Shown here: one piece after another, positions 1 to 64,000 of the stretch
Layout of the letters: the number at the start of each line of letters is the position of its first letter
Position numbering within the stretch: position 1 is the first letter of the stretch
Source of the DNA: an uncultured Gammaproteobacteria bacterium
GTDB lineage: Bacteria > Patescibacteriota > Patescibacteriia > SBBC01 > CAIJZX01
Assembly: GCA_964397195.1 (NCBI GenBank)
Contig: CAYNGY010000002.1
Coordinates: 37,239 to 101,238, forward strand
Direction of reading: 5' to 3'
Length of the DNA: 64,000 bases
Position numbers and translations under genes: made by a program
The notes under the pieces: generated by a model
Database searches by the model: none
Seen by the model: only the letters and a program-made list of their open reading frames with translations
What the model was told of the DNA's origin: nothing

Positions 1-2
1 CC

Positions 3-395
3 CTCCGTAGCCTCTATGCGTCACTGAAAGAAGCGGGCGCGGCGCGCATTATCGCCGTCTTCGGTGCGGCGGGTGGAGGACGCGACCACTGGAAGCGACC
101 GGAGCTCGGGAAAATTGCGAGTGAATTCGCGGCCAGTATTATTCTCACGAGTGAAGACCCGTTTGACGAGAGCCCGGCCGCGATTGCTGATGATATTCGG
201 CAGGGGATAGACAACGGCGTGCCGACGGAGGTGATCGTTGATCGAAAAGCGGCGATTGCGAGCGCCATTCAGATGGCTCAGCCGGGGGACGTGATTGCGC
301 TGACGGGGATGGGCTCGGAGACGACGATGAATGTCGCTGGTGGTCAGAAGGTTGCGTGGAGTGATCGGGCGATTGTTGAATCGCTGGTGGCATGA
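3..395 (+). CDS. Mur ligase family protein, C-terminal domain only (5' truncated by window edge). MurE/MurF-like.
   Basis: Frame-0 ORF running off the left edge and ending at TGA 393-395. The translation ends with ...GDVIALTGMGSETTMNVAGGQKVAWSDRAIVESLVA, typical of the Mur ligase C-terminal domain. Its stop overlaps the def start (ATGA). Confidence 0.55.
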   Translation, partial: LRSLYASLKEAGAARIIAVFGAAGGGRDHWKRPELGKIASEFAASIILTSEDPFDESPAAIADDIRQGIDNGVPTEVIVDRKAAIASAIQMAQPGDVIALTGMGSETTMNVAGGQKVAWSDRAIVESLVA

Positions 396-925
396 GCATC
401 CGACCCGTTTCTCAAATTGGTGACAAGGTTATTCGGGCCAAGGCGAAGCCGGTGGCGGTGCGTGCCGCGCGAACAAAGCGGATCGTCGCCGACTTAGTTT
501 CAACCATGCGGAAGCATAATCTCGTCGGCATGGCCGCGCCACAAATTGGCGAGGGTGCGCGGATCTTTGTCACGGAGCTCCGGAAAACGAAGTTTCGAAA
601 GTCACTGCGCGATATTGATCCATTGCGCGTGTTTATTAATCCGCGCATTATCCGTCGTTCTCAGGCGATGTCAGTGGGAATGGAAGGGTGTGGGAGTGTG
701 GCTGAAGCGGGACTTTTTGGGCCCGTGCGACGTCATGCCTCTGTCACCATCGTGGCTACTGATACTGATGGCAGGCTATTCCGTTTCGTTGCCACTGGTT
801 TCCTCGCTCGCGTCATTCAACACGAATACGATCATTTGAACGGCGTGGTTATCCTTGATCGGTTTACGGATACGCGGCAGGTGCTTGATATGGCTTCCTA
901 CATTCGAAAACCGAAGACGCGATGA
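392..925 (+). CDS. def: peptide deformylase
   Basis: 177-aa ORF with the three deformylase motifs: GMAAPQIG (GxGxAAxQ), EGCGSV (EGCLS-like) and QHEYDHLNG (HExxH metal site). Confidence 0.9.
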   Translation: MSIRPVSQIGDKVIRAKAKPVAVRAARTKRIVADLVSTMRKHNLVGMAAPQIGEGARIFVTELRKTKFRKSLRDIDPLRVFINPRIIRRSQAMSVGMEGCGSVAEAGLFGPVRRHASVTIVATDTDGRLFRFVATGFLARVIQHEYDHLNGVVILDRFTDTRQVLDMASYIRKPKTR

Positions 926-1485
926 AGCGTATGCGCTTGGGCTGGAAAAAACTCCGGGAACGATCCATCCGGATTAACAAATGGCGGTCGATGAAGGAGA
1001 AACGTTTCCGGCTGCCGAATGGTCGGAAGATTGATTTTTATGTTCATGATGGGCAGGACATTGTTTGTACATTGGTGATCGATACGGATGGGCGCGTGGT
1101 GATCGCGAAGCAATTTCGACCCGGTCCGGAAAAAATTATGACTGAAATGCCGGGTGGTGGAGTGGATGAAGGGGAGACGCCGCGCGCGGCTGCGATTCGT
1201 GAGGTGCGCGAAGAAACCGGATATGTGGGGAAGGCGGTGAATCTGGGAACGACGCCGGAAGATGGTTGGTCCGAAAAAAAGCGCCATCATTTTTTGATGA
1301 CCGAGTCTCGTCGGGTGGGGGACTCCACGCCTGATGACAACGAGGCAATCGAGGTGGAAACCGTCTCAATGAAAAAGTTTCTGAAGTTGGTGCATCGCGG
1401 ACATCTTTCGGATTTTGAAACGGCAATTCGGGGGTTGATGTACCTTAGTGTGCTCACCGGGCTACCGAAAAAGAAGGGGAAATAG
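922..1485 (+). CDS. NUDIX hydrolase (ADP-ribose pyrophosphatase-like)
   Basis: Nudix box GGGVDEGETPRAAAIREVREETGY (GX5EX7REUXEEXGU). ATGA overlap with the def stop. Confidence 0.85.
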   Translation: MKRMRLGWKKLRERSIRINKWRSMKEKRFRLPNGRKIDFYVHDGQDIVCTLVIDTDGRVVIAKQFRPGPEKIMTEMPGGGVDEGETPRAAAIREVREETGYVGKAVNLGTTPEDGWSEKKRHHFLMTESRRVGDSTPDDNEAIEVETVSMKKFLKLVHRGHLSDFETAIRGLMYLSVLTGLPKKKGK

Positions 1486-1756
1486 GCTTTTCTCTAATCT
1501 TAGCCAATATTCCGGGACGAGACCGATCTCGGCCCAACCTTTTATTACAGCAAGTGAAACTGAAGAATCGCTGAATTACTCGTTTTTGTGGCTAATATTA
1601 GCCATCTTTTATTGGCCGGTGGTAAATGAATATTTGACTGTGGAGTAGACCGGGACAAGATTGGGGACAAACGAGTGGAAAAGTAGGGCTCGGGCGGGTG
1701 ATTAACCCCATATTTGCGCTAATATTAAGGGATTTGACAATAATTGGGGTTTAGTC

Positions 1757-1785
1757 TTGACCTAGTAAGGCAAAGATGGTACTCT
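1757..1785 (+). promoter_or_regulatory. putative sigma-70 promoter for rpoB-rpoC (TTGACC-N17-TACTCT, TGg extended -10)
   Basis: -35 TTGACC at 1757-1762, 17-nt spacer, -10 TACTCT at 1780-1785 preceded by TGg. It sits about 140 nt upstream of the rpoB ATG. The leader contains hairpin GCCAAct-cctt-TTGGC near 1810-1827. Confidence 0.4.
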
Positions 1786-1928
1786 CGGCAGGCGTATTTT
1801 TACGAAACTAGCCAACTCCTTTTGGCCATACTCTCCGCTCTAAAGCGGATTCAAAACGCCTTCGGGCGTTAGTTCCATCAGCCTCCCTCCCCGTTGAACC
1901 CGACGGAAGGGGTAATTCGTGTCCTCGC

Positions 1929-4900
1929 ATGCCGACTACCGCCTTGCGGACGCAGACGCGTCGCTACTTCACGGATATCGTCGACGCTGCGCCACTCCCG
2001 GATCTCATTGAGATTCAGAAGCGCAGTTACGACTGGTTTTTCCGGGAAGGTCTAAAAGAACTGTTCGAGGAGATCTCTCCGGTCAAGGACTTCATCGGTC
2101 GGGACCTGGAACTCTCATTTCTCGACTATTACCTGGACGAACCGAAGTTCGATGAGGTGACAGCCAAGAATAAGAACGTGACCTACGAAGCGGCATTACG
2201 GGTTCAAGTCCGCTTGGTCAACAAGAAAACTGGCGAAATTAAGGAACAAGAAATTTATCTTGGCGATTTTCCGTTGATGACCGATCGCGGAACGTTCATC
2301 ATTAACGGGATTGAACGCGTCGTCGTTAGCCAGTTGATTCGCTCAGCTGGTGTTTTTTTCACGGTCGAGAATATTCGGGGCCGCCGCTACTACGGGGCGA
2401 AGATTATTCCGAACCGTGGCGCCTGGCTTGAAATTGAAACCGATCCAAACGGTGTTCTGACCGTTAAAATTGATCGCAAACGGAAAGTGCCGATCTCGTC
2501 ATTCCTCCGCGCTTTCGGCTACGGTAGCGACCAGGAAATTTTCGATCTCTTTAAAGACAGCGATACCGGCCCGATTAAATATATCGAAGCGACGGTGGCG
2601 AAAGATGCGGCTAAGGACGAGGCCGAAGGGTTAAAAGAAGTCTACAAGCGTATCCGCCCGGGCGACCTGGCCACGATTGATAACGCTCGTGACTTGATCC
2701 ATAAAATGTTTTTCTCGTTTGATCGCTACGACTTCGGTCGCGTCGGTCGATACAAACTGAATATTCGGTTCGGTTTCGATCAGCCGAATACGAAAGAAAC
2801 CCGCGTCCTCCAGCGAGCGGACGTTGTTTCCATTGTCAAAGAAGTCATCCGGCTCAACAACACTCAGTCGCCGGAAGATGATATCGATCACCTCGGGAAC
2901 CGTCGCGTCCGGGCAATCGGCGAACTCGTCCAGAATAAGTTCCGTGTCGGTCTGGCCCGAATGGAGCGCATCATCAAGGATCGCATGTCGACCCTCGATA
3001 TTAATACCCTGACCCCGAACCAGCTGATTAACGCGCGGCCGGTCATTGGCGCCATCAAGGAGTTCTTTATGAGCTCCCAGTTGTCGCAATTCATGGACCA
3101 GAACAATCCGTTGGCGGAGCTTGAGCACAAACGCCGACTATCAGCGATGGGCCCGGGCGGCTTGTCACGTGAGCGCGCCGGATTTGAAGTTCGTGACGTG
3201 CACCGCACGCACTACGGCCGCATCTGTCCGATTGCGACCCCAGAAGGACCGAACATCGGTCTGGTCGGTCACTTAGCCTCGTATGCTCGGGTCAATGATT
3301 ACGGATTTATTGAAACGCCGTTCCGCAAGGTCGTTCATGATGTTCCGAATGATGGCCAGTCCGCCATTGGCGAAATTGCGCGTGAAGATCTCGGCGGTGT
3401 CGTCAAAGAAGGCGAGACCATCTCAGCCGCCCACGCCAAGCAGTTAAAGACCCTCGAACTCAAAACTATTGCGGTCAAACCGCGAGCGACGAAAGAAGTC
3501 GTCTACCTCGATGCCTTCACCGAAGAGCGTCACTGTACGTCGGCGGCGACGGTGCCAGTTGATGAAAAAGGATACTTCCTCGTCGAAACCGTTGAAGGTC
3601 GGCGTCATGGTGAGCCGACTATCTTCCCGGTCGTAGAAATTGATTTCCTCGATGTATCCGCGAAACAGATTGTTTCGATCGCGACGGCGCTCATTCCGTT
3701 CCTCGAACATGACGACGCGGTTCGCGCGTTGATGGGCACAAACATGCAACGCCAAGCGGTCTGCTGCATTAAGCCACAAGCGCCGATTGTCGGGACGGGT
3801 GTTGAAGAGCGCGCAGCGAAAGACTCCGGACAGGTCGTCCTCGCCCAGAAGGCGGGAACGGTCATGCGGTCGCAAGCAAGCGAAATTCAGATTCAGGAAG
3901 AGGACGGTAACATTCGTATCTACCCGTTGCGAAACTTCTTCCGTTCAAACGCCTCAACCTCGATTAACCAAAAAGCCGCGGTGGTGCCGGGACAGAAAGT
4001 CGCGCAAGGCGACCTCTTGGCCGACGGTGCAGCTACGGAAAACGGCGAACTCGCCCTTGGTCAGAACTTGGTGGTGGCCTTCATTGCTTGGGAGGGCGGT
4101 AACTACGAAGACGCCATCCTGATTTCGGAGCGCGTCGTCCAAGACGATCGTTACACCTCCATCCACATTGAAGATTACGTCATCGATGTCCGCGATACGA
4201 AGCTTGGTGCGGAAGTCGTGACCCGTGACATCCCGAATATTTCCGAGGACAAACTGAAAGACCTTGATGAAGAGGGCGTCGTCCGAATCGGTGCCGAAGT
4301 TTCTTCCGGTGATATCCTCGTCGGGAAAATCACCCCGAAAGGTGAAACAGAGTTGTCGGCGGAAGAAAAGTTACTCCGCGCGATCTTCGGTGAAAAAGCC
4401 AAGGACGTGAAAGACTCGTCGCTGTACCTCGAGCACGGTGAGCACGGCAAGGTTGTTGATATTAAAGTCTTCTCCCGCGAGAAGGGCGATAAATTGCCGG
4501 CCGGCGTGATTAAGCAGATTCAGGTCTCGGTTGCCCAGCTCCGCAAAATCCAAGTTGGTGACAAGATGGCCGGACGTCACGGGAACAAAGGCGTGATCTC
4601 GCGAATCGTGGCGGTTGAAGATATGCCGTATCTCGAAGATGGAACACCGGTTGATATTGTCTTGAACCCGCTCGGTATTGCGTCACGTATGAACCTTGGG
4701 CAGGTGCTCGAAGTTCATCTCGGCATTGCCGCCAAGCGCCTTGGGTTCAAAGTCGCAACACCAGTCCTCGACGGGGTGGCGGAAAAGACGATTAAAGAAC
4801 TACTCGTCGAATCCGGCTTACCGGAAACCGGGAAGATGACGGTTATTAATGGCATGAGCGGCAAGCCGTTTGATATGCCTGTGACCGTTGGGGTGATGTA

Positions 4901-5345
4901 TATCTTGAAACTCAACCACTTGGTGGAAGACAAGATTCACCAGCGCTCGATTGGTCCATACTCACTCGTGACCCAGCAGCCGCTCGGCGGAAAAGCCCAG
5001 TTTGGTGGCCAACGGTTTGGTGAAATGGAAGTTTGGGCCCTTGAAGCGTACGGTGCGGCTCATATTCTCCAGGAAGTTCTGACCATTAAGTCTGATGATG
5101 TCTCCGGACGATCAAAGGCGTACGAGTCAGTCATTAAGGGCGAGCCAATTCGCCGCCTGAATGTTCCGGAATCATTCAACGTTCTCGTTCGTGAATTAAA
5201 GGGATTAGGATTGGAAGTTGAACTGATCGGGGCCGAAGTGGCGCCGGAAGAAGACGATCGTCCACCACGTCCAACGTCTCTCCCCGAGTCGCTGCCTGTC
5301 GAACCGGCGACGGAATCTGATCAAAAGATGATCGCGGAAGCCTAA
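1929..5345 (+). CDS. rpoB: DNA-directed RNA polymerase subunit beta
   Basis: 1138-aa ORF with unmistakable RpoB sequence throughout (e.g. GDKMAGRHGNKGV, NLGQVLEVHLG, GGQRFGEMEVWALEAYGAA). Confidence 0.97.
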   Translation: MPTTALRTQTRRYFTDIVDAAPLPDLIEIQKRSYDWFFREGLKELFEEISPVKDFIGRDLELSFLDYYLDEPKFDEVTAKNKNVTYEAALRVQVRLVNKKTGEIKEQEIYLGDFPLMTDRGTFIINGIERVVVSQLIRSAGVFFTVENIRGRRYYGAKIIPNRGAWLEIETDPNGVLTVKIDRKRKVPISSFLRAFGYGSDQEIFDLFKDSDTGPIKYIEATVAKDAAKDEAEGLKEVYKRIRPGDLATIDNARDLIHKMFFSFDRYDFGRVGRYKLNIRFGFDQPNTKETRVLQRADVVSIVKEVIRLNNTQSPEDDIDHLGNRRVRAIGELVQNKFRVGLARMERIIKDRMSTLDINTLTPNQLINARPVIGAIKEFFMSSQLSQFMDQNNPLAELEHKRRLSAMGPGGLSRERAGFEVRDVHRTHYGRICPIATPEGPNIGLVGHLASYARVNDYGFIETPFRKVVHDVPNDGQSAIGEIAREDLGGVVKEGETISAAHAKQLKTLELKTIAVKPRATKEVVYLDAFTEERHCTSAATVPVDEKGYFLVETVEGRRHGEPTIFPVVEIDFLDVSAKQIVSIATALIPFLEHDDAVRALMGTNMQRQAVCCIKPQAPIVGTGVEERAAKDSGQVVLAQKAGTVMRSQASEIQIQEEDGNIRIYPLRNFFRSNASTSINQKAAVVPGQKVAQGDLLADGAATENGELALGQNLVVAFIAWEGGNYEDAILISERVVQDDRYTSIHIEDYVIDVRDTKLGAEVVTRDIPNISEDKLKDLDEEGVVRIGAEVSSGDILVGKITPKGETELSAEEKLLRAIFGEKAKDVKDSSLYLEHGEHGKVVDIKVFSREKGDKLPAGVIKQIQVSVAQLRKIQVGDKMAGRHGNKGVISRIVAVEDMPYLEDGTPVDIVLNPLGIASRMNLGQVLEVHLGIAAKRLGFKVATPVLDGVAEKTIKELLVESGLPETGKMTVINGMSGKPFDMPVTVGVMYILKLNHLVEDKIHQRSIGPYSLVTQQPLGGKAQFGGQRFGEMEVWALEAYGAAHILQEVLTIKSDDVSGRSKAYESVIKGEPIRRLNVPESFNVLVRELKGLGLEVELIGAEVAPEEDDRPPRPTSLPESLPVEPATESDQKMIAEA

Positions 5346-5349
5346 TCGT

Positions 5350-8300
5350 ATGCCATTCGAAGAACTCCACGCCGTCAATTTCAAAGCGATTAAACTCCGC
5401 GTTGCCTCCCCGGAAGATATTCACCGCTGGTCGTATGGTGAGGTGACCAAACCGGAAACTATTAACTACCGCACGCAAAAACCGGAAAAATCCGGGCTCT
5501 TTGCCGAAGAAATCTTCGGACCGTCAAAGGACTGGGAATGTTTCTGTGGGAAGTACAAGCGCATCCGTTACAAGGGGATTATCTGTGATAAGTGCGGTGT
5601 CGAAGTCACTCGCTCGGTTGTTCGCCGTGAACGCATGGGCCACATCGACCTCTCGGCGCCGGTCTCACATATCTGGTTCCTGCGTGGCGTTCCGTCCAAG
5701 ATCGGCTTAATGCTCGATCTCGGGGTGCAAGATCTTGAAAAAGTCATCTACTTTGCCAATTTCATTATCACCCGAGTTGATGATGGCCTGCGCGAAGAAA
5801 CTCTGCACCAGCTGAATTCAGAATACGAAGCGAAGAAGAAGCAGATTGAGAATGAAGCGCATCAGAAATCGAACACCCTGAAGCAACAGGTTGGTTCAGC
5901 GACAGACGAGCAGAAGACCGCGATTGAACAGGAACTGACGAATGTCGCGACGATTAAGCAGGAACAGCTCGATCGTCTCGATCAAGCGGTCGAAAGCGCG
6001 CGAGGCGAATTGAAGAGCCTAGCGCCGATGCAGATTCTGACTGAGCAGGCGTATCAAGACCTATCCCTCAAGTACGGCCATGTCTTTGAAGCCTCGATTG
6101 GTGCGGAAGCGGTCCGACATCTCCTCGAAAAAATCGATCTCGACACGGTGATTGCCGATCTGGAAGAAGAGATTACCGAAGCGACTGAGGCGAAACAACG
6201 CCGTCTCATTCGCCGTCTGCGCTTGGCCAAGAACCTCAAGCAGAACAATATCCGACCGGAATGGATGATTCTAACCGCGGTGCCGATTATCCCGCCGGAC
6301 TTGCGACCGATGGTCCAACTCGACGGTGGGCGATTTGCGACGTCGGATTTGAATGATCTCTACCGCCGGGTGATCAACCGCAATAATCGCTTAAAGCGGT
6401 TACTCGAATTGAATGCGCCGGAAGTGATTACGCGCAACGAAAAGCGCATGCTCCAAGAGGCGGTTGACGCCTTGATCGACAACGGTGCGCGTCACGGAAA
6501 AACCGTGACGGCTTCGACCGGTCAGAAACGTATGCTGCGTTCGATCGCGGATATGTTGAAAGGGAAGCAGGGTCGGTTCCGGCAAAACTTGCTTGGGAAG
6601 CGCGTCGACTACTCCGGACGTTCCGTAATCGTCATTGGTCCATACTTGAAGCTCGACCAATGTGGTTTACCGAAACGGATGGCTCTCGAGCTTTTCCGAC
6701 CGTTCGTCATCTCACACTTGATTAAGCGAGAACTCGTCCACAACGTCCGCTCAGCCGGCCGATATATCGAAGCCGGTCATGCCGAAGTTTGGGATATTCT
6801 TGAAGAGGTGACGAAGACCGCGACGGTCTTCCTCAACCGCGCTCCAACCCTGCACCGCCTCGGTATCCAGTCGTTCCGACCGATCCTGATTGAAGGAAAG
6901 GCGATTCAGGTTCACCCGTTGGTCTGTACGGCGTTCAACGCAGACTTCGACGGTGACCAAATGGCCGTCCACGTCCCGTTGACGGAACAGGCGAAGTGGG
7001 AATCGGAGAACTTGATGATGTCGACGAAGAACCTGTTGAAACCGGCGACTGGTCAGCCGATCGTGACCCCGAACATGGACATTGTTCTCGGCTGTTACTA
7101 CATGACCCAAATTGGACCCGGCAAGCCGTTCGTCTTTACTGATCCGGAAGAAGCGGTCTTAGCCTATGAAGCCGGACACATCGGCATTCAAACCGCGGTC
7201 AAAGTCCGCATCGGTGATGAAACGCATGAAACGACCGTTGGGCGCGTGCTCTTCAATCGGATTGTGCCGACTGAATTCGGGTATTTGAACGAGAGCATGG
7301 ACAAGAAAGGGCTGGCGGCACTGGTGTCCCGAACGCTGACGGAGCTCGGGTCGGATCGGACCGTTTCCTTCCTCGACGATTTGAAGAACTTCGGGTTCAA
7401 GTACGTCACCCAGTCCGGAATTTCATGGGGGAGCAGTGACCTTGAGGTCCCGGCCATTAAACCAGCGGTTCTGAAAGCGGCAGAAGAAAAGGTCCTCGAG
7501 ATCCAAGCGGCCTACGATAGCGGTCTCTTAACCGATCTGGAACGACGCGCTCGAGTTGTGGCCGTCTGGTCGACCGCAAAAGATGAAATTCAATCAGCAT
7601 CGAAGGAATTGCTCGACCCGCTCGGTCCGGTCTACATGATGATTAACTCCGGCGCTCGTGGTTCATGGGCCCAAACGACCCAGATGATGGGTATGAAGGG
7701 GCTCGTGATTAACCCGGCCGGTCAGGTCATTGAATTGCCCGTCAAGGCAAGCTTCAAAGAAGGATTGAACGTTCTCGAATACTTCGTTTCGACTCACGGT
7801 ACCCGCAAAGGTCTGACTGACACCGCCTTGAAGACCGCGTCAGCCGGGTACCTAACTCGTCGTCTCGTTGATGTTTCGCAGGATATTGTGGTCAACATTG
7901 AAGATTGTGGCGACGATCAAGGCTTCGTCATCACCAAAGACGAGAGCGAGGCCATGGGCGTTGAGATCGCGGATCGCATCGTCGGTCGGACACTCGTCAA
8001 AGACCTCGTTGATCAGAAGGGCAAAGTGCTCTTCACGGCCGGCACGCTCGTCACACCACGTGATGGAAAGGCGATTCGTGCGGCGGATGTCGTCGAAGCA
8101 ACTATTCGTTCCCTCCTGACCTGCCAAGCACCACGCGGCGTCTGCCAGAAGTGCTACGGGTATGATCTCGGGAAAAACGAGCCGGTTCGTCCGGGGACTG
8201 CGGTCGGTATTATCGCCGCGCAATCAATCGGTGAGCCGGGTACCCAGTTGACCATGAAGACGTTCCACATGGGTGGCGCGGCGTCAGCGGCCGACATTAC

Positions 8301-9228
8301 CCAAGGTCTCCCACGTGTTGAAGAGCTCTTCGAAGCGCGTCCGGTGAAAATGCCGGCGATCCTCTCCGATGTAGCCGGTCGGGTGAAAGTTGAGTATGCC
8401 GCCGACCACAAAGTCATTACCATCGAATACCAAGCTTCAGGCCATGATGACTACGATTTCCCGGCTAAGCGCGGGAAGAAGAAGGTTGAGGTCGTTGTAA
8501 CCGACGGCGCAACCGTGAAAGAAGGCGAAGTCCTCTTCACCTTCGGTGAAAAGAAGACAACCGCTGAACGTCCGGGCCTCGTCAAAGTGACCGACGATAC
8601 GGTGACTGTTCACTACGATCATGCCTCGACTCGCAGCATCCCGGTTCCGCCGAACATTCAACTTCGAGTGAAAGATGGCGACCTCGTAGCGCCGGGGACG
8701 GTCCTGACGGAGGGCAGCGTCAACTTGCAGGAACTGTTCGTGCTCCGTGGCCGTGAAGCGGTCCAGAAGTACGTCATTAAAGAAATCCAGTTCATCTATT
8801 CCTCGCAAGGCCAATATCTGAACGACAAGCACATCGAAATCATTGTGCGCCAGATGTTCTCCCGCGCCTATGTCCAATCGGTCGGCAATAGTCAGCTGAT
8901 TGCTGGTGAAGTCGTCGATCGGATTATGGCCGAGAAACTCGGTCGTGACTTGGTGGCGAAGAAGAAGACTGCGCCAGAGATTACACCACTCCTCCTCGGG
9001 GTAACGAAGTCGTCACTGGCGACGGAATCATGGCTCTCGGCAGCTTCGTTCCAAGAAACCGCCCGAGTCTTAATTGATGCGGCGGTGACTGGACGGGTTG
9101 ACTCGCTCCGCGGATTAAAGGAAAACGTGATTATCGGTAAGCTCATTCCGGCCGGAACCGGATTCGAGTCTCGCCAACAAGATACCGTCGTGACGCCGGC
9201 TGACGTCGTCAGCGTCCCAGCGGACTAA
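5350..9228 (+). CDS. rpoC: DNA-directed RNA polymerase subunit beta'
   Basis: 1292-aa ORF. N-terminal zinc motif [23 protein letters not shown], catalytic [12 protein letters not shown], and C-terminal trigger loop/clamp regions. It starts 5 nt after the rpoB stop. Confidence 0.97.
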
Positions 9229-9245
9229 CACCGTTTTCGTTCCAA

Positions 9246-9279
9246 CGCCCCCGCACCATCTGGTGCGGGGGCGTTTGGT
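9246..9279 (+). terminator. rho-independent terminator after rpoC
   Basis: Perfect 12-bp stem CGCCCCCGCACC / GGTGCGGGGGCG (9246-9257 / 9262-9273) with loop ATCT, followed by TTTGG. Confidence 0.7.
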
Positions 9280-9354
9280 CTGTAACCAGGTTCGACGTTC
9301 ATATTGAATGGAATGATGGCTAGCCAGATTTTGGCTGAAATTGGGGAAAAACAC

Positions 9355-9383
9355 TTGTCGAAGGGCGAAAAAAATGGTATACT
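9355..9383 (+). promoter_or_regulatory. putative promoter of ftsK (TTGTCG-N17-TATACT, TGg extended -10), near-leaderless
   Basis: -35 TTGTCG at 9355-9360, 17-nt spacer, -10 TATACT at 9378-9383 preceded by aTGg. The in-frame ATG at 9395 lies only 11 nt downstream and has no SD. Confidence 0.5.
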
Positions 9384-9394
9384 CATTATCACCT

Positions 9395-11680
9395 ATGGCC
9401 GAAAAGCAACCTCGTCGCCGCGCTTCGGGCGCAGCGAATCCTGAACCGGAACATCCACGACGCCAACCAGCGCCACGCGAGGTGGTCCGCCCAGAAACGC
9501 GTCATGCGGTCCTGGTGGTAATTGTGCTGACCTTTGCGGCCGTTTTGTTGCTGTCGGTTTTTGGTTGGGCTGATACGTTCGGTGATCGGATTAGTGATGC
9601 GTTGGGGACTTTAGTTGGTTGGCAGCGATTCTTAGTGCCGTTCTATGGTTTGTGGCTCGGGATCGTTTTGCTCTTCCCCGAACGGTGGCACATTACCGGC
9701 CCGCGCTGGCTTGGATTCACCCTAACCTTATTGGGCTCGCTCGGGTTGATGCACATGGCGGTGCCGCTAGCCGTCGACGGACAACGTGCTATCGAGGGTG
9801 TTGGCGGCGGGTACATCGGATTTTTGGTCAGTCATGTTCCGCGATCCTCTTTGGGGCCGTGGGCCGGGGGTCTAGTCCTGGCGGCGATGCTGATTATCGG
9901 ATTGTTGATTTTGTTCAATGCCACCCTGCAGTCGCTCTATCGGCGCAGTAATTTGTTTAACGGGTTGACCATGTTGATTCGTCGTTTCCGCTGGCAACGC
10001 CGACTAGCGACGATTCAATCAGAAACAGTTCCGGCGCCGGAATTTCAGGCGACGGAAGTCCCGATCGCCCAATCCGAAACTGACGAGCCGAATGCCGGTG
10101 AACCAGCGGAGGCGGTCGACGAGCCGGACATGGTGCCGTTACCAGTTAAGAAAGAGCGTCGTCCAAAACGTCAGATCACGATCCCGATGGACCTCCTTGA
10201 TTTGGCTGACAGTAAGCCGACCAGCGGGAATATCGAACTGAATAAAGATCGGATTAAAAAGACGCTCGAGAACTTCGGCATCTCCGTCGAGATGGACGAG
10301 ATTCATGTCGGTCCGACGGTCACGCAGTATACACTCAAACCGGCGGATGGTGTGCGTCTGGCGCAGATTGCCTCACTGAAGAATGATATGGCGCTGGCCT
10401 TGGCGGCTCATCCGATTCGGATTGAAGCGCCTATCCCCGGGAAGTCGCTCGTCGGGATTGAAGTGCCGAACCAGTCAATTGCCCTCGTGACCTTGCGCGA
10501 CATCCTCGATACGGAAGAATTCCGTCGCCGGAAATCTGATCTCTCGTTCTCACTCGGGAAAGATGTTTCTGGTCAGCCGTGGGTGGCGAATTTGGAACTG
10601 ATGCCACACTTGCTGATCGCCGGTGCCACCGGGTCCGGGAAATCCGTTCAGATTAACGGCCTGATTATTTCGTTGCTGTATAGTAATTCGCCGGATGACC
10701 TCAAGCTGATCCTGGTTGACCCGAAGCGTGTCGAGTTATCACTCTACAATGACATTCCGCACCTGCTGACACCGGTGATTACTGAGACCACTAAAACGAT
10801 TAATGCCTTACGCTGGGTGGTGTCAGAAATGGATCGACGTTATCAAGTCCTCCAGAACGCACGGAAGCGCAACATTGCCGCCTATCGTCAAGATGTGAGC
10901 GATGATATGCCGTACATCTGTGTGGTCATTGATGAATTGGCGGACCTGATGTCGGTAGCCGCCAATGATGTTGAAGGGATGATTGTCCGTCTGGCCCAAA
11001 TGGCTCGGGCGGTCGGTATTCATTTGATCTTAGCGACGCAGCGGCCATCCGTTGATGTCATCACCGGATTGATTAAGGCCAACATTACCGCGCGCGTCGC
11101 CTTTAGTGTGGCCTCACAGATTGATTCGCGAACGATTCTCGATATGGCTGGCGCCGAATCGCTCCTGGGGAAAGGGGACATGCTCTTTATTTCGGCGGAA
11201 CTTTCGAAACCGAAACGGTTGCAAGGCGCGTATGTGTCCGAAGCGGAAGTCGAGCGGGTGACGAGCTACCTGAAGGCGCGGGGCAAACCTGATTACATGG
11301 CTGAAGTGACCGAAAAGCAACCGGGTGCGCCGGGACAGGGGATTGATGATCTCGGTGAAGACGAATTACTTCCGGATGCAAAAGAGGTGATTGTCCAGTC
11401 GGGTCGGGCATCAACGACGTTACTCCAGCGCCGTCTGCGCGTTGGGTATGCTCGGGCGGCACGGATTATGGATCTCTTAGAGAAAGAAGGCTTCATTGGG
11501 CCGGGTGAAGGGGCGAAGCCACGCGAAATCTACGGCCGTTCGACCGAGCACCCACCGTTTGCGCAAGACCCGCGCGATTTGCCGACGGATACCGGCGACG
11601 ATGTGCCGCTAGCGCCGGAAGAAGAAATTGAGGACGAGGAACCAGAAGATCCGGCGACCACCAACTCGAACCCCGCATGA
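9395..11680 (+). CDS. ftsK: DNA translocase FtsK/SpoIIIE
   Basis: N-terminal TM helices, proline/acidic linker, Walker A LIAGATGSGKSV, and C-terminal winged-helix gamma domain (TTLLQRRLRVGYARAARIMDLLEKEGFIGP). The start is chosen at ATG 9395, in frame with the longer track ORF 9341, because of the promoter just upstream. The start is uncertain. Confidence 0.85.
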   Translation: MAEKQPRRRASGAANPEPEHPRRQPAPREVVRPETRHAVLVVIVLTFAAVLLLSVFGWADTFGDRISDALGTLVGWQRFLVPFYGLWLGIVLLFPERWHITGPRWLGFTLTLLGSLGLMHMAVPLAVDGQRAIEGVGGGYIGFLVSHVPRSSLGPWAGGLVLAAMLIIGLLILFNATLQSLYRRSNLFNGLTMLIRRFRWQRRLATIQSETVPAPEFQATEVPIAQSETDEPNAGEPAEAVDEPDMVPLPVKKERRPKRQITIPMDLLDLADSKPTSGNIELNKDRIKKTLENFGISVEMDEIHVGPTVTQYTLKPADGVRLAQIASLKNDMALALAAHPIRIEAPIPGKSLVGIEVPNQSIALVTLRDILDTEEFRRRKSDLSFSLGKDVSGQPWVANLELMPHLLIAGATGSGKSVQINGLIISLLYSNSPDDLKLILVDPKRVELSLYNDIPHLLTPVITETTKTINALRWVVSEMDRRYQVLQNARKRNIAAYRQDVSDDMPYICVVIDELADLMSVAANDVEGMIVRLAQMARAVGIHLILATQRPSVDVITGLIKANITARVAFSVASQIDSRTILDMAGAESLLGKGDMLFISAELSKPKRLQGAYVSEAEVERVTSYLKARGKPDYMAEVTEKQPGAPGQGIDDLGEDELLPDAKEVIVQSGRASTTLLQRRLRVGYARAARIMDLLEKEGFIGPGEGAKPREIYGRSTEHPPFAQDPRDLPTDTGDDVPLAPEEEIEDEEPEDPATTNSNPA

Positions 11681-12348
11681 TGTTCACCAAGCGTCCGCTC
11701 GCGGGCCAGGAAACGCTCGGTGATCGGTTGCGGCAATTGCGTGAAGAGCGACGGGCGACCCTCGAAGAGGCGTCGAAGGCGGTGATTGTGCCGGCCAAAT
11801 ATCTTGATGCGCTTGAACGAAGCGCGTATACCGAACTGCCGGGCCTCGTCTACGCCCGGAACTTTGTGCGGCAATACGCGACGTGGTTGAGCTTGCCGGT
11901 GGAAACGGCGATGGAAAAGTTTGAGCAAGAATTTCAGGTTGTGCACGGTCGGCGTGTCGAATCACCGCGACTTGTGGCGCGAGCTAAAACCGAGTTTCCG
12001 TGGTATCTGCGTCATGGACGCTTCCTGATCGCTTCGGGGATTATCTTGATCGTCCTCACCTATCTTGTGATTCAGGCGGTACGCTTATTGCGTCCGCCGT
12101 TTATGGAGGTACTTCAGCCATCGACCGATATTTCCATTTCGGAAAACTCGATCGTGGTCAGCGGCCGTACTCAGCCCGGCGTTGAGGTCCGGATTAACAA
12201 CCAACAGACGGATGTCGCGGCGGATGGGACGTTCGTCGAAACGGTTGACCTGCAAACCGGGTTGAATACCCTAAAGATAACCGGACAGCGAAAAATTAGT
12301 AAGCCGGCCGTCGTGGAACGACGGGTGTTGGTGGAGGCGAAGGAATAA
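11677..12348 (+). CDS. RodZ-like protein (N-terminal XRE-type HTH, one TM helix, C-terminal beta domain)
   Basis: HTH segment LGDRLRQLREERRATLEEASKAVIVPAKYLDALERSAY resembles the RodZ N-terminus. A single TM helix (FLIASGIILIVLTYLVIQAV) follows. ATGA overlap with the ftsK stop. Confidence 0.5.
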   Translation: MMFTKRPLAGQETLGDRLRQLREERRATLEEASKAVIVPAKYLDALERSAYTELPGLVYARNFVRQYATWLSLPVETAMEKFEQEFQVVHGRRVESPRLVARAKTEFPWYLRHGRFLIASGIILIVLTYLVIQAVRLLRPPFMEVLQPSTDISISENSIVVSGRTQPGVEVRINNQQTDVAADGTFVETVDLQTGLNTLKITGQRKISKPAVVERRVLVEAKE

Positions 12349-12559
12349 CCACGCGGGGGAAGTGGCTGGACAGCCAACCGTTTACTGTATCATGTGAAAC
12401 TGAAAAAACGCTGAAAAATCCCGTTTCTTCGCTACGTTGAGCGGTTTTTTTGTAAAGCAAAAACCCCAGACCAGATGCCACCATCGCTTGCGCGACGATG
12501 GAATTGGTCCAGGGTATTGCCTGTATCTTTTACGATCCCCGGGGGGAGGGACGGTGCGG

Positions 12560-13078
12560 TTACTTGGTTCTGCTCTGGGCGAGGGGCCCAGGAAGGACGA
12601 CGTTCTCGAAGACGATGGATCGGCCGATGACCTTGCCGACAGGGGCACCTGGTCGACGGCAGTAGACGAGATCGTAGGAGTCGTCTGCGTGTCCGTTGAT
12701 GAAGATGCCGAAGCGGTCGCCGGCGTAGTTCATGTACGGCCTGGCCATCGGGTAGAGGACTTCATCGCGAATCGGCGTCTCGTCCATCAGGCGGACGTTC
12801 GGCCAGCGCGCGGCGTACTTCTTCAGGAAGTAGTCGTCGCCCGGCGAGCCGTAGGACGGCACGGTGCCGTCGATGAACGGGGTGATGGTCGCCGGCAGGG
12901 TGCCGTGCTTGAGCTGGTACTCGGTGATCTCCAGTGCGAGCTCGGTGACCGCCAGATTCTGCTGGCTTACCTCGAACTGGTGACGCAGGTTGGCGACCTC
13001 GATGTTCTGACTGCGGAACTGGGTTCCGATCCAGATCAGACCGAGGACCGCGAGAATGTAGAGAGCGACGATCTTCAT
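12560..13078 (-). CDS. hypothetical signal-anchored or secreted protein (172 aa)
   Basis: N-terminal hydrophobic segment MKIVALYILAVLGLIWIG. SD GGAGGA lies 3-4 nt upstream of the ATG. The overlapping plus-strand ORF 12437-13135 is D/E/R/G-rich antisense noise. Confidence 0.6.
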   Translation of the reverse strand: MKIVALYILAVLGLIWIGTQFRSQNIEVANLRHQFEVSQQNLAVTELALEITEYQLKHGTLPATITPFIDGTVPSYGSPGDDYFLKKYAARWPNVRLMDETPIRDEVLYPMARPYMNYAGDRFGIFINGHADDSYDLVYCRRPGAPVGKVIGRSIVFENVVLPGPLAQSRTK

Positions 13079-13179
13079 GATTCCTCCGTACGGGCGGAAG
13101 TGGTCAGGCTTGGTGCGTCTAGCGCGTCGGGGTGACGCGGTAGATCACCGGGGCGATGATGCCGAGGGTGGAGGCGCGC

Positions 13180-13365
13180 CTAGTCCTTCATGAAGTTGTA
13201 CTCCAGGTCGGACGGCGGTTCACCGTACTTCTTCTTCATCGCGGCGATATGCGTTTCACAGGCCATCGCACCGCCAGCGATCCCGACCGCCCGACCTTCG
13301 CCATTCCAGCGCGGGTCGAGCTTGCTGGTGACCCACCAGCTGCCTTCGCGAATTCCGAAGTCCAT
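13180..13365 (-). CDS. hypothetical small protein (61 aa)
   Basis: ORF preceded by SD AGGAGGA 8 nt upstream. High GC3 like its neighbours. Confidence 0.45.
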   Translation of the reverse strand: MDFGIREGSWWVTSKLDPRWNGEGRAVGIAGGAMACETHIAAMKKKYGEPPSDLEYNFMKD

Positions 13366-13393
13366 GTCTGTGTCCTCCTGATGGCGGTCGATT

Positions 13394-14095
13394 CTACTTC
13401 TGGCGGTAGACGAACCAGACCTCGTCCTTCCCGTTGATGGTGAAGACCGCCATCGTGACGTTGTCGATCTGGGTGCCGTGCTCGATGAGCCAGTGGTCCA
13501 GGTCGCCGGCGTTCTGGAAGACCTTCGCTCTGTAGCCTGGCTCCTCGCCCGGCTTGGGTGGAGGCTGGTAGCCCTGTTCCAGGCAAGGCACGATCACGGT
13601 TCGGGCCAGCGTCGCCGGGTCATCGGACTTGGAATTCGTCCGGATGGTAGCCGGTGGCGCGTAGCGGACGCGGTTCACGGGCACGTCGCCGCCGAACTGG
13701 TACTCCTGCAGGCGCTCCCATGATTCTGCGACCGCGCTCAGGGCCTTCCAGGTCGACGTGTAGCGAGTGCCGATGTTGGAAGACTCCTTGGCGTTCAGAC
13801 CCTTCCAGACGACAGCCAGACACGGGTTGGTGGTGTCACTGCCAGCGGCCGGAAACACGAACAGGTTGTAGCGCAGGTCTCTGGTCCCCAGGGCACCGCG
13901 GTAAGGAGCGGGCTGGAGGGTAGCATACCCGTACAGGCGGAAGGCCCGCCGGTGACCGAGCGCGTTGACGACGGTGACGTTGAAGCCCTCGATTCGGGAC
14001 TTGTAGTACCCGTCGATGGCGCCCTGGCTCGGCGTGGTGATGACACCGAGTGCCATGACCACGATCAGCAGGGTGATGCCGATGCTTGATTTCAT
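13394..14095 (-). CDS. hypothetical secreted protein (233 aa) with N-terminal signal peptide
   Basis: Signal-peptide-like N-terminus MKSSIGITLLIVVMALGVITTPSQGA. SD context GGAGGAATCATGAA is identical to that of the 12560-13078 gene. Its start overlaps the stop of the upstream receiver gene (ATGA). Confidence 0.65.
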   Translation of the reverse strand: MKSSIGITLLIVVMALGVITTPSQGAIDGYYKSRIEGFNVTVVNALGHRRAFRLYGYATLQPAPYRGALGTRDLRYNLFVFPAAGSDTTNPCLAVVWKGLNAKESSNIGTRYTSTWKALSAVAESWERLQEYQFGGDVPVNRVRYAPPATIRTNSKSDDPATLARTVIVPCLEQGYQPPPKPGEEPGYRAKVFQNAGDLDHWLIEHGTQIDNVTMAVFTINGKDEVWFVYRQK

Positions 14096-14481
14096 GATTC
14101 CTCCGGGTTGAGGAGCTCCGTCACCTGCGCGATCAGTTCGCGCGGGCTGAAGGGCTTCGCCATGAAGCGGTGGGCGCCGGCCGCGCAGTACGATCGTCCG
14201 TCAACGTCCGAAGGCTCGGGCGTGGTCAGGACGATAACCTTGATATGCCGGAACGCGGCCCAGGCGACCGTTGCGGTGAGTAGCTCGGGTCCGTTGCCGC
14301 GGTTGAGACGCGGGTCGATGATGATGACGTCGGGCGACGTGCGCTTCAGCTCGATCAGCGGGTTACTTGACCGGCTGATGATGACGACTTCGAAGCCTTG
14401 GTGGCGACTCAGTCGGTAGTCGAGCAGATCCGCATGCTTCGGATCATCGTCGATGACGGTGATACGTCGTTTGTTAGTCAT
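14092..14481 (-). CDS. stand-alone response-regulator receiver (CheY-like REC domain)
   Basis: Starting at MTNKRRITVIDDD (ATG at 14481, SD GGAGGG) it has all REC hallmarks: the DDD acid pocket, phospho-acceptor Asp in VIIIDPRL, Thr in VIVLTT and Lys in AKPF. There is no output domain. The track ORF extends to 14571, but the upstream extension lacks an SD. Confidence 0.75.
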   Translation of the reverse strand: MTNKRRITVIDDDPKHADLLDYRLSRHQGFEVVIISRSSNPLIELKRTSPDVIIIDPRLNRGNGPELLTATVAWAAFRHIKVIVLTTPEPSDVDGRSYCAAGAHRFMAKPFSPRELIAQVTELLNPEES

Positions 14482-14911
14482 GCGCCCTCCGTGGCACGTA
14501 GGTGGTAGGAAAGACGAGGCGGCGTCCGGTGTAGTAGAGCAGTGCGACCATGGCGAGCGCCATGATGACACCGAAGAACTGATCGGGTGCCCAACTGCTT
14601 TGCCACTGGTTCCAGGTGCGGATGTTCACGAGCATGACCATCGCGAACCAGAAACAGCCGGTGTGAATGCCGTAGTCGCGTCGGTACATGATGCGAATCA
14701 TCAGCACCGACGTGAGGACGGCGAGAGTCCACGCGCCGTAGATCATGAAGATGCTCGGCGCGCCTTCCACCAGCTCATTGTAGCCCTCGGCGCCGTCGGG
14801 GAACCATTCCCAGAACTGGTTTTGCCAGTTCCAGAGAGCGGCGCCGATGACGGCGAGAGTGAAGGCGGCGAAAAGACGAGCGATGCCGAACGCATACTGC
14901 TTGAGAGTCAC
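14474..14911 (-). CDS. hypothetical integral membrane protein (about 4 TM, 145 aa), GTG start
   Basis: Four hydrophobic helices, W/F-rich. SD GGAGGAG 4 nt upstream of the GTG start. Its 3' end overlaps the receiver gene start by 8 nt, so they are co-transcribed. Confidence 0.6.
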   Translation of the reverse strand: MTLKQYAFGIARLFAAFTLAVIGAALWNWQNQFWEWFPDGAEGYNELVEGAPSIFMIYGAWTLAVLTSVLMIRIMYRRDYGIHTGCFWFAMVMLVNIRTWNQWQSSWAPDQFFGVIMALAMVALLYYTGRRLVFPTTYVPRRAHD

Positions 14912-15094
14912 GGGACTCCTCCGTTTTTTATGACCGGGCGAGGGAGATCACCGGTCGTTGTCAATGGTCGACGCGACCCTCGCTTGAACTCACCAGTCTA
15001 ATGAGCAGAAAAGACTGATGAGTCCAAGTGAAGATCCGGCGGCGGACTCGCGTGTTACTGCGAGTCCGCCGTCAGAGTGCGGGTTGAATATCTT

Positions 15095-15211
15095 CTACCA
15101 CCGACTAGGGTCTTTGACCTTCGTCCAGTCGATGTTCTTCGGACGCGTTCGCCAGACGCCGATAGCGTAGATGGCGAGCATAGCCACCGCGAGAATGTCC
15201 GACCACTTCAT
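15095..15211 (-). CDS. possible small membrane protein (38 aa: MKWSDILAVAMLAIYAIGVWRTRPKNIDWTKVKDPSRW)
   Basis: Short ORF not in the supplied track. Found by eye, it has one hydrophobic helix and a GGAAAGG SD-like sequence about 9 nt upstream. A strong 11-bp hairpin lies downstream at 15041-15070. Confidence 0.3.
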   Translation of the reverse strand: MKWSDILAVAMLAIYAIGVWRTRPKNIDWTKVKDPSRW

Positions 15212-15245
15212 GGGTTGGCCTTTCCGCGGCAAGGGGGGGGTGGTG

Positions 15246-15401
15246 TTACGCGGCCGCTTGGCCGAGTTCCTTCTCGAGGGTAGCGATCCGATAGCGCAGT
15301 TTCTCGCGCTCCCGTTCGCCGCCTTCGCCTTCCCGATCGTTCTCGTTCAACTCCGCGAGGAGTCGGTCGAGATCGGCCTGGATCTCTGTGCGCGTGCGCA
15401 T
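15246..15401 (-). CDS. hypothetical small charged coiled-coil protein (51 aa)
   Basis: Internal ATG of track ORF 15246-15674 has strong SD GAGGAG 6 nt upstream. The product is MRTRTEIQADLDRLLAELNENDREGEGGEREREKLRYRIATLEKELGQAAA. It starts 12 nt after the stop of the upstream membrane-protein gene. Confidence 0.4.
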   Translation of the reverse strand: MRTRTEIQADLDRLLAELNENDREGEGGEREREKLRYRIATLEKELGQAAA

Positions 15402-15412
15402 GTCGTTCTCCT

Positions 15413-15808
15413 CTAGAGTTGCGGCCAGCGGAAGAAACAGTTCAGGAGCAACAGGATGCCGATGATCTTGCCGATCAGCGTGATGACGTAGCGCGCGATC
15501 TCGGTTTCGTGGCCGAGGTCGTACTCGAACGTCCGATGATCGCCCATTTCCTTGTTCAGGGCGGTCGCGATGCGCTTCAGCGACGAGATGGTGTTGCCGC
15601 AGTGCGTGGCCATACTCAGACCGAGCACTGCCGCCACGACGCCGGCCATCCAGCCGAGCGTGTAGTTGTGCCACACGTGGTTGGTGACCCAGGCGACGGG
15701 AACCATCAGGATCGCGATCATGAAGAAGATCGTGAAGATGATGAGTTCGAGGCGGAAGACTTCGTACTGCTTGAGCAGTGAGCGGATGTAGATCTCATCC
15801 TGATCCAT
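15413..15808 (-). CDS. hypothetical membrane protein (about 131 aa from MDQDEIYIRSLL...)
   Basis: Start chosen at the ATG with SD GGAG 6 nt upstream. Two to three TM helices (LELIIFTIFFMIAILMVPVAWV; GWMAGVVAAVLGLSMA; ITLIGKIIGILLLL). Confidence 0.55.
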   Translation of the reverse strand: MDQDEIYIRSLLKQYEVFRLELIIFTIFFMIAILMVPVAWVTNHVWHNYTLGWMAGVVAAVLGLSMATHCGNTISSLKRIATALNKEMGDHRTFEYDLGHETEIARYVITLIGKIIGILLLLNCFFRWPQL

Positions 15809-15893
15809 TTGCACTCCTCGGCGGCTTGAGCCGCGAATGGGTAGTGGCGTGGACAGCGAGTCCGTTTCGAAGATATTCGTGAGAGTTAAGGTG

Positions 15894-15979
15894 CGACTCT
15901 CGTTTGAAGGTTTCAATGGTTGAAACTCTCAAACGAGAGTCCCAGTACCGGCTGTCCTTGTCGGACTTCCGGTACTGGG
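15894..15979 (-). repeat. tandem perfect inverted repeats (nested 13-bp + 7-bp hairpin, then an 11-bp hairpin) between two co-oriented island genes
   Basis: First hairpin: GACTCTCGTTTGA (15894-15906) pairs with TCAAACGAGAGTC (15929-15941), enclosing the inner stem GTTTCAA/TTGAAAC. Second hairpin: CCCAGTACCGG (15941-15951) pairs with CCGGTACTGGG (15969-15979). Neither is followed by a U-tract. Confidence 0.7.
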
Positions 15980-15995
15980 ATGATCTCATCTACAT

Positions 15996-16451
15996 CTAGA
16001 TGAACTCGTACTTCGGGCCGTTGGCGAAGATGGCGCGCGTGTACCAGCGACGACCCTGTTGGTCGAAGTACTGCAGGTCGACACGCTCGACGCCCTCGGA
16101 ACGGTCCGGCAGGTAGCTGAAGTTCAGCTTACCTCGGCAGGCCTTGCCGCCGGTGTCCTGGTGGCACTCGATACGCTGGCCGCTGTCGGGATCGTTGAAC
16201 TCGAGGTAGTCCTTCGAGAACATGCTCATGACCTCGAAGATGCTCCGCGGGAGCTGACCGTTGTTGTTGACTCGGAAGTTCTCGACCTTGTCAGCCATCC
16301 GGTTCATGGTGTTGACCAGGGACTCGTGCCGATGCCCGGCCTGGCTCCGTACGAGCTGCGTCTGAGTCTCCTTGAGCCGACGCAGAAGGTACGTGCTGTA
16401 CATGGCGGCGGCAACACCGAAGATAGCGAGGATGAACACGGAAATGCTCAT
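15996..16451 (-). CDS. hypothetical N-terminally anchored protein (about 151 aa)
   Basis: Start at the second ATG (MSISVFILAIFGVAAAMYSTYLL) with SD GGGAGA. One TM helix followed by a hydrophilic domain. Confidence 0.55.
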   Translation of the reverse strand: MSISVFILAIFGVAAAMYSTYLLRRLKETQTQLVRSQAGHRHESLVNTMNRMADKVENFRVNNNGQLPRSIFEVMSMFSKDYLEFNDPDSGQRIECHQDTGGKACRGKLNFSYLPDRSEGVERVDLQYFDQQGRRWYTRAIFANGPKYEFI

Positions 16452-16662
16452 GAAGTCTCCCATGCTTGACCGGATCTATCCGGGGCGGGTTGGAGTGGCG
16501 AAGACGACGAGTTTATTGTAGATGAGAGTAGAAAGAACAAACTCTATCTCTCGCATAACGTGACCACGTGGTGATCAGGTTGTGCGAGAGGCCCGGAACC
16601 ACTCCTTCCGATCTTGTCGGGAGTTTGGTTCTGGGCCGAACGAAGGTGCTCTCGCGGAATGC

Positions 16663-16911
16663 CTAGTAGGTGCGCGTCTCGGCGCGATTGGTCTCGCGGT
16701 GGAGCGAGACGGCCAGCCAGAGTACGCCGGTTCCGATCACGGTGACGAACAGCGCGGCCGGGAAGAGGCGGGGGTCGGCACTGTAGTCCTTGATGGCCGA
16801 GTAGACGCCGTAGAGGCCGAGCGCCGCGATCGCCGTCCCGAAAACGGACAGGACCGCGGACAGCATGTGACGACCGAACTTCTGGTCAGGCGTGAGGCGG
16901 AGCGTCGACAT
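16663..16911 (-). CDS. hypothetical small membrane protein (82 aa, 2 TM)
   Basis: Two hydrophobic helices. SD AGGTAGGA upstream. The overlapping plus-strand ORF 16582-17064 is D/E/R/G-rich antisense noise. Confidence 0.5.
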   Translation of the reverse strand: MSTLRLTPDQKFGRHMLSAVLSVFGTAIAALGLYGVYSAIKDYSADPRLFPAALFVTVIGTGVLWLAVSLHRETNRAETRTY

Positions 16912-17136
16912 GGATTCCTACCTTTCGGTGAGGGGCGGGTGATACGAAAAAACGCGTTGCGGCGACAAATCCCGGAGCAGGTTTATCACAACAACGCGTT
17001 TTTCACATATCGTGTCCGACGTCTGCTCACGTGGCACGAAGCGGGTATATTTAAAGAACAGTAGATTATACGCTTGGCGGCGAAAAATGTCAAGAGTAAG
17101 GGCGTGGCGACGGATCGTATTTGGCTAATTATAGCC

Positions 17137-17159
17137 AAAAAAACCCAGCCGAAGCTGGG
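17137..17159 (-). terminator. rho-independent terminator for the RNase III-like gene (minus strand)
   Basis: On the minus strand: CCCAGC-ttcg-GCTGGG followed by TTTTTTT (plus-strand 17137-17159 reads AAAAAAACCCAGCcgaaGCTGGG). Confidence 0.7.
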
Positions 17160-17184
17160 GGTAGGGTGGGGTTCTTGGGCCCTG

Positions 17185-17982
17185 CTACTTCCGAATTTCG
17201 GCGAGCAGGCGCGTCAGCGCGAATTCTCGAGCGCGAGACGGATTGGGGGACTTGCCGCGAGTGAGGCATCCGTTCAGCTTGGCCGTGCAGTGGTAGACGG
17301 CGTTCCTCGGACCACCGCGTCGACGATTCTGGATCCGTGGTACCGGGTAGCCGTGTTGACGGGCGTAGATGACGAGTGCGGCCCACGGATTGAGGCGGCG
17401 GCCGTTGACGGTCGTAGGTGTGACCTCCAGCAGATCCTCCGGTCGGTGGTCGTTCCCTTGGTCAGTTGTGACCTCATGGCCGTTCGTGACCGGGATGGTC
17501 GTTGGCAGGGGATGTCTCAGCACGTACGGCAGGTACCGTTCGATGACGTAGGCCTCAGCCGCAGCGACTCCTTGGTGGCGGTCGATGATGGCGAGGACGC
17601 ACTCGAAGGTTGTGCCGAGAGTGTGGTCAGCTTTCCGTGCGTTGCGGCGCGATCCCGTCAGTTGGCGAGCGAGATTCGCGACGCCGATGTGGCCGAGATA
17701 GGTCGCCATGCACCCGTTCGTCGTGACATGGTCAACCCACGTCGGGTCGAGACCATGCGCCGATCCGTTCTTATTGAACCAACGTCGAAGCGCGAGCTCA
17801 ACGATCGAATCGCCGATGAACGAGAGCGCTTTCCGAGTGTCTTCGTAGGGCAGTGGGTGACGTTCGCCCGACTGGCCGGTGATGATGATCCGGATCCAGT
17901 CAGTCGACAGGTCGGGTAGCCCAAGCTGCGTCCTGATGACGCCGAAGAGCGCATTTCGCGTCGATCCATTTGCGGTTCCCAA
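17185..17982 (-). CDS. RNase III-like protein (catalytic-domain-like region, about 60-aa insert, C-terminal dsRBD), TTG start
   Basis: KALSFIGDSIVELALRRWF matches the RNase III signature ERLEFLGDAxLEL. HTLGTTFECVLAIIDRHQG matches ADxFEAxxGAIYLD. The C-terminal segment NPWAALVIYARQHGYPVPRIQNRRRGGPRNAVYHCTAKLNGCLTRGKSPNPSRAREFALTRLLAEI is dsRBD-like. SD AAGGAG lies 7 nt upstream of the TTG start. Confidence 0.6.
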   Translation of the reverse strand: MGTANGSTRNALFGVIRTQLGLPDLSTDWIRIIITGQSGERHPLPYEDTRKALSFIGDSIVELALRRWFNKNGSAHGLDPTWVDHVTTNGCMATYLGHIGVANLARQLTGSRRNARKADHTLGTTFECVLAIIDRHQGVAAAEAYVIERYLPYVLRHPLPTTIPVTNGHEVTTDQGNDHRPEDLLEVTPTTVNGRRLNPWAALVIYARQHGYPVPRIQNRRRGGPRNAVYHCTAKLNGCLTRGKSPNPSRAREFALTRLLAEIRK

Positions 17983-18164
17983 GGTGCACTCCTTGTGTGT
18001 CGGTCCGTGCTACGGGAGTAGAACGGTGCTCCTGCCTCAAGCCTAGGCTCGTTTCGCGGTATCGTCAAGGATACTTTCGGTATGTGGAAAACTGGTATTT
18101 ACGGTTCGGTTATTATTCCCCGGCTCGCGGGCCGGGGCAGGCTAAACCTTAGAAAATCAGGGTC

Positions 18165-18194
18165 TTGACGCTTCGGTTATTATTCGGGTATCAT
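18165..18194 (+). promoter_or_regulatory. putative recA promoter (TTGACG-N18-TATCAT), overlapped by the second copy of a 15-nt direct repeat
   Basis: -35 TTGACG at 18165-18170 and -10 TATCAT at 18189-18194. The repeat TTCGGTTATTATTCS occurs at 18105-18119 and 18172-18186. Confidence 0.45.
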
Positions 18195-18260
18195 ATATAT
18201 ATTAGTCCCGACTGAGCCCGATAGTGGCTAGACGGAGACACTAACCGAAAGGAAAAACAT

Positions 18261-19364
18261 ATGGCCAAAGGCCACAAGGCGTCCGCTTCTTCACCGGCGG
18301 GCAAGGAAAAAAATGATGCCGCGTTAGCCGCGATCGAGCGGATTCGCGAGCGCTTTGGTGAGGGATCGATCATGAAGTTCAGTGAAGCCCGGGCGACTGA
18401 TGTCGATGTCGTCAGTACGGGTTGCTTGTCGTTAGATCTGGCGTTGGGTGTTGGTGGTGTGCCACGCGGACGGATTATTGAAATCTTTGGACCGGAAGCG
18501 TCGGGAAAAACAACACTCGCACAGCATATCGTAGCCGAGGTACAGAAGGCGGGTGGGACGGCGGCCTTCGTTGACGCCGAACATGCGCTTGATCCAAGCT
18601 ATGCCAAGAAAATTGGGGTGAATGTCGATGATCTTTTGATCTCACAGCCAGATTCCGGCGAGCAGGCTCTGGAGATTGTCGAAACCTTGGTGCGATCGAA
18701 CGCCGTGGACGTGGTGGTTGTTGACTCGGTGGCGGCGTTAACGCCAAAAGCGGAAATTGAAGGTGAGATGGGCGACTCACACATGGGTCTGCAAGCGCGG
18801 CTGATGTCGCAGGCGTTACGGAAGCTGACGGCCATTGTGTCCAAAACACGAACGATCATTATCTTCATCAACCAGACGCGCATGAAGATCGGTGTCTTCT
18901 TCGGAAATCCGGAAACCACGACCGGTGGGACGGCCTTGAAGTTCTACTGTTCGGTCCGAATTGAAGTTCGCCGCATTGGTCAGCTGAAACAGGGTGACAA
19001 GATTGTCGGGAACCGGACGAAAGCAAAAGTGGTGAAGAATAAAGTCGCCGCGCCGTTCCGCCAAGCCGAATTCGATATCATGTACAATCAAGGGATCTCG
19101 CTGGTCGGTGACGTGCTTGATACGGGATTGCTCTACGGTGTTTTGCAGAAGTCCGGAAACACCGTCAGCTTTGGAGAAACGAAGTTTGGTGTTGGCCGTG
19201 AGGCGTGCAAGCAGTATTTGCAAGACAACGCCAAGGTGATTAACGAGATTCGAGAGGCGGTCTTGAGGGTAGCTAAGGAGCGCCAGGCCGAAGACGACCT
19301 GTCCGGCCGTGCGCCGAGCGTGCCCGAACCGGAGGCGGCGGCTGAGGCACCGGTGACGGAATAG
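18261..19364 (+). CDS. recA: recombinase RecA
   Basis: Walker [10 protein letters not shown] and a classic RecA core ([23 protein letters not shown]). Confidence 0.96.
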
Positions 19365-19370
19365 TCAGAA

Positions 19371-19402
19371 ACAAAAACGACGGCCAAGCGGCCGTCGTTT
19401 TA
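19371..19402. terminator. bidirectional rho-independent terminator between recA (+) and efp (-)
   Basis: AAAAACGACGGCC-aagc-GGCCGTCGTTTT. A 9-bp GC-rich stem flanked by an A-run and a T-run. Confidence 0.7.
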
Positions 19403-19414
19403 GATTATTCGGCA

Positions 19415-19978
19415 TTACTCGGCCGCTCGTTCTGCGTACTCGCCGGTTTCAGTATTGATACGAATGACCTCGCCCTGTTTGATAAAGGCTGGAACCTTGA
19501 TCGTCACACCGGTTTCCATTTTCGCCTCTTTCAGGACATTCCCGGTGGTGTCACCGCGAACCACGTCGGATGTTTCGACTACCTGCAGATCAACCTTTTT
19601 TGGGAGTTCAACGGTGATGGGTTTGCCCTCGAAGTTTACCAGCTGGTATTCTTGGCCGTCTTTCATGTAGTGCAGCTGTTCTTCACACATGTCTTTGGGC
19701 AAGGTGATTTGTTCGTATGATTCGTTATCCATGAAGTGGACACCAGTTTCGTCGCTGTACAAATAACTCGCTTTAGAACGGGCGACATCCGCTTCTTCGA
19801 TTTTGTCGCCGTGCTTAAATGTTTGCTCGAGAATCCCACCCGTTATCAAGTTCTTGAGCTTGGTACGGCGAACCGGTTTGCGCTGTGCGGTGCGCATGAA
19901 ATCTGACCACAGACAGATATACGGTTGGCCGTTCATTTTGACGAGCGTTCCCACTCGAATATCATTCATGTCCATCAT
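19415..19978 (-). CDS. efp: elongation factor P
   Basis: 187-aa ORF with EF-P architecture (N-terminal KOW-like ...GQPYICLW..., conserved loop ...KNLITGGILEQTFKHGDK...). Confidence 0.9.
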   Translation of the reverse strand: MMDMNDIRVGTLVKMNGQPYICLWSDFMRTAQRKPVRRTKLKNLITGGILEQTFKHGDKIEEADVARSKASYLYSDETGVHFMDNESYEQITLPKDMCEEQLHYMKDGQEYQLVNFEGKPITVELPKKVDLQVVETSDVVRGDTTGNVLKEAKMETGVTIKVPAFIKQGEVIRINTETGEYAERAAE

Positions 19979-19996
19979 ACGCCGAGAGGTGGGGGA

Positions 19997-20230
19997 TTAG
20001 AGAACGACGAACGGCAGAATAGCCATAATTCGGGCGCGTTTGACCGATTGGGTCACAATGCGCTGGTGTTTGAGGCAGGTACCACTCCGACGACGCGGGA
20101 GAATTTTTCCGTAGGCCGATACAAAGCGCTGCATCAGACGAGCATCTTTATAGTCGAGTTCGTCGAGCGCATTTTGACACAGGTAGCAGCTCCGTTCACG
20201 AACGATGACTTGAGGTTTCTGGCGTTGCAT
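19997..20230 (-). CDS. rpsR: 30S ribosomal protein S18
   Basis: 77-aa ORF CYLCQNALDELDYKDARLMQRFVSAYGKILPRRRSGTCLKHQR, which is the S18 signature. Confidence 0.9.
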   Translation of the reverse strand: MQRQKPQVIVRERSCYLCQNALDELDYKDARLMQRFVSAYGKILPRRRSGTCLKHQRIVTQSVKRARIMAILPFVVL

Positions 20231-20232
20231 AC

Positions 20233-20673
20233 TTAGAAGGGGATATCATCAATGTTAATCTCAGCTTCGGTCGGCGTCTCGTCGGCCTTGGCTTCGGCAG
20301 GGGCAGCCGCTTCGGCTGGTGGGGCGCCGGCGCTGCCTTTGGCGTCAAGCAGGATGACGCTCTCAGCGATAATTTCAGTCCGATACTTTTTTTGTCCGCT
20401 TGGGTCATCCCATGAACGGGTTTGCAAGCGTCCTTCGGCATAGACTTTCGAACCTTTGCGGCAATAGGTGCTGACGGTTTGGGCAAGTTGGGCCCATGCG
20501 ACGACGTTGTGAAACTCGGTCGCTTCTCGCATTTCATTCGTTTGCTTGTCTTTCCAGCGGCGGGAGGTGGCAATGGAGAATGAAACGACGGTTTGGCCGG
20601 ATGGTGTGGTACGGCTCTCTGGATCGCGGGTGATGTTCCCGAGAACCATGGCGCGGTTGAGGCTAAATCCCAT
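20233..20673 (-). CDS. ssb: single-stranded DNA-binding protein
   Basis: OB-fold core (NRAMVLGNITRDPE...) and acidic C-terminal tail ending DDIPF. Confidence 0.9.
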   Translation of the reverse strand: MGFSLNRAMVLGNITRDPESRTTPSGQTVVSFSIATSRRWKDKQTNEMREATEFHNVVAWAQLAQTVSTYCRKGSKVYAEGRLQTRSWDDPSGQKKYRTEIIAESVILLDAKGSAGAPPAEAAAPAEAKADETPTEAEINIDDIPF

Positions 20674-20693
20674 AGAGGTGTATCGCTAAGGAA

Positions 20694-21197
20694 TTAAATA
20701 TCGACCTGTTTAGACTCGAAGATTTGTTCGAGTTTCTCATCGAGCTTCTGCTTCTCGACTGGGGCAGATTCTTCCGCTGTTGGTGTACTCACTGGGACCG
20801 GAGACTCGGCGGCTACGGACTCAGCCTGTTCTTTCTCACGGGCCGCTTCGCGCTTGGCCGCAATTTTTTCGCGGAGCGCAATTTCGGCGGCGAGCTCCTC
20901 AGGTGTTTTGACGCGCTTGCTGACAATCTGATGTCGTAAGACGGACTCGTGTAAGCGAAGGGTCGTATCGAGCTTCGCGAGGGATGTCCCTTCAATATCA
21001 AACTCGGTCAGATCGTAATATCCATGGCGGATATGTTTAATTTCGTAGGCGAGCTTTCGCTTGCCCCAAAATTCATGCAGGGTGATATTTGCGCCCTGTT
21101 GCTTCAGGACTTCCTGAAGGGTATTGACGGTTGCCTGGGCCTCTTCCTCGGTTTGGGTGCCGGGGTAGATAGCCAGCAATTCGTAGTGTTCAATCAT
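20694..21197 (-). CDS. rpsF: 30S ribosomal protein S6 (with C-terminal acidic extension)
   Basis: N-terminal MIEHYELLAIYPGTQTEEEAQATVNTLQEVLKQQGANITLHEFWGKRKLAYEI is S6-like. It heads an rpsF-ssb-rpsR operon. Confidence 0.85.
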   Translation of the reverse strand: MIEHYELLAIYPGTQTEEEAQATVNTLQEVLKQQGANITLHEFWGKRKLAYEIKHIRHGYYDLTEFDIEGTSLAKLDTTLRLHESVLRHQIVSKRVKTPEELAAEIALREKIAAKREAAREKEQAESVAAESPVPVSTPTAEESAPVEKQKLDEKLEQIFESKQVDI

Positions 21198-21363
21198 AGA
21201 CGGTAGTGTCAGTCTGGTGATCTAGGAATAAAAAAGCGATGAACGCGCGGATCCCGAAAAAATTGGATTTCGGGAGTCCCGATTCGACGATCGAGACACA
21301 TTGCATCGAGCCGGTCAACCCTATCATACCGATAAAAAACGTGCAAGTTTGGCCGAAAACAGC

Positions 21364-21378
21364 TATACTGCGCCCATG
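21364..21378 (+). promoter_or_regulatory. -10 element TATACT placed 6 nt before the ATG, suggesting a leaderless mRNA for the methyltransferase gene
   Basis: TATACT at 21364-21369, then gcgccc, then ATG at 21376. No SD is possible. Confidence 0.4.
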
Positions 21379-22596
21379 AGTCAACGCTATCTTGTCGCGA
21401 TCGGTCGTGAACCGGAGCTTTCTATCGCCGAGTTGGAATCTCTTTTTCTGCCGCACGGAACCGTCGAAGCCTTAACGCCGGAAGTCGTTTTGGTTCAAAC
21501 AACCCGCGTCCTTGAACCCACGTTTCTTGATCGATTAGGGGGAGCGATCAAGTTGGCGACGGTGGTGGAGGATTTCGTGGGGCGCGATCCATTTGGCGAA
21601 CTGGCGCCTTGGCTGACATCGGCTTCCTTTGCCGAACTGCTCCAGCCAGAGGCTCGCGATATCGGATTTAGTATGTATGGAGCTACGCAGCGAATGAAGT
21701 CGCGGTTTACGGCTCTGACCTTTGAAACCAAGAAGGCCTTGCAGGCCGCGGGACGTCGGGTCCGTATTGTCACCTCACGTGAACCAACACTGTCAGCTGT
21801 GACCGTTCATCGTCAGGGGCTCTTGAAGCATGGTCATGAATTTTTGATTGTTGTGGCGAACGAACGATGTTATGTTGGCCGGACCATTGCCGTCCAAGAC
21901 TATCAATCATATAGTGTCCGTGATTATGGACGTCCAGCGGCTGACCCGCGCCGCGGCATGATCCCGCCGAAACTAGCCCAGATGATGCTCAATATCGCCC
22001 GGGTCACGCCGGAAGATGTTATTGCGGATCCATTTTGTGGGGTCGGAACTATTCTCCAAGAAGCGGCCTTGATGGGGGTGCGCGAACTCCATGGAAGCGA
22101 CATCGATCTGGAAGCAATTAAAGCGGCCCAGGAAAACATGCGCTGGCTGGTTAAGGAGTACCCGCAGTTACACTTGAATGTCGAGATTACCCGTCGCGAT
22201 GCGCGCCAGATGAATGCGCGACCGACGGTGATTGTGACGGAACCTGATCTCGGACGGCCCCTGCGTGGTCATGAGCCGCGGAGTTTTTTACAGCATGAGG
22301 CGCAACGACTGGAGCAATTGTATGCCGAAGCGTTTACAGCTTGGAGCCGCGCCATGCCGGTGGGTGGGCGCGTGGTCATGGTGTGGCCGCAAATGGTGGT
22401 TGGGGATGAAGTAGTCGATATTGATCTCCGACGTCACGTTGACCAATGCGGGTTTGTTCAGCAGTCATTGATCAGTCAGCCGAATGCGACGCAGTTTCGC
22501 GTCCATGATCGTTCCGTCTTGACCTACGCCCGTGAACAGGCAAAAGTTCGCCGGTGTATTCGGTGGTGGGTGAAGATGCGCTCGGTGACGATCTAG
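21376..22596 (+). CDS. SAM-dependent RNA methyltransferase (THUMP/Trm11-RlmL-like, probably guanine-N2)
   Basis: Motif I DPFCGVGTILQEAAL (the DPxCGSGT class of N2-G/N6-A RNA methyltransferases). The N-terminal region looks like a THUMP or ferredoxin-like domain. Start taken at MSQRYLVAIG, not at the longer track ORF start of 21301. Confidence 0.65.
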   Translation: MSQRYLVAIGREPELSIAELESLFLPHGTVEALTPEVVLVQTTRVLEPTFLDRLGGAIKLATVVEDFVGRDPFGELAPWLTSASFAELLQPEARDIGFSMYGATQRMKSRFTALTFETKKALQAAGRRVRIVTSREPTLSAVTVHRQGLLKHGHEFLIVVANERCYVGRTIAVQDYQSYSVRDYGRPAADPRRGMIPPKLAQMMLNIARVTPEDVIADPFCGVGTILQEAALMGVRELHGSDIDLEAIKAAQENMRWLVKEYPQLHLNVEITRRDARQMNARPTVIVTEPDLGRPLRGHEPRSFLQHEAQRLEQLYAEAFTAWSRAMPVGGRVVMVWPQMVVGDEVVDIDLRRHVDQCGFVQQSLISQPNATQFRVHDRSVLTYAREQAKVRRCIRWWVKMRSVTI

Positions 22597-23672
22597 ACGT
22601 TGACGCGGAAAAAGACGACGTCGCCATCTTGCATGACGTACTCTTTGCCTTCAATGCGTAATTGGCCGGAGTCCCGTGATGCGTCCCATGAGCCAGCTTG
22701 CCGTAGAACATCATAGGTCACAATCTCGGCGCGAATAAAGTGTTTTTCAAAATCGGTATGAATGACGGCCGCGGCCTGTGGTGCTTTCGTGCCACTGGTC
22801 ACAGTCCAGGCGCGTGTTTCATCGGCGCCGGTGGTCAAAAAGGTGATCAGGTTGAGGGCTCGATAGGCCATGGTAATTAGCCGGTTGAGGCCAGACTCGG
22901 GTAGGCCAAGGTCGCGCAGATAGGCGGTGGCGTCTTCTGGCCCGAGGTCGACGAGTTCTTGTTCGACTTTGACGGCGACGACGATGGTTCGGTCAGGCGG
23001 CAGGTCGTGTTCGGCAGCGTTGGCCGTGGCCACTTGGTCCTCGCTCACGTTGAGCACATACAATAACGGTTTCAGGGTCAAGAGGCCGAGTGACTTGATA
23101 GTAAATTGCTCGTCGACTGTTAGGGCGAGGTCACGCGCGGCGTGTCCTTCGGCGAGGTGGCGATGGAGGCGTTGGAGTAACTCGAGTTCGACGCCTTGTT
23201 CCTTCGTTAGCCCGGCTTTTTTTGCTCGTTCGAGCGTTTCGACTCGTTTTTCGACGACTGTTAAGTCGGCCATCGCCAACTCGATATCAATGGTGGCGCT
23301 GTCGTTTTTTGGGTCCACTTTCCCAGCAACATGAATAACGTTTGGGTCGTCGAAGGCGCGAACCACCTCGGCGATGGCGTCGACTTCACGGATATTCGCT
23401 AAAAACTTGTTACCGAGCCCCTCACCTTGGTGCGCGCCTTTGACGAGGCCGGCAATGTCGACGAATTCGATCGTTGTTGGGACGGTTTTCGCTGAGGCAT
23501 GCATCTTCGTCAGCGTCTCGAGGCGTGGATCGGGGACAGCGACTACGCCAACGTTTGGGTCAATTGTGGCGAACGGATAATTTGCGACGTCAACCTGTTT
23601 TTTTGTCAGGATTTGGAAAAGAGATGATTTTCCGACGTTCGGCAGGCCAACGATACCAATTTGGAATGACAT
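22593..23672 (-). CDS. ychF: ribosome-binding ATPase YchF (Obg-family GTPase)
   Basis: G1 motif GIVGLPNVGKSSLF, a TGS-like C-terminal region, and an ending ...DGDVVFFRVNV typical of YchF. Confidence 0.9.
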   Translation of the reverse strand: MSFQIGIVGLPNVGKSSLFQILTKKQVDVANYPFATIDPNVGVVAVPDPRLETLTKMHASAKTVPTTIEFVDIAGLVKGAHQGEGLGNKFLANIREVDAIAEVVRAFDDPNVIHVAGKVDPKNDSATIDIELAMADLTVVEKRVETLERAKKAGLTKEQGVELELLQRLHRHLAEGHAARDLALTVDEQFTIKSLGLLTLKPLLYVLNVSEDQVATANAAEHDLPPDRTIVVAVKVEQELVDLGPEDATAYLRDLGLPESGLNRLITMAYRALNLITFLTTGADETRAWTVTSGTKAPQAAAVIHTDFEKHFIRAEIVTYDVLRQAGSWDASRDSGQLRIEGKEYVMQDGDVVFFRVNV

Positions 23673-23919
23673 ATATATAGATTTGGGAGATCAAGTGTGC
23701 CACCACGCATCATCGATGTAGGCGGAAACGTGACAAATCAAGTTCGTGCCTATCCTAGCATGGCTGCTTTTCCACTGTCGATACCTAGACAAACGTTAGG
23801 TCGCGGGTGTAGCGTTATGAGGTCCACTCGACGTTTTTCACGTTTTGGAGGGCCCGATAACGCACCTTGGTTCAAGTGTCCACCGGATTGGCACTTACGT
23901 CATGCGTCAGGGAGACGGT

Positions 23920-24153
23920 ATGGCACGTGTCCATGAACTCTTTGCAGAGTTGCAGACGGAGGTGATCGACGAGGTTGGTCGTCCATTCGCCCAGCAACTT
24001 CTGGATGAAGCGCAGGCGGCGCTGGAGAAGGAACGGTGGAAAGAATTCCACCATCACATCGACCAGCTCGAATCCGAACTCGCCGAACGTGAGATTCCCG
24101 GCAGCTCGACCTGTATCGACATCCTCAACCACTTCGCGGTGGTGGCGGCCTAA
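23920..24153 (+). CDS. hypothetical small acidic helical protein (77 aa)
   Basis: Start at ATG 23920 with SD GGGAGA 5 nt upstream. It is followed by a hairpin and T-run shared with the convergent folD gene. Confidence 0.4.
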   Translation: MARVHELFAELQTEVIDEVGRPFAQQLLDEAQAALEKERWKEFHHHIDQLESELAEREIPGSSTCIDILNHFAVVAA

Positions 24154-24163
24154 CCAGCCGCCT

Positions 24164-24949
24164 CTATTTTTTTGTGACGAGATTTTGGAGTAAGAAGGCG
24201 ATGGTCAGCGGCCCAACTCCACCCGGGACAGGACTGACGGCTCGGATGTCAGTGTAGACACGGGCATCGACATCACCGTGAACGCGACCCTCACGAGTTC
24301 GGATGCCGCCATCAACCACAACTGATTGTGGGGAGAGGTGTTCGGGTCGGAGCATCGGGCCGCGACCGCGGAATGTAATGATGGCCCCGGCGTTTTTACT
24401 GCTGGGAGGGATTCGGCGATGTGCGGTGTCTGTTTGGACACGGAATCGATGCTGTTGAAGCAGACTAACAAAACGTTGGCGAAGCGGTGAGGGGTTCGCG
24501 AGGAGCAGGCATGTTTTTTTTAACGGGCGACCGGCGAGAAGACAGTATTCCATGGCCCGAAGAAATGGCGGCGCGAATGATGAGTCTGCCCGCAGGCCGT
24601 CGATATCTTGGGCTGGTGGGATGGCCTGGATGACCGCCGCGGTTTCGAGGTGAGATGGAAGTGGTAATTGGAGGAGCAGACCTGCATCTGGATGAGCGAC
24701 GGCAAGTTTCCGGATCGTTGCCGTTAAAGTCTTTTGGGCGACCCGGGCGGAGACACGAACCGATTTTGTACGCAGCCCGATGCTGGTGGCGGCTCGCTCT
24801 TTCATGGTGACGTATAACTCTGAGTCTGGTCGATTACCGACGATGATTGTTATCAGGAATGGCTTGTGCGGTCGTAAGACGACTCGCTTTTTGAGTCGAG
24901 CCAGTATCGTATGTGCGGCGTGTCGTCCGTCAATAATGTTCGTTTTCAT
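24164..24949 (-). CDS. folD: bifunctional methylenetetrahydrofolate dehydrogenase/cyclohydrolase (FolD-like, divergent)
   Basis: MKTNIIDGRHAAHTIL... N-terminus and the C-terminal PVPGGVGPLTIAFLLQN signature. Overlaps the glyA stop by 4 nt. Confidence 0.7.
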   Translation of the reverse strand: MKTNIIDGRHAAHTILARLKKRVVLRPHKPFLITIIVGNRPDSELYVTMKERAATSIGLRTKSVRVSARVAQKTLTATIRKLAVAHPDAGLLLQLPLPSHLETAAVIQAIPPAQDIDGLRADSSFAPPFLRAMEYCLLAGRPLKKTCLLLANPSPLRQRFVSLLQQHRFRVQTDTAHRRIPPSSKNAGAIITFRGRGPMLRPEHLSPQSVVVDGGIRTREGRVHGDVDARVYTDIRAVSPVPGGVGPLTIAFLLQNLVTKK

Positions 24950-26181
24950 ACACGGCGATGCGGATAGATCGGGCGTTTTTTGGCCAGAGCCAGCACATCA
25001 GCCCGTAGTTTTTTTGTTTGGAGCGGCGTTGATGCCGTGAGCGCACTGACGATAATGCGGCTGAGGCGTGCTGTGTCGCGGATGGTAAATCCGCGAGTGG
25101 AGATACCGGGCGTACCGAGCCGGAGCCCCGACGGGTCGCGCGGCGGGCGCGGGTCGTTGGCGATGACGTTCTTATTGGCAATGATCCCAACTCGCTCTAA
25201 ACGGCGTTCGGCTTCCAATCCGCTCATCCCCAGTGGCGTGACATCGACGAGTAACAGGTGGGTGTCGGTGCCGCCACTGGAAAGCCGCAGGCCGGCGGCA
25301 ATCAAAACCCGTTCCATGGTTTTGGCATTTGCTAGGACTAGCCGTTGGTATCGGCGGAAGGCCGGGGTAGCGGCCTCGGCGAACGCCTGAGCTTTGGCGG
25401 CAATTTGTTGATCGAGTGGGCCACCTTGGATGCCCGGCATGACGGCTCGGTCGAGAGCGGGGCCAAACTCTTTTTTGGCGAGGATGACCGCGCCACGCGG
25501 CCCGCGAAGTGTTTTGTGCGTAGTGAACGTGACCACGTCGGCGCTCGGGAATGGACTCGGCAGGAGCTTCGCGGCGACTAACCCCGCGGTGTGGGCAATA
25601 TCGGCGAGATGGAGTGCTCCAACCGCGCGGGCGATGCGTCCAATTTTGGCGAAATGAATTTGTCGCGGGTACGATGATGCTCCGGAGACGATGAGTTTTG
25701 GTTTCCACGTCCTTGCCAGACGAGCGATGGCTCGATAATCAATCTGTCCTGTCTCGGTTAGGCCATAGTGTTTGAATCTGTACAGCTGGCCAGAAATATT
25801 TCGAGAAAACCCGTGAGTCAGGTGGCCGCCGGATCGAAGATCCATGGCGAGCACGCGATCGCCGGGCTTGAGGAGGGCGGCGTAGACTGCCAAATTAGCA
25901 ATGGCCCCGGCATGCGGTTGGACATTGGCGTATTCCGCCCGGAAAAGTTTTCGGACACGAGAAATCGCGAGACGTTCAATAGCGTCAATCTGCTCGTTGC
26001 CGCCATAGTAGCGGTTTCCCGGGTATCCCTCGGAGTATTTATTGGTCAGGACGGATCCGGAAATATCGAGTACTGCTTCGGAGGCAATATTTTCCGACGG
26101 AATAAGCGAAATAGTTTCTTGTTGACGACGGAGCTCAGTCGTCAGGATGCGTTTCAGTTGCGGGTCAATTGATGTTGGCAT
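24946..26181 (-). CDS. glyA: serine hydroxymethyltransferase
   Basis: SGGHLTHG and PLP-lysine region TTHKTLRGPRGAVI. Confidence 0.95.
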   Translation of the reverse strand: MPTSIDPQLKRILTTELRRQQETISLIPSENIASEAVLDISGSVLTNKYSEGYPGNRYYGGNEQIDAIERLAISRVRKLFRAEYANVQPHAGAIANLAVYAALLKPGDRVLAMDLRSGGHLTHGFSRNISGQLYRFKHYGLTETGQIDYRAIARLARTWKPKLIVSGASSYPRQIHFAKIGRIARAVGALHLADIAHTAGLVAAKLLPSPFPSADVVTFTTHKTLRGPRGAVILAKKEFGPALDRAVMPGIQGGPLDQQIAAKAQAFAEAATPAFRRYQRLVLANAKTMERVLIAAGLRLSSGGTDTHLLLVDVTPLGMSGLEAERRLERVGIIANKNVIANDPRPPRDPSGLRLGTPGISTRGFTIRDTARLSRIIVSALTASTPLQTKKLRADVLALAKKRPIYPHRRV

Positions 26182-27031
26182 GGGAACGTCGTGAACGGAT
26201 AATCCAGAGACTTGCGGCGAGGATGATGACGATGGCGCTCGTTACCAGCGGCAAGCGCAGACCGAAGAGTATTGGGACACGATCAATTCGAAGTGACTCG
26301 ACGCCCATGCGGAGGAAGGAGTAAAGGATGAAATACATGAGCGCAATGCTACCAGGTTGGAACCATCGAGTGGTCGGGCTTGATGCCTGCGATCGCCGAT
26401 TCCAAACGGTGCGGAGCATAAAGAAAATGACGACACAGCCGATCGACTCATACAGGAAGGTGGGGTGATAAAAGGCGACCTGTTCGTAGCCGGGTAATCG
26501 GTGCGGCGGATCGATAAGTAATTTCCAGGCCATATTCGTTGGTCGGCCGTACAGTTCTTGGTTAAAGAAGTTGCCCCAACGGCCGATGGCTTGTCCAAGC
26601 GGTATGCTCAGGGCGATGAGATCGAGGATGGTCCAGGTGTTCAACTGTTTTCGCCGTGACATGTACCAGGCGACAAGAAGCCCGGCAATCATGGCGCCGT
26701 GAATAGCTAATCCGCCATTCCAGACTTGCAATATGCGCCACGGGTGTTGGGCGTAGAAGGTCCACTCATTCGTGACATGATACAGACGCGCACCAATGAA
26801 TCCGCTGACGATGAGGACGATGAACAGGTCGGTTACCCACGGTGCGGCGAGGTTGGCTTTTCGGCCATATTTCCGAAGTATGCCATAACCGATTAGCGCT
26901 CCGAGGGCCATGAGGATGCCATACCAGTGGATTTGGAAAGGCCCACTGGCCATAAAGACGGACGGCGGTGTCCAGGTCGAGAGAAACATCACCGAAGAGT
27001 ATACCACACCATTCGCCAAGCGTTTTGGCAA
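26165..27031 (-). CDS. lgt: prolipoprotein diacylglyceryl transferase
   Basis: Multi-TM protein with Lgt signature GRWGNFFNQELYG and N-terminal HWYGILMALGALIGY. Its 3' end overlaps the glyA start by 17 nt. Confidence 0.85.
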   Translation of the reverse strand: MPKRLANGVVYSSVMFLSTWTPPSVFMASGPFQIHWYGILMALGALIGYGILRKYGRKANLAAPWVTDLFIVLIVSGFIGARLYHVTNEWTFYAQHPWRILQVWNGGLAIHGAMIAGLLVAWYMSRRKQLNTWTILDLIALSIPLGQAIGRWGNFFNQELYGRPTNMAWKLLIDPPHRLPGYEQVAFYHPTFLYESIGCVVIFFMLRTVWNRRSQASSPTTRWFQPGSIALMYFILYSFLRMGVESLRIDRVPILFGLRLPLVTSAIVIILAASLWIIRSRRSHANIN

Positions 27032-27114
27032 GTGGTACTATACGAACTGTAACCCCGTTCGACTCCATATATAGGAGGGAAGTATCAAATGCCGGGCGGG
27101 CGGAAACTGACACC

Positions 27115-27660
27115 ATGCACGAAGAACGTGAATCCAACGATTTGGAAATCTTGGCCGCCGCTCAGCGCGGTGACCAATCGGCCGTCCGCGCCCTCTATGA
27201 TCGGTATGCAACCTTCGTCTTTCATTGGGTTGCCCGGCGGGTCGATCGCCGTGAAGATGCCGAAGATTTAACCGCGGATATCATGTTACGCATGGTCGAG
27301 GCACTACCGACAGCAAAACCAACTGCTACCTTTAAGGCCTGGCTCTTCGGCATCGGTCGACATGTGCTGGCTGATTTTTGGCGAACGACGTATCGCTTGC
27401 CTGAAGCTGAGCTAATCCCGGAGCTACTCGGTGCCCCTGGCGATGAGCCCGATCCACAGGATGATGGGAGTCTGCGGGCAAAAGCGGAGGAAGTAATTGC
27501 ACAGTTGCCTGACCAGTATCGAGCGGTTCTCGAACACCGTTTTTTTCATCTCCATACCATAGCCGAGACAGCGACGGCGATGGCCACCTCAGAGGGGAAC
27601 GTCAAAGTTCTCCAGTATCGCGCTCTCAAAAAAGCCGCTGAATTAGCTGCACGCGTATGA
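27115..27660 (+). CDS. ECF-type RNA polymerase sigma-70 family factor
   Basis: 181 aa from the ATG at 27115. Region 2 LEILAAAQRGDQSAVRALYDRYATFVFHWVARRV...DLTADIMLRMV, and region 4 LPDQYRAVLEHRFFHLHTIAETATAMATSEGNVKVLQYRALKKA. The stop overlaps the next start (ATGA). Confidence 0.8.
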   Translation: MHEERESNDLEILAAAQRGDQSAVRALYDRYATFVFHWVARRVDRREDAEDLTADIMLRMVEALPTAKPTATFKAWLFGIGRHVLADFWRTTYRLPEAELIPELLGAPGDEPDPQDDGSLRAKAEEVIAQLPDQYRAVLEHRFFHLHTIAETATAMATSEGNVKVLQYRALKKAAELAARV

Positions 27661-30600
27661 GCAACCCACACGACCAGATTAACGATTACCTCGAATACAT
27701 CGCCGGTCGCCGTAAAAAGGCACCGTCTCTATCCGTCGAGGATCAGGATGTTCTGAGGGCGATGCATTTATTGCGCCATGCACGGCCACACACCGATCCC
27801 CGTCCAGAATTTATTTCCACCTTAGGACAGAAAGTTATGAGCCAACAGCCGCGGCCACAGACGTTATCGAAAAAACAAGTAGTTCATGCAGCACCAACGT
27901 GGTCGGTATCTTGGTGGTGGCTACGGTTAGCGCCAGTAATGGCGACGGCGGCGATTGTCTTGGCAATGGTACAGCTCCCGGCCGGGGTCAACGACTTCAA
28001 CTGGACGCTTTTCCGAAAGTCAGTGATTCAGGAAGCATCGGCGGCGACGATTACCTTGGTGGCGGCCGATACGACTGCCACGGGTATTTCGCCGACAACT
28101 GCTTTCGTGGTGACAGGCAAAGATGGGACGTTGACCGAAGAGATGGTCAGGAAGAATCTGGTGTTTTCGCCAACGATTGATGCCGAGATTCAGGCGGCGG
28201 GTGATAATACCTACCGACTCATCCCAAAGACCGCCCTCGATCAGTCGGTGGTGTATGCGGCGACGTATGCTGGACAAGCGAAGGCAACGGATGGGACGCT
28301 TCAGGCCCGAAATTATTCATGGGCCTTCCAAGTCCGCCGTGATTTTATTGTGATCGGGACGTACCCACGCGACGCCGCGACCTATGTTGAGATCACATCC
28401 GGGTTGGATATCACATTCTCGAGCGGAGGTGTCAGCGTTAAGGATTTTGAAAAAGCACTTTCCATAGTGCCGGCCACGCCCCATACGATTGAGATTCACG
28501 GCCGGACGATGTCGATTATACCGAAAAACCCGTTACAGGAGCGCACTATCTATACCGTGACGATTAAGGCCGGGCTCCACCCGGACAAAAGTACGATGTC
28601 GCTAGCTGATGATGTAGTGACGCGGTTCGAGACCGGCACGAAAGACGGGTCGGGAACGACAACAGCGTTTCATTCACGATCTGCATTTGAGACCGTCGCA
28701 CCAGGGGATTCGATTTACTTCTCCGACAGCGCTGTTCCGGGCGACGCGTCAAACGGAACAAAGGACTGGAAAACCAGTTACGAGTTTGCGATTTATTCAT
28801 TCCCGTCGCTCGAGACCTTCAAAAAAGCTATTGAAACGCGGTTAGAACATGCGTTCGGCTGGGCATCGTTCAATGAGATGCCATTAATGACGGTGACAGG
28901 ATTAAGTAAGGTGGCGACCGTGAAGACTGTTTCGCATGACGGCGTGATGAGCTTGCCAAAATCTTTTGCGCCGGGCGCATATGTGGCCGAGACAATGGTT
29001 GGCGGGGTGCGGACGCAAATGCCGTTCATCGTATCGGATATTAGTAACTACACCATGTCCACAGCCACCGATACGGTCGTGTGGGTCCATCACCTTTCCA
29101 CCAAAAAACCGGCGGTCGGCGCAACTATTACCTTGGCCGACAATACCACCGTTAAGACGGATCAAGAAGGATTGGCTCGTTTCCCAACGCCAAGCGCTCT
29201 CGGACAGTCTGGCGCACCAAATATGGTGGTTCGCATCGCCGTTGGAACAACTGAAACGCTCAGCGTTCTTGCGGCTTCAAACTCGGGCTCAATATACTAC
29301 GGCCGGAATTACACCAGCCTTGATAACTACTGGGCGTACCTGACAACCGATCGTAGCCTGTATCGTCCGACTGATACGGTTCACTTTTGGGGGTTACTAC
29401 AACCACGAGACACACGCGCAGCGGTCGAGAAGGTCAGCGCGCGCTTAGTGGTGACGAACTGGGATCGGGGTGGAGCGGAGACGGTGATGAAAGAGGTGCC
29501 CGTGACGTTAACCGCCGACCATACATTTATCGGCGAGATCCCGCTTCGTGAAGCTTCAGTTGGTTGGGGCAAGGAATTGCGGATCTATGTCGGCGAGCAA
29601 TGGGTCATGACCCGCTATCTTGATGTGCAGGTATTTCAGACCCCGGCGTATCAGCTGAGCGTCACATCAGACAAGCCGGCAGTCTTTGATAACGAGGAAG
29701 TGACCTGGACGGTTCGGGCCTCGTTCTTTGATGGTACGCCGGTCCCAAATCTCAAAGTAAAATTGACCACCAACGGTGAATATACACTGACGACAAATGC
29801 TGCCGGTATGGTCTCGAAGAAAGTTCGGTTGACCATGGCACAGGGCGGATCGGCATCAGCGGTTCCCGTGGATGACGCGACGAATAATATTCAGGGGTGG
29901 GGCTATGTGACGGTTTATCCGGCCGCGCGTTCCATTATCGCTACAAGCTCGACGACGGATTCGACGGTTAAAGTATCTGGAACCGTACGGACGGTAAACC
30001 CAACGAAAGTTGATATGGCCGCTAGCAATCCGTTCGCGGCAGTTGTAGGCGATCCGGTGGCGAACGCTACGGTTCACGTGCGCCTGATCAAAACAACCTA
30101 TACGGCGGTGAAAAACGGTCAGGTCTATGATTTCCTGACGAAACAAGTCGTGCCGAAGTATCAATATACTTCGAGTGAAGCCGATAGAGAGGCCTTAGAT
30201 GTGGTGACCGATGGTGACGGAAAGTTCCAATACACATTTACCGCTGAGGATTTGTCGGGCTATCGTGTTGAGTTAACAACTACGGATGAGGCTGGGCGGA
30301 CAGAGTCGCAAACGCTGTTCCCATGGTTTTCTTATCCGAGTGACGCCCCGGCATTTTCCCTGACAACTTTCCAGCCATTGAACACGCCGTGGAAAGTTGG
30401 TGATGCGGTGACGCTTTCGATTGTCGGAACAAAAAAACAGGAAGAGGCGCCGAAGCATCTCGCGTATCTCTACATGCTGAGCCAACGCGGACTGAAAACG
30501 GCCGACGTCAGCGCAAAATCAACGCTCGATCACATTTTTACTGAAGCTGATGTGCCGAATGTGAGCGCTCGCGCCGTTGTGTTCACGGGTACCGGATATA

Positions 30601-32765
30601 GTGAACTGAACGAGCAATTTTTCAACTTTGATTCAAGTACGCGGGCGTTAGCGGTGTCCCTCACGACCGATCAAAAGAGTTATGAACCAGGCGAGACGAT
30701 TACTGCACATGTGAAACTGCGTGATGCGGATGGTGCCGGGGTGGCCGGACGGGTGAATGTTCGTGCGGTCGATGAAGCCATTACGAATCTGCAGTACGAT
30801 TGGGGCAATGACACCCCGCTGACAAGCCTCTACCGAAACGTCTCAAGCGGTGAATACGGGAGCTATGTTAGCCATCAAGCGTTTGGCCGGAATGATGTGA
30901 TGGCCGAAGGTGGGGGTGGTGGCGATCGCATCGACTTTAAAGATGTCGCCCATTACTCCGAAGTACAAACTGATGCGGCTGGAAACGGCACGGTCACGTT
31001 CGTCGCGCCGGATAACATCACGTCATGGCGCATGGTCGCACAGGCTATTAGCCCTGATCGACGGGCTGGTACGGCCACGACCCTCGTGGCAGTCACCCGG
31101 CCAATCTTTGTTCGACCGGATGTCCCGACGGTGATCTTGGCTTCGGATGTCGTTGACGTTCAAGCAAGCGTCTTTGGCTCGGCGGTTACGTCTGGTGATA
31201 CGACCAATATTACCTTTTCCATTGTTGGGCAGACGGGGACGGAGAAAACCGTTCACGGAAAAGTGTTTACCCCTCTGCAGTATCGATTGCCGAAACTCCC
31301 GGTTGGTTCATACCAGGTGCGCATGTCCGCCTCGGCGAAAGGACATGTCGATTCGGTTGTCATGCCATATCGGGTGACGACGACGACCCTGACAACGGCG
31401 GTCACCAGTGTTGCTCTATTGGAGAAAAACGAGACACCGCTGTTGAGCACTTCAGATCGGACCGATATTGGGATTGGTCAGGCGGATCGGATGTTTGCGT
31501 ACGCCGCATTGGATCGTCTGCTCTGGAATTCCCAACTGCGTCTGGATGATGCAGTAGCGTCGAGTATGGCGGCGACGCTCCTCCGCGAACACTTTAAAAA
31601 AGATTACGGTACCTCGGTCTATGACCCGCTCACATTTTTAACGACGAGTGGTGTCGCGCTCTACCCGGTTGGGAGTAACGATCTTGAATATGGCTCGCTC
31701 GCGGCGACTGATACGGCGATGGCGGCATATCGTGGCCAGCTTGTGATATGGTTCCGATCGGCACTCGATAATCCGAAGACGAATACGGAGCAGGCCATCT
31801 ATGCGCTCTACGGGTTGGCACAGCTCCATGAGCCGGTCTTAGATCAAATCCATCAATATCTCGATCTCGAGGGGATTACCGATCAAGAACGTCTAACGTT
31901 AGCCTTGGCGCTTGAGACCTTGGGTGCCCGTGAAGAAGCGCGTCCGATTGCGACGTATCTCTGGGAAACGTATGGGAAGTCGGAGGCACCATACGCGTGG
32001 ATGACATTGGGTCGGAATGAAGAAGAGCGACGGGTTCAAACCGGGCGGTTCGCTATTTTAGCGGCGGGTTTACAACTTGATACTCGGTATGGCCTGTTGC
32101 AGTATATCGAGACCCACCAGCCACAAGACACGACGACCCATCTTGAAATGGCGCTGGTGGCACAACGGTTGCTGCGGGCGGCAGGCACATCGTCGGTATC
32201 GGTCACGTACCAATTGAATGGCGAAACGAAAACAGCGACTTTGGCACGGAATGAATCAATTGGGCTGTCTGTTGATAGTACTGAGGCGAAGACCTTCACG
32301 ATTACGCATCACACGGGTAACGTGGTTGCTGTCACGCATACGACACAGTCATTGAGCGCGGCGAATGCGACGGATCCAAAGCTATCGGTAACGAGACGCT
32401 ATAGCAAGGACGGTAAACCGACGACGTCTTTCACGCGTGGTGAGATTATTCGAGTCGATGTTTCGTGGTCGGCCAAGTCCGGGGCGCCGGGCACCTACTA
32501 CGGTGTGATCGACTCATTGCCTACGGGATTACGACCGTTGTCTAACCAGTATGTGTTCGGCGCGACCTACGACTCGCATCTCGTGTATCCGATGGCGATA
32601 GATTCGCGGCGGGTGCTGATTCGGTCAGGTGAGAAGAGTTTCCATTATTATGTACAGGCGGTATTGAGCGGAAACTATTCGGCCGAACCGGCGATGCTCC
32701 AGGCGCTTGACGCGCCCGGTAGTTATACGGTCAGTCCAGCCAGCCAAGGCATCACCATCAAATAG
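27657..32765 (+). CDS. giant membrane-anchored protein (1702 aa): anti-sigma-like N-terminus, one TM helix, huge ectodomain of beta-sandwich (Ig/MG-like) repeats plus an alpha/alpha-toroid-like region
   Basis: Cytoplasmic N-terminus (about 100 aa) then TM WWWLRLAPVMATAAIVLAMV. Very long T/S/V/G-rich repetitive beta-strand-like sequence. A helical region near 31.4-32.1 kb (YAALDRLLWNSQ..., YALYGLAQLHEPVLDQIHQYLDLEGITDQERLTLALALETLGAREEA) resembles alpha/alpha toroid repeats. It contains almost no Cys, so there is no CxEQ thioester. It is translationally coupled to the ECF sigma gene. Confidence 0.7.
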   Translation: MSNPHDQINDYLEYIAGRRKKAPSLSVEDQDVLRAMHLLRHARPHTDPRPEFISTLGQKVMSQQPRPQTLSKKQVVHAAPTWSVSWWWLRLAPVMATAAIVLAMVQLPAGVNDFNWTLFRKSVIQEASAATITLVAADTTATGISPTTAFVVTGKDGTLTEEMVRKNLVFSPTIDAEIQAAGDNTYRLIPKTALDQSVVYAATYAGQAKATDGTLQARNYSWAFQVRRDFIVIGTYPRDAATYVEITSGLDITFSSGGVSVKDFEKALSIVPATPHTIEIHGRTMSIIPKNPLQERTIYTVTIKAGLHPDKSTMSLADDVVTRFETGTKDGSGTTTAFHSRSAFETVAPGDSIYFSDSAVPGDASNGTKDWKTSYEFAIYSFPSLETFKKAIETRLEHAFGWASFNEMPLMTVTGLSKVATVKTVSHDGVMSLPKSFAPGAYVAETMVGGVRTQMPFIVSDISNYTMSTATDTVVWVHHLSTKKPAVGATITLADNTTVKTDQEGLARFPTPSALGQSGAPNMVVRIAVGTTETLSVLAASNSGSIYYGRNYTSLDNYWAYLTTDRSLYRPTDTVHFWGLLQPRDTRAAVEKVSARLVVTNWDRGGAETVMKEVPVTLTADHTFIGEIPLREASVGWGKELRIYVGEQWVMTRYLDVQVFQTPAYQLSVTSDKPAVFDNEEVTWTVRASFFDGTPVPNLKVKLTTNGEYTLTTNAAGMVSKKVRLTMAQGGSASAVPVDDATNNIQGWGYVTVYPAARSIIATSSTTDSTVKVSGTVRTVNPTKVDMAASNPFAAVVGDPVANATVHVRLIKTTYTAVKNGQVYDFLTKQVVPKYQYTSSEADREALDVVTDGDGKFQYTFTAEDLSGYRVELTTTDEAGRTESQTLFPWFSYPSDAPAFSLTTFQPLNTPWKVGDAVTLSIVGTKKQEEAPKHLAYLYMLSQRGLKTADVSAKSTLDHIFTEADVPNVSARAVVFTGTGYSELNEQFFNFDSSTRALAVSLTTDQKSYEPGETITAHVKLRDADGAGVAGRVNVRAVDEAITNLQYDWGNDTPLTSLYRNVSSGEYGSYVSHQAFGRNDVMAEGGGGGDRIDFKDVAHYSEVQTDAAGNGTVTFVAPDNITSWRMVAQAISPDRRAGTATTLVAVTRPIFVRPDVPTVILASDVVDVQASVFGSAVTSGDTTNITFSIVGQTGTEKTVHGKVFTPLQYRLPKLPVGSYQVRMSASAKGHVDSVVMPYRVTTTTLTTAVTSVALLEKNETPLLSTSDRTDIGIGQADRMFAYAALDRLLWNSQLRLDDAVASSMAATLLREHFKKDYGTSVYDPLTFLTTSGVALYPVGSNDLEYGSLAATDTAMAAYRGQLVIWFRSALDNPKTNTEQAIYALYGLAQLHEPVLDQIHQYLDLEGITDQERLTLALALETLGAREEARPIATYLWETYGKSEAPYAWMTLGRNEEERRVQTGRFAILAAGLQLDTRYGLLQYIETHQPQDTTTHLEMALVAQRLLRAAGTSSVSVTYQLNGETKTATLARNESIGLSVDSTEAKTFTITHHTGNVVAVTHTTQSLSAANATDPKLSVTRRYSKDGKPTTSFTRGEIIRVDVSWSAKSGAPGTYYGVIDSLPTGLRPLSNQYVFGATYDSHLVYPMAIDSRRVLIRSGEKSFHYYVQAVLSGNYSAEPAMLQALDAPGSYTVSPASQGITIK

Positions 32766-32766
32766 T

Positions 32767-33633
32767 ATGCGTCAATTTGCGGTCCTGAGTCTCGGACTGC
32801 TTGGGGCCGCCGCGCTGGTCGTGGCGGCCTGGTGGTTTACGTGGCCGTCCGTCAGCGAGACCCCGCTTCCAACACCGGTGGTGACTGCCGACGTGATGCG
32901 GGACGCTATGGCCGACGCACAGAAATACACGGTCACGCCGCTGGGCGCGGTCCGGGCACTGCTGGTACCCCATCATGCACTCGTGAGTCCGATTATGCTC
33001 GGGACGTTGCAGGGAATTGTGGCCGGGGCGACACCACGTCGGGTTATAATCCTGGGGCCCGATCATCAGGGACACGGCGTCGCTTCAATGACAACGACTA
33101 GTCGTGATTGGTCGACCGTGGCTGGCACGGTTCGATCAAACCGGGCTCTAGCTGAACAATTGATAACGGATGTGGGAGTGATGGAAGACGATGCGCTCGC
33201 GGCTCGAGAGCATGGCGTGTATGCCATGATTCCCTTTATTCATCAACGATGGCCGGCGGCGACGGTGGTCACGGTGGCGCTACAGTATACGACCTCAGAA
33301 TCGGACGTACAGCGCTTGGCGGATTGGATGGCGACGCATCTTGGTGACGGTGATTTAGTGGTGTGTAGCGTCGATTTTTCGCACTACAAGTCATCGTTGG
33401 AAGCTGATGCCGAGGATGTGTTATCGCTCGCGGCGATCACGAACATCGATACCACCGCGGCGTGGTCGGTGCCGGTAGATTCGCCACCAGCCTTAGCGGC
33501 CGTGCTTCGTTTTGCGCACCAGCGTAACCTGTCTTTTCAGTTGGCCACACATACGAATTCAGCGAAATACAGTGGGAACTTGGCCAGCACTTCAACCACG
33601 TCATATATTACGGGGTATTTCTATACACGGTAG
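32767..33633 (+). CDS. Memo-like protein (MEMO1 / AmmeMemoRadiSam system protein B family) with N-terminal signal anchor
   Basis: Start at ATG 32767, 1 nt after the giant gene stop. N-terminal hydrophobic LSLGLLGAAALVVAAWWF. Memo-family motifs LVPHHALV, ILGPDHQGHG, EHGVYAMIPFI and SVDFSHY. Confidence 0.65.
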   Translation: MRQFAVLSLGLLGAAALVVAAWWFTWPSVSETPLPTPVVTADVMRDAMADAQKYTVTPLGAVRALLVPHHALVSPIMLGTLQGIVAGATPRRVIILGPDHQGHGVASMTTTSRDWSTVAGTVRSNRALAEQLITDVGVMEDDALAAREHGVYAMIPFIHQRWPAATVVTVALQYTTSESDVQRLADWMATHLGDGDLVVCSVDFSHYKSSLEADAEDVLSLAAITNIDTTAAWSVPVDSPPALAAVLRFAHQRNLSFQLATHTNSAKYSGNLASTSTTSYITGYFYTR

Positions 33634-33659
33634 CCCGTCGGGCATGGTATACTTTTGGC

Positions 33660-35024
33660 ATGGATACCAGTATTTTTAAGAGCTACGATATTCGTGGAAT
33701 CTACCCCAATCAGTTAAACGAAGCGGATGCGTTTTGTATTGCTCGCGCGTACGCCGCGCTACGTCAACAAGAAGAGCCCGGGAAGCGGTTGACCATTGCG
33801 GTCGGCGGAGATATGCGGGTGTCAACACCAACCTTGAAGGCAGAGGTTATTCGTGGTCTCCAGACCGCTGGGGTTGACGTGGTCGACGTTGGACTGGTTT
33901 CGACGCCGACGTTTTATTTTGCCACAGCCTTTTATGGCTATGATGGCGGTATACAAGTTTCAGCGTCGCATAACCCTAAGGAATATAATGGATTGAAAAT
34001 GGTGCGGACCGCTGGCCGGCCGATCGGAAAAGGGACGGGGATGGATGCGTTACGTGATCTGGCTATGGCAGGCCGTTTCAACACGGCAGAAGTGCCCGGT
34101 ACGGTGACGAAGAATACTCAGGTGATGAGCGACCTCGTTCGCGAACAAACGAAAGATATTCCGTGTGATGAGATTCGACCATTCACGATTGTGGTTGATG
34201 CGGCGAATGCGATGGGGGCGATTGATGTTGAAGCGATGTTCGCGGGGCTACCTTGTCGCCTAATCAAACTCAACTTTACACTTGACGGAACATTTCCGGT
34301 TCATCAGCCGGATCCGCTTGAACCAAAAAATCTTTTGGTGTTACAAGAAGCGGTACGTGAACATCAGGCTGATCTCGGGATTGCGCCAGATGGCGACGGC
34401 GATCGCTATTTCTTTGTTGATGAGCATGGTGATGTGGTGCGACAGGAGATACTGCGAGGCATTATGGCCCAAGAGGCATTACGCGAGCATCCGGGAGCAA
34501 CGGTGTGTTACGACATCCGACCGGGTCGAATTACTCGCGATATGATCGAGGCGGTCGGCGGCCGGGCCGTAGTGGCGCCAGTCGGCCATTCGCTTATTAA
34601 AGCAAAAATGCTGTCCGAAGATGCGGTTTTCGGTGGTGAATCAAGCGGACACTTCTTTTACAAGTTCCCATTCGGTACTTTTGAAGCTCCGACCGCGTTT
34701 GTGCTCAAATTTTTGGTGTGGGTATCGCGACAGCAGAAACCACTGTCGACGGCGGTGGCACCGTATAAAATATATTCGCATTCTGGCGAAATTAACTCAA
34801 CGGTGGCGTCGGTACCGGCAGTCCTTGATCGTATTCGTGCTCAGTATGCAGATGGCGTCCTGACGGAGCTCGATGGGGTCACCATCGAGTACCCAGATTT
34901 CTGGTTTAATGTTCGTGGTTCGAATACGGAGCCGCTCATTCGCCTTAATCTTGAAGCGAAGACCGAGGAACTGATGACCAAAAAACGAGACGAGGTGCTC
35001 GCCTGTATTCGTTCCGACGCCTAG
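33660..35024 (+). CDS. phosphomannomutase/phosphoglucomutase (alpha-D-phosphohexomutase family)
   Basis: N-terminal IFKSYDIRGIYP, active-site Ser loop SASHNPKEYNGLK, and metal-binding loop APDGDGDR. Confidence 0.85.
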   Translation: MDTSIFKSYDIRGIYPNQLNEADAFCIARAYAALRQQEEPGKRLTIAVGGDMRVSTPTLKAEVIRGLQTAGVDVVDVGLVSTPTFYFATAFYGYDGGIQVSASHNPKEYNGLKMVRTAGRPIGKGTGMDALRDLAMAGRFNTAEVPGTVTKNTQVMSDLVREQTKDIPCDEIRPFTIVVDAANAMGAIDVEAMFAGLPCRLIKLNFTLDGTFPVHQPDPLEPKNLLVLQEAVREHQADLGIAPDGDGDRYFFVDEHGDVVRQEILRGIMAQEALREHPGATVCYDIRPGRITRDMIEAVGGRAVVAPVGHSLIKAKMLSEDAVFGGESSGHFFYKFPFGTFEAPTAFVLKFLVWVSRQQKPLSTAVAPYKIYSHSGEINSTVASVPAVLDRIRAQYADGVLTELDGVTIEYPDFWFNVRGSNTEPLIRLNLEAKTEELMTKKRDEVLACIRSDA

Positions 35025-35026
35025 TG

Positions 35027-35878
35027 TTACTTCACGTCGATATGTAATGCGACATTGAGGGCGCTCGCCACGCGGCGGGGGACTTCAATTGGAGCGAAAT
35101 GTCCGGCGTTCGGGAGCCAGCTGAGCCGACAGTCAGGAATAAGTGTGGCTAAGCGCTCGACCTCGCGGACGGGCGTCATTTGATCTCGTCGACCGCCGAG
35201 CAGATTCGTGGGAATGCTAATGCGGCGGGCGAAGCTATAAAAATCGACATCGTAGTAGGATCGAAAGACTTCGACGGCGACACGGTCATTCACGTAGGCG
35301 AGGTTTGATTGTTCGTGCGCCAAGACGCGTCGGGTGACGGCTGGATCGCGAGAGACGGTCATCAGGCGCGTTTTGACGCGGTTGAGCAGCGGGTTACTCA
35401 TCCAGGTTTCGCGGAGCTGTTTGGGGAGTTGGGCGCCGACGCGATAATATGTTTCTCCGAGTCGACTGGTGACGGTGGCGGCACAAAACACCGGTTCGAG
35501 AAGAATAAGCCGGGCGAGCGTGGTTGGTTGCTGGGCGGCATAGTAGAGCGCGAGCGACCCGCCGAATGAGTGCCCGGCCAAAATAACTGGCTTGGCGCTG
35601 AGTTCCGCTAGGTAGGCGTTAAGGAACTTGGTGTAACTGCGAAAGGTATGGGCGCCGAGAAAGGGCTCGGACTGACCCCAGCCGGGAAGGTCGGGCAAGA
35701 CGATTCGAAACCCTTCAATCTGATCGGCAACTTCGAGCAACCCACGATGATCGCCACCGAAGCCGTGCAAAAAAACGAGGGTTTGTTTGCCGTTTCCACA
35801 AACCCATGATCGGACACGACGGCCGTCGATACTCGATTCATCGAGTCGCCACGACGGCGCGGGGCGGTGCGGTGCCAT
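35027..35878 (-). CDS. alpha/beta-fold hydrolase
   Basis: Nucleophile elbow LAGHSFGGSLAL (GxSxG), an oxyanion region (LVFLHGFGGD) and a C-terminal His (PNAGHFAPIE). Start taken at the ATG 4 nt downstream of the trpS stop, not at the longer track ORF start. Confidence 0.75.
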   Translation of the reverse strand: MAPHRPAPSWRLDESSIDGRRVRSWVCGNGKQTLVFLHGFGGDHRGLLEVADQIEGFRIVLPDLPGWGQSEPFLGAHTFRSYTKFLNAYLAELSAKPVILAGHSFGGSLALYYAAQQPTTLARLILLEPVFCAATVTSRLGETYYRVGAQLPKQLRETWMSNPLLNRVKTRLMTVSRDPAVTRRVLAHEQSNLAYVNDRVAVEVFRSYYDVDFYSFARRISIPTNLLGGRRDQMTPVREVERLATLIPDCRLSWLPNAGHFAPIEVPRRVASALNVALHIDVK

Positions 35879-35882
35879 GCGC

Positions 35883-36929
35883 TTAGCGCAAGCCCATTTT
35901 CTGCTGGACTTCGAGGAGTGTTTCTTCCGCGACGACAGATGCACGCTTGGCGCCATCAATCATGATTGCCTCAATATCCTGCGGCTTCTGCGCGAGCATG
36001 GCGCGGCGTTCACGGAACGGCGCGAAGTGCGCGGCAATAATATCGGCGAGGGCCGCCTTAAACTCCGAGAATTTTAATTCGCCTGACTCGGCGATGCCTG
36101 CCCAGTGCTTGGTCTCGGCCGGTTTCCCGAGGGCGAGGAGAATCGTGAACAGGTTCCGAACGCCGTGAAATTGCTTGGCCAGATTTGGATCACCTTGCCA
36201 GTCGACCTCAGTGGCCTTGATGCCGGTGTTGGCGGCGTTCCACGCTTCGCGAATAACGCGTGGCTCCCCGGACGAGACGGCTTTTTGTAGTTTGGCGGTG
36301 ATGACCTCCGGTTCATCGGTCAGGAGAATTCCGCTTGGACCCGACTTCGACATTTTTTCCTCGGGGTTGGTGAGGGACATGATTCGCTTGCCGCTGACTA
36401 GCAGAGGCTGTGGTTCGGGGAATGTTTGGTCGAACGTTCGATTGAACTTCTTGGCGAGGTCTCGTGCGAGTTCAACATGTTGCACCTGATCTTCGCCGAC
36501 CGGGACGCGGTCTGTTTTGTAGGCGAGAATGTCCGCCGCCATCAGGATCGGGTAGTTCATGATCCCGGCGTTCTGAAAATCCTTGTGGGACTCAGACTTT
36601 TCTTTGAACTGGACCATGCGTTGAAGTTCGCCGACGGGGGTGATGGTGTTGAGGAGCCACATCAGTTGACTGTGGGCTGGGACCATTGATTGGACGAACA
36701 GGACCGCTTTTTGCGGATCGAGCCCGGCGGCAAGGTAATCAAGGATGACGCCGCGGACCTGTTCTTGCAGTTGGGCGGCGACGTATGGAGTAGTAATTGC
36801 ATGGAGGTCGGCGACCATGAAAAACGCCTCGTGCTTTTCTTGAAGCTTAATCCATTGGTGCACGGCACCGAGATAATTCCCGAGGTGAAGCTGTCCGGAA
36901 GGGCGGATACCCGAAAGAATGCGTGACAT
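35883..36929 (-). CDS. trpS: tryptophanyl-tRNA synthetase
   Basis: Starts MSRILSGIRPSGQLHLGNYLGAV (HIGH-class motif) and has KMSKSGPSG. The length of about 348 aa is typical. The track ORF start is trimmed to this ATG. Confidence 0.9.
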   Translation of the reverse strand: MSRILSGIRPSGQLHLGNYLGAVHQWIKLQEKHEAFFMVADLHAITTPYVAAQLQEQVRGVILDYLAAGLDPQKAVLFVQSMVPAHSQLMWLLNTITPVGELQRMVQFKEKSESHKDFQNAGIMNYPILMAADILAYKTDRVPVGEDQVQHVELARDLAKKFNRTFDQTFPEPQPLLVSGKRIMSLTNPEEKMSKSGPSGILLTDEPEVITAKLQKAVSSGEPRVIREAWNAANTGIKATEVDWQGDPNLAKQFHGVRNLFTILLALGKPAETKHWAGIAESGELKFSEFKAALADIIAAHFAPFRERRAMLAQKPQDIEAIMIDGAKRASVVAEETLLEVQQKMGLR

Positions 36930-37131
36930 AATGGGCCTAGTGTAGCAGATTCTCAGGTTTTGGCGAGGGGCGTGTCCTTGACGGTGTTGGAGTGGCAGGA
37001 TAGAACTTGCTTCGTCTCTTCCTATATCTGTCTCGGACTTTGGGAGGGCATCATCGACTCGGTGTTTTCTATATGAAAACGCGCCCCGGGATATCCAGTC
37101 CCAGAGCGCGGGGTTGTCGGTGCGATGCGTA

Positions 37132-38073
37132 CTAGGCGCCGAGGCCGCGATCACCGATGATCGACTTCAGGTGCTCAATCATGGCGACGCCGCGACGTTC
37201 CTGCGCCGGGTTCGAGACGCGAACTTTCGTCCGCGGCGGACCGAGCAGGGCGCGGGTGATCTCGGCGAGCTTCCGGCCGTGGATCGGCTGGGGCTCGGCG
37301 TGCTTGACCTCTTGCTCGAGCAGTTGCAGACCGGCCTCCAGCTCGATGGCCCGACCGCGCGGCGCGTCGATGGTCTCGTCGACGGAGACGAAGGTCACAT
37401 AGTCGGCGGTCGATTCCCAGGTGGCTACGAACTCGATCAGGCGGGTGAGTGGCCAGGGCGAGCCCGGTGTCCAGACGATCGTCTCATGCTCGTTCGCGAA
37501 CTCGATCTGATGGACACTGATCACGTTGACGTGCCAGGGATAGTGTCCGTCCTTGTTGAGGATCGCCTCCCAGTTCTGGTACTCGGGATCGTATCGATAG
37601 AGGATTCCCGGCTGGCCGTCGCCGAAGCGCGGCATGCGGATTGCGAAGGGGATCGCCGCGCTGAAGTACTGCGGGTGTGGCTTGAACCCAAGCTGACCCG
37701 AGTTCAGTATCGGCGGATCTTGGTGTGCGTGAAGCTCGCCGTCGGGCGTGATGGCGAGCCAACCCTGACCGAACTGGTAGCGGGTCTGCCAGGTCAGGAA
37801 GGACCAGAGCGTGTACAAAACTGCCGCGGACAGCACGGCGATAACCGTCCAGCCTTCGCGGGTGTACGCCTGCCAGTCGCGCTGTGTGTCCGAGAGCGCG
37901 AGGGACATGAAGACGAACAGGGCGATGCCGAAGAGCAGGCAGATAACCCCGTACATCTCCTTCTTCCAGCGCCGGGTGTTCTGCTCAGCTGCGGTCACAT
38001 ACTTCCGATCGAAGTGGTGATCTTGAAGCTGACGTGCCGCCTGGCGACAGGCCCGACAGTTTTCTTGTGACAT
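37132..38073 (-). CDS. hypothetical membrane protein (about 313 aa) with very high GC3, probably horizontally acquired
   Basis: Start at MSQENCRACRQAARQ with SD GGAGGA 5 nt upstream. Two TM helices (VICLLFGIALFVFMSLAL; WTVIAVLSAAVLYTLWSFL) and a W/Y-rich C-terminal domain. The overlapping plus-strand ORF 37114-38070 is D/R/G-rich antisense noise. Confidence 0.55.
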   Translation of the reverse strand: MSQENCRACRQAARQLQDHHFDRKYVTAAEQNTRRWKKEMYGVICLLFGIALFVFMSLALSDTQRDWQAYTREGWTVIAVLSAAVLYTLWSFLTWQTRYQFGQGWLAITPDGELHAHQDPPILNSGQLGFKPHPQYFSAAIPFAIRMPRFGDGQPGILYRYDPEYQNWEAILNKDGHYPWHVNVISVHQIEFANEHETIVWTPGSPWPLTRLIEFVATWESTADYVTFVSVDETIDAPRGRAIELEAGLQLLEQEVKHAEPQPIHGRKLAEITRALLGPPRTKVRVSNPAQERRGVAMIEHLKSIIGDRGLGA

Positions 38074-38571
38074 GGCATCCTCCAGAACCGAATCAGCCTC
38101 GATCCCGCTCCGCTCCAAATCGTCGGAGTCGCGGATACTGATCCGGCGGATGTGGGTCGATCGACCCAATGTGAAGCTACGACCGTCGGACAACGACGGG
38201 ATGGACTTGCTTTATCAGAAAAGAGGGGATTTGTCAATCCCCGATAGCGCAATTTGGGCTAAGATGCGGCCAAAGGAAAAGTACACATTGGCCCATTCAA
38301 TACTGTAACGTTCGGGAGCGAGAAGTGTAACGTTGGGTGTGGGTGATGTGGGGCCGATGTCCTGCCGGACGGGCATTCCTTTTCTCCTTGATGAGAAAAG
38401 GAACCGAAAAGAATCAAGCGGCCGATAAACTCGGGCCGCAAATTGGCGGCCCTCAAACAGTATCGGCCGCGCAACGGTTTCATCGCTTGGAAGACGGACG
38501 GCCAAAACCAACCACCCCTCCCGTGTCATCCCCGCGTAGTCGGGGAAAGGAGGGGCTGGTGGGAAAACGCG
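38074..38571. other. roughly 500-nt non-coding region dense in nested inverted repeats (possible structured RNA, or regulatory/terminator region)
   Basis: Examples: GGCCGATA-aactc-GGGCCGC-aaattg-GCGGCCC-tcaaacag-TATCGGCC (about 38432-38485). CCCCTCC...CCCCG-cgtagt-CGGGG...GGAGGGG (about 38515-38560) directly downstream of the rnj stop. TTTTCTC-cttgat-GAGAAAA. GGGGATT-tgtca-AATCCCC. Confidence 0.4.
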
Positions 38572-40338
38572 TTACGCTTCGAGGATGACCGGGATGATCA
38601 TCGGCTGGCGTTGGGTTTTCTTGAAAATGAATTTTTCCATCTCGTGGCGCAGTTGATCGCGGAGGTCGCGGTCTTGCGGTTTCAGTTTCGGTTGCCGATC
38701 CTTGAGCGCTTTTTTGGCGACGGCGACCATTTCGCCGATGAACCGTCCTTGTTCTTTCATGTGGGTCAAACCGCGGGAGACAATATCGACTTTGCCGATT
38801 CTCCCGGTGCGGGTGTTGAGCTGGGCGACGACGATGACCATGCCATCACCGGCCAGTTGTTTCCGATCGCGGAGGACGAGGGCATTAACATCACCGATGC
38901 CGAGCCCGTCGACAAAGACGGGGTCAATCGGGTGGCGCGTATTCGTGACGTAGCCTTGGCCATGGTGGAATTCAACCACTTGCCCATCATCAGCGAGGAG
39001 AATTTGCTGGTCTGTGTACCCGATGGACTTAGCATTCTTCTTATTTTCCATCAGGTGCGAGTAGCTCCCTTCAATCGGCATGATGTATTTTGCTCGGACC
39101 ATCTTCATGAAGTCGATCAGGTCGGCTTGCTTAGCGTGGCCGCCGGCGTGAATATCGAGCATCTTATAGTCGATGATTTCCGCGCCTTCGCGGTAGAGCC
39201 CATCTTTCAAGCGCTCAACATTTCGTTCATTGCCCGGCACGATTGAGGATGAGAAGACGATGAGATCGTCTTTTTCAATCCGTACGTTCTTGTCCTCATG
39301 GTTGGCGATGCGCATCAGGGCGGCGTTATCTTCGCCTTGGGCGCCGGTGCAGATGATAATGTATTTATCATTCGGCATCCGTTCGATTTCTTCCCAGGGG
39401 AGAATCGTATTCGGTTTAACGCGAATGTAGCCGAGTTCGCGGCCGATCTCGATATTCGTTTTGAGCGAATAGCCCATCAGGTAGACCTTGCGGTTGTACT
39501 GTTCGGCCATGGTCAGGACTTGCTGCATTCGCGAGATCAGCGAGGAGAACATGCCGAAGATGATCCGACCCTTGGTTTGGGTAAACATCGTCTGGATGTT
39601 CTTTTCAATTTCGCCTTCCGAGAGTTGATGTCCCGGTTGGTTCGAACTGGTCGAGTCGAGCATCAGACACATCACGTTTTGTGAGCCGAGGGCTTTAATA
39701 AACTCGAGGTCGGTGCGGTTCGTAACATGGGCACGCGTGTCGAGTTTGAAGTCGCCGGTATGGACAACTTTTCCTTCGGGCGTTTCGATGACTACGCCGA
39801 ATGAACCGGGGATGTTGTGCGAGAGCGAGAAGAACTGCAGTCGGAAATTTCCGATCCGAATCCGGTCGCGATTTTTGACCTTATTCAGTCGAAACTTTGC
39901 GTCCGGGGCGATTTCTTCGGCGCGCTTTTTGATCATGGCGCAGGTCAGGTCCGACGAAAAGATCGGCGGGTTCCCGAGTCGGGGAATCCAGTGTGGCACG
40001 CCACCGGTGTGGTCCATGTGACCATGGGTAATGACGACGCCTTTGATCTGACGCTCTTTCCCGCGGAGGAAGCCGAGGTCGGGGATGATGTAATCAACGC
40101 CCGGCATGTCGTCCTCAGGGAACTGTAACCCAATATCAATAATCAGGTAGTCTTGCGCATATTTCAGCACATAGCAGTTTCGTCCACCGGTCTCTTCGTT
40201 CCCACCGACGGGGATAATTTGGAGGACGTTCTCTTTCCCGAGCGGCGGGCGTTCGCCCTGGGTCGGTTTCGGTTTCGGACGACGCGTGTAGCGCGGTCCA
40301 TCTGGTCGGCGCATACGCGCCTTAGGCCGTTTGGCCAT
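38572..40338 (-). CDS. rnj: ribonuclease J (metallo-beta-lactamase / beta-CASP RNase)
   Basis: VITHGHMDHTGGVP (HxHxDH), the beta-CASP region, and a length of 588 aa with a basic N-terminal extension. Confidence 0.9.
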   Translation of the reverse strand: MAKRPKARMRRPDGPRYTRRPKPKPTQGERPPLGKENVLQIIPVGGNEETGGRNCYVLKYAQDYLIIDIGLQFPEDDMPGVDYIIPDLGFLRGKERQIKGVVITHGHMDHTGGVPHWIPRLGNPPIFSSDLTCAMIKKRAEEIAPDAKFRLNKVKNRDRIRIGNFRLQFFSLSHNIPGSFGVVIETPEGKVVHTGDFKLDTRAHVTNRTDLEFIKALGSQNVMCLMLDSTSSNQPGHQLSEGEIEKNIQTMFTQTKGRIIFGMFSSLISRMQQVLTMAEQYNRKVYLMGYSLKTNIEIGRELGYIRVKPNTILPWEEIERMPNDKYIIICTGAQGEDNAALMRIANHEDKNVRIEKDDLIVFSSSIVPGNERNVERLKDGLYREGAEIIDYKMLDIHAGGHAKQADLIDFMKMVRAKYIMPIEGSYSHLMENKKNAKSIGYTDQQILLADDGQVVEFHHGQGYVTNTRHPIDPVFVDGLGIGDVNALVLRDRKQLAGDGMVIVVAQLNTRTGRIGKVDIVSRGLTHMKEQGRFIGEMVAVAKKALKDRQPKLKPQDRDLRDQLRHEMEKFIFKKTQRQPMIIPVILEA

Positions 40339-40524
40339 AATTCGTTTCCTTTGTCGTTCCGTTCAGTCGTGGAATCACGTTGCCACAAACGGTACAATGT
40401 GTTGATAGTTGCTTGGATGTGGATCCAACACGAAGGTGAATGAAGTCATTCACACTCAAGGCTCATCAGCCGGGGGCTGAGGAATCTTCAATGCCAATAA
40501 CGATGGTATTCATCCCGCACACGT

Positions 40525-40609
40525 GGTGGGCGAGGAGGGAGTCGAACCCTCATGAGATTGCTCTCGCTGGCTCCTGAAGCCAGTGCGTCTGCCATTCCGC
40601 CACTCGCCC
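40525..40609 (-). tRNA. tRNA-Leu (anticodon CAG)
   Basis: Minus-strand read: GGGCGAGTGGCGGAATGGCAGACGCACTGGCTTCAGGAGCCAGCGAGAGCAATCTCATGAGGGTTCGACTCCCTCCTCGCCCACCA. 7-bp acceptor stem, anticodon loop TTCAGGA (CAG), long variable arm, T-loop GGTTCGACTCC, encoded CCA. Confidence 0.85.
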
Positions 40610-40776
40610 ATCATGTATGTGGGACTTTCGGTCGAGAGCGGGTACTCTCGTGGCTGGTTGTAGTGTTAAGCGTGCGAGATCGTTTTCGTCTCAGGGACGC
40701 GGGTGATCAACCCGACGGCATCACCGCAGGGGTGATAAGGGCTCGAGTATACGCCAGAAACCGTTTGGTGTCAAGA

Positions 40777-42573
40777 CTAGCGCCAGGTCAGGGTGGTTTT
40801 GACGTACCACAGCGGTAGGCTGGTGTAGAGGCTACTCGCACTGACCGTCGGGTCGGTTGGCAGGCCGCGGACCGCACTGCGGTGGACCGCGACTGACAAT
40901 TGCTGAACAAGGAAGATGGCTGGGACCTGGTCGGTGATACTAGCGGCGAATTGACGGTAATCCTCACTTCGGGTGTCGAATGACGTGGTTGAGCGGGCAT
41001 CTCCGAGCTTGGCGTCGACCGTCTTGTCGTAAAAGAGTGCGAGGTTATACCCTGGATCGCGTTGTTGGCTTGAGTGCCAAAACGGGAAGAGATCTCCATC
41101 GGCATCGTAAATTTGGCCGAAGAGAAGCGCATCGTACGTCCGTGGTTTGACGACATCGCGTTGGATTCGGCTCGTATCAATCGTTTTCACTTCAACATTT
41201 GCTCCGAGCTCTTTCCAGGCATTTGTCAGGGTGGTCGCCATGCTGATGTATGTTGGTTCATCCGGGATGGTTAGACTAAAGGCGAGTACCGCCGATCCTT
41301 TTTGTCGGAAGCCTTGGTCGTTCTTTTTCCAGCCTTTCTGTTCGAGCAATGTGACGGCGGCAGCCATGTCGCTGGTCGGAATGGTGCGAGTTGCATCATA
41401 CCCGGGATATTTCGGTAGGATCGGACTGGCGAGCGGGATGGCGTGGTTCGGGAGGGCGGCCTCAATAAGCTTCGGTCGGTCGATAACCATCGCTAGGGCT
41501 TGGCGAACTTCGAGCGCCTTAATCGCCACATTCGTTTTTTGATTAAAGAATACGGCGGTGATTTGGCTAATCGGCGTGGCGGTTCGAACGTCCTTTTTCG
41601 CCACGGCAGCTGATTCGCTCACGGTCGCGTTTCCAAAGACATCAATCGCTTCGGTTTTTAGGGCCTCGATGGCCGATTCACGATCGGGATAGAATTTTGC
41701 GACAACCTTCTGGGCGTACGGAGCCGCAGCGTGATAAAACTTATTGCGGGTGAAGGCGATCGATTTTATTCCGCCGTTCCGATCTTTCGTGACGCTGAGA
41801 AACTTATACGGTCCGTCGGTGATTGGTTTCACGTTTAACTCAGCGAGGGCGATTGTTTGCGGCGTAGCATCGGACCAGGCGTGAAATGGAAGGAGTCCGA
41901 TTTCGAAATAGTAGGGGAACGCGGTCAGTGCTTTTTCGAGGGTGATGACGGCGGTCCGTTCGTCCGGCGTTTCAACCGTTGCGGTTTGGAAGAGCGATCG
42001 GTATGGCGAAGCAAAATTTGGATCCTTAATTGTTTCGATGGTGAAGCGCACGTCATCCGCTGTCAGTGGTTCACCGTCCGACCATTTCAAATCTGGTTTG
42101 AGCTTGACGGTGTAGGTTTTGCGATCATCCGAAGCGGTGATGCTCTCGGCGAGATCGGGTACCGGCTGGAAGGCTCGGTCGATTTGTGCGACGCCGCGGA
42201 AGAGGAGCTTGGTCAGATCGGCGTCGAGTGTATTCGGCTGGGCCAGAACGGGGTTGATAAATTGTGGCGTCCCAACAAAACCAATCGTGATTGTCCCGCC
42301 TTGTTTGGCAACGCGGGAGACGTGAGATGAGCTGAGGGTGACAAAGAAAACGATGGCGCCGATGACGGCGATGGCGCCCGAAAATCGTATCCACAGGCGG
42401 TCAGATTTAGAAAAGAGAGTAGGCAGGGTGCGCCATTGGCGGCCACTCGGTATGCGCGACTGATTGAAGCTCAGGACTAGCTTTTGATCGTCAGCGGCGA
42501 TCGAATCTGTACTCGCATGAAAACCGCCCCGTGATCGCCAACGGCGCAGTGTCTCGCGCAAACGATTCAACAT
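40777..42573 (-). CDS. ABC transporter substrate-binding protein, family 5 (oligopeptide/dipeptide-binding-like)
   Basis: 598 aa with an N-terminal TM/signal anchor (AIAVIGAIVFFVTL). Size and sequence style (...KWSDGEPLTADDVRFT...) match SBP_bac_5 proteins. Confidence 0.75.
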   Translation of the reverse strand: MLNRLRETLRRWRSRGGFHASTDSIAADDQKLVLSFNQSRIPSGRQWRTLPTLFSKSDRLWIRFSGAIAVIGAIVFFVTLSSSHVSRVAKQGGTITIGFVGTPQFINPVLAQPNTLDADLTKLLFRGVAQIDRAFQPVPDLAESITASDDRKTYTVKLKPDLKWSDGEPLTADDVRFTIETIKDPNFASPYRSLFQTATVETPDERTAVITLEKALTAFPYYFEIGLLPFHAWSDATPQTIALAELNVKPITDGPYKFLSVTKDRNGGIKSIAFTRNKFYHAAAPYAQKVVAKFYPDRESAIEALKTEAIDVFGNATVSESAAVAKKDVRTATPISQITAVFFNQKTNVAIKALEVRQALAMVIDRPKLIEAALPNHAIPLASPILPKYPGYDATRTIPTSDMAAAVTLLEQKGWKKNDQGFRQKGSAVLAFSLTIPDEPTYISMATTLTNAWKELGANVEVKTIDTSRIQRDVVKPRTYDALLFGQIYDADGDLFPFWHSSQQRDPGYNLALFYDKTVDAKLGDARSTTSFDTRSEDYRQFAASITDQVPAIFLVQQLSVAVHRSAVRGLPTDPTVSASSLYTSLPLWYVKTTLTWR

Positions 42574-42582
42574 ACCGACGCG

Positions 42583-42816
42583 TTAGCGAACAATGAGGCT
42601 GGCAATGGCCGTCACGAACCACAAAACCACCAAGACGATGGTGGTGATAAAGACGATTCGTTCCGCGCCTCGCCGGGTGCGGTAGGCGTTACTATCGCCA
42701 CCGCCGAAGACAGCCGAGACGCCCGACCCTTTACTCTGGAGGAGTACAAGGACGATAATAAAGACGGAGATGACGTCTTGCGTAATGATGAGACCTTTGG
42801 GAAGCCAGGCGGGCAT
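42583..42816 (-). CDS. secG: preprotein translocase subunit SecG
   Basis: Two TM helices flanking LLQSKGSGVSAVFGGGDS, the SecG LLQxGKGxGLxxxFGGG signature. Confidence 0.7.
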   Translation of the reverse strand: MPAWLPKGLIITQDVISVFIIVLVLLQSKGSGVSAVFGGGDSNAYRTRRGAERIVFITTIVLVVLWFVTAIASLIVR

Positions 42817-42869
42817 AGGAAATTTCTAGCCGGACTACTCTACCATGTTCGGGTCAGCACGTCAATCAT

Positions 42870-44630
42870 TTAGCCGATGTGATTGCGAATGTGGTGGACA
42901 CGTTTTGGTCCAACGACGTGGGCCAGATCGTCATCAGAGGCTTGGCGAATGTTCTGGATGGTACCAAAGGCGTTTCGGAGGGCCTTAATCGTCGTTGGTC
43001 CGACGCCGGGGATGGTATCAAGGATTGAACGAACGGTTTCACGGCGGTGTTTGTGTCTGTAGAAGCTGATCGCAAAGCGATGGGCTTCGTCGCGAATGTT
43101 TTGTAACAAGTGGAGTTCGGCCGAGCCCTTTGTAAAGCGGATCGATGTCCGTTGTCCCGGTACGAAAACTTCCTCGTGTTCTTTTGCTAACGCGGCGACT
43201 GGTACGTGTTCGAGTAGGCCTGGTACGGAGCGAAGGACAACGTTGAGTTGCGGAATGCCGCCATCGAGCAGGAGTAAATCGGGAAGCGGCCAGCCAGATT
43301 CATCGTGCCTGGCAAACCGTCGACGAATGACTTCAGCCAGTCGATGCATGTCATCCGGAATGTTGGTATTGCGAATGGTGAACTTGCGGTAGGCTGATGG
43401 TTTGGCCCGTCCGTCTTCAAAAACGACCATCGATGCCACAGCGTGTCGCCCCTGAAAATTTGAGACGTCGTACATTTCAATCCGGCGCGGTGTGCGGGGT
43501 AGCGATAAGCCGTGGGTGAGTTCTTCGAGCGCGAGCGATATTTTGGCTTGCTCGGCTGATTCTTGGGTCGCCTGTCGTTCATGGGCCTCAAGGGCGTTTT
43601 CGTGGGCAATGGTCAGTAGGCGGCGTTTCACCCCGCGGGTGGCATGGTGGATGTGAATTTGGAGCGCGGTTTCGAGCTGGGCCTCGACCGGCGTTGGGAC
43701 AATCACGGCTGACGGGTGGGCGGTCGATTGGGCGTAGTACTGGCTGATGAAGGCTTGGAGAATTTCCGGATCCGTCGCGTCGATGGTTGTGCGCAGCGGG
43801 TGCTGGTTGCGCTGGACAAGCTTGCCTTGGCGAACCTGTAAGACGGCAATCATGGCGGTGCGCTCGCGTCGAGCTAAACCGAGCACGTCGAATGATTCAC
43901 GACTCGTGGTGACTACCGCCTGATCTGCCAGGACGTGTTCGAGTGCCTGCAGTCGATCGCGATATCGTGCCGCGTTCTCGTAGTCGTGTTTTTTCGCCGC
44001 GATCGCCATCGCGCGCCGTAACTCGCGGAGGACACCGCCGGTGTGGCCTTGGAGAAAATGGACTAACTGCTTGATCACGTGCGCGTAGCGTTCCTGGCTT
44101 CCGGGTCCGGTGTCATGACCGAGACAGCGTCCAAGTTGGGCATCAAAGCAAGGTGTTTCCGGCGGATTCGGACAATTTTTATATGGAAATAACCGCTTCA
44201 GTAGTTTTAGCGTCTGTCGGACGGCAAAACCGGATGGGTACGGTCCGAAGTATTGGCTCCCATCAAGGACGACACGTCGGACGGTGGTGATACTCGGATA
44301 GGCTTCGGCTAAGCCGATGCGAATGTACTGATAAAACTTATCGTCTGTTAAGAGAATATTGTACTTCGGACGGAATTTTTTTATCAGTGTTGATTCGAGG
44401 AGGAGCGCCTCGGTTTCGGTGCGAACGATAATCGTTTCGAGACGGGTAATGAGTTGGACCATCAGCGCTTTGGCTGGGGTTAAGTCGGCGGCCGGACGAA
44501 AATATGAACTGACCCGAGACCGAAGACGTTTTGCTTTCCCGATGTACAGGATTTCGTTATCGGCACCAAAAAAGGTGTAGACACCGGGCTTTTGTGGCAG
44601 GGCTGAGGCGAGTTGAGCGGGAGTGGCCAT
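42870..44630 (-). CDS. uvrC: excinuclease ABC subunit C
   Basis: N-terminal GIY-YIG (PGVYTFFGADNEILYIGKAKRLRSRVSSYF), the UvrC homology region, and C-terminal RNase H-like/HhH (GVGPTTIKALRNAFGTIQNI). Start at ATG 44630, preceded by TGgTATACT 6 nt upstream (leaderless). Confidence 0.9.
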   Translation of the reverse strand: MATPAQLASALPQKPGVYTFFGADNEILYIGKAKRLRSRVSSYFRPAADLTPAKALMVQLITRLETIIVRTETEALLLESTLIKKFRPKYNILLTDDKFYQYIRIGLAEAYPSITTVRRVVLDGSQYFGPYPSGFAVRQTLKLLKRLFPYKNCPNPPETPCFDAQLGRCLGHDTGPGSQERYAHVIKQLVHFLQGHTGGVLRELRRAMAIAAKKHDYENAARYRDRLQALEHVLADQAVVTTSRESFDVLGLARRERTAMIAVLQVRQGKLVQRNQHPLRTTIDATDPEILQAFISQYYAQSTAHPSAVIVPTPVEAQLETALQIHIHHATRGVKRRLLTIAHENALEAHERQATQESAEQAKISLALEELTHGLSLPRTPRRIEMYDVSNFQGRHAVASMVVFEDGRAKPSAYRKFTIRNTNIPDDMHRLAEVIRRRFARHDESGWPLPDLLLLDGGIPQLNVVLRSVPGLLEHVPVAALAKEHEEVFVPGQRTSIRFTKGSAELHLLQNIRDEAHRFAISFYRHKHRRETVRSILDTIPGVGPTTIKALRNAFGTIQNIRQASDDDLAHVVGPKRVHHIRNHIG

Positions 44631-44659
44631 GTGCCGAGTATACCACGACCCAACCGGGC

Positions 44660-44688
44660 TTGACTGGTCTTGACGACGGGTGTACACT
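44660..44688 (+). promoter_or_regulatory. putative uvrA promoter (TTGACT-N17-TACACT), divergent from the uvrC -10 (TATACT on the minus strand at 44637-44642)
   Basis: -35 TTGACT 44660-44665 and -10 TACACT 44683-44688. These are back-to-back with the uvrC leaderless promoter inside a roughly 90-nt divergent region. Confidence 0.5.
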
Positions 44689-44721
44689 GTCCGCGCTTTT
44701 TGCGTCCATAGTTATTTTTTC

Positions 44722-47676
44722 ATGGCTCGCCCCACACCCTCGAAGAAATCGGTATCGGCCGATACGGTTCAAAATGGTTCAGTGATTCGCGTCCGTGGGG
44801 CGCGGGTCCACAACTTAAAGAATATCGATGTTGACATCCCCCGAAATCAACTCGTGGTCTTAACGGGGTTATCGGGGTCGGGCAAATCATCACTGGCGTT
44901 TGATACGATTTATGCTGAAGGACAGCGCCGGTATGTTGAATCTCTGTCGGCATACGCCCGACAGTTCTTGGGTTTGATGGATAAGCCGGATGTCGATCAA
45001 ATTGATGGGCTATCCCCGGCTATTTCGATTGACCAAAAAACGACCTCCCATAACCCACGCTCAACGGTTGGGACGGTGACGGAAGTCTATGACTACTTGC
45101 GACTGCTGTACGCGCGAGTTGGGATTCCACACTGTCCAGTGTGTGGGCGAGTGGTGACGAAGCAAACCATCGATCAGATTATGCACCAAGTGCTAGCCTT
45201 ACCAAAAGGCACCCGGATCGCCATTTTGGCTCCGGTGGTGCGGAACCAAAAAGGAGAGCACAAATCGATTATCCCGGATGTACGGAAAGCCGGATTCGTG
45301 CGGGTGCGGTTCGACGGACGGGTGGTGAGTCTTGAGGAAGCGGAAGACCTGACTGTTGATAAGCAGAAAAAGCATAATGTTGAAATCGTGGTTGATCGAT
45401 TGACGCTCGGCGTCGATGATCAGGAAAAGACGGAAGACAATAAGACGCGTATCTACGACTCGCTCGAAACAGCCTTAGATTTGGGTGAGGGCTTGGTGAT
45501 TGTGAATCGGGATGATACACAGAGCGACATTCTTTTTAGCGAGCACTTTGCCTGTCCGTACGACAACTTGTCGTTCCCGCCCATTGAGCCGCGAACATTC
45601 TCGTTTAATAACCCAAATGGTGCCTGTCCCGATTGTACTGGCCTCGGAACGAAGCTTGAAATTGACCCAGACCTCGTTATTCCGAATAAACGACTGAGCT
45701 TGGCGGAGGGCGCAATTCGGCCGTGGTCGCGGACGAGCTCGAACCAAACCTGGTATTTCCGAATTCTCGAAGCGGTGGCGCAGGAAGAAGGCTTTTCAAT
45801 GAATGTGTCGGTCGAGAAGCTACAACCGGCACAGTTGCAAAAGGTGTTATACGGCACGGGCGACCAAACCTATGACGTCAACAATTCTGGTGGCACCGGG
45901 AAAGTGCGTGAATATTGGACAACCTATGAAGGGGTGATTCCAAACTTGATGCGACGGTATAAGGAGACGGAATCTGAATACATGCGAGCGGAAATTGAGC
46001 GCTACATGCGTGTCTTTCCGTGTCCGACCTGTGAAGGGAAGCGGCTGAAGCCGGAAGCGTTGAGCGTGACCGTCGCCGGGCATCACATCGCGTCCGTTTC
46101 AAATATGAATATCGCTGCGGCCCGGACATTCTTTGACGCCCTGGCTGGGATTGGATCGTATGAGGACGTTAAAAAGTTGACCGATCGGGAAATGAAGATC
46201 GCCGTACAGATTTTGAAAGAAATTCGGGCGCGATTAACTTTTCTTCATAACGTTGGTCTTGATTATCTGACGCTTGACCGGACCGCGTCAACACTGGCTG
46301 GCGGCGAAGCGCAACGTATCCGCTTGGCGACGCAGATCGGATCGTCGCTGGTCGGGGTGGTCTATATTCTTGATGAACCGTCTATTGGTCTCCATCAACG
46401 CGATAACGATAAGCTGATCGAAACATTGCTTCGTCTGCGCGATCTCGGCAATACCGTTTTGGTTGTTGAGCACGATGAGGCGACGATGCGCGCGGCCGAT
46501 ACCCTGATTGATATCGGTCCCGGGGCGGGGGAACACGGTGGGCATGTGGTTTCCATCGGCACACCCGATGCGGTCATGAAAGATCCGAAATCGTTAACCG
46601 GAAAATATCTTTCCGGAAAAATGAGCATTCCAGTCCCAACCACATTCCGAAAAGGCAACGGAAAGTCCATCCAGATTCTCGGCGCGGAAGAGTTCAACCT
46701 GAAAAAGGTAGATGTTGAGATTCCACTCGGAAAGTTCGTCGCGATTACCGGTGTTTCTGGCTCCGGAAAATCGACGCTGATGACCGATATTCTGGCTCGG
46801 GCCTTGAATCAGCATTTCTATAATGCCAAAGATCTTCCGGGTAAACACAAGGATCTCAAAGGCCTCGAACACCTTGATAAGGTGGTCGATATCGATCAAT
46901 CACCTATCGGCCGAACACCGCGCTCTAACCCGGCGACGTATACTGGCGTTTTCACCTCGATCCGCGACCTCTTTACGCAGGTCCCAGAAGCCAAGATGCG
47001 CGGGTATGGCCCGGGCCGGTTCTCATTTAACGTCAAAGGTGGTCGGTGTGAAGCCTGTGAGGGTGACGGGGTGGTGAAGATTGAAATGCAGTTCCTACCT
47101 GATGTATATGTCGAGTGTGAGGAATGCCATGGCCAGCGGTATAACCAACAGGCGCTGGAAATTCGATATAAAGGCAAGAATATCGCCGAAATATTGAATA
47201 TGACGGTCGAAGAGTCGTCACATTTCTTCGAACACATCCCGGCGATTCATCAGAAACTGAAAACACTGACCGAAGTTGGTCTCGGATATATTCATCTTGG
47301 TCAGCCAGCCACGACGCTCTCCGGTGGTGAAGCCCAGCGTGTGAAGTTGGCTACCGAGTTATCGCGACGGGCGACCGGGAAAACGCTTTACATCCTTGAT
47401 GAACCGACCACCGGGCTCCATGTTGATGATGTGAAACGTTTACTCCACGTGATCAATCAACTCGTCGAAAAGGGGAACACGGTCCTCGTGATTGAGCACA
47501 ATCTCGACATTATTAAGTCAGCGGACTGGATCATCGACCTCGGGCCGGAAGGCGGCGACGGAGGCGGGCAGATTGTGGCGACCGGGACGCCGCGTGATGT
47601 GGCGAAGGTGAAGGGGAGTTACACCGGTCAATACTTAGCCTCAATTTTTCAGTCGGCGAAACCAAAAAAGGCCTAG
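44722..47676 (+). CDS. uvrA: excinuclease ABC subunit A
   Basis: Start at MARPTPSKK...[37 protein letters not shown]. Two ABC ATPase modules, zinc-finger Cys clusters ([22 protein letters not shown]...CEECHGQ) and LSGGEAQR signature motifs. Confidence 0.96.
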
Positions 47677-47716
47677 GCTTGCCGACTCCTCGTCCGCAGG
47701 ATAGGATGGACGAGCT

Positions 47717-48679
47717 ATGACTGACGCTTCACCAGATCTCCTCGAGTCCGCGATCCTCCGAACGGTCGCGTATTTTGATGTGTTTTCGTACCCAATAACA
47801 CCCGAGGAAGTATGGCGGTGGTTGTATCGTGAGTCAGGGGCGGCTTGGCAGGTTGATCGTTCGTCGGTTCGGATTGGACTCGACCAGCTCGTGACCGCCC
47901 AGCGGCTCGAACGACAGGATACATGGTATTTTTTCCCGGGCCGGAGCGAGATCGTCGCCATCCGACAGGCGCGGCAAAAGGAAAATGAAAAGAAATGGAA
48001 ACGAGCCAAAAGTACGGCCCGGTTTCTCGAGGTTGTGCCATATCTGAAACTGGTGGCGGTTGTTAATACTCTGGCTATCGATAATGCGCGTCCGGAATCG
48101 GATATCGATTTCCTAATTATTACCCAGCCAGGGCGCATTTGGATTGCGCGTTTGATGGTGACTGGGTTAGTCGAGATGCTCGGGTACCGTCGGCAGGGTG
48201 ACAAAATTTCCAACCGTATTTGTTTGAGTTTTTACGTCACCGATGATGCGATGGAGATGAAGAAGTTCGCCTACGCCGATGATCATCATCTCGCGTTTTG
48301 GACGACGCAGGCAGTGCCGATGATGGATGATGGAACATATCTGAAGTATGCCGATGCTAATCGGGTATGGACCTCCCGTCTGCCGAATGCGTGGACATGG
48401 CCATGGGAATCGCGCCCACTCAAACCCAATAAACTCCTACGCGGAATCAAAAACTTTTATGGCCGAATATTCGGTACGGCGGCGGGCGGATATCTTGAGG
48501 CTTGGGCGCGTGATTTTCAGATGCAGCGGATGGAGAAGAATATCAATAGTCGGGCCAAGGAAGGGACGACGGATGTGATAATTTCCGAAGAAGCATTAAA
48601 GTTTCATGAAGCCGATCGGCGAACGGAATACAATGCGGCCTATGTTGAGCGCTGTCGGCGGCTGGGGATTGCGCCATAA
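47717..48679 (+). CDS. hypothetical protein (320 aa), possible minimal nucleotidyltransferase fold
   Basis: VVNTLAIDNARPESDIDFLIIT resembles the hG[GS]...SD[IV]D[LF] motif of Pol-beta-superfamily NTases, but the Gly/Ser is replaced. The rest is W-rich and unassigned. Confidence 0.45.
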   Translation: MTDASPDLLESAILRTVAYFDVFSYPITPEEVWRWLYRESGAAWQVDRSSVRIGLDQLVTAQRLERQDTWYFFPGRSEIVAIRQARQKENEKKWKRAKSTARFLEVVPYLKLVAVVNTLAIDNARPESDIDFLIITQPGRIWIARLMVTGLVEMLGYRRQGDKISNRICLSFYVTDDAMEMKKFAYADDHHLAFWTTQAVPMMDDGTYLKYADANRVWTSRLPNAWTWPWESRPLKPNKLLRGIKNFYGRIFGTAAGGYLEAWARDFQMQRMEKNINSRAKEGTTDVIISEEALKFHEADRRTEYNAAYVERCRRLGIAP

Positions 48680-48760
48680 GCGCCAACGGTTTTAAGCTGT
48701 CGGTGTGGTGGGGCTAAGAAGGTATGAGCGCGGTATGCCGGGGCGCATCAAGCCCGGTTC

Positions 48761-48794
48761 TTGACGTTTAGCAGTCGACAGGGTAGACTGCTAA
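48761..48794 (+). promoter_or_regulatory. groES promoter overlapped by a CIRCE-like inverted repeat (TTAGCAGTC-N9-GACTGCTAA)
   Basis: -35 TTGACG 48761-48766. Inverted repeat 48768-48776 / 48786-48794 with a 9-nt spacer, versus the CIRCE consensus TTAGCACTC-N9-GAGTGCTAA. A -10-like TAGACT lies inside it. Confidence 0.6.
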
Positions 48795-48868
48795 CGCTCG
48801 TTTCCCCCATGTTTGTGGGGAATGTGCACATATCAATTATTTATTCAGCTAAGGAGAACACGGTTCTT

Positions 48869-50825
<1,957 letters not shown>

Positions 50826-50857
50826 GACTCGACAGCGTTGGGTCCCCCCGACGCGGG

Positions 50858-50898
50858 ACAAAGGACCTCGCCATCATGCGGGGTCCTTTGTTGTTTCC
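50858..50898 (+). terminator. rho-independent terminator after groEL
   Basis: 10-bp stem ACAAAGGACC / GGTCCTTTGT (50858-50867 / 50882-50891) with a 14-nt loop, followed by TGTTTCC. Confidence 0.55.
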
Positions 50899-50943
50899 TC
50901 TAAAGCAAGGTCTGTTAGGCTGCCGTATCGGCCGCTCGGGTAC

Positions 50944-50972
50944 TTGCCAAAAGGGGATTTTTATGGTATATT
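50944..50972 (+). promoter_or_regulatory. putative promoter (TTGCCA-N17-TATATT with TGg) for the 51097-54893 gene pair
   Basis: -35 TTGCCA 50944-50949, 17-nt spacer, aTGgTATATT 50964-50972. The leader is about 120 nt and contains small hairpins. Confidence 0.5.
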
Positions 50973-51096
50973 GTACTCACGAAATGGACATAAAAACGAG
51001 AATCGGTACGTTGAAGTACCTTTTTACTTAGTAACGGAATAGCGACGGCGGCTTCGCCGAATACTTTTTCATTCATTTCAACTCATACACAAACCT

Positions 51097-51429
51097 ATGG
51101 ACGCGCTCCATTTACTCAAGGGTAACATCATCGATCTCCTTGGTTTACAACACCTCCCGGCTGACCGACAGCAGGTTCTCTTGGAACAAATGAGCCAGGT
51201 TTTGCAGGATCGTTTGACGGATCGCCTGATCGAATCTCTGTCCGCCGATCAACGCGATGCCTTCGACCAACTTCTGAATGCGAACCCGCCGGCGGATACG
51301 GTAGATGCCTTTTTTAAACAACACTTGCCGGAGTATATCGATATCGCGATGGACGAAGTCGCGAAGTTTAAGAAAGAACTCGTGAACGAAGTAGCAACGG
51401 TTCGTCAGATCGTCGCTAGCACCTCGTAG
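51097..51429 (+). CDS. hypothetical small helical protein (110 aa)
   Basis: Complete ORF. The next ORF starts 2 nt after its stop, so the two are probably translationally coupled. Confidence 0.5.
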   Translation: MDALHLLKGNIIDLLGLQHLPADRQQVLLEQMSQVLQDRLTDRLIESLSADQRDAFDQLLNANPPADTVDAFFKQHLPEYIDIAMDEVAKFKKELVNEVATVRQIVASTS

Positions 51430-51431
51430 CC

Positions 51432-54400
51432 ATGTCTGAGAAATTTCCACCTGAAGAAGCTGCTGGTCATCGGCCAGTAGAGACGGATGAAGTAAAAAGT
51501 ATTCTTGATGATTTGGCGCGACGTATCGCCCAAAATGAAGATGTGACGGATGCAGAGTTGCGACAGACGCAGAACGTGGTTAATGGACTTACCGGTCGTA
51601 CGGACGAGGATTTTGAGTCTTTTTATACGCAGATTACCGATCGAGCGACGCGTGTTGAACAAGAAGATCGGGCCCGTGAGGCTCGTGATCAGGAAGTCAT
51701 CGAGAAAACTGAGGCGCTGAAGAAAATTATCGCCGAGCACCCGGATGATGTGACGGCAATTCGAGCGTTGGCCGAAGAAATCCGAACGCAGGATGTGATT
51801 GATCATCGTGGTCAGACCGTTCGCGAATTTTTCCGAGACCTGCTGGTTGACCCAGCGCCGTACTATACCGTCGAGGAATTGGGTCCCGATGATGTCACCC
51901 CTCCGACGACGGAAGGAGAACCATCGCCATCCGTTTCGCCAGCCACGACGACTGAACCAGAACTCGAGCCAATCAATGTCGTCCCACCAGTGGAAACCAC
52001 TCTCCCAGAATCAGAGACGCCGGCTGTTGACGCCCCAGCCGCTTGGTCGTTGCCACAGCCGGGCCGACGAGTCGGGAAGGATGGAAAGCCGCTCCGCCGT
52101 TTGACGACCGACCAGCGTGAGAAAGCGGAAGCGGAGTATTCGCGACTACGGACTGAAATTGAACAGAAATGGCCGGATGTTGAATGGAAATATCAGCAGT
52201 TAGACAAGAAACAACGAGAAGACTCAGTCCGATCCGATCCAGAAATGCAGCCGCTTCTGAAGGAATACGTTCGGGCGAAGGAATTGTTAGCTCACCCGGT
52301 CCGTCGCGATCGCCGTGCGCCACAAACGACCGAACCAAAATCGACTGTCCCGTCGGGCGCATCCTCGGCGCCGAGCGAAGCAGAGCCGGTTATTCCGGTG
52401 GTGAGCGAACCAACGGTGGGACCGGTACCCGAAGCACCGGCCTCGGATATTCAGCCGCGAGGCACGATTGCTCCAGAGACAACGGACCATCTTTCGCCGG
52501 CGGATAAAGAAAAAGTAGCGGCGACCACGGCGGCGATGGCGGTCAATACACCGATGGGGCCGTTGCGGACCGAGCTCTCTGGTGTCGCGAAAGCCCTTGG
52601 TGCTGAAGTGCCGGTTGAACCGGAACCGATCGTGCCACCGGTGCAGCCAGCGCCATCAGCGCGGCCCGTGACACCATCACGAACGGTGCGCGACTTTAAT
52701 CCGGAAGCGCCGATGCAGGATGAGCAACCGCTCTATCCGGCGGGGTATACGGGCGAAACGATTCGTCCGACAGAACCGGTAGTGATTGAAGACGCGGCGA
52801 CGCGAGTGAGCGGCACGCCCGAAACGGTGGGTACGCCGGAAGCGCGTGAAGTCGCCGCCATGGAGTTTAATGAAAAATTGATTCAGGCCGAAGAGACCTA
52901 CGCGAAGGCGCTCCGACGCGAGGGACACTGGTGGAATTTTGGGAATAAATCAAAACTCGAGAAAGCAAAGAACGAGTATGATATTCTCGTCGGTGAAGCG
53001 CGGCAAAAAGGCGCTCTAGCGATCGTCGAAAAGTTTAAACAATCGGGTCGTCTCGATAACCCGGTCGTCCAAGATACATGCATCGCTGAGGCGCTGGCAT
53101 TTGAAAAGCAATTTGTGAGCCAAGCCCAAGCGCATTTTCGCGAAGCGATGCGTGGTGATAAGGAACAGAGCGGATTCGAGCAAAAAGTTGAACATTTCCG
53201 GACGTGGTGGCGAGTAAATAGTAAGGCCCGGGCTGTGGTTTCAGCTGGGTTGTTTGGGATCGGTATGGCCGGCGCCCTGACGGGTAACTTCTTTGTGACG
53301 GGTGCTGCGTCCGCATTACGTGGCGCTATTGCGGCGGTTGGTAGTGAAGGGGCGATGCGTGCCGGTGGAAAAGCCATTGGTCGGAAGTGGGGTGCGAGTA
53401 AGGAAATGACCGCTGAGCACATCGGGAAAATTACAGACCTCGGTGAGCTGCGGACGCGTATTTCCGCCCATACCTTTGACACTCTTGAATTTGGTGAAGA
53501 AAAGTTTGGTGTTCGGAAGGTAGGGAAACGTGAAGACCGTACGGGGGCGATGCTCCAAGAGCGATATGGCGAGCTCTTGCGGGCGGAGATGGAGAAAGGG
53601 GTACTGGCCCAAAAAGAAGCCGGGAAAACACCGGATCAGATTATTGACTGGTTCTTATCGTCTACCGTGTCTGACCGTCACGAATTGCATAATGCCTACG
53701 TTCAGCGACTGCATAAGAACAAGTTGTCGTCGCAGATTCGGGTGACCGCTTCGGCTGGGATCGGTTTGCTGGCGGGGATGGCTTCTCATACCGGGGCGGA
53801 GCATCTGTCGAAAACGAAAGCGGCGGATTGGGTCAAGAATTTGTTTCACTTCGGCCATGATGACACACACCGTCAGGTGGTGGCTGGGGCCGGACGGGCA
53901 GGACGATCATTTGTGATGGCGGCGCCGGATACGAGTCATACTGTTAGTGCCGCGGTTGAAGCGCCGGCCCATACGGCGGCGCAAGAGGCGGCCGCACAAA
54001 ACATCGCTAGCATGCTTGAGAAGGCCCAAAAAGGTGACAATGTTTGGGCATTGTCGGAGCGTTTCTTCGGCACGCATGCGCCAGGGCTTACTCCTGAACA
54101 TGCCTCACGTTTTGCGGCATATGCGCAAGAGGCCATTCGCCAACAAGCAAGTGAGCTGGGCATCACTGATCTATCTAAAATCAACATTGATCAAACCATC
54201 GATTATTCCAAAATAGATTGGGGTAAGGTAGATTTTTCCAAGATTGGTGACGCTCATCATTTCCGTTCTCTCCAAGAAGTCTTAGATTCCGTGAAAGGGA
54301 CTTCTGCGCAGACATTGAGGAGCATTGCAGAGAACAATCAAACGATCCAGGAATGGTCGGTAGCACATCCGGGGGAAGCTGTGACCGGCGATCTACTACG

Positions 54401-54893
54401 AACGGTGGCGAAGGGCACAAAAAAGGCGATTGTTGCTGTTGCGTCCGAACCCAGTACGCCGTCGATTGCCGTTGAAGCTACGGGGAGCGTGCCGGGCGAG
54501 GCGATAGATTCGGCGATTGCGCAGAGTGTCGAACGGAGCGTTCAAGCGGCGGAGGTAGCTGCACCGGTAACTCAGGAAGTGGCAAAAACACTGCTGATGC
54601 GGCCAGAGATTTCCTCGGCCTTTGATACCCTTCGAATTCAAATTCTCCCGATTGCGAGCGAGGCTCGATCGACGTTGACGGCTGAGTTATCCAAGATGAG
54701 CCTACAGCAAGCCGAGACGCCGGGCCTGCTTGAAGGCGTGGTGTCGAAAGCCGTGACCGGGGCGCCGGAAAAAACGGCGGCGGTGGTTGAATCTGTTCGG
54801 ACCTTCGCAAAAGCACTTCGAGCCGGTGGCCATCTCGCGAATGAGTCGGTAGCTGCGGGCATAGAATGGACACGCAGTTTTCAGGGTCGGTAG
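51432..54893 (+). CDS. hypothetical large protein (1153 aa): acidic coiled-coil N-terminus, Pro/Thr/Glu-rich low-complexity linker, central Gly/Ala-rich hydrophobic segments, helical C-terminal region
   Basis: Composition seen directly. Long PxxP-rich acidic stretches (about 51.9-52.7 kb). Putative TM segments AVVSAGLFGIGMAGALTGNFFVTGAASALRGAIAAVG and VTASAGIGLLAGMASHTGAE. No recognisable catalytic motif. Confidence 0.6.
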   Translation: MSEKFPPEEAAGHRPVETDEVKSILDDLARRIAQNEDVTDAELRQTQNVVNGLTGRTDEDFESFYTQITDRATRVEQEDRAREARDQEVIEKTEALKKIIAEHPDDVTAIRALAEEIRTQDVIDHRGQTVREFFRDLLVDPAPYYTVEELGPDDVTPPTTEGEPSPSVSPATTTEPELEPINVVPPVETTLPESETPAVDAPAAWSLPQPGRRVGKDGKPLRRLTTDQREKAEAEYSRLRTEIEQKWPDVEWKYQQLDKKQREDSVRSDPEMQPLLKEYVRAKELLAHPVRRDRRAPQTTEPKSTVPSGASSAPSEAEPVIPVVSEPTVGPVPEAPASDIQPRGTIAPETTDHLSPADKEKVAATTAAMAVNTPMGPLRTELSGVAKALGAEVPVEPEPIVPPVQPAPSARPVTPSRTVRDFNPEAPMQDEQPLYPAGYTGETIRPTEPVVIEDAATRVSGTPETVGTPEAREVAAMEFNEKLIQAEETYAKALRREGHWWNFGNKSKLEKAKNEYDILVGEARQKGALAIVEKFKQSGRLDNPVVQDTCIAEALAFEKQFVSQAQAHFREAMRGDKEQSGFEQKVEHFRTWWRVNSKARAVVSAGLFGIGMAGALTGNFFVTGAASALRGAIAAVGSEGAMRAGGKAIGRKWGASKEMTAEHIGKITDLGELRTRISAHTFDTLEFGEEKFGVRKVGKREDRTGAMLQERYGELLRAEMEKGVLAQKEAGKTPDQIIDWFLSSTVSDRHELHNAYVQRLHKNKLSSQIRVTASAGIGLLAGMASHTGAEHLSKTKAADWVKNLFHFGHDDTHRQVVAGAGRAGRSFVMAAPDTSHTVSAAVEAPAHTAAQEAAAQNIASMLEKAQKGDNVWALSERFFGTHAPGLTPEHASRFAAYAQEAIRQQASELGITDLSKINIDQTIDYSKIDWGKVDFSKIGDAHHFRSLQEVLDSVKGTSAQTLRSIAENNQTIQEWSVAHPGEAVTGDLLRTVAKGTKKAIVAVASEPSTPSIAVEATGSVPGEAIDSAIAQSVERSVQAAEVAAPVTQEVAKTLLMRPEISSAFDTLRIQILPIASEARSTLTAELSKMSLQQAETPGLLEGVVSKAVTGAPEKTAAVVESVRTFAKALRAGGHLANESVAAGIEWTRSFQGR

Positions 54894-54899
54894 AGACTT

Positions 54900-54931
54900 G
54901 ATTTTCTTCGGTGGTCGTGGCGTGGTATACT
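54900..54931 (+). promoter_or_regulatory. putative leaderless promoter (cgTGgTATACT) 7 nt upstream of the 54939 ATG
   Basis: TATACT at 54926-54931 preceded by TGg. ATG at 54939. No SD. Confidence 0.4.
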
Positions 54932-54938
54932 GAGGGTC

Positions 54939-55340
54939 ATGACCGATTACCACTTGCCATCGGCGCGGGCGATGATCGGAGGCTGGACCCTCGATCGTTA
55001 CCAGCGGCTCCTTGTACCACAAATCATCGTCAGCCCGCTCCTGCTCGTTTTGGTCTTGTTGCGTTGGCCGAATATCATTCTGGTTGCTGCCGAGCTCGCT
55101 TGGTTTGCCTGGGTTGGGGTTCGGACCGGACAACGACGCGGCGGACGGATTGAGGCTTTGGCGAGCGGCGCCTTGAGTGGCTTCTTTTCTGGGCTCAGCG
55201 TCTCGCTTGGACGATGGCTGATTGACCGCGATGCACGGTGGGGCGCAAATGTGATTGCGGAAACGCTCATCACCGCTGGAGTTGGTGCCTTGATCGCGAC
55301 GGCGCTCTTTCTGACGGTCCGCCGACAACCCCGAACATAA
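54939..55340 (+). CDS. hypothetical integral membrane protein (133 aa, about 4 TM)
   Basis: Four hydrophobic helices and no recognisable family. Confidence 0.55.
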   Translation: MTDYHLPSARAMIGGWTLDRYQRLLVPQIIVSPLLLVLVLLRWPNIILVAAELAWFAWVGVRTGQRRGGRIEALASGALSGFFSGLSVSLGRWLIDRDARWGANVIAETLITAGVGALIATALFLTVRRQPRT

Positions 55341-55378
55341 ATAGATCATCAATTTACTAAACACCAACAGGTAATCCT

Positions 55379-57775
55379 ATGGCCCAACCACGTCCTCGAG
55401 ATCAGCAGTATGTTCTCTGGTTTCATGAACTCCGAAATACCGATGTGAAACTCGTCGGTGGGAAAAACGCCTCACTCGGGGAGATGTATTCGCTGTTGAC
55501 TCCCAAAGGAGTACGGATTCCGAACGGTTTTGCGGTGACGGCGGCGGCGTATTTTCATTTTCTTGACGCGAACGATATTCGTGATCGCATCAAGGACGTG
55601 TTGAGCGATTTGGATACCACGAACATGAAGAATCTCGCCGCGCGTGGGGCGAAGGTTCGTCAACTAATTCTCGACGCCAAGTTTCCGGCCGACTTAGAGC
55701 GTGAGATCATTGAGAATTATCGGAAGCTGGAAAAGGAATTTGCAAAACATGTTGATGTAGCGATTCGCTCGTCGGCCACCGCCGAAGACTTGCCAGACGC
55801 ATCGTTTGCCGGCCAACAAGAAACCTATCTCGATATTCGTGGAGCGGAAGCCGTGCTGTTCTCCGTCAAGAAATGCTTCGCGTCACTCTTTACGAATCGA
55901 GCTATTTCCTACCGACAGGACAAGGGCTTTGATCATTTTACCATCGGTCTTTCGGCGGCGGTACAGAAAATGGTCCGTTCAGACCTAGCCTGCTCGGGGG
56001 TGATGTTCTCGATTGATACGGAGTCTGGGTTCAAGGATACCGTTCTGGTGACCGGCTCGTGGGGACTCGGCGAAAACATCGTCTTAGGCCGCGTAAACCC
56101 CGATGAATTTACGGTTTTTAAACCGACCTTGGCGATGGGGAAATCGGCGATTCTCAACCGAAAACTTGGCGATAAGTTGATTAAGAAGATTTACGCCACC
56201 GGGAAGACATTGACGATTAAAGATATACCGGTCAGTAAAGCTGACCAGCAACGATTCATTTTGACCGATCAGGAAGTTGAACAGCTGGCAAAATGGGCGG
56301 TGATGATCGAACAGCACTACGGGAAAGCGATGGATATGGAGTGGGCGAAAGATGGCCAATCGAATAAACTCTATATTGTTCAGGCGCGGCCAGAAACGGT
56401 GCACTCACAGGCGGCTAAAGATGTGCTAGAAGAATACGTCATTAACACTGCGTCAACACCGGTCTTGGTGAGCGGTTCGGCGGTGGGGAGTAAAATCGGT
56501 TCAGGAAAAGCGCGAATCATTCTTGACGTGAAGGGGATTAGTCAATTCCAAAAAGGCGAAGTCCTCGTGACCGACATGACCGATCCGGACTGGGAGCCGA
56601 TCATGAAAATTGCCTCAGCGATTGTAACAAATCGGGGCGGTCGCACTTGCCACGCGGCGATTATTGCTCGGGAACTTGGCATTCCGGCGATTGTCGGCAC
56701 AAAAAATGCGACGGAGAAAATTACTACCGGTCAAGATATCACCATTGACTGTTCGACCGGGGTTGGGTCGATATATGCCGGGAAAATTCCGTTCACGGTC
56801 AAAACCCATGATCTAAAAAAGCTACCAACGCTGCCGCTGAAGATCATGATGAATGTCGGCAATCCGGAACAAGCCTTCAGTCAGAGTTTTATTCCGAATG
56901 ATGGTGTCGGCTTAGCGCGGGAAGAGTTCATTACTGCCAGCTGGATCGGCGTTCACCCGATGGCCCTCATTAAATACCCGAATCTGAAAGACGCGAAAGC
57001 GAAACGTCAGATTGCATCACTGACCAAAGGCTATGCGACGCCGGCTGATTTCTACGTCGATAAGCTAGCCTCGGGCGTAGCAATGATTGCGGCCGCATTC
57101 TATCCGAAAGACGTCATTCTTCGATTGTCCGATTTCAAGACCAACGAGTATGCGACCCTCGTGGGCGGAAAAGAGTTTGAGCCGATTGAGGACAACCCGA
57201 TGATGGGTTGGCGTGGGGCAGCGCGATACTATTCGGAGGCGTATCGTGAGGCTTTCGCCTTAGAGCTGAAAGCGATGTATAAGGTGCGCGAGACGATGGG
57301 CCTAACTAACCTGAAATTGATGATCCCGATGTGCCGGACAATTGAGGAGGGGAAGAAGGTGCTGAAAATTATGGCTGATAATGGCTTGGTGCAAGGGAAG
57401 AACGGCCTGCAGGTCTATGTGATGGCTGAAGTGCCGGCGAACGTCATTCTCGTTGATGAATTTGCCAAGCTCTTTGATGGGTTCTCGATTGGATCGAATG
57501 ATCTGACGCAATTTACCTTGGCGGCGGACCGCGACTCGGAACTGGTCAGCCATGTCTACGATGAGCACAATGCGGCGGTGAAGATGATGCTCGCTAAAGT
57601 GATTCACGGTGCGAAAGAAGCGGGAAAAAAGATCGGAATCTGTGGCCAGGCGCCATCAGACTATCCTGATATCGCTCTCTTTTTGGCGAAGTTGGGGATT
57701 GACTCGATGTCACTCAACCCGGACACTGTCTTGAAGACCCGGATGATGCTTGGTGAAGAATTACGTAAGAAATAA
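55379..57775 (+). CDS. ppsA: phosphoenolpyruvate synthase (pyruvate, water dikinase)
   Basis: 798 aa. N-terminal ATP-grasp region, phosphohistidine mobile domain GGRTCHAAIIARELGIPAIVG, and a C-terminal PEP-utilising TIM barrel. Confidence 0.9.
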   Translation: MAQPRPRDQQYVLWFHELRNTDVKLVGGKNASLGEMYSLLTPKGVRIPNGFAVTAAAYFHFLDANDIRDRIKDVLSDLDTTNMKNLAARGAKVRQLILDAKFPADLEREIIENYRKLEKEFAKHVDVAIRSSATAEDLPDASFAGQQETYLDIRGAEAVLFSVKKCFASLFTNRAISYRQDKGFDHFTIGLSAAVQKMVRSDLACSGVMFSIDTESGFKDTVLVTGSWGLGENIVLGRVNPDEFTVFKPTLAMGKSAILNRKLGDKLIKKIYATGKTLTIKDIPVSKADQQRFILTDQEVEQLAKWAVMIEQHYGKAMDMEWAKDGQSNKLYIVQARPETVHSQAAKDVLEEYVINTASTPVLVSGSAVGSKIGSGKARIILDVKGISQFQKGEVLVTDMTDPDWEPIMKIASAIVTNRGGRTCHAAIIARELGIPAIVGTKNATEKITTGQDITIDCSTGVGSIYAGKIPFTVKTHDLKKLPTLPLKIMMNVGNPEQAFSQSFIPNDGVGLAREEFITASWIGVHPMALIKYPNLKDAKAKRQIASLTKGYATPADFYVDKLASGVAMIAAAFYPKDVILRLSDFKTNEYATLVGGKEFEPIEDNPMMGWRGAARYYSEAYREAFALELKAMYKVRETMGLTNLKLMIPMCRTIEEGKKVLKIMADNGLVQGKNGLQVYVMAEVPANVILVDEFAKLFDGFSIGSNDLTQFTLAADRDSELVSHVYDEHNAAVKMMLAKVIHGAKEAGKKIGICGQAPSDYPDIALFLAKLGIDSMSLNPDTVLKTRMMLGEELRKK

Positions 57776-57780
57776 GTTCG

Positions 57781-59895
57781 ATGGCCGCCCAGCGACTTTC
57801 ACGGTACGCCGCACTTCTGACGGTGGCCGTGGTCTTGGGCGGGTTGCTGAATCAGTGGTGGCGTCATGACGCGACCGCTGATTTCAGTGGGGCACCAGCG
57901 GCCTTGGCCCAGACGCGGGCGCCGCTCGCCGTCGATACGATTCCGTTTCCACACAGCTTTTTGTACAGCGGGATAAATAGCTCCGGGTGGCCATACGTGG
58001 GGAATCTCGGTACGACCGGTGTCTGCTCGAGTGGTGGCGCGGCCTGTGCGTTTAGCTCAGATTGTACCGGGTATACACAGTCATGTGCCAATCCGAGCTA
58101 TCCGTCACCGCTGGCGAGCCCAATCAATCAGGCGGTGATCGCGGCCGCCTCGCGCTATCAATTTATGTCGGTCCCGCCGACGCCGACGATTGATATCCGG
58201 CCGGATATCTACACCGCAATTCGTCAGGCGAACCCGAATCAGTACTTGCTGGCGTATACTATGGGGAGCACGACCTGGTGTCCGTATGCAGACGCTGGCC
58301 ATTTGAATAGTTACCCGGTTGGATCATATTATCGTGGGTACTGGCTGGCGGCGACTGGCGGCGATCCGAGTTGTGACTACCAGGGCGATCGTCTGCTATG
58401 GGCGCAAGATGGGACAGCGCCCAGTGCTGCGATGGTGAATGTGAATATTGCCAAGCGTCTTGGTGATGAGGTCAATGGCTACACCTACCCGGTGGCGGAC
58501 GCGGTGGCGGAGAATATTTTCACATTCGGCATCGCTAATCAGAAATTCGATGGGGTTTTCGTCGATGTGATGTGCGACAATATCGGTTGGATGGAATCCG
58601 GTGGATTCGCGTTCGATTATGCGCGGGCCGGGTACACCGCCGGGAATGGACACACGGCGCGTGAGAACTTCCTGAGCGGCTGGAAGGCTGGTCATACCGA
58701 GCTAGCACGAAAGCTCCGTGAATTGGCGACCGCCGCCGGTTACCCAGATTTTGCCATTTACGGAAACTGCAACCCGGGGCCGGTAGCGACGTATCCGTAT
58801 CTGAATGGGTGGATGCGGGAAGGATTTCCCTATCAGGATGGCGGAGACTGGTTTACGAATATGTACAGTGAACCGGGCGGGATGTTTATGGAAGCGTATC
58901 GGTATCGTAGCCCGCAACAAAACTTTGTCTTTACGCCGGCCGATCCGTACTGGCAACCGGTGAGTATGAGCAACCAACGGAAGATGCGTTTCGGATTGGG
59001 GACCGCGTCGTTAGCGAATAGCATGTCGGCGTTTCATGAGAGCTCGGGCGGCGCGACGATCTCGCCAAACTACAATTTTTGGTATGACGAATATGGGGTG
59101 AATGTGATTACCGGCCAGGCCGACGCGACCAAGACCGGTTGGCTGGGAATGCCGAAAGGTCCGGCGTATCAGGTGATAAACCCAAATACGAATGCAAATC
59201 TGGTCCCGGTCTCTGGATTTGAAACCGGGATGGATAATTGGTCGTTGTCGGTCAGCGGGTCGGCGGCGGCGACCGTCACCCGCGAGGTCGGGTCGGCGGC
59301 CGATGGCGGCACAGCGGTGCATGTCGCGGCGAGTCAAGTGATGCCATATGATTACTCGGTGAATTTTACGCATAGTAGCGCGTTCACCATAACCGCAAAC
59401 CAGGAATATAGCGTGACCTTCTGGGCGAAGGCGGATCATCAGCGAACGATTACCGTCGCGTTCGATCGACCGGCGGCCGGTGGCTACGCGGCTCGTCATC
59501 AGCCGATTGATACGACGTGGCGGCGATACCAAGTGATGCTTAAGCCACTCGGTTCGCACGCTGATAGTAATATCTGGTTTAGCTTGGGCGCCGAGATCGG
59601 CGATGTCTGGCTCGATGATATTCGGGTACAGCCGGGGTTTACGAGTCTCTACCGCCGGGACTTTGATCACGGGACGGTCCTAGTTAATCCGGGCTTGCAA
59701 ACCCAAACCGTACAACTCGATAAACCGTATTATAAGATTTTGGGTACGATCAATCCGAGTTTGAATGACGGGTCGATGGTGTCACAAGTGACGGTGGCCG
59801 GAACATCGGGGAATGCGGGGATTGGTGATGCGCTCTTTCTGGTTGATATGGATAAAACGCCGCCGAGTAAAATCCAGGATCTTTCCGCTCAGTAG
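57781..59895 (+). CDS. hypothetical secreted protein (704 aa), W/Y/G-rich, possibly carbohydrate-active with a C-terminal beta-sandwich
   Basis: N-terminal signal/TM (LLTVAVVLGGLL). The aromatic-rich composition is typical of glycan-binding or glycan-processing proteins. No catalytic motif was assigned by eye. Confidence 0.55.
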   Translation: MAAQRLSRYAALLTVAVVLGGLLNQWWRHDATADFSGAPAALAQTRAPLAVDTIPFPHSFLYSGINSSGWPYVGNLGTTGVCSSGGAACAFSSDCTGYTQSCANPSYPSPLASPINQAVIAAASRYQFMSVPPTPTIDIRPDIYTAIRQANPNQYLLAYTMGSTTWCPYADAGHLNSYPVGSYYRGYWLAATGGDPSCDYQGDRLLWAQDGTAPSAAMVNVNIAKRLGDEVNGYTYPVADAVAENIFTFGIANQKFDGVFVDVMCDNIGWMESGGFAFDYARAGYTAGNGHTARENFLSGWKAGHTELARKLRELATAAGYPDFAIYGNCNPGPVATYPYLNGWMREGFPYQDGGDWFTNMYSEPGGMFMEAYRYRSPQQNFVFTPADPYWQPVSMSNQRKMRFGLGTASLANSMSAFHESSGGATISPNYNFWYDEYGVNVITGQADATKTGWLGMPKGPAYQVINPNTNANLVPVSGFETGMDNWSLSVSGSAAATVTREVGSAADGGTAVHVAASQVMPYDYSVNFTHSSAFTITANQEYSVTFWAKADHQRTITVAFDRPAAGGYAARHQPIDTTWRRYQVMLKPLGSHADSNIWFSLGAEIGDVWLDDIRVQPGFTSLYRRDFDHGTVLVNPGLQTQTVQLDKPYYKILGTINPSLNDGSMVSQVTVAGTSGNAGIGDALFLVDMDKTPPSKIQDLSAQ

Positions 59896-59897
59896 CG

Positions 59898-59926
59898 TTG
59901 ACGATTTTGTCCAAGTTCGGTATTCT
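59898..59926 (+). promoter_or_regulatory. putative promoter of tRNA-Ser (TTGACG-N17-TATTCT)
   Basis: -35 at 59898-59903 and -10 at 59921-59926. A 7-bp hairpin GCGCTTC-gcaa-GAAGCGC lies in the short leader before the tRNA 5' end. Confidence 0.5.
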
Positions 59927-59959
59927 GTCCGCGCTTCGCAAGAAGCGCTCAAGACGCGT

Positions 59960-60049
59960 GGAGGCGTGCTAGAGTGGTTGAATAGGCGTCCCTGGAAAGG
60001 ACGTATACCTGCAAAGGTATCGAGGGTTCGAATCCTTCCGCCTCCGCCA
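59960..60049 (+). tRNA. tRNA-Ser (anticodon GGA), class II with long variable arm, CCA encoded
   Basis: GGAGGCG acceptor, D-arm CTA/TAG, anticodon stem CGTCC/GGACG with loop CTGGAAA (GGA), variable arm TATACC-tgcaaa-GGTATC, T-arm GAGGG-TTCGAAT-CCTTC, 3' CGCCTCC-G-CCA. The antisense ORF 59949-60188 translates the typical AEAEGFEP artefact. Confidence 0.85.
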
Positions 60050-60167
60050 ACGAGTCACGCGAGTTGGCGAAACGTGTGCCGCATGGCACACGAATGAGTC
60101 CAACGGATTCGAAGGGCGAGCACTTCTGCCAGTGGCAGGAGAGCGCAAGCCCCGGCCCCGTAGGGGC

Positions 60168-60188
60168 GAATCCTTCCGCCTCCGCCAC
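60168..60188 (+). repeat. 21-nt direct repeat of the tRNA-Ser 3' end (CGAATCCTTCCGCCTCCGCCA), i.e. a partial pseudo-tRNA or att-like duplication
   Basis: Identical 21-mer at 60029-60049 (inside the tRNA) and 60168-60188. The upstream part of the second copy has a degenerate T-loop (GGCGAAT rather than TTCGAAT) and no matching 5' acceptor strand. Confidence 0.5.
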
Positions 60189-60391
60189 CGGTCATTGCGC
60201 CCTGCGGACTCCGCGTGAGCGCTGTGTCGCTCCCGCGCCGTCCATAGGGCGTGTGCCTCTTTTCCCCAAAACGGCAAAGCCGTTTCGGGGGCCCCACTGG
60301 AAGAATGCTCGGATGATGGCGACATACGTCTTCGAAAAAAGAACTACATGTCGGGCGATCCGAGTGCCTAAGATGAAGTGCCAGAATACGT

Positions 60392-60958
60392 ATGGATCGA
60401 GAAGTTCATAACTGCGATACTATACAATCAAAACCGCTCTCCTTCTTTTTTCAAAAGGGGTCTAGCGTCCCAGGTAAGAAGGTCTTAGTGCTTGGTGAAT
60501 CTTTGGCAAGAAATGGCTGGATCGAGTCTGGACGGGCATTTTATAATTTGCAAGATACGTTGGTTCCAACGGGAAAACGATTGAATGAGGAGCTCTCGCT
60601 CATTAATGTGCACATTGAAGAATGTGCTTTTACAGAGATTGCTAAATGCTATCTTGGTAATAACCGTAAGAGATTAGCAGTGTGCGGGGCATTGTGCGCC
60701 GGACACCTTCTTGAACAAATACATTACTATAAACCAAAGGTCATTCTATCCCTAGGAGTAATCACGAAGGGTGTTTTGGAGTCAGCCCTTCACGCTACAC
60801 TGCAAATGGGTGAAATAAGCAACGTTAGCCACAGAAATAAAAGATACTCACTCCTGCCATTATTTCACCCATCACCAGCAAATCCATTTGGGCACGCAAA
60901 GAATATTGCTGTTATTAATTACTGCAAGGAGCGACTCCAAAGAATAATTTGGGCGTGA
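60392..60958 (+). CDS. uracil-DNA glycosylase superfamily-like protein (divergent), AT-rich gene
   Basis: VLVLGESLARNGWIESGRAF resembles UDG motif A (GE[AS]xG...G..F). LLPLFHPSPANPFGH resembles motif B (HPSP[LA]N). Codon usage is unlike the rest of the window. The start is uncertain, as the track ORF begins MDREVHN. Confidence 0.45.
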   Translation: MDREVHNCDTIQSKPLSFFFQKGSSVPGKKVLVLGESLARNGWIESGRAFYNLQDTLVPTGKRLNEELSLINVHIEECAFTEIAKCYLGNNRKRLAVCGALCAGHLLEQIHYYKPKVILSLGVITKGVLESALHATLQMGEISNVSHRNKRYSLLPLFHPSPANPFGHAKNIAVINYCKERLQRIIWA

Positions 60959-61225
60959 CCTGCGCCCCCCAAATTAGTCTCTAGAACAATCGTCAGAAAA
61001 GCCTCATACCACTTAGGTAGATAGGGCACCTACCTCATGTAGGTGTGGGATAAAGCAACCTACTATCATAAACAACGAAACTGAATTTTTGCTGAACCCC
61101 GCACCGTACGGTGCGGGGTGAACTAAAACTTCAGCTACCCTTGTGCAAAAAAAGACACCCGGGGCCAATGGCTCCCGGGCGTGGTACGTGGCGAGTGACG
61201 TTTCCGTGGGCGTCACGTGACGGTG

Positions 61226-61618
61226 CTATACCGGGGCGATCCGGTGGTGCTCGTACAGCAGGTCAGCGGTGCGCGTCGGGTCCGGGTGGCGAATAACCCA
61301 GATGGGCGTGCATTCCGCGTCAGGTTGGTGTCTCCACTCCGGCGGCATCGCGGCGAAGGCGAAGTACCGTTCCGTGGCTTGGCATTCGACGAGTCGCCAG
61401 ACGTGGTGTCCGCGTTCCTTGTCCATCCGCAGGATGGGCAGGACCTTACCGAGTCGGTCAGGCCGGTTCTTTGATGAACCTTTCCGAATCGGAGCGGGGT
61501 TGAGGATGATGGTGAGGTACGGTGACTTGGTCAGCTCCACGAGCAGGGAATAGAACTTCCCACTCCGCGGCAGCTTTTTTGGCACCACTTTTTCTTTGGT
61601 GCCGTTCTTGGTTGGCAT
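61226..61618 (-). CDS. hypothetical protein (about 130 aa)
   Basis: Protein-like composition on the minus strand, while the overlapping plus-strand ORFs are R-rich noise. Start chosen at MPTKNG (SD GGTAGGA), though the track ORF extends to 61696. A 12-bp palindrome CGTCACGTGACG lies just past its stop. Confidence 0.4.
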   Translation of the reverse strand: MPTKNGTKEKVVPKKLPRSGKFYSLLVELTKSPYLTIILNPAPIRKGSSKNRPDRLGKVLPILRMDKERGHHVWRLVECQATERYFAFAAMPPEWRHQPDAECTPIWVIRHPDPTRTADLLYEHHRIAPV

Positions 61619-61793
61619 TGATCCTACCCTCATCCGATGAGGGGGTAAGGTGTCCCGGGGGCGAATCCCGGGCGAGGACATGGCCATCGGCAGCACGGAC
61701 TGGCGATGGAATTGCTAGGGTACGCCTCTCTTGCGGTGGGTGTCAAGGCGGACAGAGTGGCGGTTTTTCCCATTTCTGGTAGGGTATAGACGC

Positions 61794-63608
61794 ATGGGTA
61801 CCCCTGTTGAAGACATTAAAGCGCGCCTCGATATTGTTGAGGTGATTAGCGAATATATTACGCTGAAGCCGGCCGGCTTGAGTTTCAAAGCGCGGTGCCC
61901 GTTCCATAACGAGAAGACGCCGTCGTTTATGGTCTCGCGAGATCGCGGATCGTGGCACTGCTTTGGTTGTCATCGCGGCGGCGATGTATTTTCGTTTGTG
62001 CAGGAAATGGAAGGACTCGACTTTCCGGAAGTCTTACGCGTCTTGGCGAAAAAGGCGGGGATTGAACTGAAGCCGGTGAACCCCGAGCTCCATACGCAGC
62101 GAACCCGCGCGATGGATGTCCTTCGGTGGGTGACGAAATATTATCAGGAAGTATTGCGGAAGAGCGCCGAAGCGAAGTCGGCGCGGGACTACCTGCAGAA
62201 GCGCGGTCTTGATGAGGAGACGATGGAAACGTTCGCGCTCGGGTACGCGCCGGATGATTGGGAGACGACCTATGCGGCATTACGCAAAAAGGGATTTTCT
62301 GACGAAGATATTTTTCTGGCGGGGATGACCGTTAAGAAAGAACGCAGCGTCGGATACATTGATCGATTCCGCGGCCGTGTTATGTTTCCGATTCGTGACG
62401 CCCAAGGATCGGTAGTGGGGTTTACCGGACGGATCTTGAACGAAGCGGCCGACGCGAAAGGTCGTGTGCCGGCGAAGTACGTCAATTCACCACAGACAGT
62501 GGTCTATAATAAGAGCGCGGTGCTGTATGGCTACGATCTCGCCAAGTCGTCAATCAAACAACTCGGGTACGCGGTCCTTGTTGAGGGGAATATGGATGTG
62601 ATTGCGTCACACCAGAGCGGGGTGACGAACTGCATTGCTGTTTCCGGGACGGCGCTGACCGAAGATCAGGTGCGGATTTTAAAACGGGTGACCAATCGAC
62701 TCGTCTTTTCTTTTGATCAGGATGCCGCAGGTATCCAAGCCGCCGCGCGAGCGCTCGATCAGGCATTTGCCGCCTCGATGGATATCGCCATCGCTCGTTT
62801 ACCGGACGCCAAAGATCCTGACGAGCTTATTCGCCGCGATCCGGCGGCCTGGCCGGTGGCGATTGCGGCCGCAGCACCGGCGATGGAATTTTTCTTCGCG
62901 ACAGCGACCGACGGAAAAGACCTCGGGGCGGTGACGACGAAAAAGGCGTTGACACGCGAGTTGCTTCCGATTATTTCAAAACTTGGCGATCCGGTTGAAC
63001 AGTCGCATTACCTTGAGAAATTGGCTGATGCGGTTCATGTTCGGGTTGATGAGCTTCGAACCGTGATTGGAAGGAAGCCGATGGATCGTCCGACAGTAGC
63101 AACGACCGCGCCGACCGTGCAAACCGCCCCGACGCCGTCAAAGGTTGATCATATCCGAGCAGTGTCTGAACGCCTGTTGGCGCTGTGTATAGCCGACCCT
63201 CGGCAGTTGGCGGTCGCGGTGGACCGGGTGGATCCGAGCCTACTCTCCGGTCATGACCTCGAGGACTTGTATCGGACCATGTTGATGTGGTATACTCAGG
63301 CCCACTTTGTGACCCGTCAGGAGCTCGATGCTCAGGCGGCTGCGTTGAAAGGGGACGCACAGAATCTCTATGCCCTCCTTTCGTTGCTGGCCGATAAGGA
63401 ATTTTCCCCTGACCACGAGACTCCAATAGCGGAGGAATTCCTCTCTTTGGCGGGCACACTTACGCGACACGCACTCGCTCGACGCCTGCAATCTTTAGAG
63501 GCGGATATTTCCCGCCTCGAGCGGACTGGTCAATCGGCTTCGGCTGAGATGACAGATCTGCTCAATCAAGCGCGAGAACTGACGGATCGACTCCGCAGTG
63601 CCGGGTGA
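61794..63608 (+). CDS. dnaG: DNA primase
   Basis: Start MGTPVEDIKARLDIVEVI. Zinc ribbon CPFHNEKTPSF...CFGCHRGGD, TOPRIM region (VLVEGNMDV...DQDAAG) and a C-terminal helical domain. Confidence 0.9.
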   Translation: MGTPVEDIKARLDIVEVISEYITLKPAGLSFKARCPFHNEKTPSFMVSRDRGSWHCFGCHRGGDVFSFVQEMEGLDFPEVLRVLAKKAGIELKPVNPELHTQRTRAMDVLRWVTKYYQEVLRKSAEAKSARDYLQKRGLDEETMETFALGYAPDDWETTYAALRKKGFSDEDIFLAGMTVKKERSVGYIDRFRGRVMFPIRDAQGSVVGFTGRILNEAADAKGRVPAKYVNSPQTVVYNKSAVLYGYDLAKSSIKQLGYAVLVEGNMDVIASHQSGVTNCIAVSGTALTEDQVRILKRVTNRLVFSFDQDAAGIQAAARALDQAFAASMDIAIARLPDAKDPDELIRRDPAAWPVAIAAAAPAMEFFFATATDGKDLGAVTTKKALTRELLPIISKLGDPVEQSHYLEKLADAVHVRVDELRTVIGRKPMDRPTVATTAPTVQTAPTPSKVDHIRAVSERLLALCIADPRQLAVAVDRVDPSLLSGHDLEDLYRTMLMWYTQAHFVTRQELDAQAAALKGDAQNLYALLSLLADKEFSPDHETPIAEEFLSLAGTLTRHALARRLQSLEADISRLERTGQSASAEMTDLLNQARELTDRLRSAG

Positions 63609-63680
63609 CGCCGCGGCCGACGGAACAACTGGTGACCACTCGTTGTCTCCATCGCTCATCAACGTCATGTTTTTGACATC

Positions 63681-64000
63681 ATGTCGAAGAAGGTTTTAAA
63701 AAAAACGGCGGCGAAGAAATCCGCCAAACGCACGATTCGTCGTGCGCCAGTACGTAAATCAGGAAAGAGTCTCAAGCCGGTGCGGACCGAAAAAGGTCCG
63801 AAGGCTGTTTTTCCAGCCGCCACGCTCCCGGCACTCATTCATAAAGGACGTCAACGCGGATTCCTGACCGAGACGGAGTTGTTGTATGCGTTTCCGGACC
63901 TCGAAGAGTACGTTCACGATTACGAACAGGTTCTTGATCAGTTCGAGCAGAATGGCATTGCGGTTGTTGAGACCGGGGGCTCGATTCTCGATATTCAAAA
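63681..64000 (+). CDS. rpoD: RNA polymerase sigma factor RpoD, N-terminal part (3' truncated by window edge)
   Basis: ORF from ATG 63681 running off the window edge: a basic N-terminus then ...LIHKGRQRGFLTETELLYAFPDLEE...FEQNGIAVVE, the RpoD region 1.1/1.2 pattern. The dnaG-rpoD order matches the conserved operon. Confidence 0.7.
   Translation, partial: MSKKVLKKTAAKKSAKRTIRRAPVRKSGKSLKPVRTEKGPKAVFPAATLPALIHKGRQRGFLTETELLYAFPDLEEYVHDYEQVLDQFEQNGIAVVETGGSILDIQ

Follow-up and report, generated by a model that had tools for sequence, protein, structure and literature searches.

Tandem-binding regulators and architectural proteins recognize direct repeats by contacting successive units on one face of the DNA helix. 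The pho box of PhoB, the operator of a winged-helix response regulator, contains 7-bp repeats at 11-bp periodicity. Protein-binding sites also occur between the hairpins of BIME/RIP elements, which are repeats found at gene 3' ends, and small RNAs usually consist of an unstructured conserved stretch followed by a variable hairpin. Patescibacteria have small genomes with little intergenic DNA, and, as far as we are aware, their non-coding regulatory sequence is almost entirely uncharacterized. Here, we analyzed an intergenic element in a 64-kb stretch of Patescibacteria DNA, hereafter called the window, and compared it with these systems. The window belongs to a Patescibacteria (CPR) metagenome-assembled genome (MAG); among named entries, the closest relatives of its NUDIX, RodZ-like, and UDG proteins are encoded by MAGs labeled 'Patescibacteria group bacterium'.

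A 22-nt motif occurs on the plus strand of the window as GTGAAACTGAAGAATCGCTGAA at 1554–1575 and as GTGAAACTGAAAAAACGCTGAA at 12394–12415. The two sequences are identical at 20 of 22 positions, as an initial annotation of this DNA had described, and the motif is far beyond chance: at three or fewer mismatches it was found only at these two sites in the 64-kb window, and none of 100 dinucleotide shuffles contained a match. The 22-mer proved to be part of a larger unit of approximately 45 nt, GCCAACC-N16-GAAACTGAA-N5-GCTGAA. The similarity between the two sites begins at GCC(C)AACC, 22 nt 5' of the 22-mer with equal spacing in both, and 34 of 42 positions are identical. It runs on through CGTTT, which had been placed within about 10 nt of the motif and starts 5 nt after it at the first site and 6 nt after it at the second, and continues into a downstream hairpin, giving approximately 85 nt of continuous homology in all.

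The core of the first copy (S1) spans 1532–1575 (+) and reads GCCCAACC-N14-GTGAAACTGAA-GAATC-GCTGAA; it lies between a NUDIX gene (stop codon at 1485) and rpoB (start at 1929) and scored E=5.5e-13 in nhmmer with a five-copy profile that itself includes S1. The core of the second copy (S2) spans 12372–12415 (+), reads AGCCAACC-N14-GTGAAACTGAA-AAAAC-GCTGAA, and lies between a rodZ-like gene (stop codon at 12348) and a convergent gene at 12560–13078 (−). A profile search of the window yielded a diverged third copy (S3) at 61054–61096 (+), AGCAACC-N14-ACGAAACTGAA-TTTTT-GCTGAA, whose register GCAACC-N16-GAAACTGAA-N5-GCTGAA is that of S1 and S2. This copy follows a UDG-family gene at 60392–60958, for which PF03167 was listed, and precedes a convergent gene at 61226–61696 (−). 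S3 agrees at 23 of the 34 positions common to S1 and S2, and one of 30 simulated windows scored as high. Judged on its sequence alone, S3 would be a marginal member of the family; it gains support because it is intergenic, on the same strand, and similar to a copy in the metagenome contig L009 (31 of 42 positions identical by manual count). Within the window, the arrangement CTGAA-N6-CTGAA is restricted to these three sites; GAAACTGAA occurs five times and CGCTGAA 14 times, about 1.8-fold the expectation. An intergenic repeat search of the window revealed no further family.

S1, S2, and S3 are all intergenic plus-strand sequences that lie 3' of plus-strand genes. GC skew is positive throughout the window, which indicates that the plus strand is the leading strand. 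The 22-mer stands 68 nt after the stop codon of the NUDIX gene and 45 nt after that of the RodZ-like gene (HTH_25), in line with the distance of about 45–70 nt given before. The order of genes around the first two copies is pdf, NUDIX, S1, rpoB, rpoC, ftsK, the RodZ-like gene, and S2. According to codon-position GC, the true gene after S2 is the one on the minus strand (GC3 0.86), and the gene after S3 is likewise on the minus strand; neither copy has a downstream gene on either strand. Since S2 and S3 lie between convergent genes, they cannot be the promoter or operator of a downstream plus-strand gene. A link to a paralogous neighbor was rejected, as the translations of the minus-strand genes beside S2 and S3 were not similar by eye. 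S1 is located approximately 350 nt upstream of rpoB, ahead of TTGAC-type promoters.

These neighborhoods have several further features. The rpoB leader (1634–1928) contains three TTGAC-type promoter-like sites with −35 hexamers at about 1634, 1746, and 1769, and a stretch CCTCCCTCCCC that could pair with the ribosome-binding region GGAAGGGG about 15 nt downstream, forming a possible translational control hairpin. The interval 12560–17982, between the rodZ-like gene and recA, is a 60% GC block of small minus-strand genes of unknown function (GC3 0.73–0.86), which also encodes a response regulator consisting of a receiver domain only and a protein with weak similarity to RNase III. In the relative L122, the interval from the rodZ-like gene to recA is about 1.9 kb with different small ORFs, which indicates that this is a variable region with S2 at its left edge. 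In the region 59960–60958, the UDG-family gene has an unusually low GC3 (0.40, compared with about 0.6 for other genes) and is separated from an upstream tRNA-Ser by about 340 nt, and a 72%-identical homolog in another Patescibacteria MAG has a different gene context. This gene was possibly acquired recently, and S3 directly follows it.

We found further copies outside the window, in two environmental contigs. The nearest RodZ relative (L120, 66% amino-acid identity) carries one that is syntenic with S2 (nhmmer E=6.6e-4); it is flanked by the rodZ-like gene of L120 and by a convergent gene for a small membrane protein. The 20-base pattern CAACC-N16-GAAACTGAA-N5-GCTGAA had one match in the genome-contig collection, a chance match in Ligilactobacillus, and two in metagenome contigs, L008 and L009. 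The former appears to be coding sequence, has a score typical of chance matches, and was used as a chance control. The latter agrees with the family at 25 of 31 pattern-free positions, against 14–15 for the two chance matches, and is as near to S2 as S1 is. It was accepted as a real copy, the membership of both S3 and L009 being argued statistically. The L009 copy lies between divergent genes, a STAS-like gene (−), read from its translation, and a pilin-like gene (+). The placement after gene ends, to which the initial annotation had drawn attention, applies to the three window copies but not to L009.

In approximately 75 kb of non-redundant sequence from more distant relatives, among them relatives at about 50–60% protein identity, the element was absent. 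It is missing from the NUDIX relatives L002, L005, and L006, the RodZ relatives L121 and L122, and the UDG relative L123–L125, the last not syntenic; the NUDIX–rpoB spacer of L005, the nearest NUDIX relative, has no counterpart of S1. In viral contigs, the 15-base core gave 110 single matches, judged to be about chance level, none of which showed the full pattern. BLAST searches of phages and plasmids gave nothing meaningful, and a literature search on the element found nothing relevant. In L120, the segment 1035–1155 has six CTGAA/TTCAG pentamers in 120 nt, compared with 2.2 per kb as the background in the window. Approximately 105 nt upstream of the main copy, this segment contains another core-like stretch, CCAACTGAAAGTTTTTGCTAAGG, which is degenerate, and it also has a CCCTGAAacaagTTCAGGG hairpin.

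The five known copies (S1, S2, S3, L120, and L009) all keep AA(A/C)CTGAA-N5-GCTGAA together with an upstream CCAA(C/A)C. In every one, the two CTGAA units are exactly 11 bp apart; of the 6 nt between them, the sixth is an invariant G, and the five before it vary freely. The AAC-containing units are spaced 22 bp apart. A direct repeat at 10–11 bp periodicity, as in operators of the OmpR/PhoB type, is thus present in five of five copies as CTGAA-N6-CTGAA. The likeness to PhoB-type operators extends to two identical direct units 11 bp apart with a mostly non-conserved spacer, to additional units at one- or two-turn spacing, and to the lack of need for any fold. In contrast, the unit sequence is unrelated to that of the pho box, and for two of the three window copies there is no gene downstream.

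The core of S2 is identical to that of L120 at 31 of 45 positions (69%). For the adjacent rodZ-like gene, identity between the window and L120 is 41% at codon position 3, 72% at position 1, and 82% at position 2, and no alignment is possible for the DNA directly 5' of the element. Because the core is conserved at 69% against 41% at codon position 3, the S2 core is under purifying selection. The earlier expectation of conservation in relatives therefore held for the syntenic L120 copy, but not for relatives at about 50–60% protein identity. The CTGAA-containing part of the motif is kept, whereas GTGAAAC of S1 and S2 reads ACCAACC in the L120 ortholog and is not the constrained part.

These data bear on the idea that the copies are non-functional remnants, in which a segment of about 85 bp, perhaps derived from a small mobile element, was duplicated and is decaying. 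The uninterrupted S1/S2 homology, hairpin included, would fit such an origin, as would the lack of S1 in the matching intergenic region of L005 and the fact that S2 and S3 border gene blocks that are variable or have an unusual composition. However, the S2 core and its L120 ortholog are about as similar as first codon positions are, even though the flanking non-coding DNA is unalignable, and conservation is concentrated in the units common to all five copies. As for traits of MITE or REP sequences, no conserved terminal repeats were seen, the three window copies share one orientation, inverted terminal repeats were not evident, and the window yielded no transposase or recombinase. There is also no consistent target duplication, S1 alone being flanked by a direct repeat of CTTTTATT. 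We regard the remnant explanation as quite unlikely for the family, although a duplicated segment could explain the origin of S1.

A second proposal of the initial annotation was that GAAAC and GTTT(C/T) pair to form a stem that presents the 22-mer in a loop, as structured RNA or DNA. GAAAC and GTTT(T/C) are indeed present in both S1 and S2. They are absent as a stem from S3, L120, and L009, and the minimum-free-energy fold of S1 does not use the stem. The z-scores were −0.8 and −0.9. RNAalifold on the five copies gave −0.1 kcal/mol for the plus strand and −0.06 for the minus strand, that is, no consensus structure, and neither covariation nor conserved secondary structure was seen on either strand. 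Single-sequence RNA folds had z values of −0.3 to −0.9, those of S1, S2, and L120 being no better than shuffles; the same was true of single-stranded DNA folds of S1, S2, and L120 on both strands (z −0.75 to +1.18). At gathering thresholds, Rfam returned only two tRNAs in the whole window, and E-value scans around S1, S2, L120, and L009 gave chance-level matches only. The stem-loop is accordingly very improbable. What survives of the suggestion of a protein-recognized element is a conserved, linear, foldless sequence, which fits protein recognition; the structured-loop form is unsupported.

Hairpins and palindromes do occur next to the copies. After the S1 core, a perfect 14-bp palindrome, GGCTAATATTAGCC, lies 14 nt downstream (1590–1603) and is followed by CTTTTATT; it is AT-rich and was flagged as terminator-like. 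After S2, a weak hairpin or degenerate palindrome, CGCTacgttgAGCG, with a stem of 4–5 bp leads into a run of seven T (12430–12452, +). Terminator-like sites were called at 1588–1605 and 12429–12444, both downstream of the conserved motif. The motif itself is not such a hairpin, which agrees with the earlier view that it is not a plain terminator. The 3' half of S3 is embedded in a 54-nt imperfect palindrome at 61081–61134 (single-stranded DNA fold z = −5.0 and −5.2), in which CTGAA..TTTT pairs with AAAA..TTCAG around a GC hairpin at 61097–61118 and which is followed by no T-run on either strand. L120 has neither a stable stem nor a T-run downstream. An intrinsic terminator was thus rejected as an explanation for the element, given the downstream position of the called hairpins, the lack of a T-run in S3, and the lack of both stem and T-run in L120. 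What is kept 3' of the cores of S1, S2, and L120 is a palindromic GCTAAT.TTAG rather than a stable hairpin with a T-run; GGCTAATATTAGCC and the degenerate palindromes that follow the S2 and L120 cores are homologs.

The GGCTAATATTAGCC palindrome has relatives of its own, with five matches at three or fewer mismatches against 1.2 expected. Members are at 1590–1603, 1716–1730, 1492–1505, and 17123–17136 in the window, and at 1708–1721 in L005. Copies lie just upstream of the rpoB promoter in both the window and L005, and another is near a perfect TTGACA-17-TATAAT promoter at 17093–17065 (−). This family looks like a candidate operator of a dimeric regulator, and the hairpins after S1, S2, and L120 belong to it.

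The association with gene ends and hairpins invites comparison with enterobacterial BIME/RIP-type elements. Like these, the element is found after gene ends, including those of convergent genes, and has a conserved center flanked by hairpins or palindromes. It differs in that its hairpins are not conserved in sequence or position, its copy number seems low, its copies have one orientation, and it has no conserved IHF consensus.

The same arrangement also raises the possibility that the element acts as transcribed RNA, either as an unstructured 3'-UTR segment or as the body of a small RNA of about 50 nt that ends at the next hairpin. It could then be read by an RNA-binding protein or serve as a base-pairing seed. 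The window copies lie on the coding strand 46–95 nt past a plus-strand stop codon, with no canonical terminator between the stop codon and any of the three. Terminator-like hairpins follow S1 and S2, and the outer pair of the hairpin switches from G-C in S1 (GGCTAATATTAGCC) to C-G in S2 (CGCTACGTTGAGCG). A conserved unstructured stretch followed by a terminator-like hairpin in S1 and S2 resembles the seed and intrinsic terminator of small RNAs, and an unstructured conserved stretch with a variable hairpin is the usual layout of this class. On the other hand, no promoter is recognizable upstream, no Rfam family matches, the S3 hairpin has no T-run, L120 has no stable hairpin and no T-run, L009 also lacks a terminator, and the five copies show no covariation or consensus structure. 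Moreover, no gene reads into the L009 copy. An RNA motif is therefore nearly as good an explanation as a DNA site for the window copies but fails for L009, and overall we consider it possible but doubtful.

Adjacent to S2, a separate non-coding feature was observed. The 40-nt block at 12518–12557 is identical to L120 1218–1257 at 39 of 40 positions. It lies directly past the stop codon of the minus-strand gene 12560–13078, with a hairpin at 12464–12514 alongside; the neighboring 144-aa protein of L120 had no match in the window (tblastn, E ≤ 1e-3). When folded as the minus strand, the block forms a small hairpin with a CCCCCC loop, which is anti-Shine-Dalgarno-like, then a single-stranded stretch, and then a long terminator stem in which five pairs are compensatory. 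The block is a candidate small RNA, either independent or derived from a 3' UTR, and is arguably more striking than the 22-mer motif.

Promoter readings can be drawn up for either strand, but no such reading has the required spacings in every copy. On the minus strand, the two TTCAG repeats would take the place of a −35 element, with T(R)(Y)(R)NT 10 bp downstream as the −10. The hexamers TGTAAT, TACAGT, TATGAT, TATGCT, and TGTAGT indeed fall in one column, T is invariant at both ends, and TGn precedes the hexamer in S1, S2, and L120, the three weaker ones; in L009, such a promoter would fire toward the STAS-like gene about 80 nt away. However, in the window such a promoter could yield only antisense RNA against the 3' ends of the NUDIX, rodZ-like, and UDG genes. 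In addition, two copies have G at hexamer position 2, and a −35 is missing. Recognizable promoters here are canonical (TTGAC-N17/18-TATNAT), and a consensus scan of 1–20000 for sigma-70 promoters (−35 and −10 at 16–18 bp) listed no site over S1 or S2, where only −10-like hexamers were seen by eye.

On the plus strand, an ECF-like promoter (AAC-N16-CGAA) could be drawn, and an ECF sigma factor is encoded in the window. For the standard arrangement of AAC and CGT 16–17 nt apart, the distance from GAAAC to CGTTT (20 nt in S1 and 21 nt in S2) is too long; the variant CCAACC-N16-CGAA holds in S3 and L009 only, two of the five copies, and no copy is upstream of the ECF gene. A sigma-B/F-like promoter on the minus strand (GTTT-N17-GGTTGG) was likewise discarded for its poor −10 match. 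Taken over both strands, we judged a promoter unlikely. The ECF-type sigma factor ORF, recognized by its translation, lies in the region 26968–32765 and is directly followed by a 1702-aa alpha-2-macroglobulin-like protein; an ATG at 27089, in a frame different from the sigma ORF, is preceded by a strong ribosome-binding site.

Other known classes were also considered. Like integron attC sites, the element lies just past gene ends, and an exact RYYYAAC is present in S1 and an exact GTTRRRY at the far end of S2 and L120, the ends being about 60–70 nt apart. An attC site was nevertheless rejected, because the single-stranded DNA folds of S1, S2, and L120 do not pair these ends and there is neither a cassette array nor an integrase. 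The 16-bp parS palindrome TGTTNCACGTGAAACA matches S2 at 13 of 16 positions and S1 at 10 of 16, but S3 and L120 have no left half, and L120 also has no GTGAAAC. Uptake sequences (DUS/USS) would be expected about once per kb, including inside genes, against three elements in 64 kb, and a solitary CRISPR repeat was dismissed in view of the missing array. S1 and S2 can be read as a leader peptide (GTG AAA CTG AA(G/A) AA(T/A) CGC TGA, MKLK(N/K)R*), but a ribosome-binding site is missing, and S3 lacks a start codon and has an in-frame stop two codons upstream. None of the sigma-54, IHF, CodY, cre, and LexA boxes fits all copies.

The best explanation we can offer, held tentatively, is that the element is a putative double-stranded DNA docking site for a sequence-specific protein. 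This protein would contact successive units on one face of the helix, namely CCAA(C/A)C, then 22 bp on (G/C)AA(A/C)C with CTGAA directly attached, and lastly another CTGAA at a distance of exactly 11 bp from the previous one. The units are spaced by roughly one and two helical turns within a discrete, unstructured element of about 45 bp with sharp boundaries. In L009, the docking site would be placed between two divergent genes, and in S1 it would be upstream of the rpoB promoters. As the contexts vary between gene 3' ends and divergent genes, a DNA site can work everywhere, whereas a 3'-UTR element cannot. We infer from these properties that the ligand is a protein and that DNA rather than RNA is bound, and the effect of binding is assigned by the same reasoning.

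Two observations weigh against the docking site. S2 and S3, lying between convergent genes, have no obvious promoter to regulate, and the window copies are all on the plus strand, after plus-strand genes and beside hairpins, which suits transcribed RNA as well. A search for a candidate binding protein found none, the nearby response regulator (14092–14571) having a receiver domain only. Our confidence is limited by this result, by the absence of a nearby promoter at two window copies, and by the small number of copies, only five, in the family. As a bolder option, which we consider distinctly unlikely, the element might be recognized by an undescribed, Patescibacteria-specific system that labels where transcription units end, in one orientation relative to replication, for example through a protein roadblock that enforces termination or blocks fork or transcript read-through between convergent genes, or it might be the founding member of a new small-RNA family.

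In summary, the element is a real, selected, lineage-restricted, and foldless cis-element and represents a new instance of a familiar kind. With five copies only, it adds one more conserved cis-motif, and its significance is modest on the present evidence. It recurs at several loci, one of them upstream of rpoBC, and fits no known RNA family or consensus binding site. The element therefore provides a concrete handle toward a lineage-specific regulator.

Follow-up and report, generated by a model that had tools for sequence, protein, structure and literature searches.

An inserted gene block between rodZ and recA

Within the 64-kb stretch of DNA analysed here (the window), a segment of ~5.9 kb (5,912-5,916 bp) separates the stop codon of a rodZ-like gene from the start codon of recA. 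The eleven minus-strand ORFs that an earlier note had reported in this segment are all present, spanning positions 12560-17982 (Table 1). These genes are mostly without assigned function: as that note had held, a receiver (REC) domain and an RNase III homologue are the only two assignable products. No match was found for o1 in Pfam, NCBIfam, PHROG, PADLOC, PDB, phage records or viral contigs, for o2 in Pfam or NCBIfam, for o5 in plasmids (tblastn), or for o9 among phage, viral or PDB sequences, while o8 has sub-threshold Pfam matches only, which are holin- or bestrophin-like. Small membrane or secreted proteins were expected to predominate, and hydrophobic N-termini or TM segments were indeed predicted in six of the eleven products by a Kyte-Doolittle scan (six or seven by another count). 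For the uncertain o6, a longer 45-aa frame (15095-15232) has a GC3 of 0.78, no SD and an uncertain start. At the o10 locus the public gene calls show a shadow ORF on the plus strand instead.

Table 1. Features of the segment between the rodZ-like gene and recA. R1, covariance model of the double stem-loop element.
Feature	Position	Strand	Description	GC3	Start context, or folding and score
Whole inserted segment	12349-18260		Between rodZ-like stop codon and recA start codon		
o1	12560-13078	-	172 aa with hydrophobic N-terminus (anchor or signal; TM-like at residues 3-21)	0.86	CGGAGGAATC-ATG
o2	13180-13365	-	61 aa, soluble	0.79	AGGAGG-N8-ATG
o3	13394-14095	-	233 aa, Sec-type signal peptide	0.85	Same as o1
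o4	14092-14481	-	129 aa, stand-alone REC of OmpR/PhoB-type lineage, without output domain		
o5	14474-14911	-	145 aa, polytopic membrane protein, 3-4 TM	0.81	GGAGGAG-N5-GTG
o6	15095-15211	-	38-aa hydrophobic mini-ORF; least certain gene call		No SD
o7	15246-15401	-	51 aa, acidic, coiled-coil-looking	0.76	GAGGAG-N6-ATG
o8	15413-15808	-	131 aa, membrane, 3 TM	0.82 (on longer 167-aa frame, 15413-15916)	GAGGAG-N6-ATG
o9	15996-16463	-	151-155 aa, N-terminal TM anchor, residues 4-22	0.86	
o10	16663-16911	-	82 aa, membrane, 2 TM	0.90	
o11	17185-17982	-	265 aa, divergent RNase III homologue: nuclease domain and C-terminal dsRBD	0.73	
Module 1	16546-16639	-	Double stem-loop, starts ~23 nt past o10 stop		z -5.2; 84 bits vs R1
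Module 2	15890-15982	-	Double stem-loop, 16 nt past o9 stop		-59.3 kcal/mol, z -10.9; 93 bits vs R1
Module 3	14973-15080	-	Two adjacent hairpins, ~17 nt past o6 stop		-66.3 kcal/mol, z -8.9; 75 bits vs R1
Leader hairpin	16947-17004	-	~24 pairs then U6, between promoter and o10		
Promoter	17065-17093	-	Sigma-70 consensus, TTGACA-17-TATAAT		
Terminator-like hairpin	17144-17159	-	Intrinsic-terminator-like with U7 tail, after o11		

The gene order rpoC-ftsK-rodZ-recA-efp is conserved among the CPR loci compared, and only 33-600 bp lie between the rodZ-like gene and recA in 12 of the 14 related Patescibacteria loci, whose genomes are distant enough (recA 65-75% identity, rodZ 25-36%) that the insertion could be old, or common to unsampled close relatives. 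Therefore, given the ~5.9 kb found here, the block is an inserted islet. Sampling of the organism is very sparse: at 90% identity all tested proteins are singletons, and JGI metagenomes contain no close relatives, so that absence of the block from relatives does not date its arrival. Neither direct nor inverted terminal repeats were found at the segment ends, and mobility genes, tRNA and flanking repeats are missing at the islet. The searches turned up no phage, plasmid, defence or integron signature either. None of the eleven products contains an integrase or transposase domain, as had been stated.

Both junctions recur, in the same arrangement, in an NCBI contig of 246.5 kb as well as in a separately built 39 kb Logan contig (SRR12487045), two assemblies that may draw on the same reads. 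An assembly chimera or contaminating DNA, which the MAG origin and the sharp change of composition at both edges would fit, is extremely improbable in view of these identical junctions, and would need two precise intergenic joins back into one genome.

Codon usage and translation signals set the islet apart

The GC content is 0.58-0.63 in the segment and ~0.54 in its surroundings, with composition shifting sharply at both edges. Codons of the islet had been described as ending in G or C far more consistently than those of rpoB, rpoC, ftsK or recA, and per-gene values bear this out: GC3 is 0.821 ± 0.052 (range 0.73-0.90, n = 11) for the islet ORFs versus 0.592 ± 0.056 (range 0.37-0.68, n = 28) for core genes, with zero overlap between the ranges (Mann-Whitney P = 8e-7) and with rpoB at 0.62, rpoC at 0.64, ftsK at 0.61 and recA at 0.64. 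The islet prefers C-ending codons. Its relative synonymous codon usage (RSCU) correlates with that of the core at r = 0.61, and at r = 0.87 both with a second high-GC3 ORF (37132-38193) and with a GC-rich contig, L082. A phase-specific sliding scan of the window found GC3 of at least 0.76 at two sites only, 12450-16500 and 37050-38100.

Translation initiation follows the same division. A 5-nt SD core (GGAGG/AGGAG) precedes 8 of 11 islet genes versus 1 of 22 core genes, and the energy of the duplex with the anti-SD averages -8.1 versus -2.1 kcal/mol, which upholds the canonical SDs claimed for nearly all islet genes. The leaderless look ascribed to several core genes was likewise recovered, with an extended -10 element, TGGTATACT, 7-8 nt ahead of the ATG in two of them. 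The identical initiation context noted at two islet starts, GGAGGAATCATGAA, is found at 13078 and 14095 and nowhere else in the window; the chance expectation is 0.

It is highly improbable that these are native, fast-evolving, lineage-specific genes whose codon bias stems from local mutation or expression level. The sparse sampling of the organism, the singleton status of all tested proteins and the missing JGI relatives would suit such an origin, but the highly expressed rpoB, rpoC, groEL, efp and ribosomal protein genes have a GC3 of ~0.6, not 0.8, the islet's initiation style is unlike that of the core, and the rodZ-recA junction is intact across many CPR lineages. Codon usage, SD usage and insertion into the ftsK-rodZ-recA synteny thus agree with the horizontal acquisition first proposed from the sequence.

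A stand-alone receiver domain

The REC domain reported at o4 matches Pfam PF00072 with 57 bits (cutoff 30.2), and its top PDB matches are the receiver domains of MtrA, YycF and PhoP (E = 1e-11). Sequence and PDB alignment indicate that D12, D13, D56, T86 and K109, an intact phospho-acceptor set, are all kept, so that o4 looks like a phosphorylatable single-domain receiver. It shares the full receiver signature, with the quintet of acidic pocket, Thr and Lys, with CheY-like and OmpR-PhoB receivers (MtrA, YycF, PhoB); unlike OmpR-PhoB regulators it carries no DNA-binding output domain, and unlike those receivers it appears coupled in translation to a polytopic membrane protein and a secreted protein. 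The end of o5 overlaps the o4 start by 8 nt, and the o3 ATGA overlaps the o4 stop codon by 4 nt, which suggests translational coupling of o3 and o4. A histidine kinase was found neither in the islet nor among the scanned ORFs of the window.

A divergent RNase III homologue

Judged by its sequence, o11 is a full-length homologue of class-1 RNase III with a degenerate catalytic site. Its relatives among 1.84 billion representative proteins are only two, both distant, giving a family of three known members. Aligned with canonical RNase III (hhalign), this family scores a probability of 96.7% (E = 3.5e-10, 216 columns), and its profile matches T. maritima RNase III, Dicer and dsRBD proteins in the PDB. 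The homology to Rnc (PF00636/PF14622 plus dsrm PF00035) is collinear end to end, with the N-terminal helix, the signature-motif helix, the xxFEAxxGA helix and the C-terminal alpha-beta-beta-beta-alpha dsRBD in the same order. Unlike Rnc, o11 has an insertion of ~45 residues between nuclease domain and dsRBD, and its score against Pfam Ribonuclease_3 (23.7 bits) lies under the cutoff of 27. The two AlphaFold runs of the analysis gave pLDDT values too low to confirm a structure (38 and 33).

The RNase III-like assignment made earlier therefore stands for fold family and homology, while the catalytic signature is degenerate. The o11 motif reads KALSFIGD and that of canonical enzymes ERLEFLGD; in E. 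coli numbering, E38 is replaced by K, E41 by S and D114 by T. The two relatives have D and Q at E38, and A at E41 in both; equivalents of D45 and E117 are retained in all three members. E41, D45 and E117 admitted no substitution when E. coli rnc was subjected to deep mutational scanning, while D114 was tolerant (PMC10037077). The S at the E41 position makes it more probable that o11 binds dsRNA or cuts weakly.

Three copies of a double stem-loop element

Long perfect hairpins had been reported in the islet. They are real (fold z-scores from -5.2 to -10.9) but imperfect, as their arms are 82-89% Watson-Crick and 1-2 mismatches are left after allowing G-U pairs. Stems of at least 18 pairs number six within 14975-17004, including one at 15940-15980 (18-nt arms) masked by overlap in the main scan, versus three in the remaining 58 kb. 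The structures are also more organised than that note described, since three of them represent a single tandem double stem-loop element in repeated form, each copy starting 16-23 nt past a stop codon: modules 1 and 2 have in common CCCAGnACC...GGTnCyGGGmCTCTCG...CGAGAG, and module 3 can be aligned with both. In the three-copy alignment 87% of cells pair, compared with only 27-45% when the same structure is shifted by 1-3 columns, and the observed values were reached by 0 of 500 shuffles. Both sides are changed in 17 of 37 pairs, a count that overstates common descent, since any three hairpins aligned in register give apparent compensatory changes. With the covariance model, no copies beyond these three were found in the window, and none in 1.27 Mb of other loci; a pattern search of viral contigs found no such element, and the double stem-loops resemble no Rfam family.

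The modules fold about equally well on either strand; the coding-strand RNA is clearly favoured in the leader hairpin only (minus strand -48.8 kcal/mol, z -5.4; plus strand -34.5, z -1.9). This hairpin has no Rfam match and looks, from its sequence, like a terminator or attenuator. The promoter ahead of it is the sole 12/12 match to the consensus in the window, and no further minus-strand promoter-like sites were found in 12000-18500.

Imperfect palindromes in adjacent pairs past stop codons are also known as REP/BIME in enterobacteria, Correia elements in Neisseria and RNase III sites in the early mRNA of phage T7, and the modules could, like these, serve as RNA 3'-end, stability or processing elements. 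Unlike them, they number three copies in one islet, have no RAYT transposase, and their processing is only putative. It is a real possibility, though short of an even chance, that the hairpins are just terminators, 3'-end stabilisers or REP/BIME-like repeats, and that the RNase III-like gene is unrelated to them, separately acquired or an inactive passenger. The position of the modules is the usual site of terminators and REP elements, a partial U-rich run follows module 1, and o11 has its own terminator, the lowest GC3 of the islet and a replacement at E41, where E. coli tolerates none. The o11 relatives, moreover, each occur singly, among housekeeping genes or in a short context, on metagenome contigs (GC 0.61 and 0.53) and have no long hairpins nearby, so that a link between o11 and hairpins is not a conserved trait. 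Against this, U-tracts are missing from modules 2 and 3, the searches revealed no internal promoters that could restart transcription after them, and the element is restricted to an islet that also holds a dsRNA-binding homologue.

Possible sources of the islet

A decayed prophage or mobile-element remnant, such as a cassette of small membrane proteins for lysis or superinfection exclusion, or a phage-type operon bearing RNase III processing sites, is unlikely. It would account for the many small TM ORFs without relatives, for the strong, constitutive-looking promoter, for sub-threshold Pfam matches linking o8 and o10 with holin families and o11 with the Mycovirus_RNAse family (E = 4.6e-4), and for intercistronic stem-loops reminiscent of the RNase III sites in the early region of T7. 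However, the generic REC excepted, no PHROG family matches were found, neither 50,697 phage genomes nor IMG/VR gave a match, and integrase, terminase, capsid gene, endolysin and att-like repeats are all missing.

The earlier note had also suggested a high-GC donor such as an actinobacterium, the expected host if the genome is that of an epibiont, a transfer which the searches do not support and which we regard as very unlikely. The high GC3, C-ending codons and strong SDs are consistent with it, as are hairpins without U-tracts, similar to the I-shaped terminators described in Actinobacteria, and a top PDB match of the REC domain to M. tuberculosis MtrA, barely ahead of Bacillus YycF and PhoP. 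However, the two islet proteins queried against very large protein collections, which should cover all sequenced Actinobacteria, returned a self-match (o3, among 5.8 billion proteins) and two metagenome singletons (o11). Four islet proteins had no tblastn match in the 50,697 phage records, which presumably include many actinophages, nor had one in 72,556 plasmids. The PurH of L082, the only islet-like contig, scores M. tuberculosis PurH no better than other bacterial PurH. By recA, for which the best matches (68-75% identity) come from Falkowbacteria, Paceibacter-type MAGs and unclassified Patescibacteria, the genome is not a Saccharibacterium and lies outside the CPR group with known actinobacterial hosts.

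A proposed scheme for the islet

Overall, we propose, with a probability of about 60% for the scheme as a whole, that the segment is a horizontally acquired islet at a CPR rodZ-recA junction whose transcript is organised by its stem-loops and whose products act at the envelope. The donor would have had a GC3 of ~0.8, C-ending codons and SD-led genes. The RNase III-like gene would form a separate transcription unit ending at its own terminator (17159-17144), and the ten genes downstream would be carried on one long mRNA from the single consensus promoter. The double stem-loops would cut or stabilise this mRNA to give four segments (o10; o9; o8-o7-o6; o5-o4-o3-o2-o1), in the last of which o5, o4 and o3 would be coupled in translation through their overlaps. 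The most likely factor acting on the 16-24 bp helices would be o11, more probably as a dsRNA binder or weak cutter than as a full nuclease.

A study of groundwater Patescibacteria MAGs put the share of genome length contributed by horizontal transfer at as much as 13%, with most of this transfer taking place between Patescibacteria (PMC12455944). Like the genomic islands of that study, the islet interrupts the core genes of a streamlined CPR genome with a block of deviant composition and mostly hypothetical content. Unlike them, it lacks integrase, tRNA and repeats, its content is almost wholly without detectable relatives, and it has its own promoter, SD style and private structured repeat.

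An islet of orphan envelope genes is an ordinary kind of thing, to which two modest curiosities are added here. Hydrophobicity points to a possible envelope or signalling system, as had been suggested: the islet proteins most likely modify the cell envelope, and the receiver domain would couple the envelope proteins to acetyl phosphate or a kinase of the host.

An islet of foreign composition

The islet between the rodZ-like gene and recA is a block of foreign composition that has a promoter and SDs of its own, together with a structured repeat private to it. All eleven minus-strand ORFs that the earlier note had placed there (o1 to o11, counted from the rodZ side) were found. As that note had claimed, their GC3 is high (0.73-0.90, mean 0.821, n = 11) relative to core genes of the window (0.37-0.68, mean 0.592, n = 28), with no overlap between the ranges (Mann-Whitney p = 8e-7), and a phase-resolved sliding scan of the window reaches GC3 >= 0.76 only at 12450-16500 and in one ORF at 37050-38100. 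The prevalence of SDs was likewise borne out, since a 5-nt SD core precedes 8 of the 11 island genes versus 1 of 22 core genes, with mean anti-SD duplex energies of -8.1 and -2.1 kcal/mol, respectively. The initiation context described as common to o1 and o3, the 14-mer GGAGGAATCATGAA, occurs in the window only at the starts of these two genes. A second high-GC3 islet, a single gene between trpS and an RNase J gene (GC3 0.81), starts with GGAGG-N5-ATG and encodes a protein of ~313 aa with two TM segments and no Pfam family. The RSCU of the island correlates at r = 0.87 with this gene, at r = 0.87 with L082, a contig carrying a relative of o11, and at r = 0.61 with the host core.

The surrounding window (GC 55%) carries rpoB, rpoC, ftsK, the rodZ-like gene, recA, efp, ssb, rpsF, groEL, uvrA, uvrC, dnaG and other core genes. 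Because its recA is only 68-75% identical to those of MAGs of unclassified Patescibacteria, Falkowbacteria, Paceibacter and Uhrbacteria, we consider the host to be a CPR bacterium without a close sequenced relative; a rodZ-based scan of metagenome contigs also returned no relatives. The Logan assembly of SRR12487045 holds an identical 39 kb contig, and the proteins are also encoded on a 246.5 kb NCBI contig. Over o10 and o11 the Logan gene calls lie on the plus strand (160 and 271 aa); we read them as shadow frames because their GC1 is high and their GC3 ordinary, and the RNase III-like protein o11 is therefore absent from protein databases.

An extended -10 box (TGGTATACT) placed 7-8 nt ahead of the ATG is a hallmark of leaderless mRNAs. 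Two core genes of the window have it in this position, which is consistent with leaderless mRNAs in the CPR host, and L082 shows the same pattern. GGAGG is rarer than expected window-wide (80 copies versus 130 +/- 10.5 on both strands), a depletion seen although most core genes already have no SD. Elsewhere in the window, no Pfam family matches a 1,153-aa ORF downstream of groEL at E <= 0.001, and two long inverted repeats (20-pair stem, 27-nt arms) adjoin a 156-aa ORF that likewise lacks a Pfam family and whose GC3 is raised (0.75).

Locations of features in the window and on comparison contigs
Feature	Location	Strand	Remark
Logan gene calls over o10 and o11	16582-17064; 17074-17919	plus
Module 1	16546-16639	minus	double stem-loop
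Module 2	15890-15982	minus	double stem-loop
Module 3	14973-15080	minus	double stem-loop
39-aa ORF, GTG start	16918-17037	minus	spans leader hairpin, upstream of o10; possible attenuation leader peptide
Leader hairpin	17004-16947	minus	~24 pairs + U6; between o10 and consensus promoter
TTGACA-17-TATAAT promoter	17093-17065	minus	sole perfect copy in window
Hairpin after o11	17159-17144		terminator-like, U7 tail
25-nt direct repeat, two copies	18094-18118; 18161-18185
recA promoter-like site	18165-18194
Second high-GC3 islet	37132-38073	minus
Extended -10 boxes	33640-33659; 54919-54938
1,153-aa ORF	51432-54893	plus
Long inverted repeats	60934-60987; 61081-61134
156-aa ORF	61226-61696	minus
o11 relative (P0002)	L082 10001-10705		stand-alone gene between flavodoxin and purH; L082 GC 0.61
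o11 relative	L083 261-1007		stand-alone gene; L083 is a 1.8 kb contig, GC 0.53
Insertion in related Patescibacteria MAG	L006 2656-4511
HExxH ORF of that insertion	L006 3101-3724

Insertion site and origin

Window proteins were compared by tblastn with 80 recA loci of GTDB species representatives. The gene order rpoC-ftsK-rodZ-recA-efp recurs in many CPR lineages, and in 12 of 14 CPR loci, all from distant relatives, rodZ abuts recA with a gap of 33-600 bp, versus 5,916 bp here; in those 12 loci the syntenic site does not hold the block whose presence in relatives was to be checked. The islet accordingly shows the deviant composition and codon usage of a genomic island as well as absence from the syntenic site of (distant) relatives. 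The mobility hallmarks of such islands (integrase, tRNA target, flanking direct repeats) were not found: the islet has no integrase, as noted earlier, no tRNA and no terminal repeats, and a search of its ends for flanking repeats gave only chance matches of 7-8 nt. Codon usage, translation-initiation style and broken synteny together support the horizontal acquisition that had been proposed.

A different insertion of ~1.8 kb, with a 207-aa HExxH (DUF45/WLM-like) ORF, lies at the same rodZ-recA junction in a related Patescibacteria MAG (contig L006). Because of this insertion the junction seems to be a permissive site, and it may be a recurrent one. In the intergenic region between o11 and recA, a 25-nt direct repeat (GGTnTTnACGnTTCGGTTATTATTC) is present twice, its copies being 88% identical and the second overlapping the -35 of a promoter-like site of recA; the repeat could be an operator.

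The suggestion of an actinobacterial donor is not supported; nothing points specifically to Actinobacteria. The whole islet had no blastn match in phage and plasmid collections. As regards a prophage or phage remnant, the sole PHROGs match is a generic REC domain and phage collections yielded no DNA or protein matches. An integron cassette array or CALIN was rejected, with no RYYYAAC...GTTRRRY core-site pair (attC) in the islet on either strand, no integrase and only three structured elements for ten genes. As for an anti-phage defence system, PADLOC gives a weak REC match and spurious Cas matches only.

Products of the islet

Four profile libraries (Pfam, NCBIfam, PHROGs and PADLOC) assign only two islet products, o4 and o11. 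The stand-alone REC domain reported earlier is o4, a protein of 129 aa that matches PF00072 at 57 bits (curated threshold 30.2) and is nearest to the receiver domains of the OmpR family (MtrA, YycF, PhoP). Its D-D-D-T-K set is complete, with D12, D13, D56, T86 and K109 aligning with MtrA and YycF, and an output domain is absent. No HisKA or HATPase_c domain of a cognate histidine kinase was found in the islet products or in 10 further window ORFs scanned. The start of o4 overlaps the end of o5, a polytopic membrane protein gene, by 8 nt, and its stop overlaps the start of o3, which encodes a secreted protein of 233 aa, by 4 nt; these overlaps suggest that o5, o4 and o3 are translationally coupled.

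The membrane or secreted character ascribed to the remaining products agrees with hydropathy, which gives N-terminal hydrophobic or TM segments in six of them, and the products probably act at the envelope. Among 5.8 billion proteins o3 finds only itself; for o1, o3 and o9, phage genomes give no tblastn match, viral contigs no relatives and sequence searches of the PDB only noise; o5 has no tblastn match in plasmids; and each of the seven island products looked up is a singleton at 90% identity. The idea that o1 and o9 are paralogues or resemble pilins was rejected (BLASTP E 0.42, prepilin motif absent).

Transcription signals and double stem-loops

The long hairpins described earlier are real (z of -5.2 to -10.9 against dinucleotide shuffles) and concentrated in the islet, but they are imperfect rather than perfect. 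Three intergenic regions, starting 16-23 nt past the stops of o10, o9 and o6, are each made up of two stem-loops that directly adjoin (modules 1-3). The modules align, with a common CCCAGnACC...GGTnCyGGG followed by CTCTCG...CGAGAG and the 3' end TTCAArCGAGrGTCGC. In their common structure 87% of cells pair; sliding the 3' partners by 1-3 columns lowers this to 27-45%. Changes on both sides occur in 17 of the 37 base pairs of this structure, and the observed values were reached by none of 500 shuffles, although any hairpins aligned in register show such both-sided changes. With a covariance model of the modules, the window yields these three copies alone, and 1.27 Mb of other loci yield no match; the module DNA pattern is not found in viral contigs, and Rfam gives nothing in the islet at gathering threshold or at E <= 1.

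Apart from the consensus promoter upstream of o10, no minus-strand promoter-like site was found in the islet region. The leader hairpin folds far better as coding-strand RNA (-48.8 versus -34.5 kcal/mol). A GC-rich stem followed by a U-tract, the trait of intrinsic terminators, is present in this hairpin and in the one after o11; in module 1 the U-rich run is partial, and modules 2 and 3 have none. We propose that o11 would be a separate transcription unit and that the consensus promoter would drive o10 to o1, with transcription passing a leader hairpin that could attenuate it. We read the double stem-loops, which lack clear U-tracts and are followed by no internal promoters, as putative RNA processing or stability elements; they would split the message into four segments.

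A divergent RNase III homologue

The RNase III-like nature claimed for o11 was upheld in part: homology extends over the nuclease domain and the dsRBD, but the catalytic signature is mostly replaced. Alone, o11 scores 23.7 bits against Pfam Ribonuclease_3, under the cutoff of 27, and phmmer against the PDB gives no RNase III match, so that the relationship is visible only by family profile and hhalign. Searched exhaustively with phmmer, 1.84 billion representative proteins yielded two relatives (E 7e-7 and 7e-6), both singletons from Logan metagenome assemblies; word-indexed homology searches with o11 and with the A1 profile added nothing new, and o11 scans of metagenome contigs and of viral contigs gave no relatives. 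By hhalign, the family profile matches canonical RNase III, represented by a small alignment of two sequences from comparison loci and E. coli Rnc, with probability 96.7% (E 3.5e-10) over 216 columns spanning the nuclease domain and dsRBD. In the PDB, the three-sequence profile matches T. maritima RNase III (1o0w) best; the RNase III domains of Dicer also match, as do dsRBD proteins, with the dsRBDs of XlrbpA, TRBP and Staufen at E 0.03-0.5, and P0002, the relative on L082, matches Pfam dsrm at E 0.013. On these comparisons, o11 is a true RNase III homologue. A reading of o11 as a native rnc, prompted by the Falkowbacteria locus L002, where rnc precedes recA by 4.4 kb, was set aside, since that locus is arranged and oriented differently and has unrelated genes in between.

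The signature motif reads KALSFIGD in o11 versus the canonical ERLEFLGD, so that of E38, E41 and D45 (E. coli Rnc numbering) only D45 is retained. Across the three members D45 and E117 are invariant, E38 is K/D/Q, E41 is S/A/A and D114 is T/D/T; the D114 position is also N in the canonical Falkowbacteria RNase III of L002. Deep mutational scanning of rnc from E. coli is reported to show that E41, D45 and E117 tolerate no substitution, while D114 is tolerant (PMC10037077). Because E41 is replaced, catalysis by o11 should be impaired if judged by E. coli rules, and the protein may act as a dsRNA-binding protein or through an altered site. Structure predictions gave no usable model (pLDDT 37.7 from the single sequence, 33.2 from the three-sequence alignment).

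As the RNase III homologue next to them, o11 would be the obvious candidate binder of the 16-24 bp helices. The link between o11 and the hairpins is weak: its relatives have no hairpins nearby and strand asymmetry is seen in the leader hairpin only. The L082 relative has the composition of its neighbouring genes; purH and a split transketolase are among the genes of this contig, and its start styles are both leaderless-type and SD-type. Compared with the PDB, PurH of L082 matches the M. tuberculosis protein no better than PurH of other bacteria.

Significance

The horizontal acquisition of the islet is supported, and as a kind such an islet is already known, because MAGs of Patescibacteria frequently carry genomic islands, with transfers mostly between Patescibacteria (PMC12455944). 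With hypothetical-gene islands common in this group, it opens no long-standing question at present. It does provide a clean, well-bounded case of genes gained by a reduced CPR genome, on which codon usage, initiation style and broken synteny agree as three independent signals. Its unusual details are the three-member family of RNase III homologues without the E41 carboxylate and the private double stem-loop repeat between genes. CPR genomes can thus retain foreign genes with donor-type SDs amid a mostly SD-less, partly leaderless background, which raises the question of how efficiently such genes are translated.

We give a chance of roughly one in eight to a more specific reading, in which the islet would be a self-contained foreign expression unit whose remodelled RNase III paralogue reads the double stem-loops and the leader hairpin, setting the relative amounts of four envelope-protein groups from one strong promoter. 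If so, o11 and its relatives would make up a small, new family of dsRNA-binding regulators derived from RNase III (E41 to S/A) with a cognate RNA element, and such a controller would work in a host whose genes are largely leaderless and SD-less.

Follow-up and report, generated by a model that had tools for sequence, protein, structure and literature searches.

What long, nearly perfect hairpins do between the genes of a bacterial operon is the question raised by positions 15894-15980 of the window, by which we mean the whole 64,000-nt stretch of DNA analysed. The hairpins sit inside a ~4.6-kb block of ten genes on the minus strand, predicted to form one transcription unit and located between ftsK plus an HTH gene and recA (Table 1). 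An initial annotation had placed them between co-oriented, probably co-transcribed genes, and their position between co-oriented genes was borne out, with one promoter-like site and one U-tract terminator-like hairpin on that strand. We infer co-transcription, 3′ ends and read-through of the operon, the first of these from the single promoter with 12/12 consensus matches and from the lack of further promoter-like sites on the operon's strand within the island. Since the genes lie on the minus strand, so does the RNA, which corrects the earlier description; all hairpin modules fall within non-coding spacers, for which minus is the transcribed strand.

The operon is foreign and horizontally acquired, in a probable Patescibacteria chromosome, with a GC3 of 0.75-0.90 versus 0.60-0.64 and with products that are orphan, mostly hydrophobic small proteins. 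No homologues were found for the four products searched (gene B, gene F, the 233-aa protein and the RNase III-like ORF), and Pfam gave no match for the 172-aa and 61-aa products. A phage origin was considered and rejected, as neither megablast nor blastn matched the island to any phage record and the PHROGs match was to a receiver domain only; a plasmid origin was likewise rejected, plasmid searches giving generic response-regulator matches only. Viral contigs scanned with the hairpin patterns and with gene A and gene D alignments also yielded nothing.

Table 1. Positions of the operon, its hairpin modules and adjoining features in the window, listed in the direction of transcription.
Feature	Position	Strand	Description
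RNase III-like ORF	17185-17982	minus	upstream of promoter; own terminator 17144-17159 + T7
Promoter, sigma-70-type	17065-17093	minus	TTGACA, 17 nt, TATAAT; 12/12 consensus matches; conserved in L001 and L084
Leader hairpin	16946-17004	minus	~26 bp including 5 G-U, then U-tract; conserved in three loci
Gene A	16663-16911	minus	82 aa; two hydrophobic segments by eye; 58% identical to L084 879-1127
GCGAGAG segment upstream of A-B hairpin I	16646-16652	minus	can instead pair with start of hairpin II
Hairpin I, A-B module	16590-16637	minus	GGCCC.GAACCA ... UGGUUC.GGGCC; orthologue L084 819-855
Hairpin II, A-B module	16546-16590	minus	CUCUCGC ... GCGAGAG; diverged member, R1 22.3 bits, E = 0.0013
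Gene B	15996-16451	minus	151 aa; hydrophobic N-terminus by eye; orphan; L084 has unrelated gene X there
Hairpin I, B-C module	15941-15980	minus	12-bp perfect stem, 2x2 internal loop, 4-bp apical stem
Hairpin II, B-C module	15894-15941	minus	14 bp + A x C mismatch + 7 bp = 21 bp; loop CCA
Post-module spacer to gene C ATG	15809-15893	minus	unstructured, C-rich/G-poor (C/G 1.8); ribosome-binding site GAGGAG
Gene C	15413-15808	minus	131 aa; hydrophobic segments by eye; absent from compared L084 part, which ends within D′
Gene D	15246-15401	minus	51 aa; charged and helical by eye; 59% identical to L084 8-166
Gene E	15095-15211	minus	38 aa; one hydrophobic segment by eye; start codon and ribosome-binding site read
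Hairpin I, E-F module	15040-15071	minus	12-bp perfect stem, 8-nt loop
Hairpin II, E-F module, long form	14975-15036	minus	24 bp including 4 G-U; 12-nt loop with CUGCUC
Gene F	14474-14911	minus	145 aa; hydrophobic segments by eye; orphan
Distal operon genes, whole block	12560-14571	minus	
Receiver-domain protein	14092-14571	minus	start uncertain
233-aa protein	13394-14095	minus	hydrophobic N-terminus
61-aa protein	13180-13365	minus	
172-aa protein	12560-13078	minus	
Operon terminator	12464-12514	minus	nested hairpin then U-tract; strand-specific, -33.6 vs -19.9 kcal/mol

The spacer between genes B and C holds two abutting, near-perfect hairpins, confirming the tandem long hairpins first reported at 15894-15979 and extending them to 15980. 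The outer stem of hairpin II is a perfect 13 bp, with arms GACTCTCGTTTGA (15895-15907) and TCAAACGAGAGTC (15929-15941), and encloses the 7-bp stem GTTTCAA/TTGAAAC with a loop of 3 nt; both are as originally described. The adjoining perfect stem, previously given as 11 bp, is in fact 12 bp (TCCCAGTACCGG, 15940-15951, and CCGGTACTGGGA, 15969-15980), with a 4-bp stem nested inside, and the stem-base sequences of the pair read GGGACUCUCG / CGAGAGUC. On the transcribed strand hairpin I (-29.6 kcal/mol) begins 15 nt past the gene B stop, and its terminal GGG touches hairpin II. The RNA fold of 15809-15995 on the minus strand has an energy of -82.1 kcal/mol, compared with -46.5 ± 4.3 for shuffles (z = -8.2), and 15931-15990 is the most stable of ~6400 60-nt windows across the 64 kb. 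These back-to-back hairpins are one copy of a repeated bipartite spacer module.

Other long spacers are also folding outliers relative to shuffled sequence (z = -4.5 for 16452-16662, -7.6 for 14912-15110 and -5.7 for 16912-17184). Perfect stems of at least 11 bp number four in 14900-17010 against 0.02 expected, a count reached by 0/300 dinucleotide shuffles, so that the enrichment on which the original proposal was staked does hold; the entire window contains seven. The ORFs that overlap the hairpins have a GC3 of 0.57-0.58 and thus do not carry the island GC3 signature, which rules out a coding role for them and identifies the spacer as non-coding. Two further ideas were dropped: GAGTC/GACTC enrichment in the stems, which family members do not conserve, and a diversity-generating retroelement or template/variable repeats, for which no significant direct repeats were found.

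Comparison of the copies defines the module as a variable GC-rich hairpin I, ending GGG or GGCC, followed after 0-2 nt by a conserved hairpin II. Three copies occur in the window (after genes A, B and E) and three in two related metagenomic loci (L084 and L001). The module begins 15-25 nt past stop codons and lies 25-97 nt ahead of the next start. The hairpin II helix is of the order of 18-24 bp (21 in the B-C module, 24 in E-F and 16-22 in the other copies), with the rough consensus CUCGCUYGAGCG.UUCAGU...ACUGGA..GCUCAAGCGAG. Scored with a covariance model (R1), the B-C hairpin II is a member of this family at 69.6 bits and its E-F paralogue reaches 64.9 bits. For the A-B module, the nested stems earlier assigned to 16581-16652 require revision: the pairing with 16646-16652 is possible, but family comparison favours the alternative in which the GCGAGAG arm (plus-strand 16584-16590) pairs with CTCTCGC at 16548-16554 as hairpin II. 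The claim that the hairpins form a family therefore emerges stronger than it was made, with the long hairpin homologous in three window spacers and two related loci and showing compensatory substitutions.

Helix II is maintained by such substitutions over six copies in three loci. With three sequences, 7/25 pairs carry double changes; with six, 16/28 pairs are compensatory and 84.6% of cells are paired, versus 26-42% when the partner is slid, a pairing statistic that 0/500 shuffles reach. Outside its building set, R1 matches window 16543-16597, L084 771-826 and L001 9056-9127 (E ~5e-8). Within the 64 kb the model detects no copy outside 14970-16597, and the 15 other Patescibacteria loci contain none; nor did a copy turn up in the viral, phage or plasmid collections searched. 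It took alignment with L084 and the covariance model to reveal the homology among modules; blastn-short for the repeat family within the window gave nothing convincing. Rfam has no match at gathering thresholds in the window, and over 12300-18300 only chance-level matches (E ~2-3). It is highly improbable that the hairpins are operators, other protein-binding DNA palindromes or functionless chance palindromes. Both the shuffles and the conservation with covariation rule out chance. The operator proposal of the initial annotation draws on the palindromic character of the sequences as DNA, and a separate, perfect 18-bp palindrome does lie beside the promoter at 17121-17138; the proposal is weakened in that neither the size of the module palindromes (39 bp for hairpin I, 47-62 bp for hairpin II) nor their location, 1-2 kb into the operon and well away from the sole promoter, is operator-like.

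Terminators are the most familiar hairpins at the ends of genes, and the window contains several candidates. The leader hairpin looks like a terminator or attenuator and is distinct from the intercistronic modules. It has a CUGCUC loop and is accompanied by a complementary invariant GAGCAG 12-mer. It had been counted at 16966-17007 as a further hairpin of the kind that lacks a U-tract; the element really occupies 16948-17003 and carries a U-tract on the transcribed strand, and so is terminator-like and of a different kind. Other terminator-like hairpins read in the window lie after the HTH gene (12429-12444), after the RNase III-like ORF, between recA and efp (19374-19401) and at the end of the operon. 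All of these carry T/U tracts, whereas the hairpin II trails do not. The B-C hairpins have the GC-rich stem-loop of a canonical intrinsic (L-shaped) terminator, but the 10-nt trail past 15894 on the transcribed strand, GCACCUUAAC, contains 2 U and the E-F trail, GCGUCGACCA, contains 1 U, compared with the >3 U in a 10-nt trail applied by WebGeSTer (PMC3013805). Terminator stems are typically 7-14 bp (PMC3013805), and the module helices are longer. The geometry, with 0 nt between hairpins and a start 15 nt past the gene B stop, does fit the I- or V-shaped non-canonical terminators of WebGeSTer DB (PMC3013805), a descriptive class derived from prediction in which V-shaped examples are rare (1,615 of ~1.2 million predicted); the other terminator-like hairpins of the window are L-shaped with a U-tract.

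The module most likely shapes the operon mRNA, as a new version of an element type that is already familiar. More specifically, the leading reading, to which we give about even odds, is an intercistronic RNA element that combines an exonuclease barrier with a partial, factor-dependent terminator. Acting in the polycistronic mRNA as a segment boundary, its stable helices would block 3′-to-5′ exonucleases, fixing where the preceding cistron ends on its 3′ side and shielding that end, and helices and the C-rich, G-poor unstructured spacer together would cause partial, factor-dependent attenuation of read-through. Such boundaries could give rise to differing expression levels along the operon. A double-strand RNase that cuts the ~two-turn helix II may initiate the process, although the model does not need such a cut. 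The genome encodes RNase J, and all six copies lie in the same orientation relative to the conserved promoter, both in line with this reading. Post-module spacers have a C/G of 1.3-2.5 in 5/6 cases, and the largest C-over-G stretch of the island lies in the A-B spacer. A protective stem-loop without a U-tract and with a rut site directly after it has been described (PMC6061677); the arrangement here shares the stable U-tract-less stem-loop soon after a stop codon and the ensuing C-rich, G-poor unstructured stretch, but differs in that the element is bipartite, conserved and repeated within an operon. The L001 copy comes after the leader and not after a gene, so that protection of a preceding cistron cannot be the role of every copy.

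REP elements offer a second comparison. REPs occur in both orientations throughout a genome, in association with RAYT transposases. The module resembles REP/BIME sequences in consisting of repeated palindromic units, often in tandem, between co-transcribed genes, and in the proposed upstream-biased expression through partial termination and protection from decay. It differs in being seen in one locus type and one orientation, with no REP sequence similarity and no transposase domain in the island ORFs scanned, and the suggestion that the hairpins are REP-like is weakened by the confinement of all copies to this locus in the window and their absence from the 15 other Patescibacteria loci. For REP325 of Enterobacteria, a dual role as terminator and stabiliser has been shown (bioRxiv 10.64898/2026.03.23.713779).

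Helices of this length also suggested dsRNA processing. That hairpin II is a site at which an island-linked RNase III-like protein, or the host RNase III, separates cistrons is in our judgement unlikely. In the longest copies the helices reach about two turns, a length that fits such a site, and are stacked end to end with hairpin I; similar hairpins recur between cistrons, as in phage T7; and an RNase III-like ORF lies directly upstream in both the window and L084, where its C-terminus is conserved. The ORF was originally assigned to the same block. It does adjoin the operon and match Pfam, but forms a separate transcription unit, and every score is below the gathering cutoff: over residues 50-152, three related RNase III models gave 23.7 bits for PF00636 (cutoff 27), 21.3 for PF20614 (33.9) and 14.6 for PF14622 (35), with E-values of 8.8e-5, 4.6e-4 and 0.038. 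There was no homologue in 5.8 billion proteins, no PDB sequence match and no detectable double-strand RNA-binding domain; the AlphaFold2 single-sequence model was unusable (pLDDT 38), and by eye the ORF appears to keep only part of the acidic catalytic signature. Moreover, the part of L001 compared has a module but no such gene. In T7, the host RNase III cuts sites that contain a characteristic internal loop. The likeness to these signals lies in related ~two-turn hairpins between the cistrons of a long transcript, in a foreign or mobile block with a candidate RNase III-type gene nearby; the differences here are the near-perfect helices, the sub-threshold nuclease assignment and the absence of phage genes. 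Correia repeat-enclosed elements of Neisseria are co-transcribed palindromic inserts that RNase III can bind, cleave or protect, altering adjacent expression (PMC2649163). Like the module, they are small, hairpin-forming palindromic units co-transcribed with their neighbours, but they are high-copy, bounded by terminal inverted repeats and able to create promoters (PMC2649163), features not seen here.

The GCGAGAG segment upstream of the A-B hairpin I raises a further alternative, in which the module is a conformational RNA switch: the CUCGC-type 5′ arm of hairpin II would pair either with its own 3′ arm or, in competition, with a segment preceding hairpin I, and the two alternative folds would control read-through or how the next cistron is translated. 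In 6/6 modules the 30 nt preceding hairpin I include 6-9 nt complementary to the start of hairpin II, and GCGAG recurs upstream in the A-B, A′-X and L001 modules. Fisher combination of the per-module p-values (0.016-0.23) gives ~0.003 in a test chosen post hoc, but individually the values are mostly unremarkable. In every module the combination of hairpin I and hairpin II is preferred by minimum-free-energy folding, no ligand- or protein-binding pocket is evident and the ribosome-binding sites are not sequestered. We consider a switch very unlikely.

Returning to the intercistronic RNA element, strand preference does not clearly separate a role in RNA from one in DNA. Summed over the module hairpins, the energies are -299.6 kcal/mol on the transcribed strand versus -295.4 on the other, with 13 versus 14 G-U pairs, and hairpin I tends toward greater stability on the non-transcribed strand. 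The leader hairpins and the operon terminator, in contrast, strongly favour the transcribed strand (4-5 G-U versus 0-1). The lack of a net strand preference is the pattern expected of a DNA palindrome and to that extent speaks against the RNA reading, and compensatory change is equally expected if a palindrome is maintained at the DNA level.

A role in DNA is also to be weighed, in which sites of recombination or mobility, formed by the modules or by hairpin II alone, would bound exchangeable cassettes behind a conserved promoter-leader platform. Such an element would resemble an integrase-less integron, or a REP/MITE-like palindrome supplying portable homology. Although rather unlikely, this rival is kept because gene content differs between relatives exactly at the modules: the order in the window is A-[module]-B-[module]-C-D and in L084 A′-[module]-X-[module]-D′, so that cassette content varies at the repeats (B and C versus X, between A/A′ and D/D′), as seen in two loci only. 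A and A′, like D and D′, share 58-59% identity; blastn detects no DNA in common. Hairpin II after B (69.6 bits) and after X (67.0 bits) are the closest pair in the family, despite differing hairpin I sequences and upstream genes. L001 keeps the promoter, the leader and one module yet has different cargo, which is foreign by GC3 in both L001 and the window. An 11-nt inverted repeat flanks gene B, and each locus has a nuclease-type gene next to the platform, which is a DUF559 gene in L001 and the RNase III-like ORF in the other two.

Several features speak against this DNA-level role. With just two or three genomes to compare, the differences in gene content can be explained by ordinary homologous recombination or by deletion. 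A scan of ten island ORFs revealed no integrase, transposase or RAYT-like domain; all six modules share a single orientation relative to the conserved promoter; and, as noted, R1 finds no copies beyond the locus in the window or in the 15 other loci. Integron attC sites are single imperfect hairpins with extrahelical bases and R″/R′ core sites, and go with an adjacent tyrosine-recombinase integrase, IntI. With integron cassette arrays the island shares a conserved promoter platform, co-oriented promoterless small orphan genes, palindromic repeats and cargo that varies at the repeats. It differs in that the ORFs scanned contain no IntI domain, that no R″ (RYYYAAC) or R′ (GTTRRRY) cores are visible at the hairpin bases, and that each module has two separate near-perfect hairpins. 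The most specific version, that the ftsK/HTH-recA locus of some Patescibacteria is an integrase-less integron-like platform with hairpin II as the cassette junction (a recombination site or portable homology block), is distinctly unlikely. According to it, the consensus promoter and structured leader would drive exchangeable, foreign orphan-gene cassettes, and hairpin II would possibly be acted on by the adjacent nuclease-type gene (RNase III-like, or DUF559 in L001).

Intercistronic stem-loops that set relative expression within operons are already well known. The present one is a bipartite module conserved in sequence and structure, which belongs to no Rfam family and whose relatives, as far as detected, are confined to one variable locus. 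It sits where relatives swap foreign orphan membrane-protein genes, in an uncultivated lineage of the candidate phyla radiation. At the RNA level it would provide a testable handle on mRNA processing and decay where RNA biology is essentially unstudied, and at the DNA level it would point to a new means by which foreign genes are captured and then expressed from one fixed promoter. Either way, further loci can be sought with covariance model R1 and the conserved leader. In the genome collection the leader pattern had 0 matches and a recA scan placed the organism near Patescibacteria MAGs at 72-75% amino-acid identity, with no island-bearing locus; a metagenome scan with the HTH protein found nothing. 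It was a search with the leader pattern that recovered L084 and thereby enabled the comparative analysis.

The two abutting hairpins in the spacer between genes B and C of the minus-strand island operon lie exactly where the initial annotation had placed them (15894–15980, window plus strand). Folded as minus-strand RNA, this spacer (15809–15995) reached –82.1 kcal/mol compared to –46.5 ± 4.3 in dinucleotide shuffles (z = –8.2); the remaining long spacers of the block were likewise outliers (z = –4.5, –7.6 and –5.7), and the 60-nt window with the greatest stability in the 64 kb is 15931–15990. Within 14900–17010 there are four perfect stems 11 bp or longer, compared to 0.02 in shuffles; the total for the window is seven. 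Given these stability outliers and the excess of perfect stems, the enrichment over shuffled sequence on which the original claim had been staked is present. The spacers are non-coding, since ORFs overlapping the hairpins lack the GC3 signature of the island.

Stems and component hairpins of the modules (window plus-strand coordinates)
Feature	Position	Reading	Remark
13-bp stem	GACTCTCGTTTGA 15895–15907 with TCAAACGAGAGTC 15929–15941	plus strand	encloses inner 7-bp stem
Abutting second stem	TCCCAGTACCGG 15940–15951 with CCGGTACTGGGA 15969–15980	plus strand	
Hairpin I of E–F module	15040–15071		
Hairpin I of A–B module	16590–16637		

Spacer alignment revealed that the long hairpin (15894–15941) is homologous to 14975–15036 in the same operon and to 283–325 of L084, a 1.7-kb contig ~70% identical to the island, obtained by scanning metagenome contigs with a leader-derived pattern. 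In this three-sequence alignment 88.7% of cells pair, compared to 21–45% with the partner slid, and two-sided changes occur in 7 of 25 pairs. A covariance model trained on the three aligned sequences matched, outside that training set, window 16543–16597 (22.3 bits), L084 771–826 (23.4 bits) and 9056–9127 (39.1 bits, E ~5e-8) of L001, a syntenic metagenomic contig with ~75% nucleotide identity in core genes; neither the rest of the 64 kb nor a set of 15 other recA loci from Patescibacteria yielded a further copy. Across the six-member alignment 84.6% of cells pair (26–42% slid), compensatory changes affect 16 of 28 pairs, and 0/500 shuffles reach any of five measures. This conserved hairpin (II) is preceded in all six cases, at a gap of 0–2 nt, by a differing GC-rich hairpin (I) ending GGG or GGCC, and the orientation relative to the conserved promoter is identical in all copies. 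Because of the homology of hairpin II and the presence of a preceding hairpin I in every copy, the hairpins at 15894–15980 represent one copy of a bipartite module. The element is real, non-random and conserved, and the "family" proposed initially is confirmed and sharpened into a module with covariation.

The other hairpins listed alongside required some reassignment. That at 16581–16652 contains hairpin I of the A–B module, and its outer GCGAGAG stem offers the 5′ arm of hairpin II another pairing partner; comparable complementarity upstream is seen in 6/6 modules (Fisher-combined p ~0.003, our own combination in a post hoc test). The description "U-tract-less" holds for the modules but not for 16948–17003, a hairpin common to three loci whose 4–5 G–U pairs render it transcribed-strand-specific and which is followed by a U-tract; from its sequence, it appears to be a leader terminator or attenuator distinct from the modules. 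The leader behind the consensus promoter is conserved (window 16945–17093, minus strand; L001 9208–9340; L084 1156–1300) and has no Rfam match. Its invariant 12-mer CGUGAGCAGACG (plus-strand 17020–17031) shows complementarity to the CUGCUC motif in the loop capping the U-tract hairpin (16946–17004), a motif also present in the apical loops of both long-form hairpin II copies (window ~15003, L001 ~9089); this arrangement could be an attenuator, pseudoknot or small RNA. An 18-bp perfect palindrome, TTGGCTAATTATAGCCAA (17121–17138), is located upstream of the island promoter, ~27–44 nt from its –35 hexamer, and shares bases with the T-run of the terminator before it. Conservation of the half-sites in L001, and in part in L084, makes this palindrome a candidate operator or activator site.

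The window is bacterial chromosome, with the order rpoB, rpoC, ftsK, an HTH_25 gene, island, recA, efp and S6, and the nearest RecA sequences are from Patescibacteria MAGs (72–75% identity). The island genes occupy the minus strand at GC3 0.73–0.90, compared to 0.60–0.64 in core genes, which marks the block as foreign. Only one promoter-like site, a perfect TTGACA-17-TATAAT (17093–17065), occurs on the island strand, followed by the leader hairpin with its U-tract, genes A–F, a gene for a receiver-domain protein and a further three small genes; a nested hairpin with a U-tract (~12464–12514) closes the unit. No homologues of gene B, gene F, the 233-aa protein or the RNase III-like ORF upstream were found in databases of billions of proteins.

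Several features favour an RNA element that would mark segment boundaries within the polycistronic mRNA. Modules start 15–25 nt after stop codons and leave ribosome-binding sites uncovered; they lack U-tracts, and the terminator-like hairpins read in the window, including that at the operon end, have T/U tracts. The post-module spacers are unstructured, with C/G of 1.3–2.5 in five of six. This stem-loop followed by a C-rich spacer matches the arrangement reported for Rho-dependent 3′ ends, at which protective stem-loops precede rut sites (PMC6061677), and for REP325, which acts both as a partial terminator and as a stabiliser (bioRxiv 10.64898/2026.03.23.713779); geometrically, the modules also fall into WebGeSTer's rare "V-shaped" category (PMC3013805). 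In kind, the module belongs with intercistronic stabiliser/attenuator hairpins, as a new family that is restricted to one locus type, in a lineage about which little is known. An RNase J gene (38572–40338, minus strand) encodes beta-CASP and C-terminal domains, and its presence bears on the influence that structured transcript ends, 5′ and 3′, would have on mRNA decay here.

A double-strand RNase may cleave the 18–24-bp hairpin II. Support for the neighbouring ORF (17185–17982, minus strand) as RNase III is weak: its three Pfam hits are all sub-threshold, it lacks homologues, its structure model is unusable, and no such gene occurs in the L001 sequence examined, although the module is present there. 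L084 conserves the C-terminus of the ORF, whose GC3 is 0.73. The ORF is absent from the protein collection, even as a self-match, so the source annotation probably did not call it.

Covariation is equally expected for an RNA helix and for a palindrome maintained in DNA, and a less probable but more interesting possibility is that the module marks exchangeable gene cassettes at the DNA level. Summed over the module hairpins, the transcribed strand has no net advantage over the other (–299.6 versus –295.4 kcal/mol; 13 versus 14 G–U pairs), in contrast to the operon's leader and terminator hairpins, which strongly favour the transcribed strand. Moreover, cargo differences among the window, L084 and L001 coincide with modules. 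L084 comprises the RNase III-like C-terminus, terminator, promoter, leader, A′, a structured spacer, X, a structured spacer and D′, where A′ and D′ share 58% and 59% identity with their window counterparts and X is unrelated; A-[spacer]-B-[spacer]-C-D in the window therefore corresponds to A′-[spacer]-X-[spacer]-D′. Within the family, the two hairpin II copies most alike are those that follow B and X, two unrelated genes. L001 lacks the island genes and retains the promoter, leader hairpin and upstream palindrome, with promoter and leader predicted from sequence to drive other small genes. Gene B, together with part of its upstream spacer, is bracketed by an 11-nt perfect inverted repeat (ATGTAGATGAG and its complement, 15984–15994/16517–16527; chance expectation roughly 0.02–0.1 for these spacers), which may be a trace of insertion. 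An integron-like system is nevertheless disfavoured by the single orientation and single locus type of all copies, with no integrase or transposase domain among the island ORFs scanned and no attC core sites visible. Of the earlier DNA-level suggestions, the REP-like reading is weakened and the operator reading unlikely.

In L001, an inverted pair of ~80-nt nested palindromes (8326–8403 and 9808–9889; core CCCCTCCTTAGWAAGGAGGGG within 16–20-bp outer arms) brackets the entire variable region, in which a DUF559 endonuclease-like gene lies together with the promoter, leader and module; the window lacks this core. Upstream of recA, a 25-nt direct repeat (18094–18118/18161–18185, 88% identity) overlaps, in its second copy, a promoter-like site, TTGACG-18-TATCAT. 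Directly after tRNA-Ser (59960–60049), the very GC-rich, highly structured segment 60050–60400 (z = –5.2) contains a second copy of part of the tRNA 3′ end (GAAUCCUUCCGCCUC), possibly a duplicated attachment site that marks an integrated element. Finally, 27657–32765 encodes a 1702-aa alpha-2-macroglobulin-like protein (A2M, MG2 and bMG3 domains) in an apparently small-genome Patescibacteria lineage.

Follow-up and report, generated by a model that had tools for sequence, protein, structure and literature searches.

Gene organization at the locus

A complete gene encoding an RNase III-like protein of 265 amino acids was located at positions 17185–17982 on the minus strand of the window, i.e., the whole 64-kb stretch of DNA that was analyzed, which agreed exactly with the RNase III-like ORF that had been proposed from the sequence alone (hereinafter referred to as the sequence-only reading). 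The features of the locus are listed in Table 1. The gene is real and stands alone, having a ribosome-binding site and a terminator of its own, as indicated by the Shine-Dalgarno (SD) sequence, the TTG start, the terminator, the GC3 pattern (GC3 of 0.73, above GC1 and GC2), and the homologues of its product that were called independently as genes on other contigs. In tblastn searches, the protein matched the genes of two relatives, P0001 and P0002, with E-values of about 1e-11. In P0001, AAAGGAGG was found at the same distance from the start as the SD sequence of the target, and hairpins followed by T-runs were located 3' of the stops in both relatives. All three family members had their own SD and terminator signals and the full-length two-domain architecture.

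Table 1. Coordinates of the RNase III-like gene, its parts, and its surroundings in the window.
Feature	Positions	Strand	Description	Basis
RNase III-like gene, complete	17185..17982	-	265 aa; TTG start 17982-17980, stop TAG 17187-17185	ORF list
Shine-Dalgarno AAGGAG	17989..17994	-	6 nt upstream of TTG start	read from sequence
Intrinsic terminator	17137..17159	-	CCCAGC-TTCG-GCTGGG then TTTTTTT; 6 pairs, 5 G-C	terminator scan
Antisense ORF, judged non-coding	17104..17919	+	271 aa; carried in public gene calls in place of the real gene	
Putative RNase III catalytic (endonuclease-type) domain	17512..17967	-	residues about 6-157, including N-terminal helix	
Degenerate signature motif	17797..17832	-	KALSFIGDSIVE, residues 51-62	hhalign, MAFFT in three modes
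Second catalytic motif	17590..17628	-	DHTLGTTFECVLA, residues 119-131	hhalign, PDB profile alignment to T. maritima RNase III
Long linker, predicted disordered	17389..17511	-	residues about 158-198, Pro/Thr-rich	hhalign gaps, AF2 pLDDT
Divergent putative dsRBD	17188..17388	-	residues about 199-265, alpha-beta-beta-beta-alpha	
Lineage-specific insertion (island)	12349..18260	.	5.9 kb, about 8 minus-strand genes between HTH_25 gene and recA	

The product of the antisense ORF has been deposited in NCBI and Logan, and the gene calls of Logan contig SRR12487045_10899, which was 100% identical to the window, carry this plus-strand ORF. It was judged non-coding because its product had no Pfam match and because GC1 was its highest position (GC1 > GC3), a pattern typical of the strand antisense to a real gene. 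It is very improbable that the plus-strand ORF, although used by these automated calls and the deposited NCBI protein, is the true gene and the minus-strand ORF is spurious, since the latter has the SD sequence and terminator and its product shows an end-to-end alignment with RNase III (see below) as well as independently called homologues. Near the gene, Rfam searches detected no structured RNA, the only matches being two distant tRNAs, and the predicted fold of the 5' intergenic region was unremarkable (z = -1.75).

Relationship to RNase III and domain organization

The protein scored 23.7 bits (E = 8.8e-5) against Pfam Ribonuclease_3 (PF00636), below the gathering cut-off of 27 bits, and 14.6 bits against PF14622 (gathering cut-off of 35), and it had no match among the NCBIfam models. 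Searches with the single sequence (phmmer against PDB, NCBIfam, and a word-index homologue search) returned nothing useful. A profile of the three-member family was compared with one of 121 canonical RNase III sequences by hhalign, and the two aligned end to end over 221–226 columns (probability of 94–96%; E = 1.2e-7 to 1.7e-9). The catalytic domain alone was aligned with a probability of 90.7% and a score of 43.6, whereas 30 column shuffles reached at most 18.6. Together with the Pfam score, these comparisons place the RNase III homology far beyond chance. The identity to canonical Rnc was only 13–17%. Matches to PDB profiles, with T. maritima RNase III aligned, also supported this homology.

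An AF2 model with a mean pLDDT of 74.5 was obtained using a merged alignment that included canonical RNase III, but it does not support the fold independently, because canonical sequences were needed in the alignment; prediction from the three-sequence family alignment alone failed (pLDDT of 33). Homology over the whole catalytic domain was found by profile-profile comparison, along with the all-helical RNase III fold. The protein is a strongly diverged paralogue of the class 1 RNase III of bacteria, an unusual variant within a familiar enzyme family and no new system.

The last helix of the catalytic domain ended at about residue 156 and helix alpha1 of the dsRBD started at about residue 199. 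The intervening linker, for which about 60 amino acids had been estimated in the sequence-only reading, was thus shortened to about 40, which is 33 amino acids longer than in canonical RNase III (26 + 7, from hhalign gaps). Its length differed among the three family members, and the pLDDT was <50 at residues 160–189. The C-terminal extension of about 110 amino acids contained a dsRBD-like domain, which had been described as a clear dsRBD. In hhalign, this domain alone gave an E-value of 1.1e-3 and a score of 22.1 (shuffled maximum of 14.6). At the level of sequence, however, it was not clear: Pfam dsrm did not match the target, and matches to dsRBD profiles from PDB had E-values of 0.03–0.2. 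The canonical Gln-Glu pair of helix alpha1 was replaced by Val-Ile, and the KKxAK-type motif was reduced to one invariant Arg. The domain appears to be a divergent dsRBD, only weakly supported by its sequence.

Active-site residues

The placement of the active-site residues was concordant between hhalign and MAFFT in three modes. K51, S54, D58, T124, and E127 of the target corresponded to E38, E41, D45, D114, and E117 of E. coli RNase III, F55 and G57 to F42 and G44, and the equivalent of E65 was His. The signature ExLExLGD (E. coli residues 38–45) was represented by KALSFIGD, in which L40, G44, and D45 were kept and E38 and E41 were changed to Lys and Ser. Both strings quoted in the sequence-only reading were present in the translation (KALSFIGDSIVELALRR, residues 51–67; LGTTFECVLAII, residues 122–133). 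Its by-eye assignment, in which the two Glu of ExxE become K and S, the first Asp of DxxE becomes T, and one Asp and one Glu of the four metal ligands remain, held in the proper alignments, which restored no further acidic ligands. The ligand set comprises E40, D44, D107, and E110 in A. aeolicus, equivalent to E41, D45, D114, and E117 in E. coli (PMC3867540). Two of these four carboxylates were left in the target (D58 and E127), with S54 and T124 at the E41 and D114 positions, as were two of the six acidic active-site residues overall.

The spacing from D58 to E127 was 69 residues, within the 66–72 of canonical RNase III. G57, D58, D119, L122, G123, and E127 were invariant in the three-member family; the two catalytic motifs were its best-conserved blocks, and conservation was concentrated there and in the structural core. 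In one relative (P0002), the 'ball' position F42 was occupied by Arg, and the F42R change renders the E. coli enzyme inactive.

In deep mutational scanning of the E. coli enzyme, E41 tolerated zero substitutions and E38A/V was strongly deleterious, whereas D114 tolerated substitution, D114G being near wild type (PMC10037077). The D114 position was occupied by Asn in 91 of the 121 canonical CPR RNase III sequences, and E41A is only weakly active in vitro. E117 is essential and bridges both metal ions (PMC3867540), and E. coli RNase III carrying E117K retains dsRNA binding (PMC10037077). By alignment, the catalytic center of the target has been stripped down to D58 and E127, the carboxylates of greatest importance in RNase III. 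A Lys beside the metal site, as at position 51, could repel Mg2+.

Comparison with known RNase III proteins

The top structural matches were bacterial class 1 RNase III, examples of which are the enzymes from E. coli (7R97), T. maritima (1O0W), and A. aeolicus (2NUG). The predicted architecture was shared with these enzymes in the same order: N-terminal helix, all-helical RNase III domain carrying G-D and xxxE motifs, linker, and C-terminal dsRBD. In contrast to them, the target had Lys, Ser, His, and Thr at E38, E41, E65, and D114, a linker of about 40 instead of about 7 amino acids (PMC3867540), and diverged contact residues in the dsRBD, and it fell short of the Pfam gathering thresholds and of any NCBIfam match.

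Mini-III (MrnC, class 4), a dsRNA endonuclease, is catalytically active (PMC3867540). All three solved Mini-III proteins (B. subtilis, 4OUN/6TNN; B. cereus, 1U61; F. nucleatum, 2GSL) had Ala in place of E41 and Thr in place of D114 and kept the Asp and the Glu, and that of B. subtilis had Leu and Pro at the E38 and E65 positions; this residue correspondence was verified by hhalign (94.6%). The inactivating crystallographic mutants of Mini-III were exactly D23N and E106Q. The target shares with Mini-III a small residue at E41 (Ala there, Ser here), Thr at D114, and the retention of only the D45 and E117 equivalents, and Mini-III provides the best mechanistic analogy for its active site. It is an analogy and not a sign of shared active-site ancestry, since the overall profile of the target was closer to class 1; the family matched Mini-III with a probability of 18–23% and several gaps in hhalign. 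Mini-III consists of the catalytic domain only, whereas the target has a dsRBD. Mini-III also has an extra helix alpha5b and an alpha5b-alpha6 loop that replaces the RBM4 loop (PMC4357697); the Asp-to-Glu spacing was 83 in the B. subtilis enzyme as opposed to 69 in the target, in which alpha5b was not recognized. The idea that the target is a fusion of Mini-III and a dsRBD was discarded, as its overall similarity and motif spacing were class 1-like.

RNase III pseudo-enzymes occur in organelles and include chloroplast RNC1, the mitoribosomal proteins mL44 and mL57, and plant RTL4/NFD2. They resemble the target in that an RNase III fold, which may or may not be joined to a dsRBD, is combined with a non-canonical active site, but they are eukaryotic and organellar, whereas the target is bacterial. 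No sequence-level relation of the target to RNC1, mL44, mL57, or RTL4/NFD2 was detected by phmmer against PDB or with PDB profiles. RNC1 is silent through active-site mutations (PMC3867540), and this description sets it apart from the target family, which keeps the D45 and E117 equivalents invariant. The RNase III-like R3B2 of Mucor, which cuts ssRNA, is active with a non-canonical acidic cluster and dsRBDs (PMC8136814). The target shares with it an RNase III domain with such a cluster plus a dsRBD; the fungal protein differs in keeping three acidic residues (Asp/Glu swapped) and having two dsRBDs.

Genomic context and distribution

The target was the last gene of the island and adjoined recA. 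In five relatives (L003, L020, L014, L010, and L009), HTH25 was directly beside recA, and the island genes were all missing from the 80 loci compared; the target therefore lies in an insertion absent from syntenic relatives, unlike class 1 Rnc, a housekeeping gene that is present once per genome in a conserved context. GC3 was 0.73–0.90 in the island and 0.52–0.68 in core genes, and the GC content was 0.58–0.63 vs. about 0.54. Synteny and GC3 thus bore out the earlier impression of a foreign-looking island, and supported the view that the gene reached this Patescibacteria (CPR) genome on a horizontally acquired, high-GC3 island of 5.9 kb.

The island contained no integrase, transposase, or adjacent tRNA, its borders had no repeats or att sites, and none of its genes was a recognizable functional partner for the target. 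Neither a defense nor a phage origin was supported: PADLOC and PHROGs gave no meaningful matches for the target or the island genes, and nothing was found by tblastn against phage and plasmid genomes or by blastn of the island against phages. A BFVD search returned only generic giant-virus RNase III. A second rnc or a Mini-III gene was not present within the window.

Only two relatives (P0001 and P0002) were found among about 15 billion proteins (1.84 billion representatives), and pairwise identity among the three family members was 24–33%. A profile-seeded word search returned P0002 alone, and DNA-level scans of GTDB representatives, IMG/VR, and JGI metagenomes found no further members. A recognizable enzyme homologue was missing from the protein databases because automated calling had placed the antisense ORF, and missed gene calls of this kind probably contribute to the family looking almost empty.

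Possible function

We consider the chance about even that the following explanation is right as a whole: the protein is a stand-alone, island-borne paralogue of class 1 RNase III that has a reduced two-carboxylate center and is an active endoribonuclease. Such a protein would dimerize via its RNase III domain and would act as a Mg2+/Mn2+-dependent, double-strand-specific endoribonuclease, probably with weak metal affinity and a narrow, specialized substrate. Enzymes of the RNase III superfamily are homodimers whose Mg2+-dependent cleavage of dsRNA produces 2-nt 3' overhangs. With the disordered tether of about 40 residues, the dsRBD would be able to reach far. An active protein would be a second, independent natural case in which the D45 and E117 carboxylates alone suffice for RNase III catalysis, as they do in Mini-III, but here in a dsRBD-containing scaffold, and would help to define what the RNase III fold minimally needs for catalysis. 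It would also be a warning not to label RNase III-like proteins "dead" on account of a missing E41 or D114. The broader impact would be modest.

The main alternative is a dead pseudo-RNase III that retains the fold and the RNA-binding valley of the dimer, whereas the loss of E38, E41, E65, and D114 ends two-metal catalysis, so that the protein would bind, mask, or chaperone RNA. We regard this as a serious contender, although its probability stays below even. It is favored by the reduction of the acidic active-site residues, by K51 and S54 standing at positions where change is deleterious or untolerated in E. coli, by the dsRNA binding of the E117K enzyme, and by the existence of natural inactive RNase III-like proteins such as RNC1 and KREPB4/5 (PMC3867540). 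However, neither D58 nor E127 varies among the three members, although these have diverged widely, and no part of the family is better conserved than the catalytic motifs, which would be unexpected if catalysis had been lost, and the same reduced set supports catalysis in Mini-III. The RNA-contact residues of the dsRBD are also degraded, which argues against a purely dsRNA-binding protein.

The sequence-only reading had offered an inactive pseudo-enzyme or a non-canonical nuclease. The view that the substitutions point to a dead enzyme was not supported, and that inference is unwarranted, because active Mini-III keeps the same two carboxylates and because substitution of D114 is tolerated, with Asn in most CPR RNase III; the nuclease option is at least as likely. 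The change of E41 to Ser is the one truly worrying substitution, since this residue tolerates no mutation in E. coli. Between an active and a binder-only protein, the odds somewhat favor activity. If inactive, the protein would be a rare bacterial equivalent of the RNase III pseudo-enzymes that occur in organelles.

An extended form of the active-nuclease explanation, which we put forward tentatively and hold to be rather doubtful, is that the family represents a previously unrecognized RNase III subfamily, invisible to gene callers, that combines class 1 architecture, a Mini-III-type two-carboxylate center, and a long tether in an active, horizontally mobile, and substrate-specialized dsRNA nuclease. 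In that case, the minimal Asp/Glu center would have arisen more than once, or the family would represent an evolutionary step from one to the other of class 1 RNase III and Mini-III.

It is improbable that the gene is a decaying, functionless passenger, i.e., an island-borne RNase III paralogue under relaxed selection on its way to a pseudogene. The extreme rarity of the family, with none of its members in the GTDB, IMG/VR, and JGI DNA scans, the strong divergence of its members, the erosion of both the catalytic and the dsRBD contact residues, and the site in an island of ORFan genes would fit such decay. In contrast, the frame stays open for 265 codons and is flanked by a strong SD sequence and a clean terminator, all three members are full-length two-domain proteins with their own SD and terminator, and conservation is strongest in the catalytic motifs and structural core. 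In addition, the L001 homologue matches its host in composition and therefore looks like a resident gene there.

Relationship to RNase III

Sequence and profile comparison places the 265-aa RNase III-like protein and its two relatives in the RNase III superfamily, as a new subfamily that is both very small and very divergent. With the protein alone as query, Pfam Ribonuclease_3 was matched (E 8.8e-5, 23.7 bits) under its 27-bit gathering score and Mycovirus_RNAse at a sub-threshold level (E 4.6e-4); no match was obtained to Pfam dsrm, in NCBIfam or by phmmer against PDB. Run exhaustively over 1.84 billion cluster representatives, phmmer recovered only two relatives, P0001 (E 6.8e-7) and P0002 (E 6.7e-6), each from a single Logan contig, and pairwise identity among the three proteins was only 24-33%.

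The three-sequence profile matched Thermotoga maritima RNase III in PDB over the second catalytic motif and the dsRBD, as well as the genuine dsRBDs of XlrbpA, TRBP and Staufen (E 0.03-0.2). Against 121 canonical RNase III sequences of CPR type (Falkowbacteria-type; locus L004 2939-3631 and proteins P0003-P0122), hhalign gave a probability of 94-96% (E 1.2e-7 to 1.7e-9; 221-226 columns) in an end-to-end match of N-terminal helix, catalytic domain and dsRBD. The catalytic domain alone reached 90.7% (E 1.3e-6, score 43.6 vs at most 18.6 among 30 column-shuffled controls) and the dsRBD alone E 1.1e-3 (score 22.1, 66 columns, vs a shuffled maximum of 14.6), whereas cross-domain negative controls scored 11-15.

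Both relatives' genes (L001 10001-10705 and L002 261-1007) stood solo, with their own Shine-Dalgarno sequence and hairpin/T-run terminator, on contigs from one SRA series (SRR22388172, SRR22388223). The L001 gene was the only plus-strand gene between minus-strand flavodoxin and purH genes on a contig of 61% GC.

Catalytic residues

Residue correspondences between the protein and Escherichia coli RNase III were identical by hhalign and by MAFFT in three modes, and the by-eye placement of the sequence-only reading proved correct. K51, S54, D58, T124 and E127 corresponded to E. coli E38, E41, D45, D114 and E117, respectively (D, A, D, D and E in P0001; Q, A, D, T and E in P0002), and His76 to E65. 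Of the four RNase III metal ligands (E40, D44, D107 and E110 in Aquifex aeolicus; PMC3867540), only two, the D45 and E117 equivalents, were left. G57, D58, D119, L122, G123 and E127 were invariant in the family, and its best-conserved blocks were the two catalytic motifs. The motif strings quoted earlier were both present in the protein (KALSFIGDSIVEL, residues 51-63; LGTTFECVLAI, residues 122-132).

Predicted structure, tether and dsRBD

AF2 run on the three-sequence alignment gave no usable model (pLDDT 33). A merged 40-sequence MSA including canonical RNase III gave a model of pLDDT 74.5, with a helical catalytic domain (pLDDT 80-96), disorder at residues 160-189 (pLDDT <50) and an alpha-beta-beta-beta-alpha domain at residues 199-264. 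Its structural matches were the Campylobacter jejuni RNase III domain (14.1), mL57 (13.8), E. coli RNase III (13.7), RTL4 and mL44 (13.4 each), Mini-III (4OUN; 11.6) and dsRBDs (11-12). As the model was built with canonical sequences in its alignment, it is consistent with, and not independent of, the profile evidence.

The final helix of the catalytic domain ended near residue 156, and helix alpha1 of the dsRBD began near residue 199; with the 26 and 7 residues inserted relative to canonical RNase III (hhalign), this gives a tether of about 40 aa, shorter than the previously estimated 60 aa. The canonical linker is about 7 aa (PMC3867540). The tether was Pro/Thr-rich, predicted to be disordered and of different length in the three family members. 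In the dsRBD, helix alpha1 carried Val-Ile where Gln-Glu is conserved, GPRN stood in place of GPDH, and the SKxEA/KKxAK region read NPSRAR, in which only R252 was family-invariant. Given these changed contact motifs, the missing dsrm match and the domain-alone E value, the domain is divergent, and calling it a clear dsRBD was too strong.

Active or inactive enzyme

The family shared with class 1 RNase III its overall architecture (a catalytic domain followed by what is here a divergent, dsRBD-like domain) and overall profile, but differed by its long tether (about 40 vs about 7 aa). With Mini-III it shared a reduced catalytic centre; hhalign between Mini-III and the family reached 18-23% only, the Asp-to-Glu spacing was 69 residues as against 83 in Mini-III, and a dsRBD-like domain was present, unlike in Mini-III. 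The subfamily has a Mini-III-type catalytic centre within a class 1 architecture, and its tether is unusually long; the class 1-like profile, the spacing and the dsRBD-like domain make the Mini-III precedent an analogy.

In the Bacillus subtilis Mini-III sequence, verified against PDB, 4OUN bears E106Q and 6TNN bears D23N, which makes D23 and E106 the positions that structural biologists change to inactivate this enzyme. The Mini-III correspondences were confirmed by hhalign with canonical RNase III (94.6%): the E41 position is Ala and the D114 position Thr in all three solved Mini-III (B. subtilis, B. cereus and Fusobacterium nucleatum), and the B. subtilis enzyme has Leu at E38 and Pro at E65. 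Since Mini-III is catalytically active (PMC3867540; PMC4357697), a two-carboxylate Asp/Glu set is compatible with catalysis in the RNase III fold. When E. coli rnc was subjected to deep mutational scanning, D114 proved the sole active-site position tolerating substitution, D114G being near wild type (PMC10037077); among the 121 canonical CPR sequences this position was Asn in 91 and Asp in 30, whereas E38, E41, D45 and E117 were invariant.

The sequence-only reading had left open an inactive protein or a non-canonical nuclease. The residue loss was borne out; the step from it to a dead enzyme is not warranted, as active Mini-III keeps the same Asp/Glu pair. This precedent, the tolerance at D114 and the invariance of D58 and E127 at such low identity argue against taking the substitutions alone to establish inactivity. 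We give about even weight to the reading that the protein may be an active but specialised nuclease that would bind metal weakly. An RNA-binding pseudo-enzyme is a real if more doubtful possibility, against which the same three observations count. In its favour, no substitution was tolerated at E41, D45 or E117 in the E. coli scan and E38A/V was strongly deleterious (PMC10037077); E41A, moreover, was only weakly active in vitro. In the protein the E41 position is occupied by Ser and the E38 position by Lys, a positively charged residue, and the class 1-like profile keeps Mini-III an analogy.

Gene structure and public annotation

The ORF, with a TTG start, has the features of a genuine gene expressed on its own, including a Shine-Dalgarno sequence and a terminator. 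GC3 (0.73) was the highest of the three positions in its frame, a coding pattern; in the long antisense ORF GC1 was highest, as is typical for the antisense of a gene.

Features of the RNase III-like gene, its island and other parts of the window
Feature	Position	Strand	Remark
Island	12349-18260		5.9 kb
ORFan gene	12560-13078	-	GC3 0.73-0.90
ORFan gene	13394-14095	-	GC3 0.73-0.90
Receiver-domain gene	14092-14571	-	true start probably internal
ORFan gene	14474-14911	-	GC3 0.73-0.90
Small membrane protein gene	15413-15916	-	
Inverted repeat, 25 nt	15892-15944		88% complementary, 3-nt spacer
Small membrane protein gene	15996-16463	-	
Antisense ORF, public call	16582-17064	+	160 aa
Small membrane protein gene	16663-16911	-	82 aa
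Sigma-70 promoter	17065-17093	-	TTGACA, 17 nt, TATAAT; 12/12 matches
Long antisense ORF	17074-17919	+	
Antisense ORF, public call	17104-17919	+	271 aa
Terminator	17159-17137	-	hairpin + T-run, directly 3' of stop
RNase III-like gene	17185-17982	-	265 aa
Shine-Dalgarno AAGGAG	17994-17989	-	6 nt 5' of TTG
Direct repeat, copy 1	18094-18118	+	
GC-rich hairpin	~18119-18139		between repeat copies
Direct repeat, copy 2	18161-18185	+	overlaps predicted recA -35 box
Compositional outlier ORF	37132-38193	-	353 aa, GC3 0.81

Logan SRR12487045 was 100% identical to the window across positions 8261-29364, and the locus was also present on a 246.5 kb NCBI contig, where the antisense product is deposited as an NCBI protein. 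The two public calls at this locus are antisense ORFs without family matches; protein databases therefore lack the RNase III-like protein, and public protein sets likewise lack the product of the 82-aa gene.

Genomic setting

The RecA encoded in the window had its closest matches in Patescibacteria (CPR) MAGs, at 72-77% identity. The order ftsK-HTH25-recA, with HTH25 adjoining recA, was found in at least five relatives (loci L003, L020, L014, L010 and L009), the longer loci having rpoB-rpoC upstream and efp-rpsR-ssb downstream. In the window, the island was inserted between HTH25 and recA, and none of its genes was found in the 80 loci compared. It comprised about eight co-oriented ORFan genes, the RNase III-like gene included; those real by GC3 all lay on the minus strand, with values of 0.73-0.90 vs 0.52-0.68 in core genes, and for several of them longer plus-strand ORFs were judged antisense artefacts. 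Absence from the relatives' synteny and raised GC3 bore out the earlier impression of a foreign-looking island. The RNase III-like gene was horizontally acquired by the CPR bacterium. The P0001 gene, placed among housekeeping genes on a contig of 61% GC and GC3 about 0.8, matched its host in composition, and this composition resembled that of the island.

The response-regulator receiver was the sole recognisable domain among the island genes. We found nothing to identify the island as a mobile or defence element of a known type: there was no integrase, no repeat at its flanks and no tRNA next to it, and searches gave neither matches to defence or phage families nor relatives in phages or plasmids. 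Within the 64 kb window, neither a canonical rnc nor a Mini-III gene occurred.

The intergenic region between recA and the RNase III-like gene contained a 25-nt direct repeat, GGT[AC]TT[TG]ACG[GC]TTCGGTTATTATTC, in two copies 67 nt apart, the only two in the window (0/100 shuffles reached two); the copies could be paired operators, or could stem from partial duplication of a promoter at the right edge of the island. The perfect sigma-70 consensus promoter directly downstream of the terminator reads into the three small membrane protein genes, and the near-perfect inverted repeat spans the start of the 15413-15916 gene. Elsewhere in the window, a second compositional outlier, a 1 kb block at 62% GC, held an ORF with no Pfam match that may be another foreign gene.
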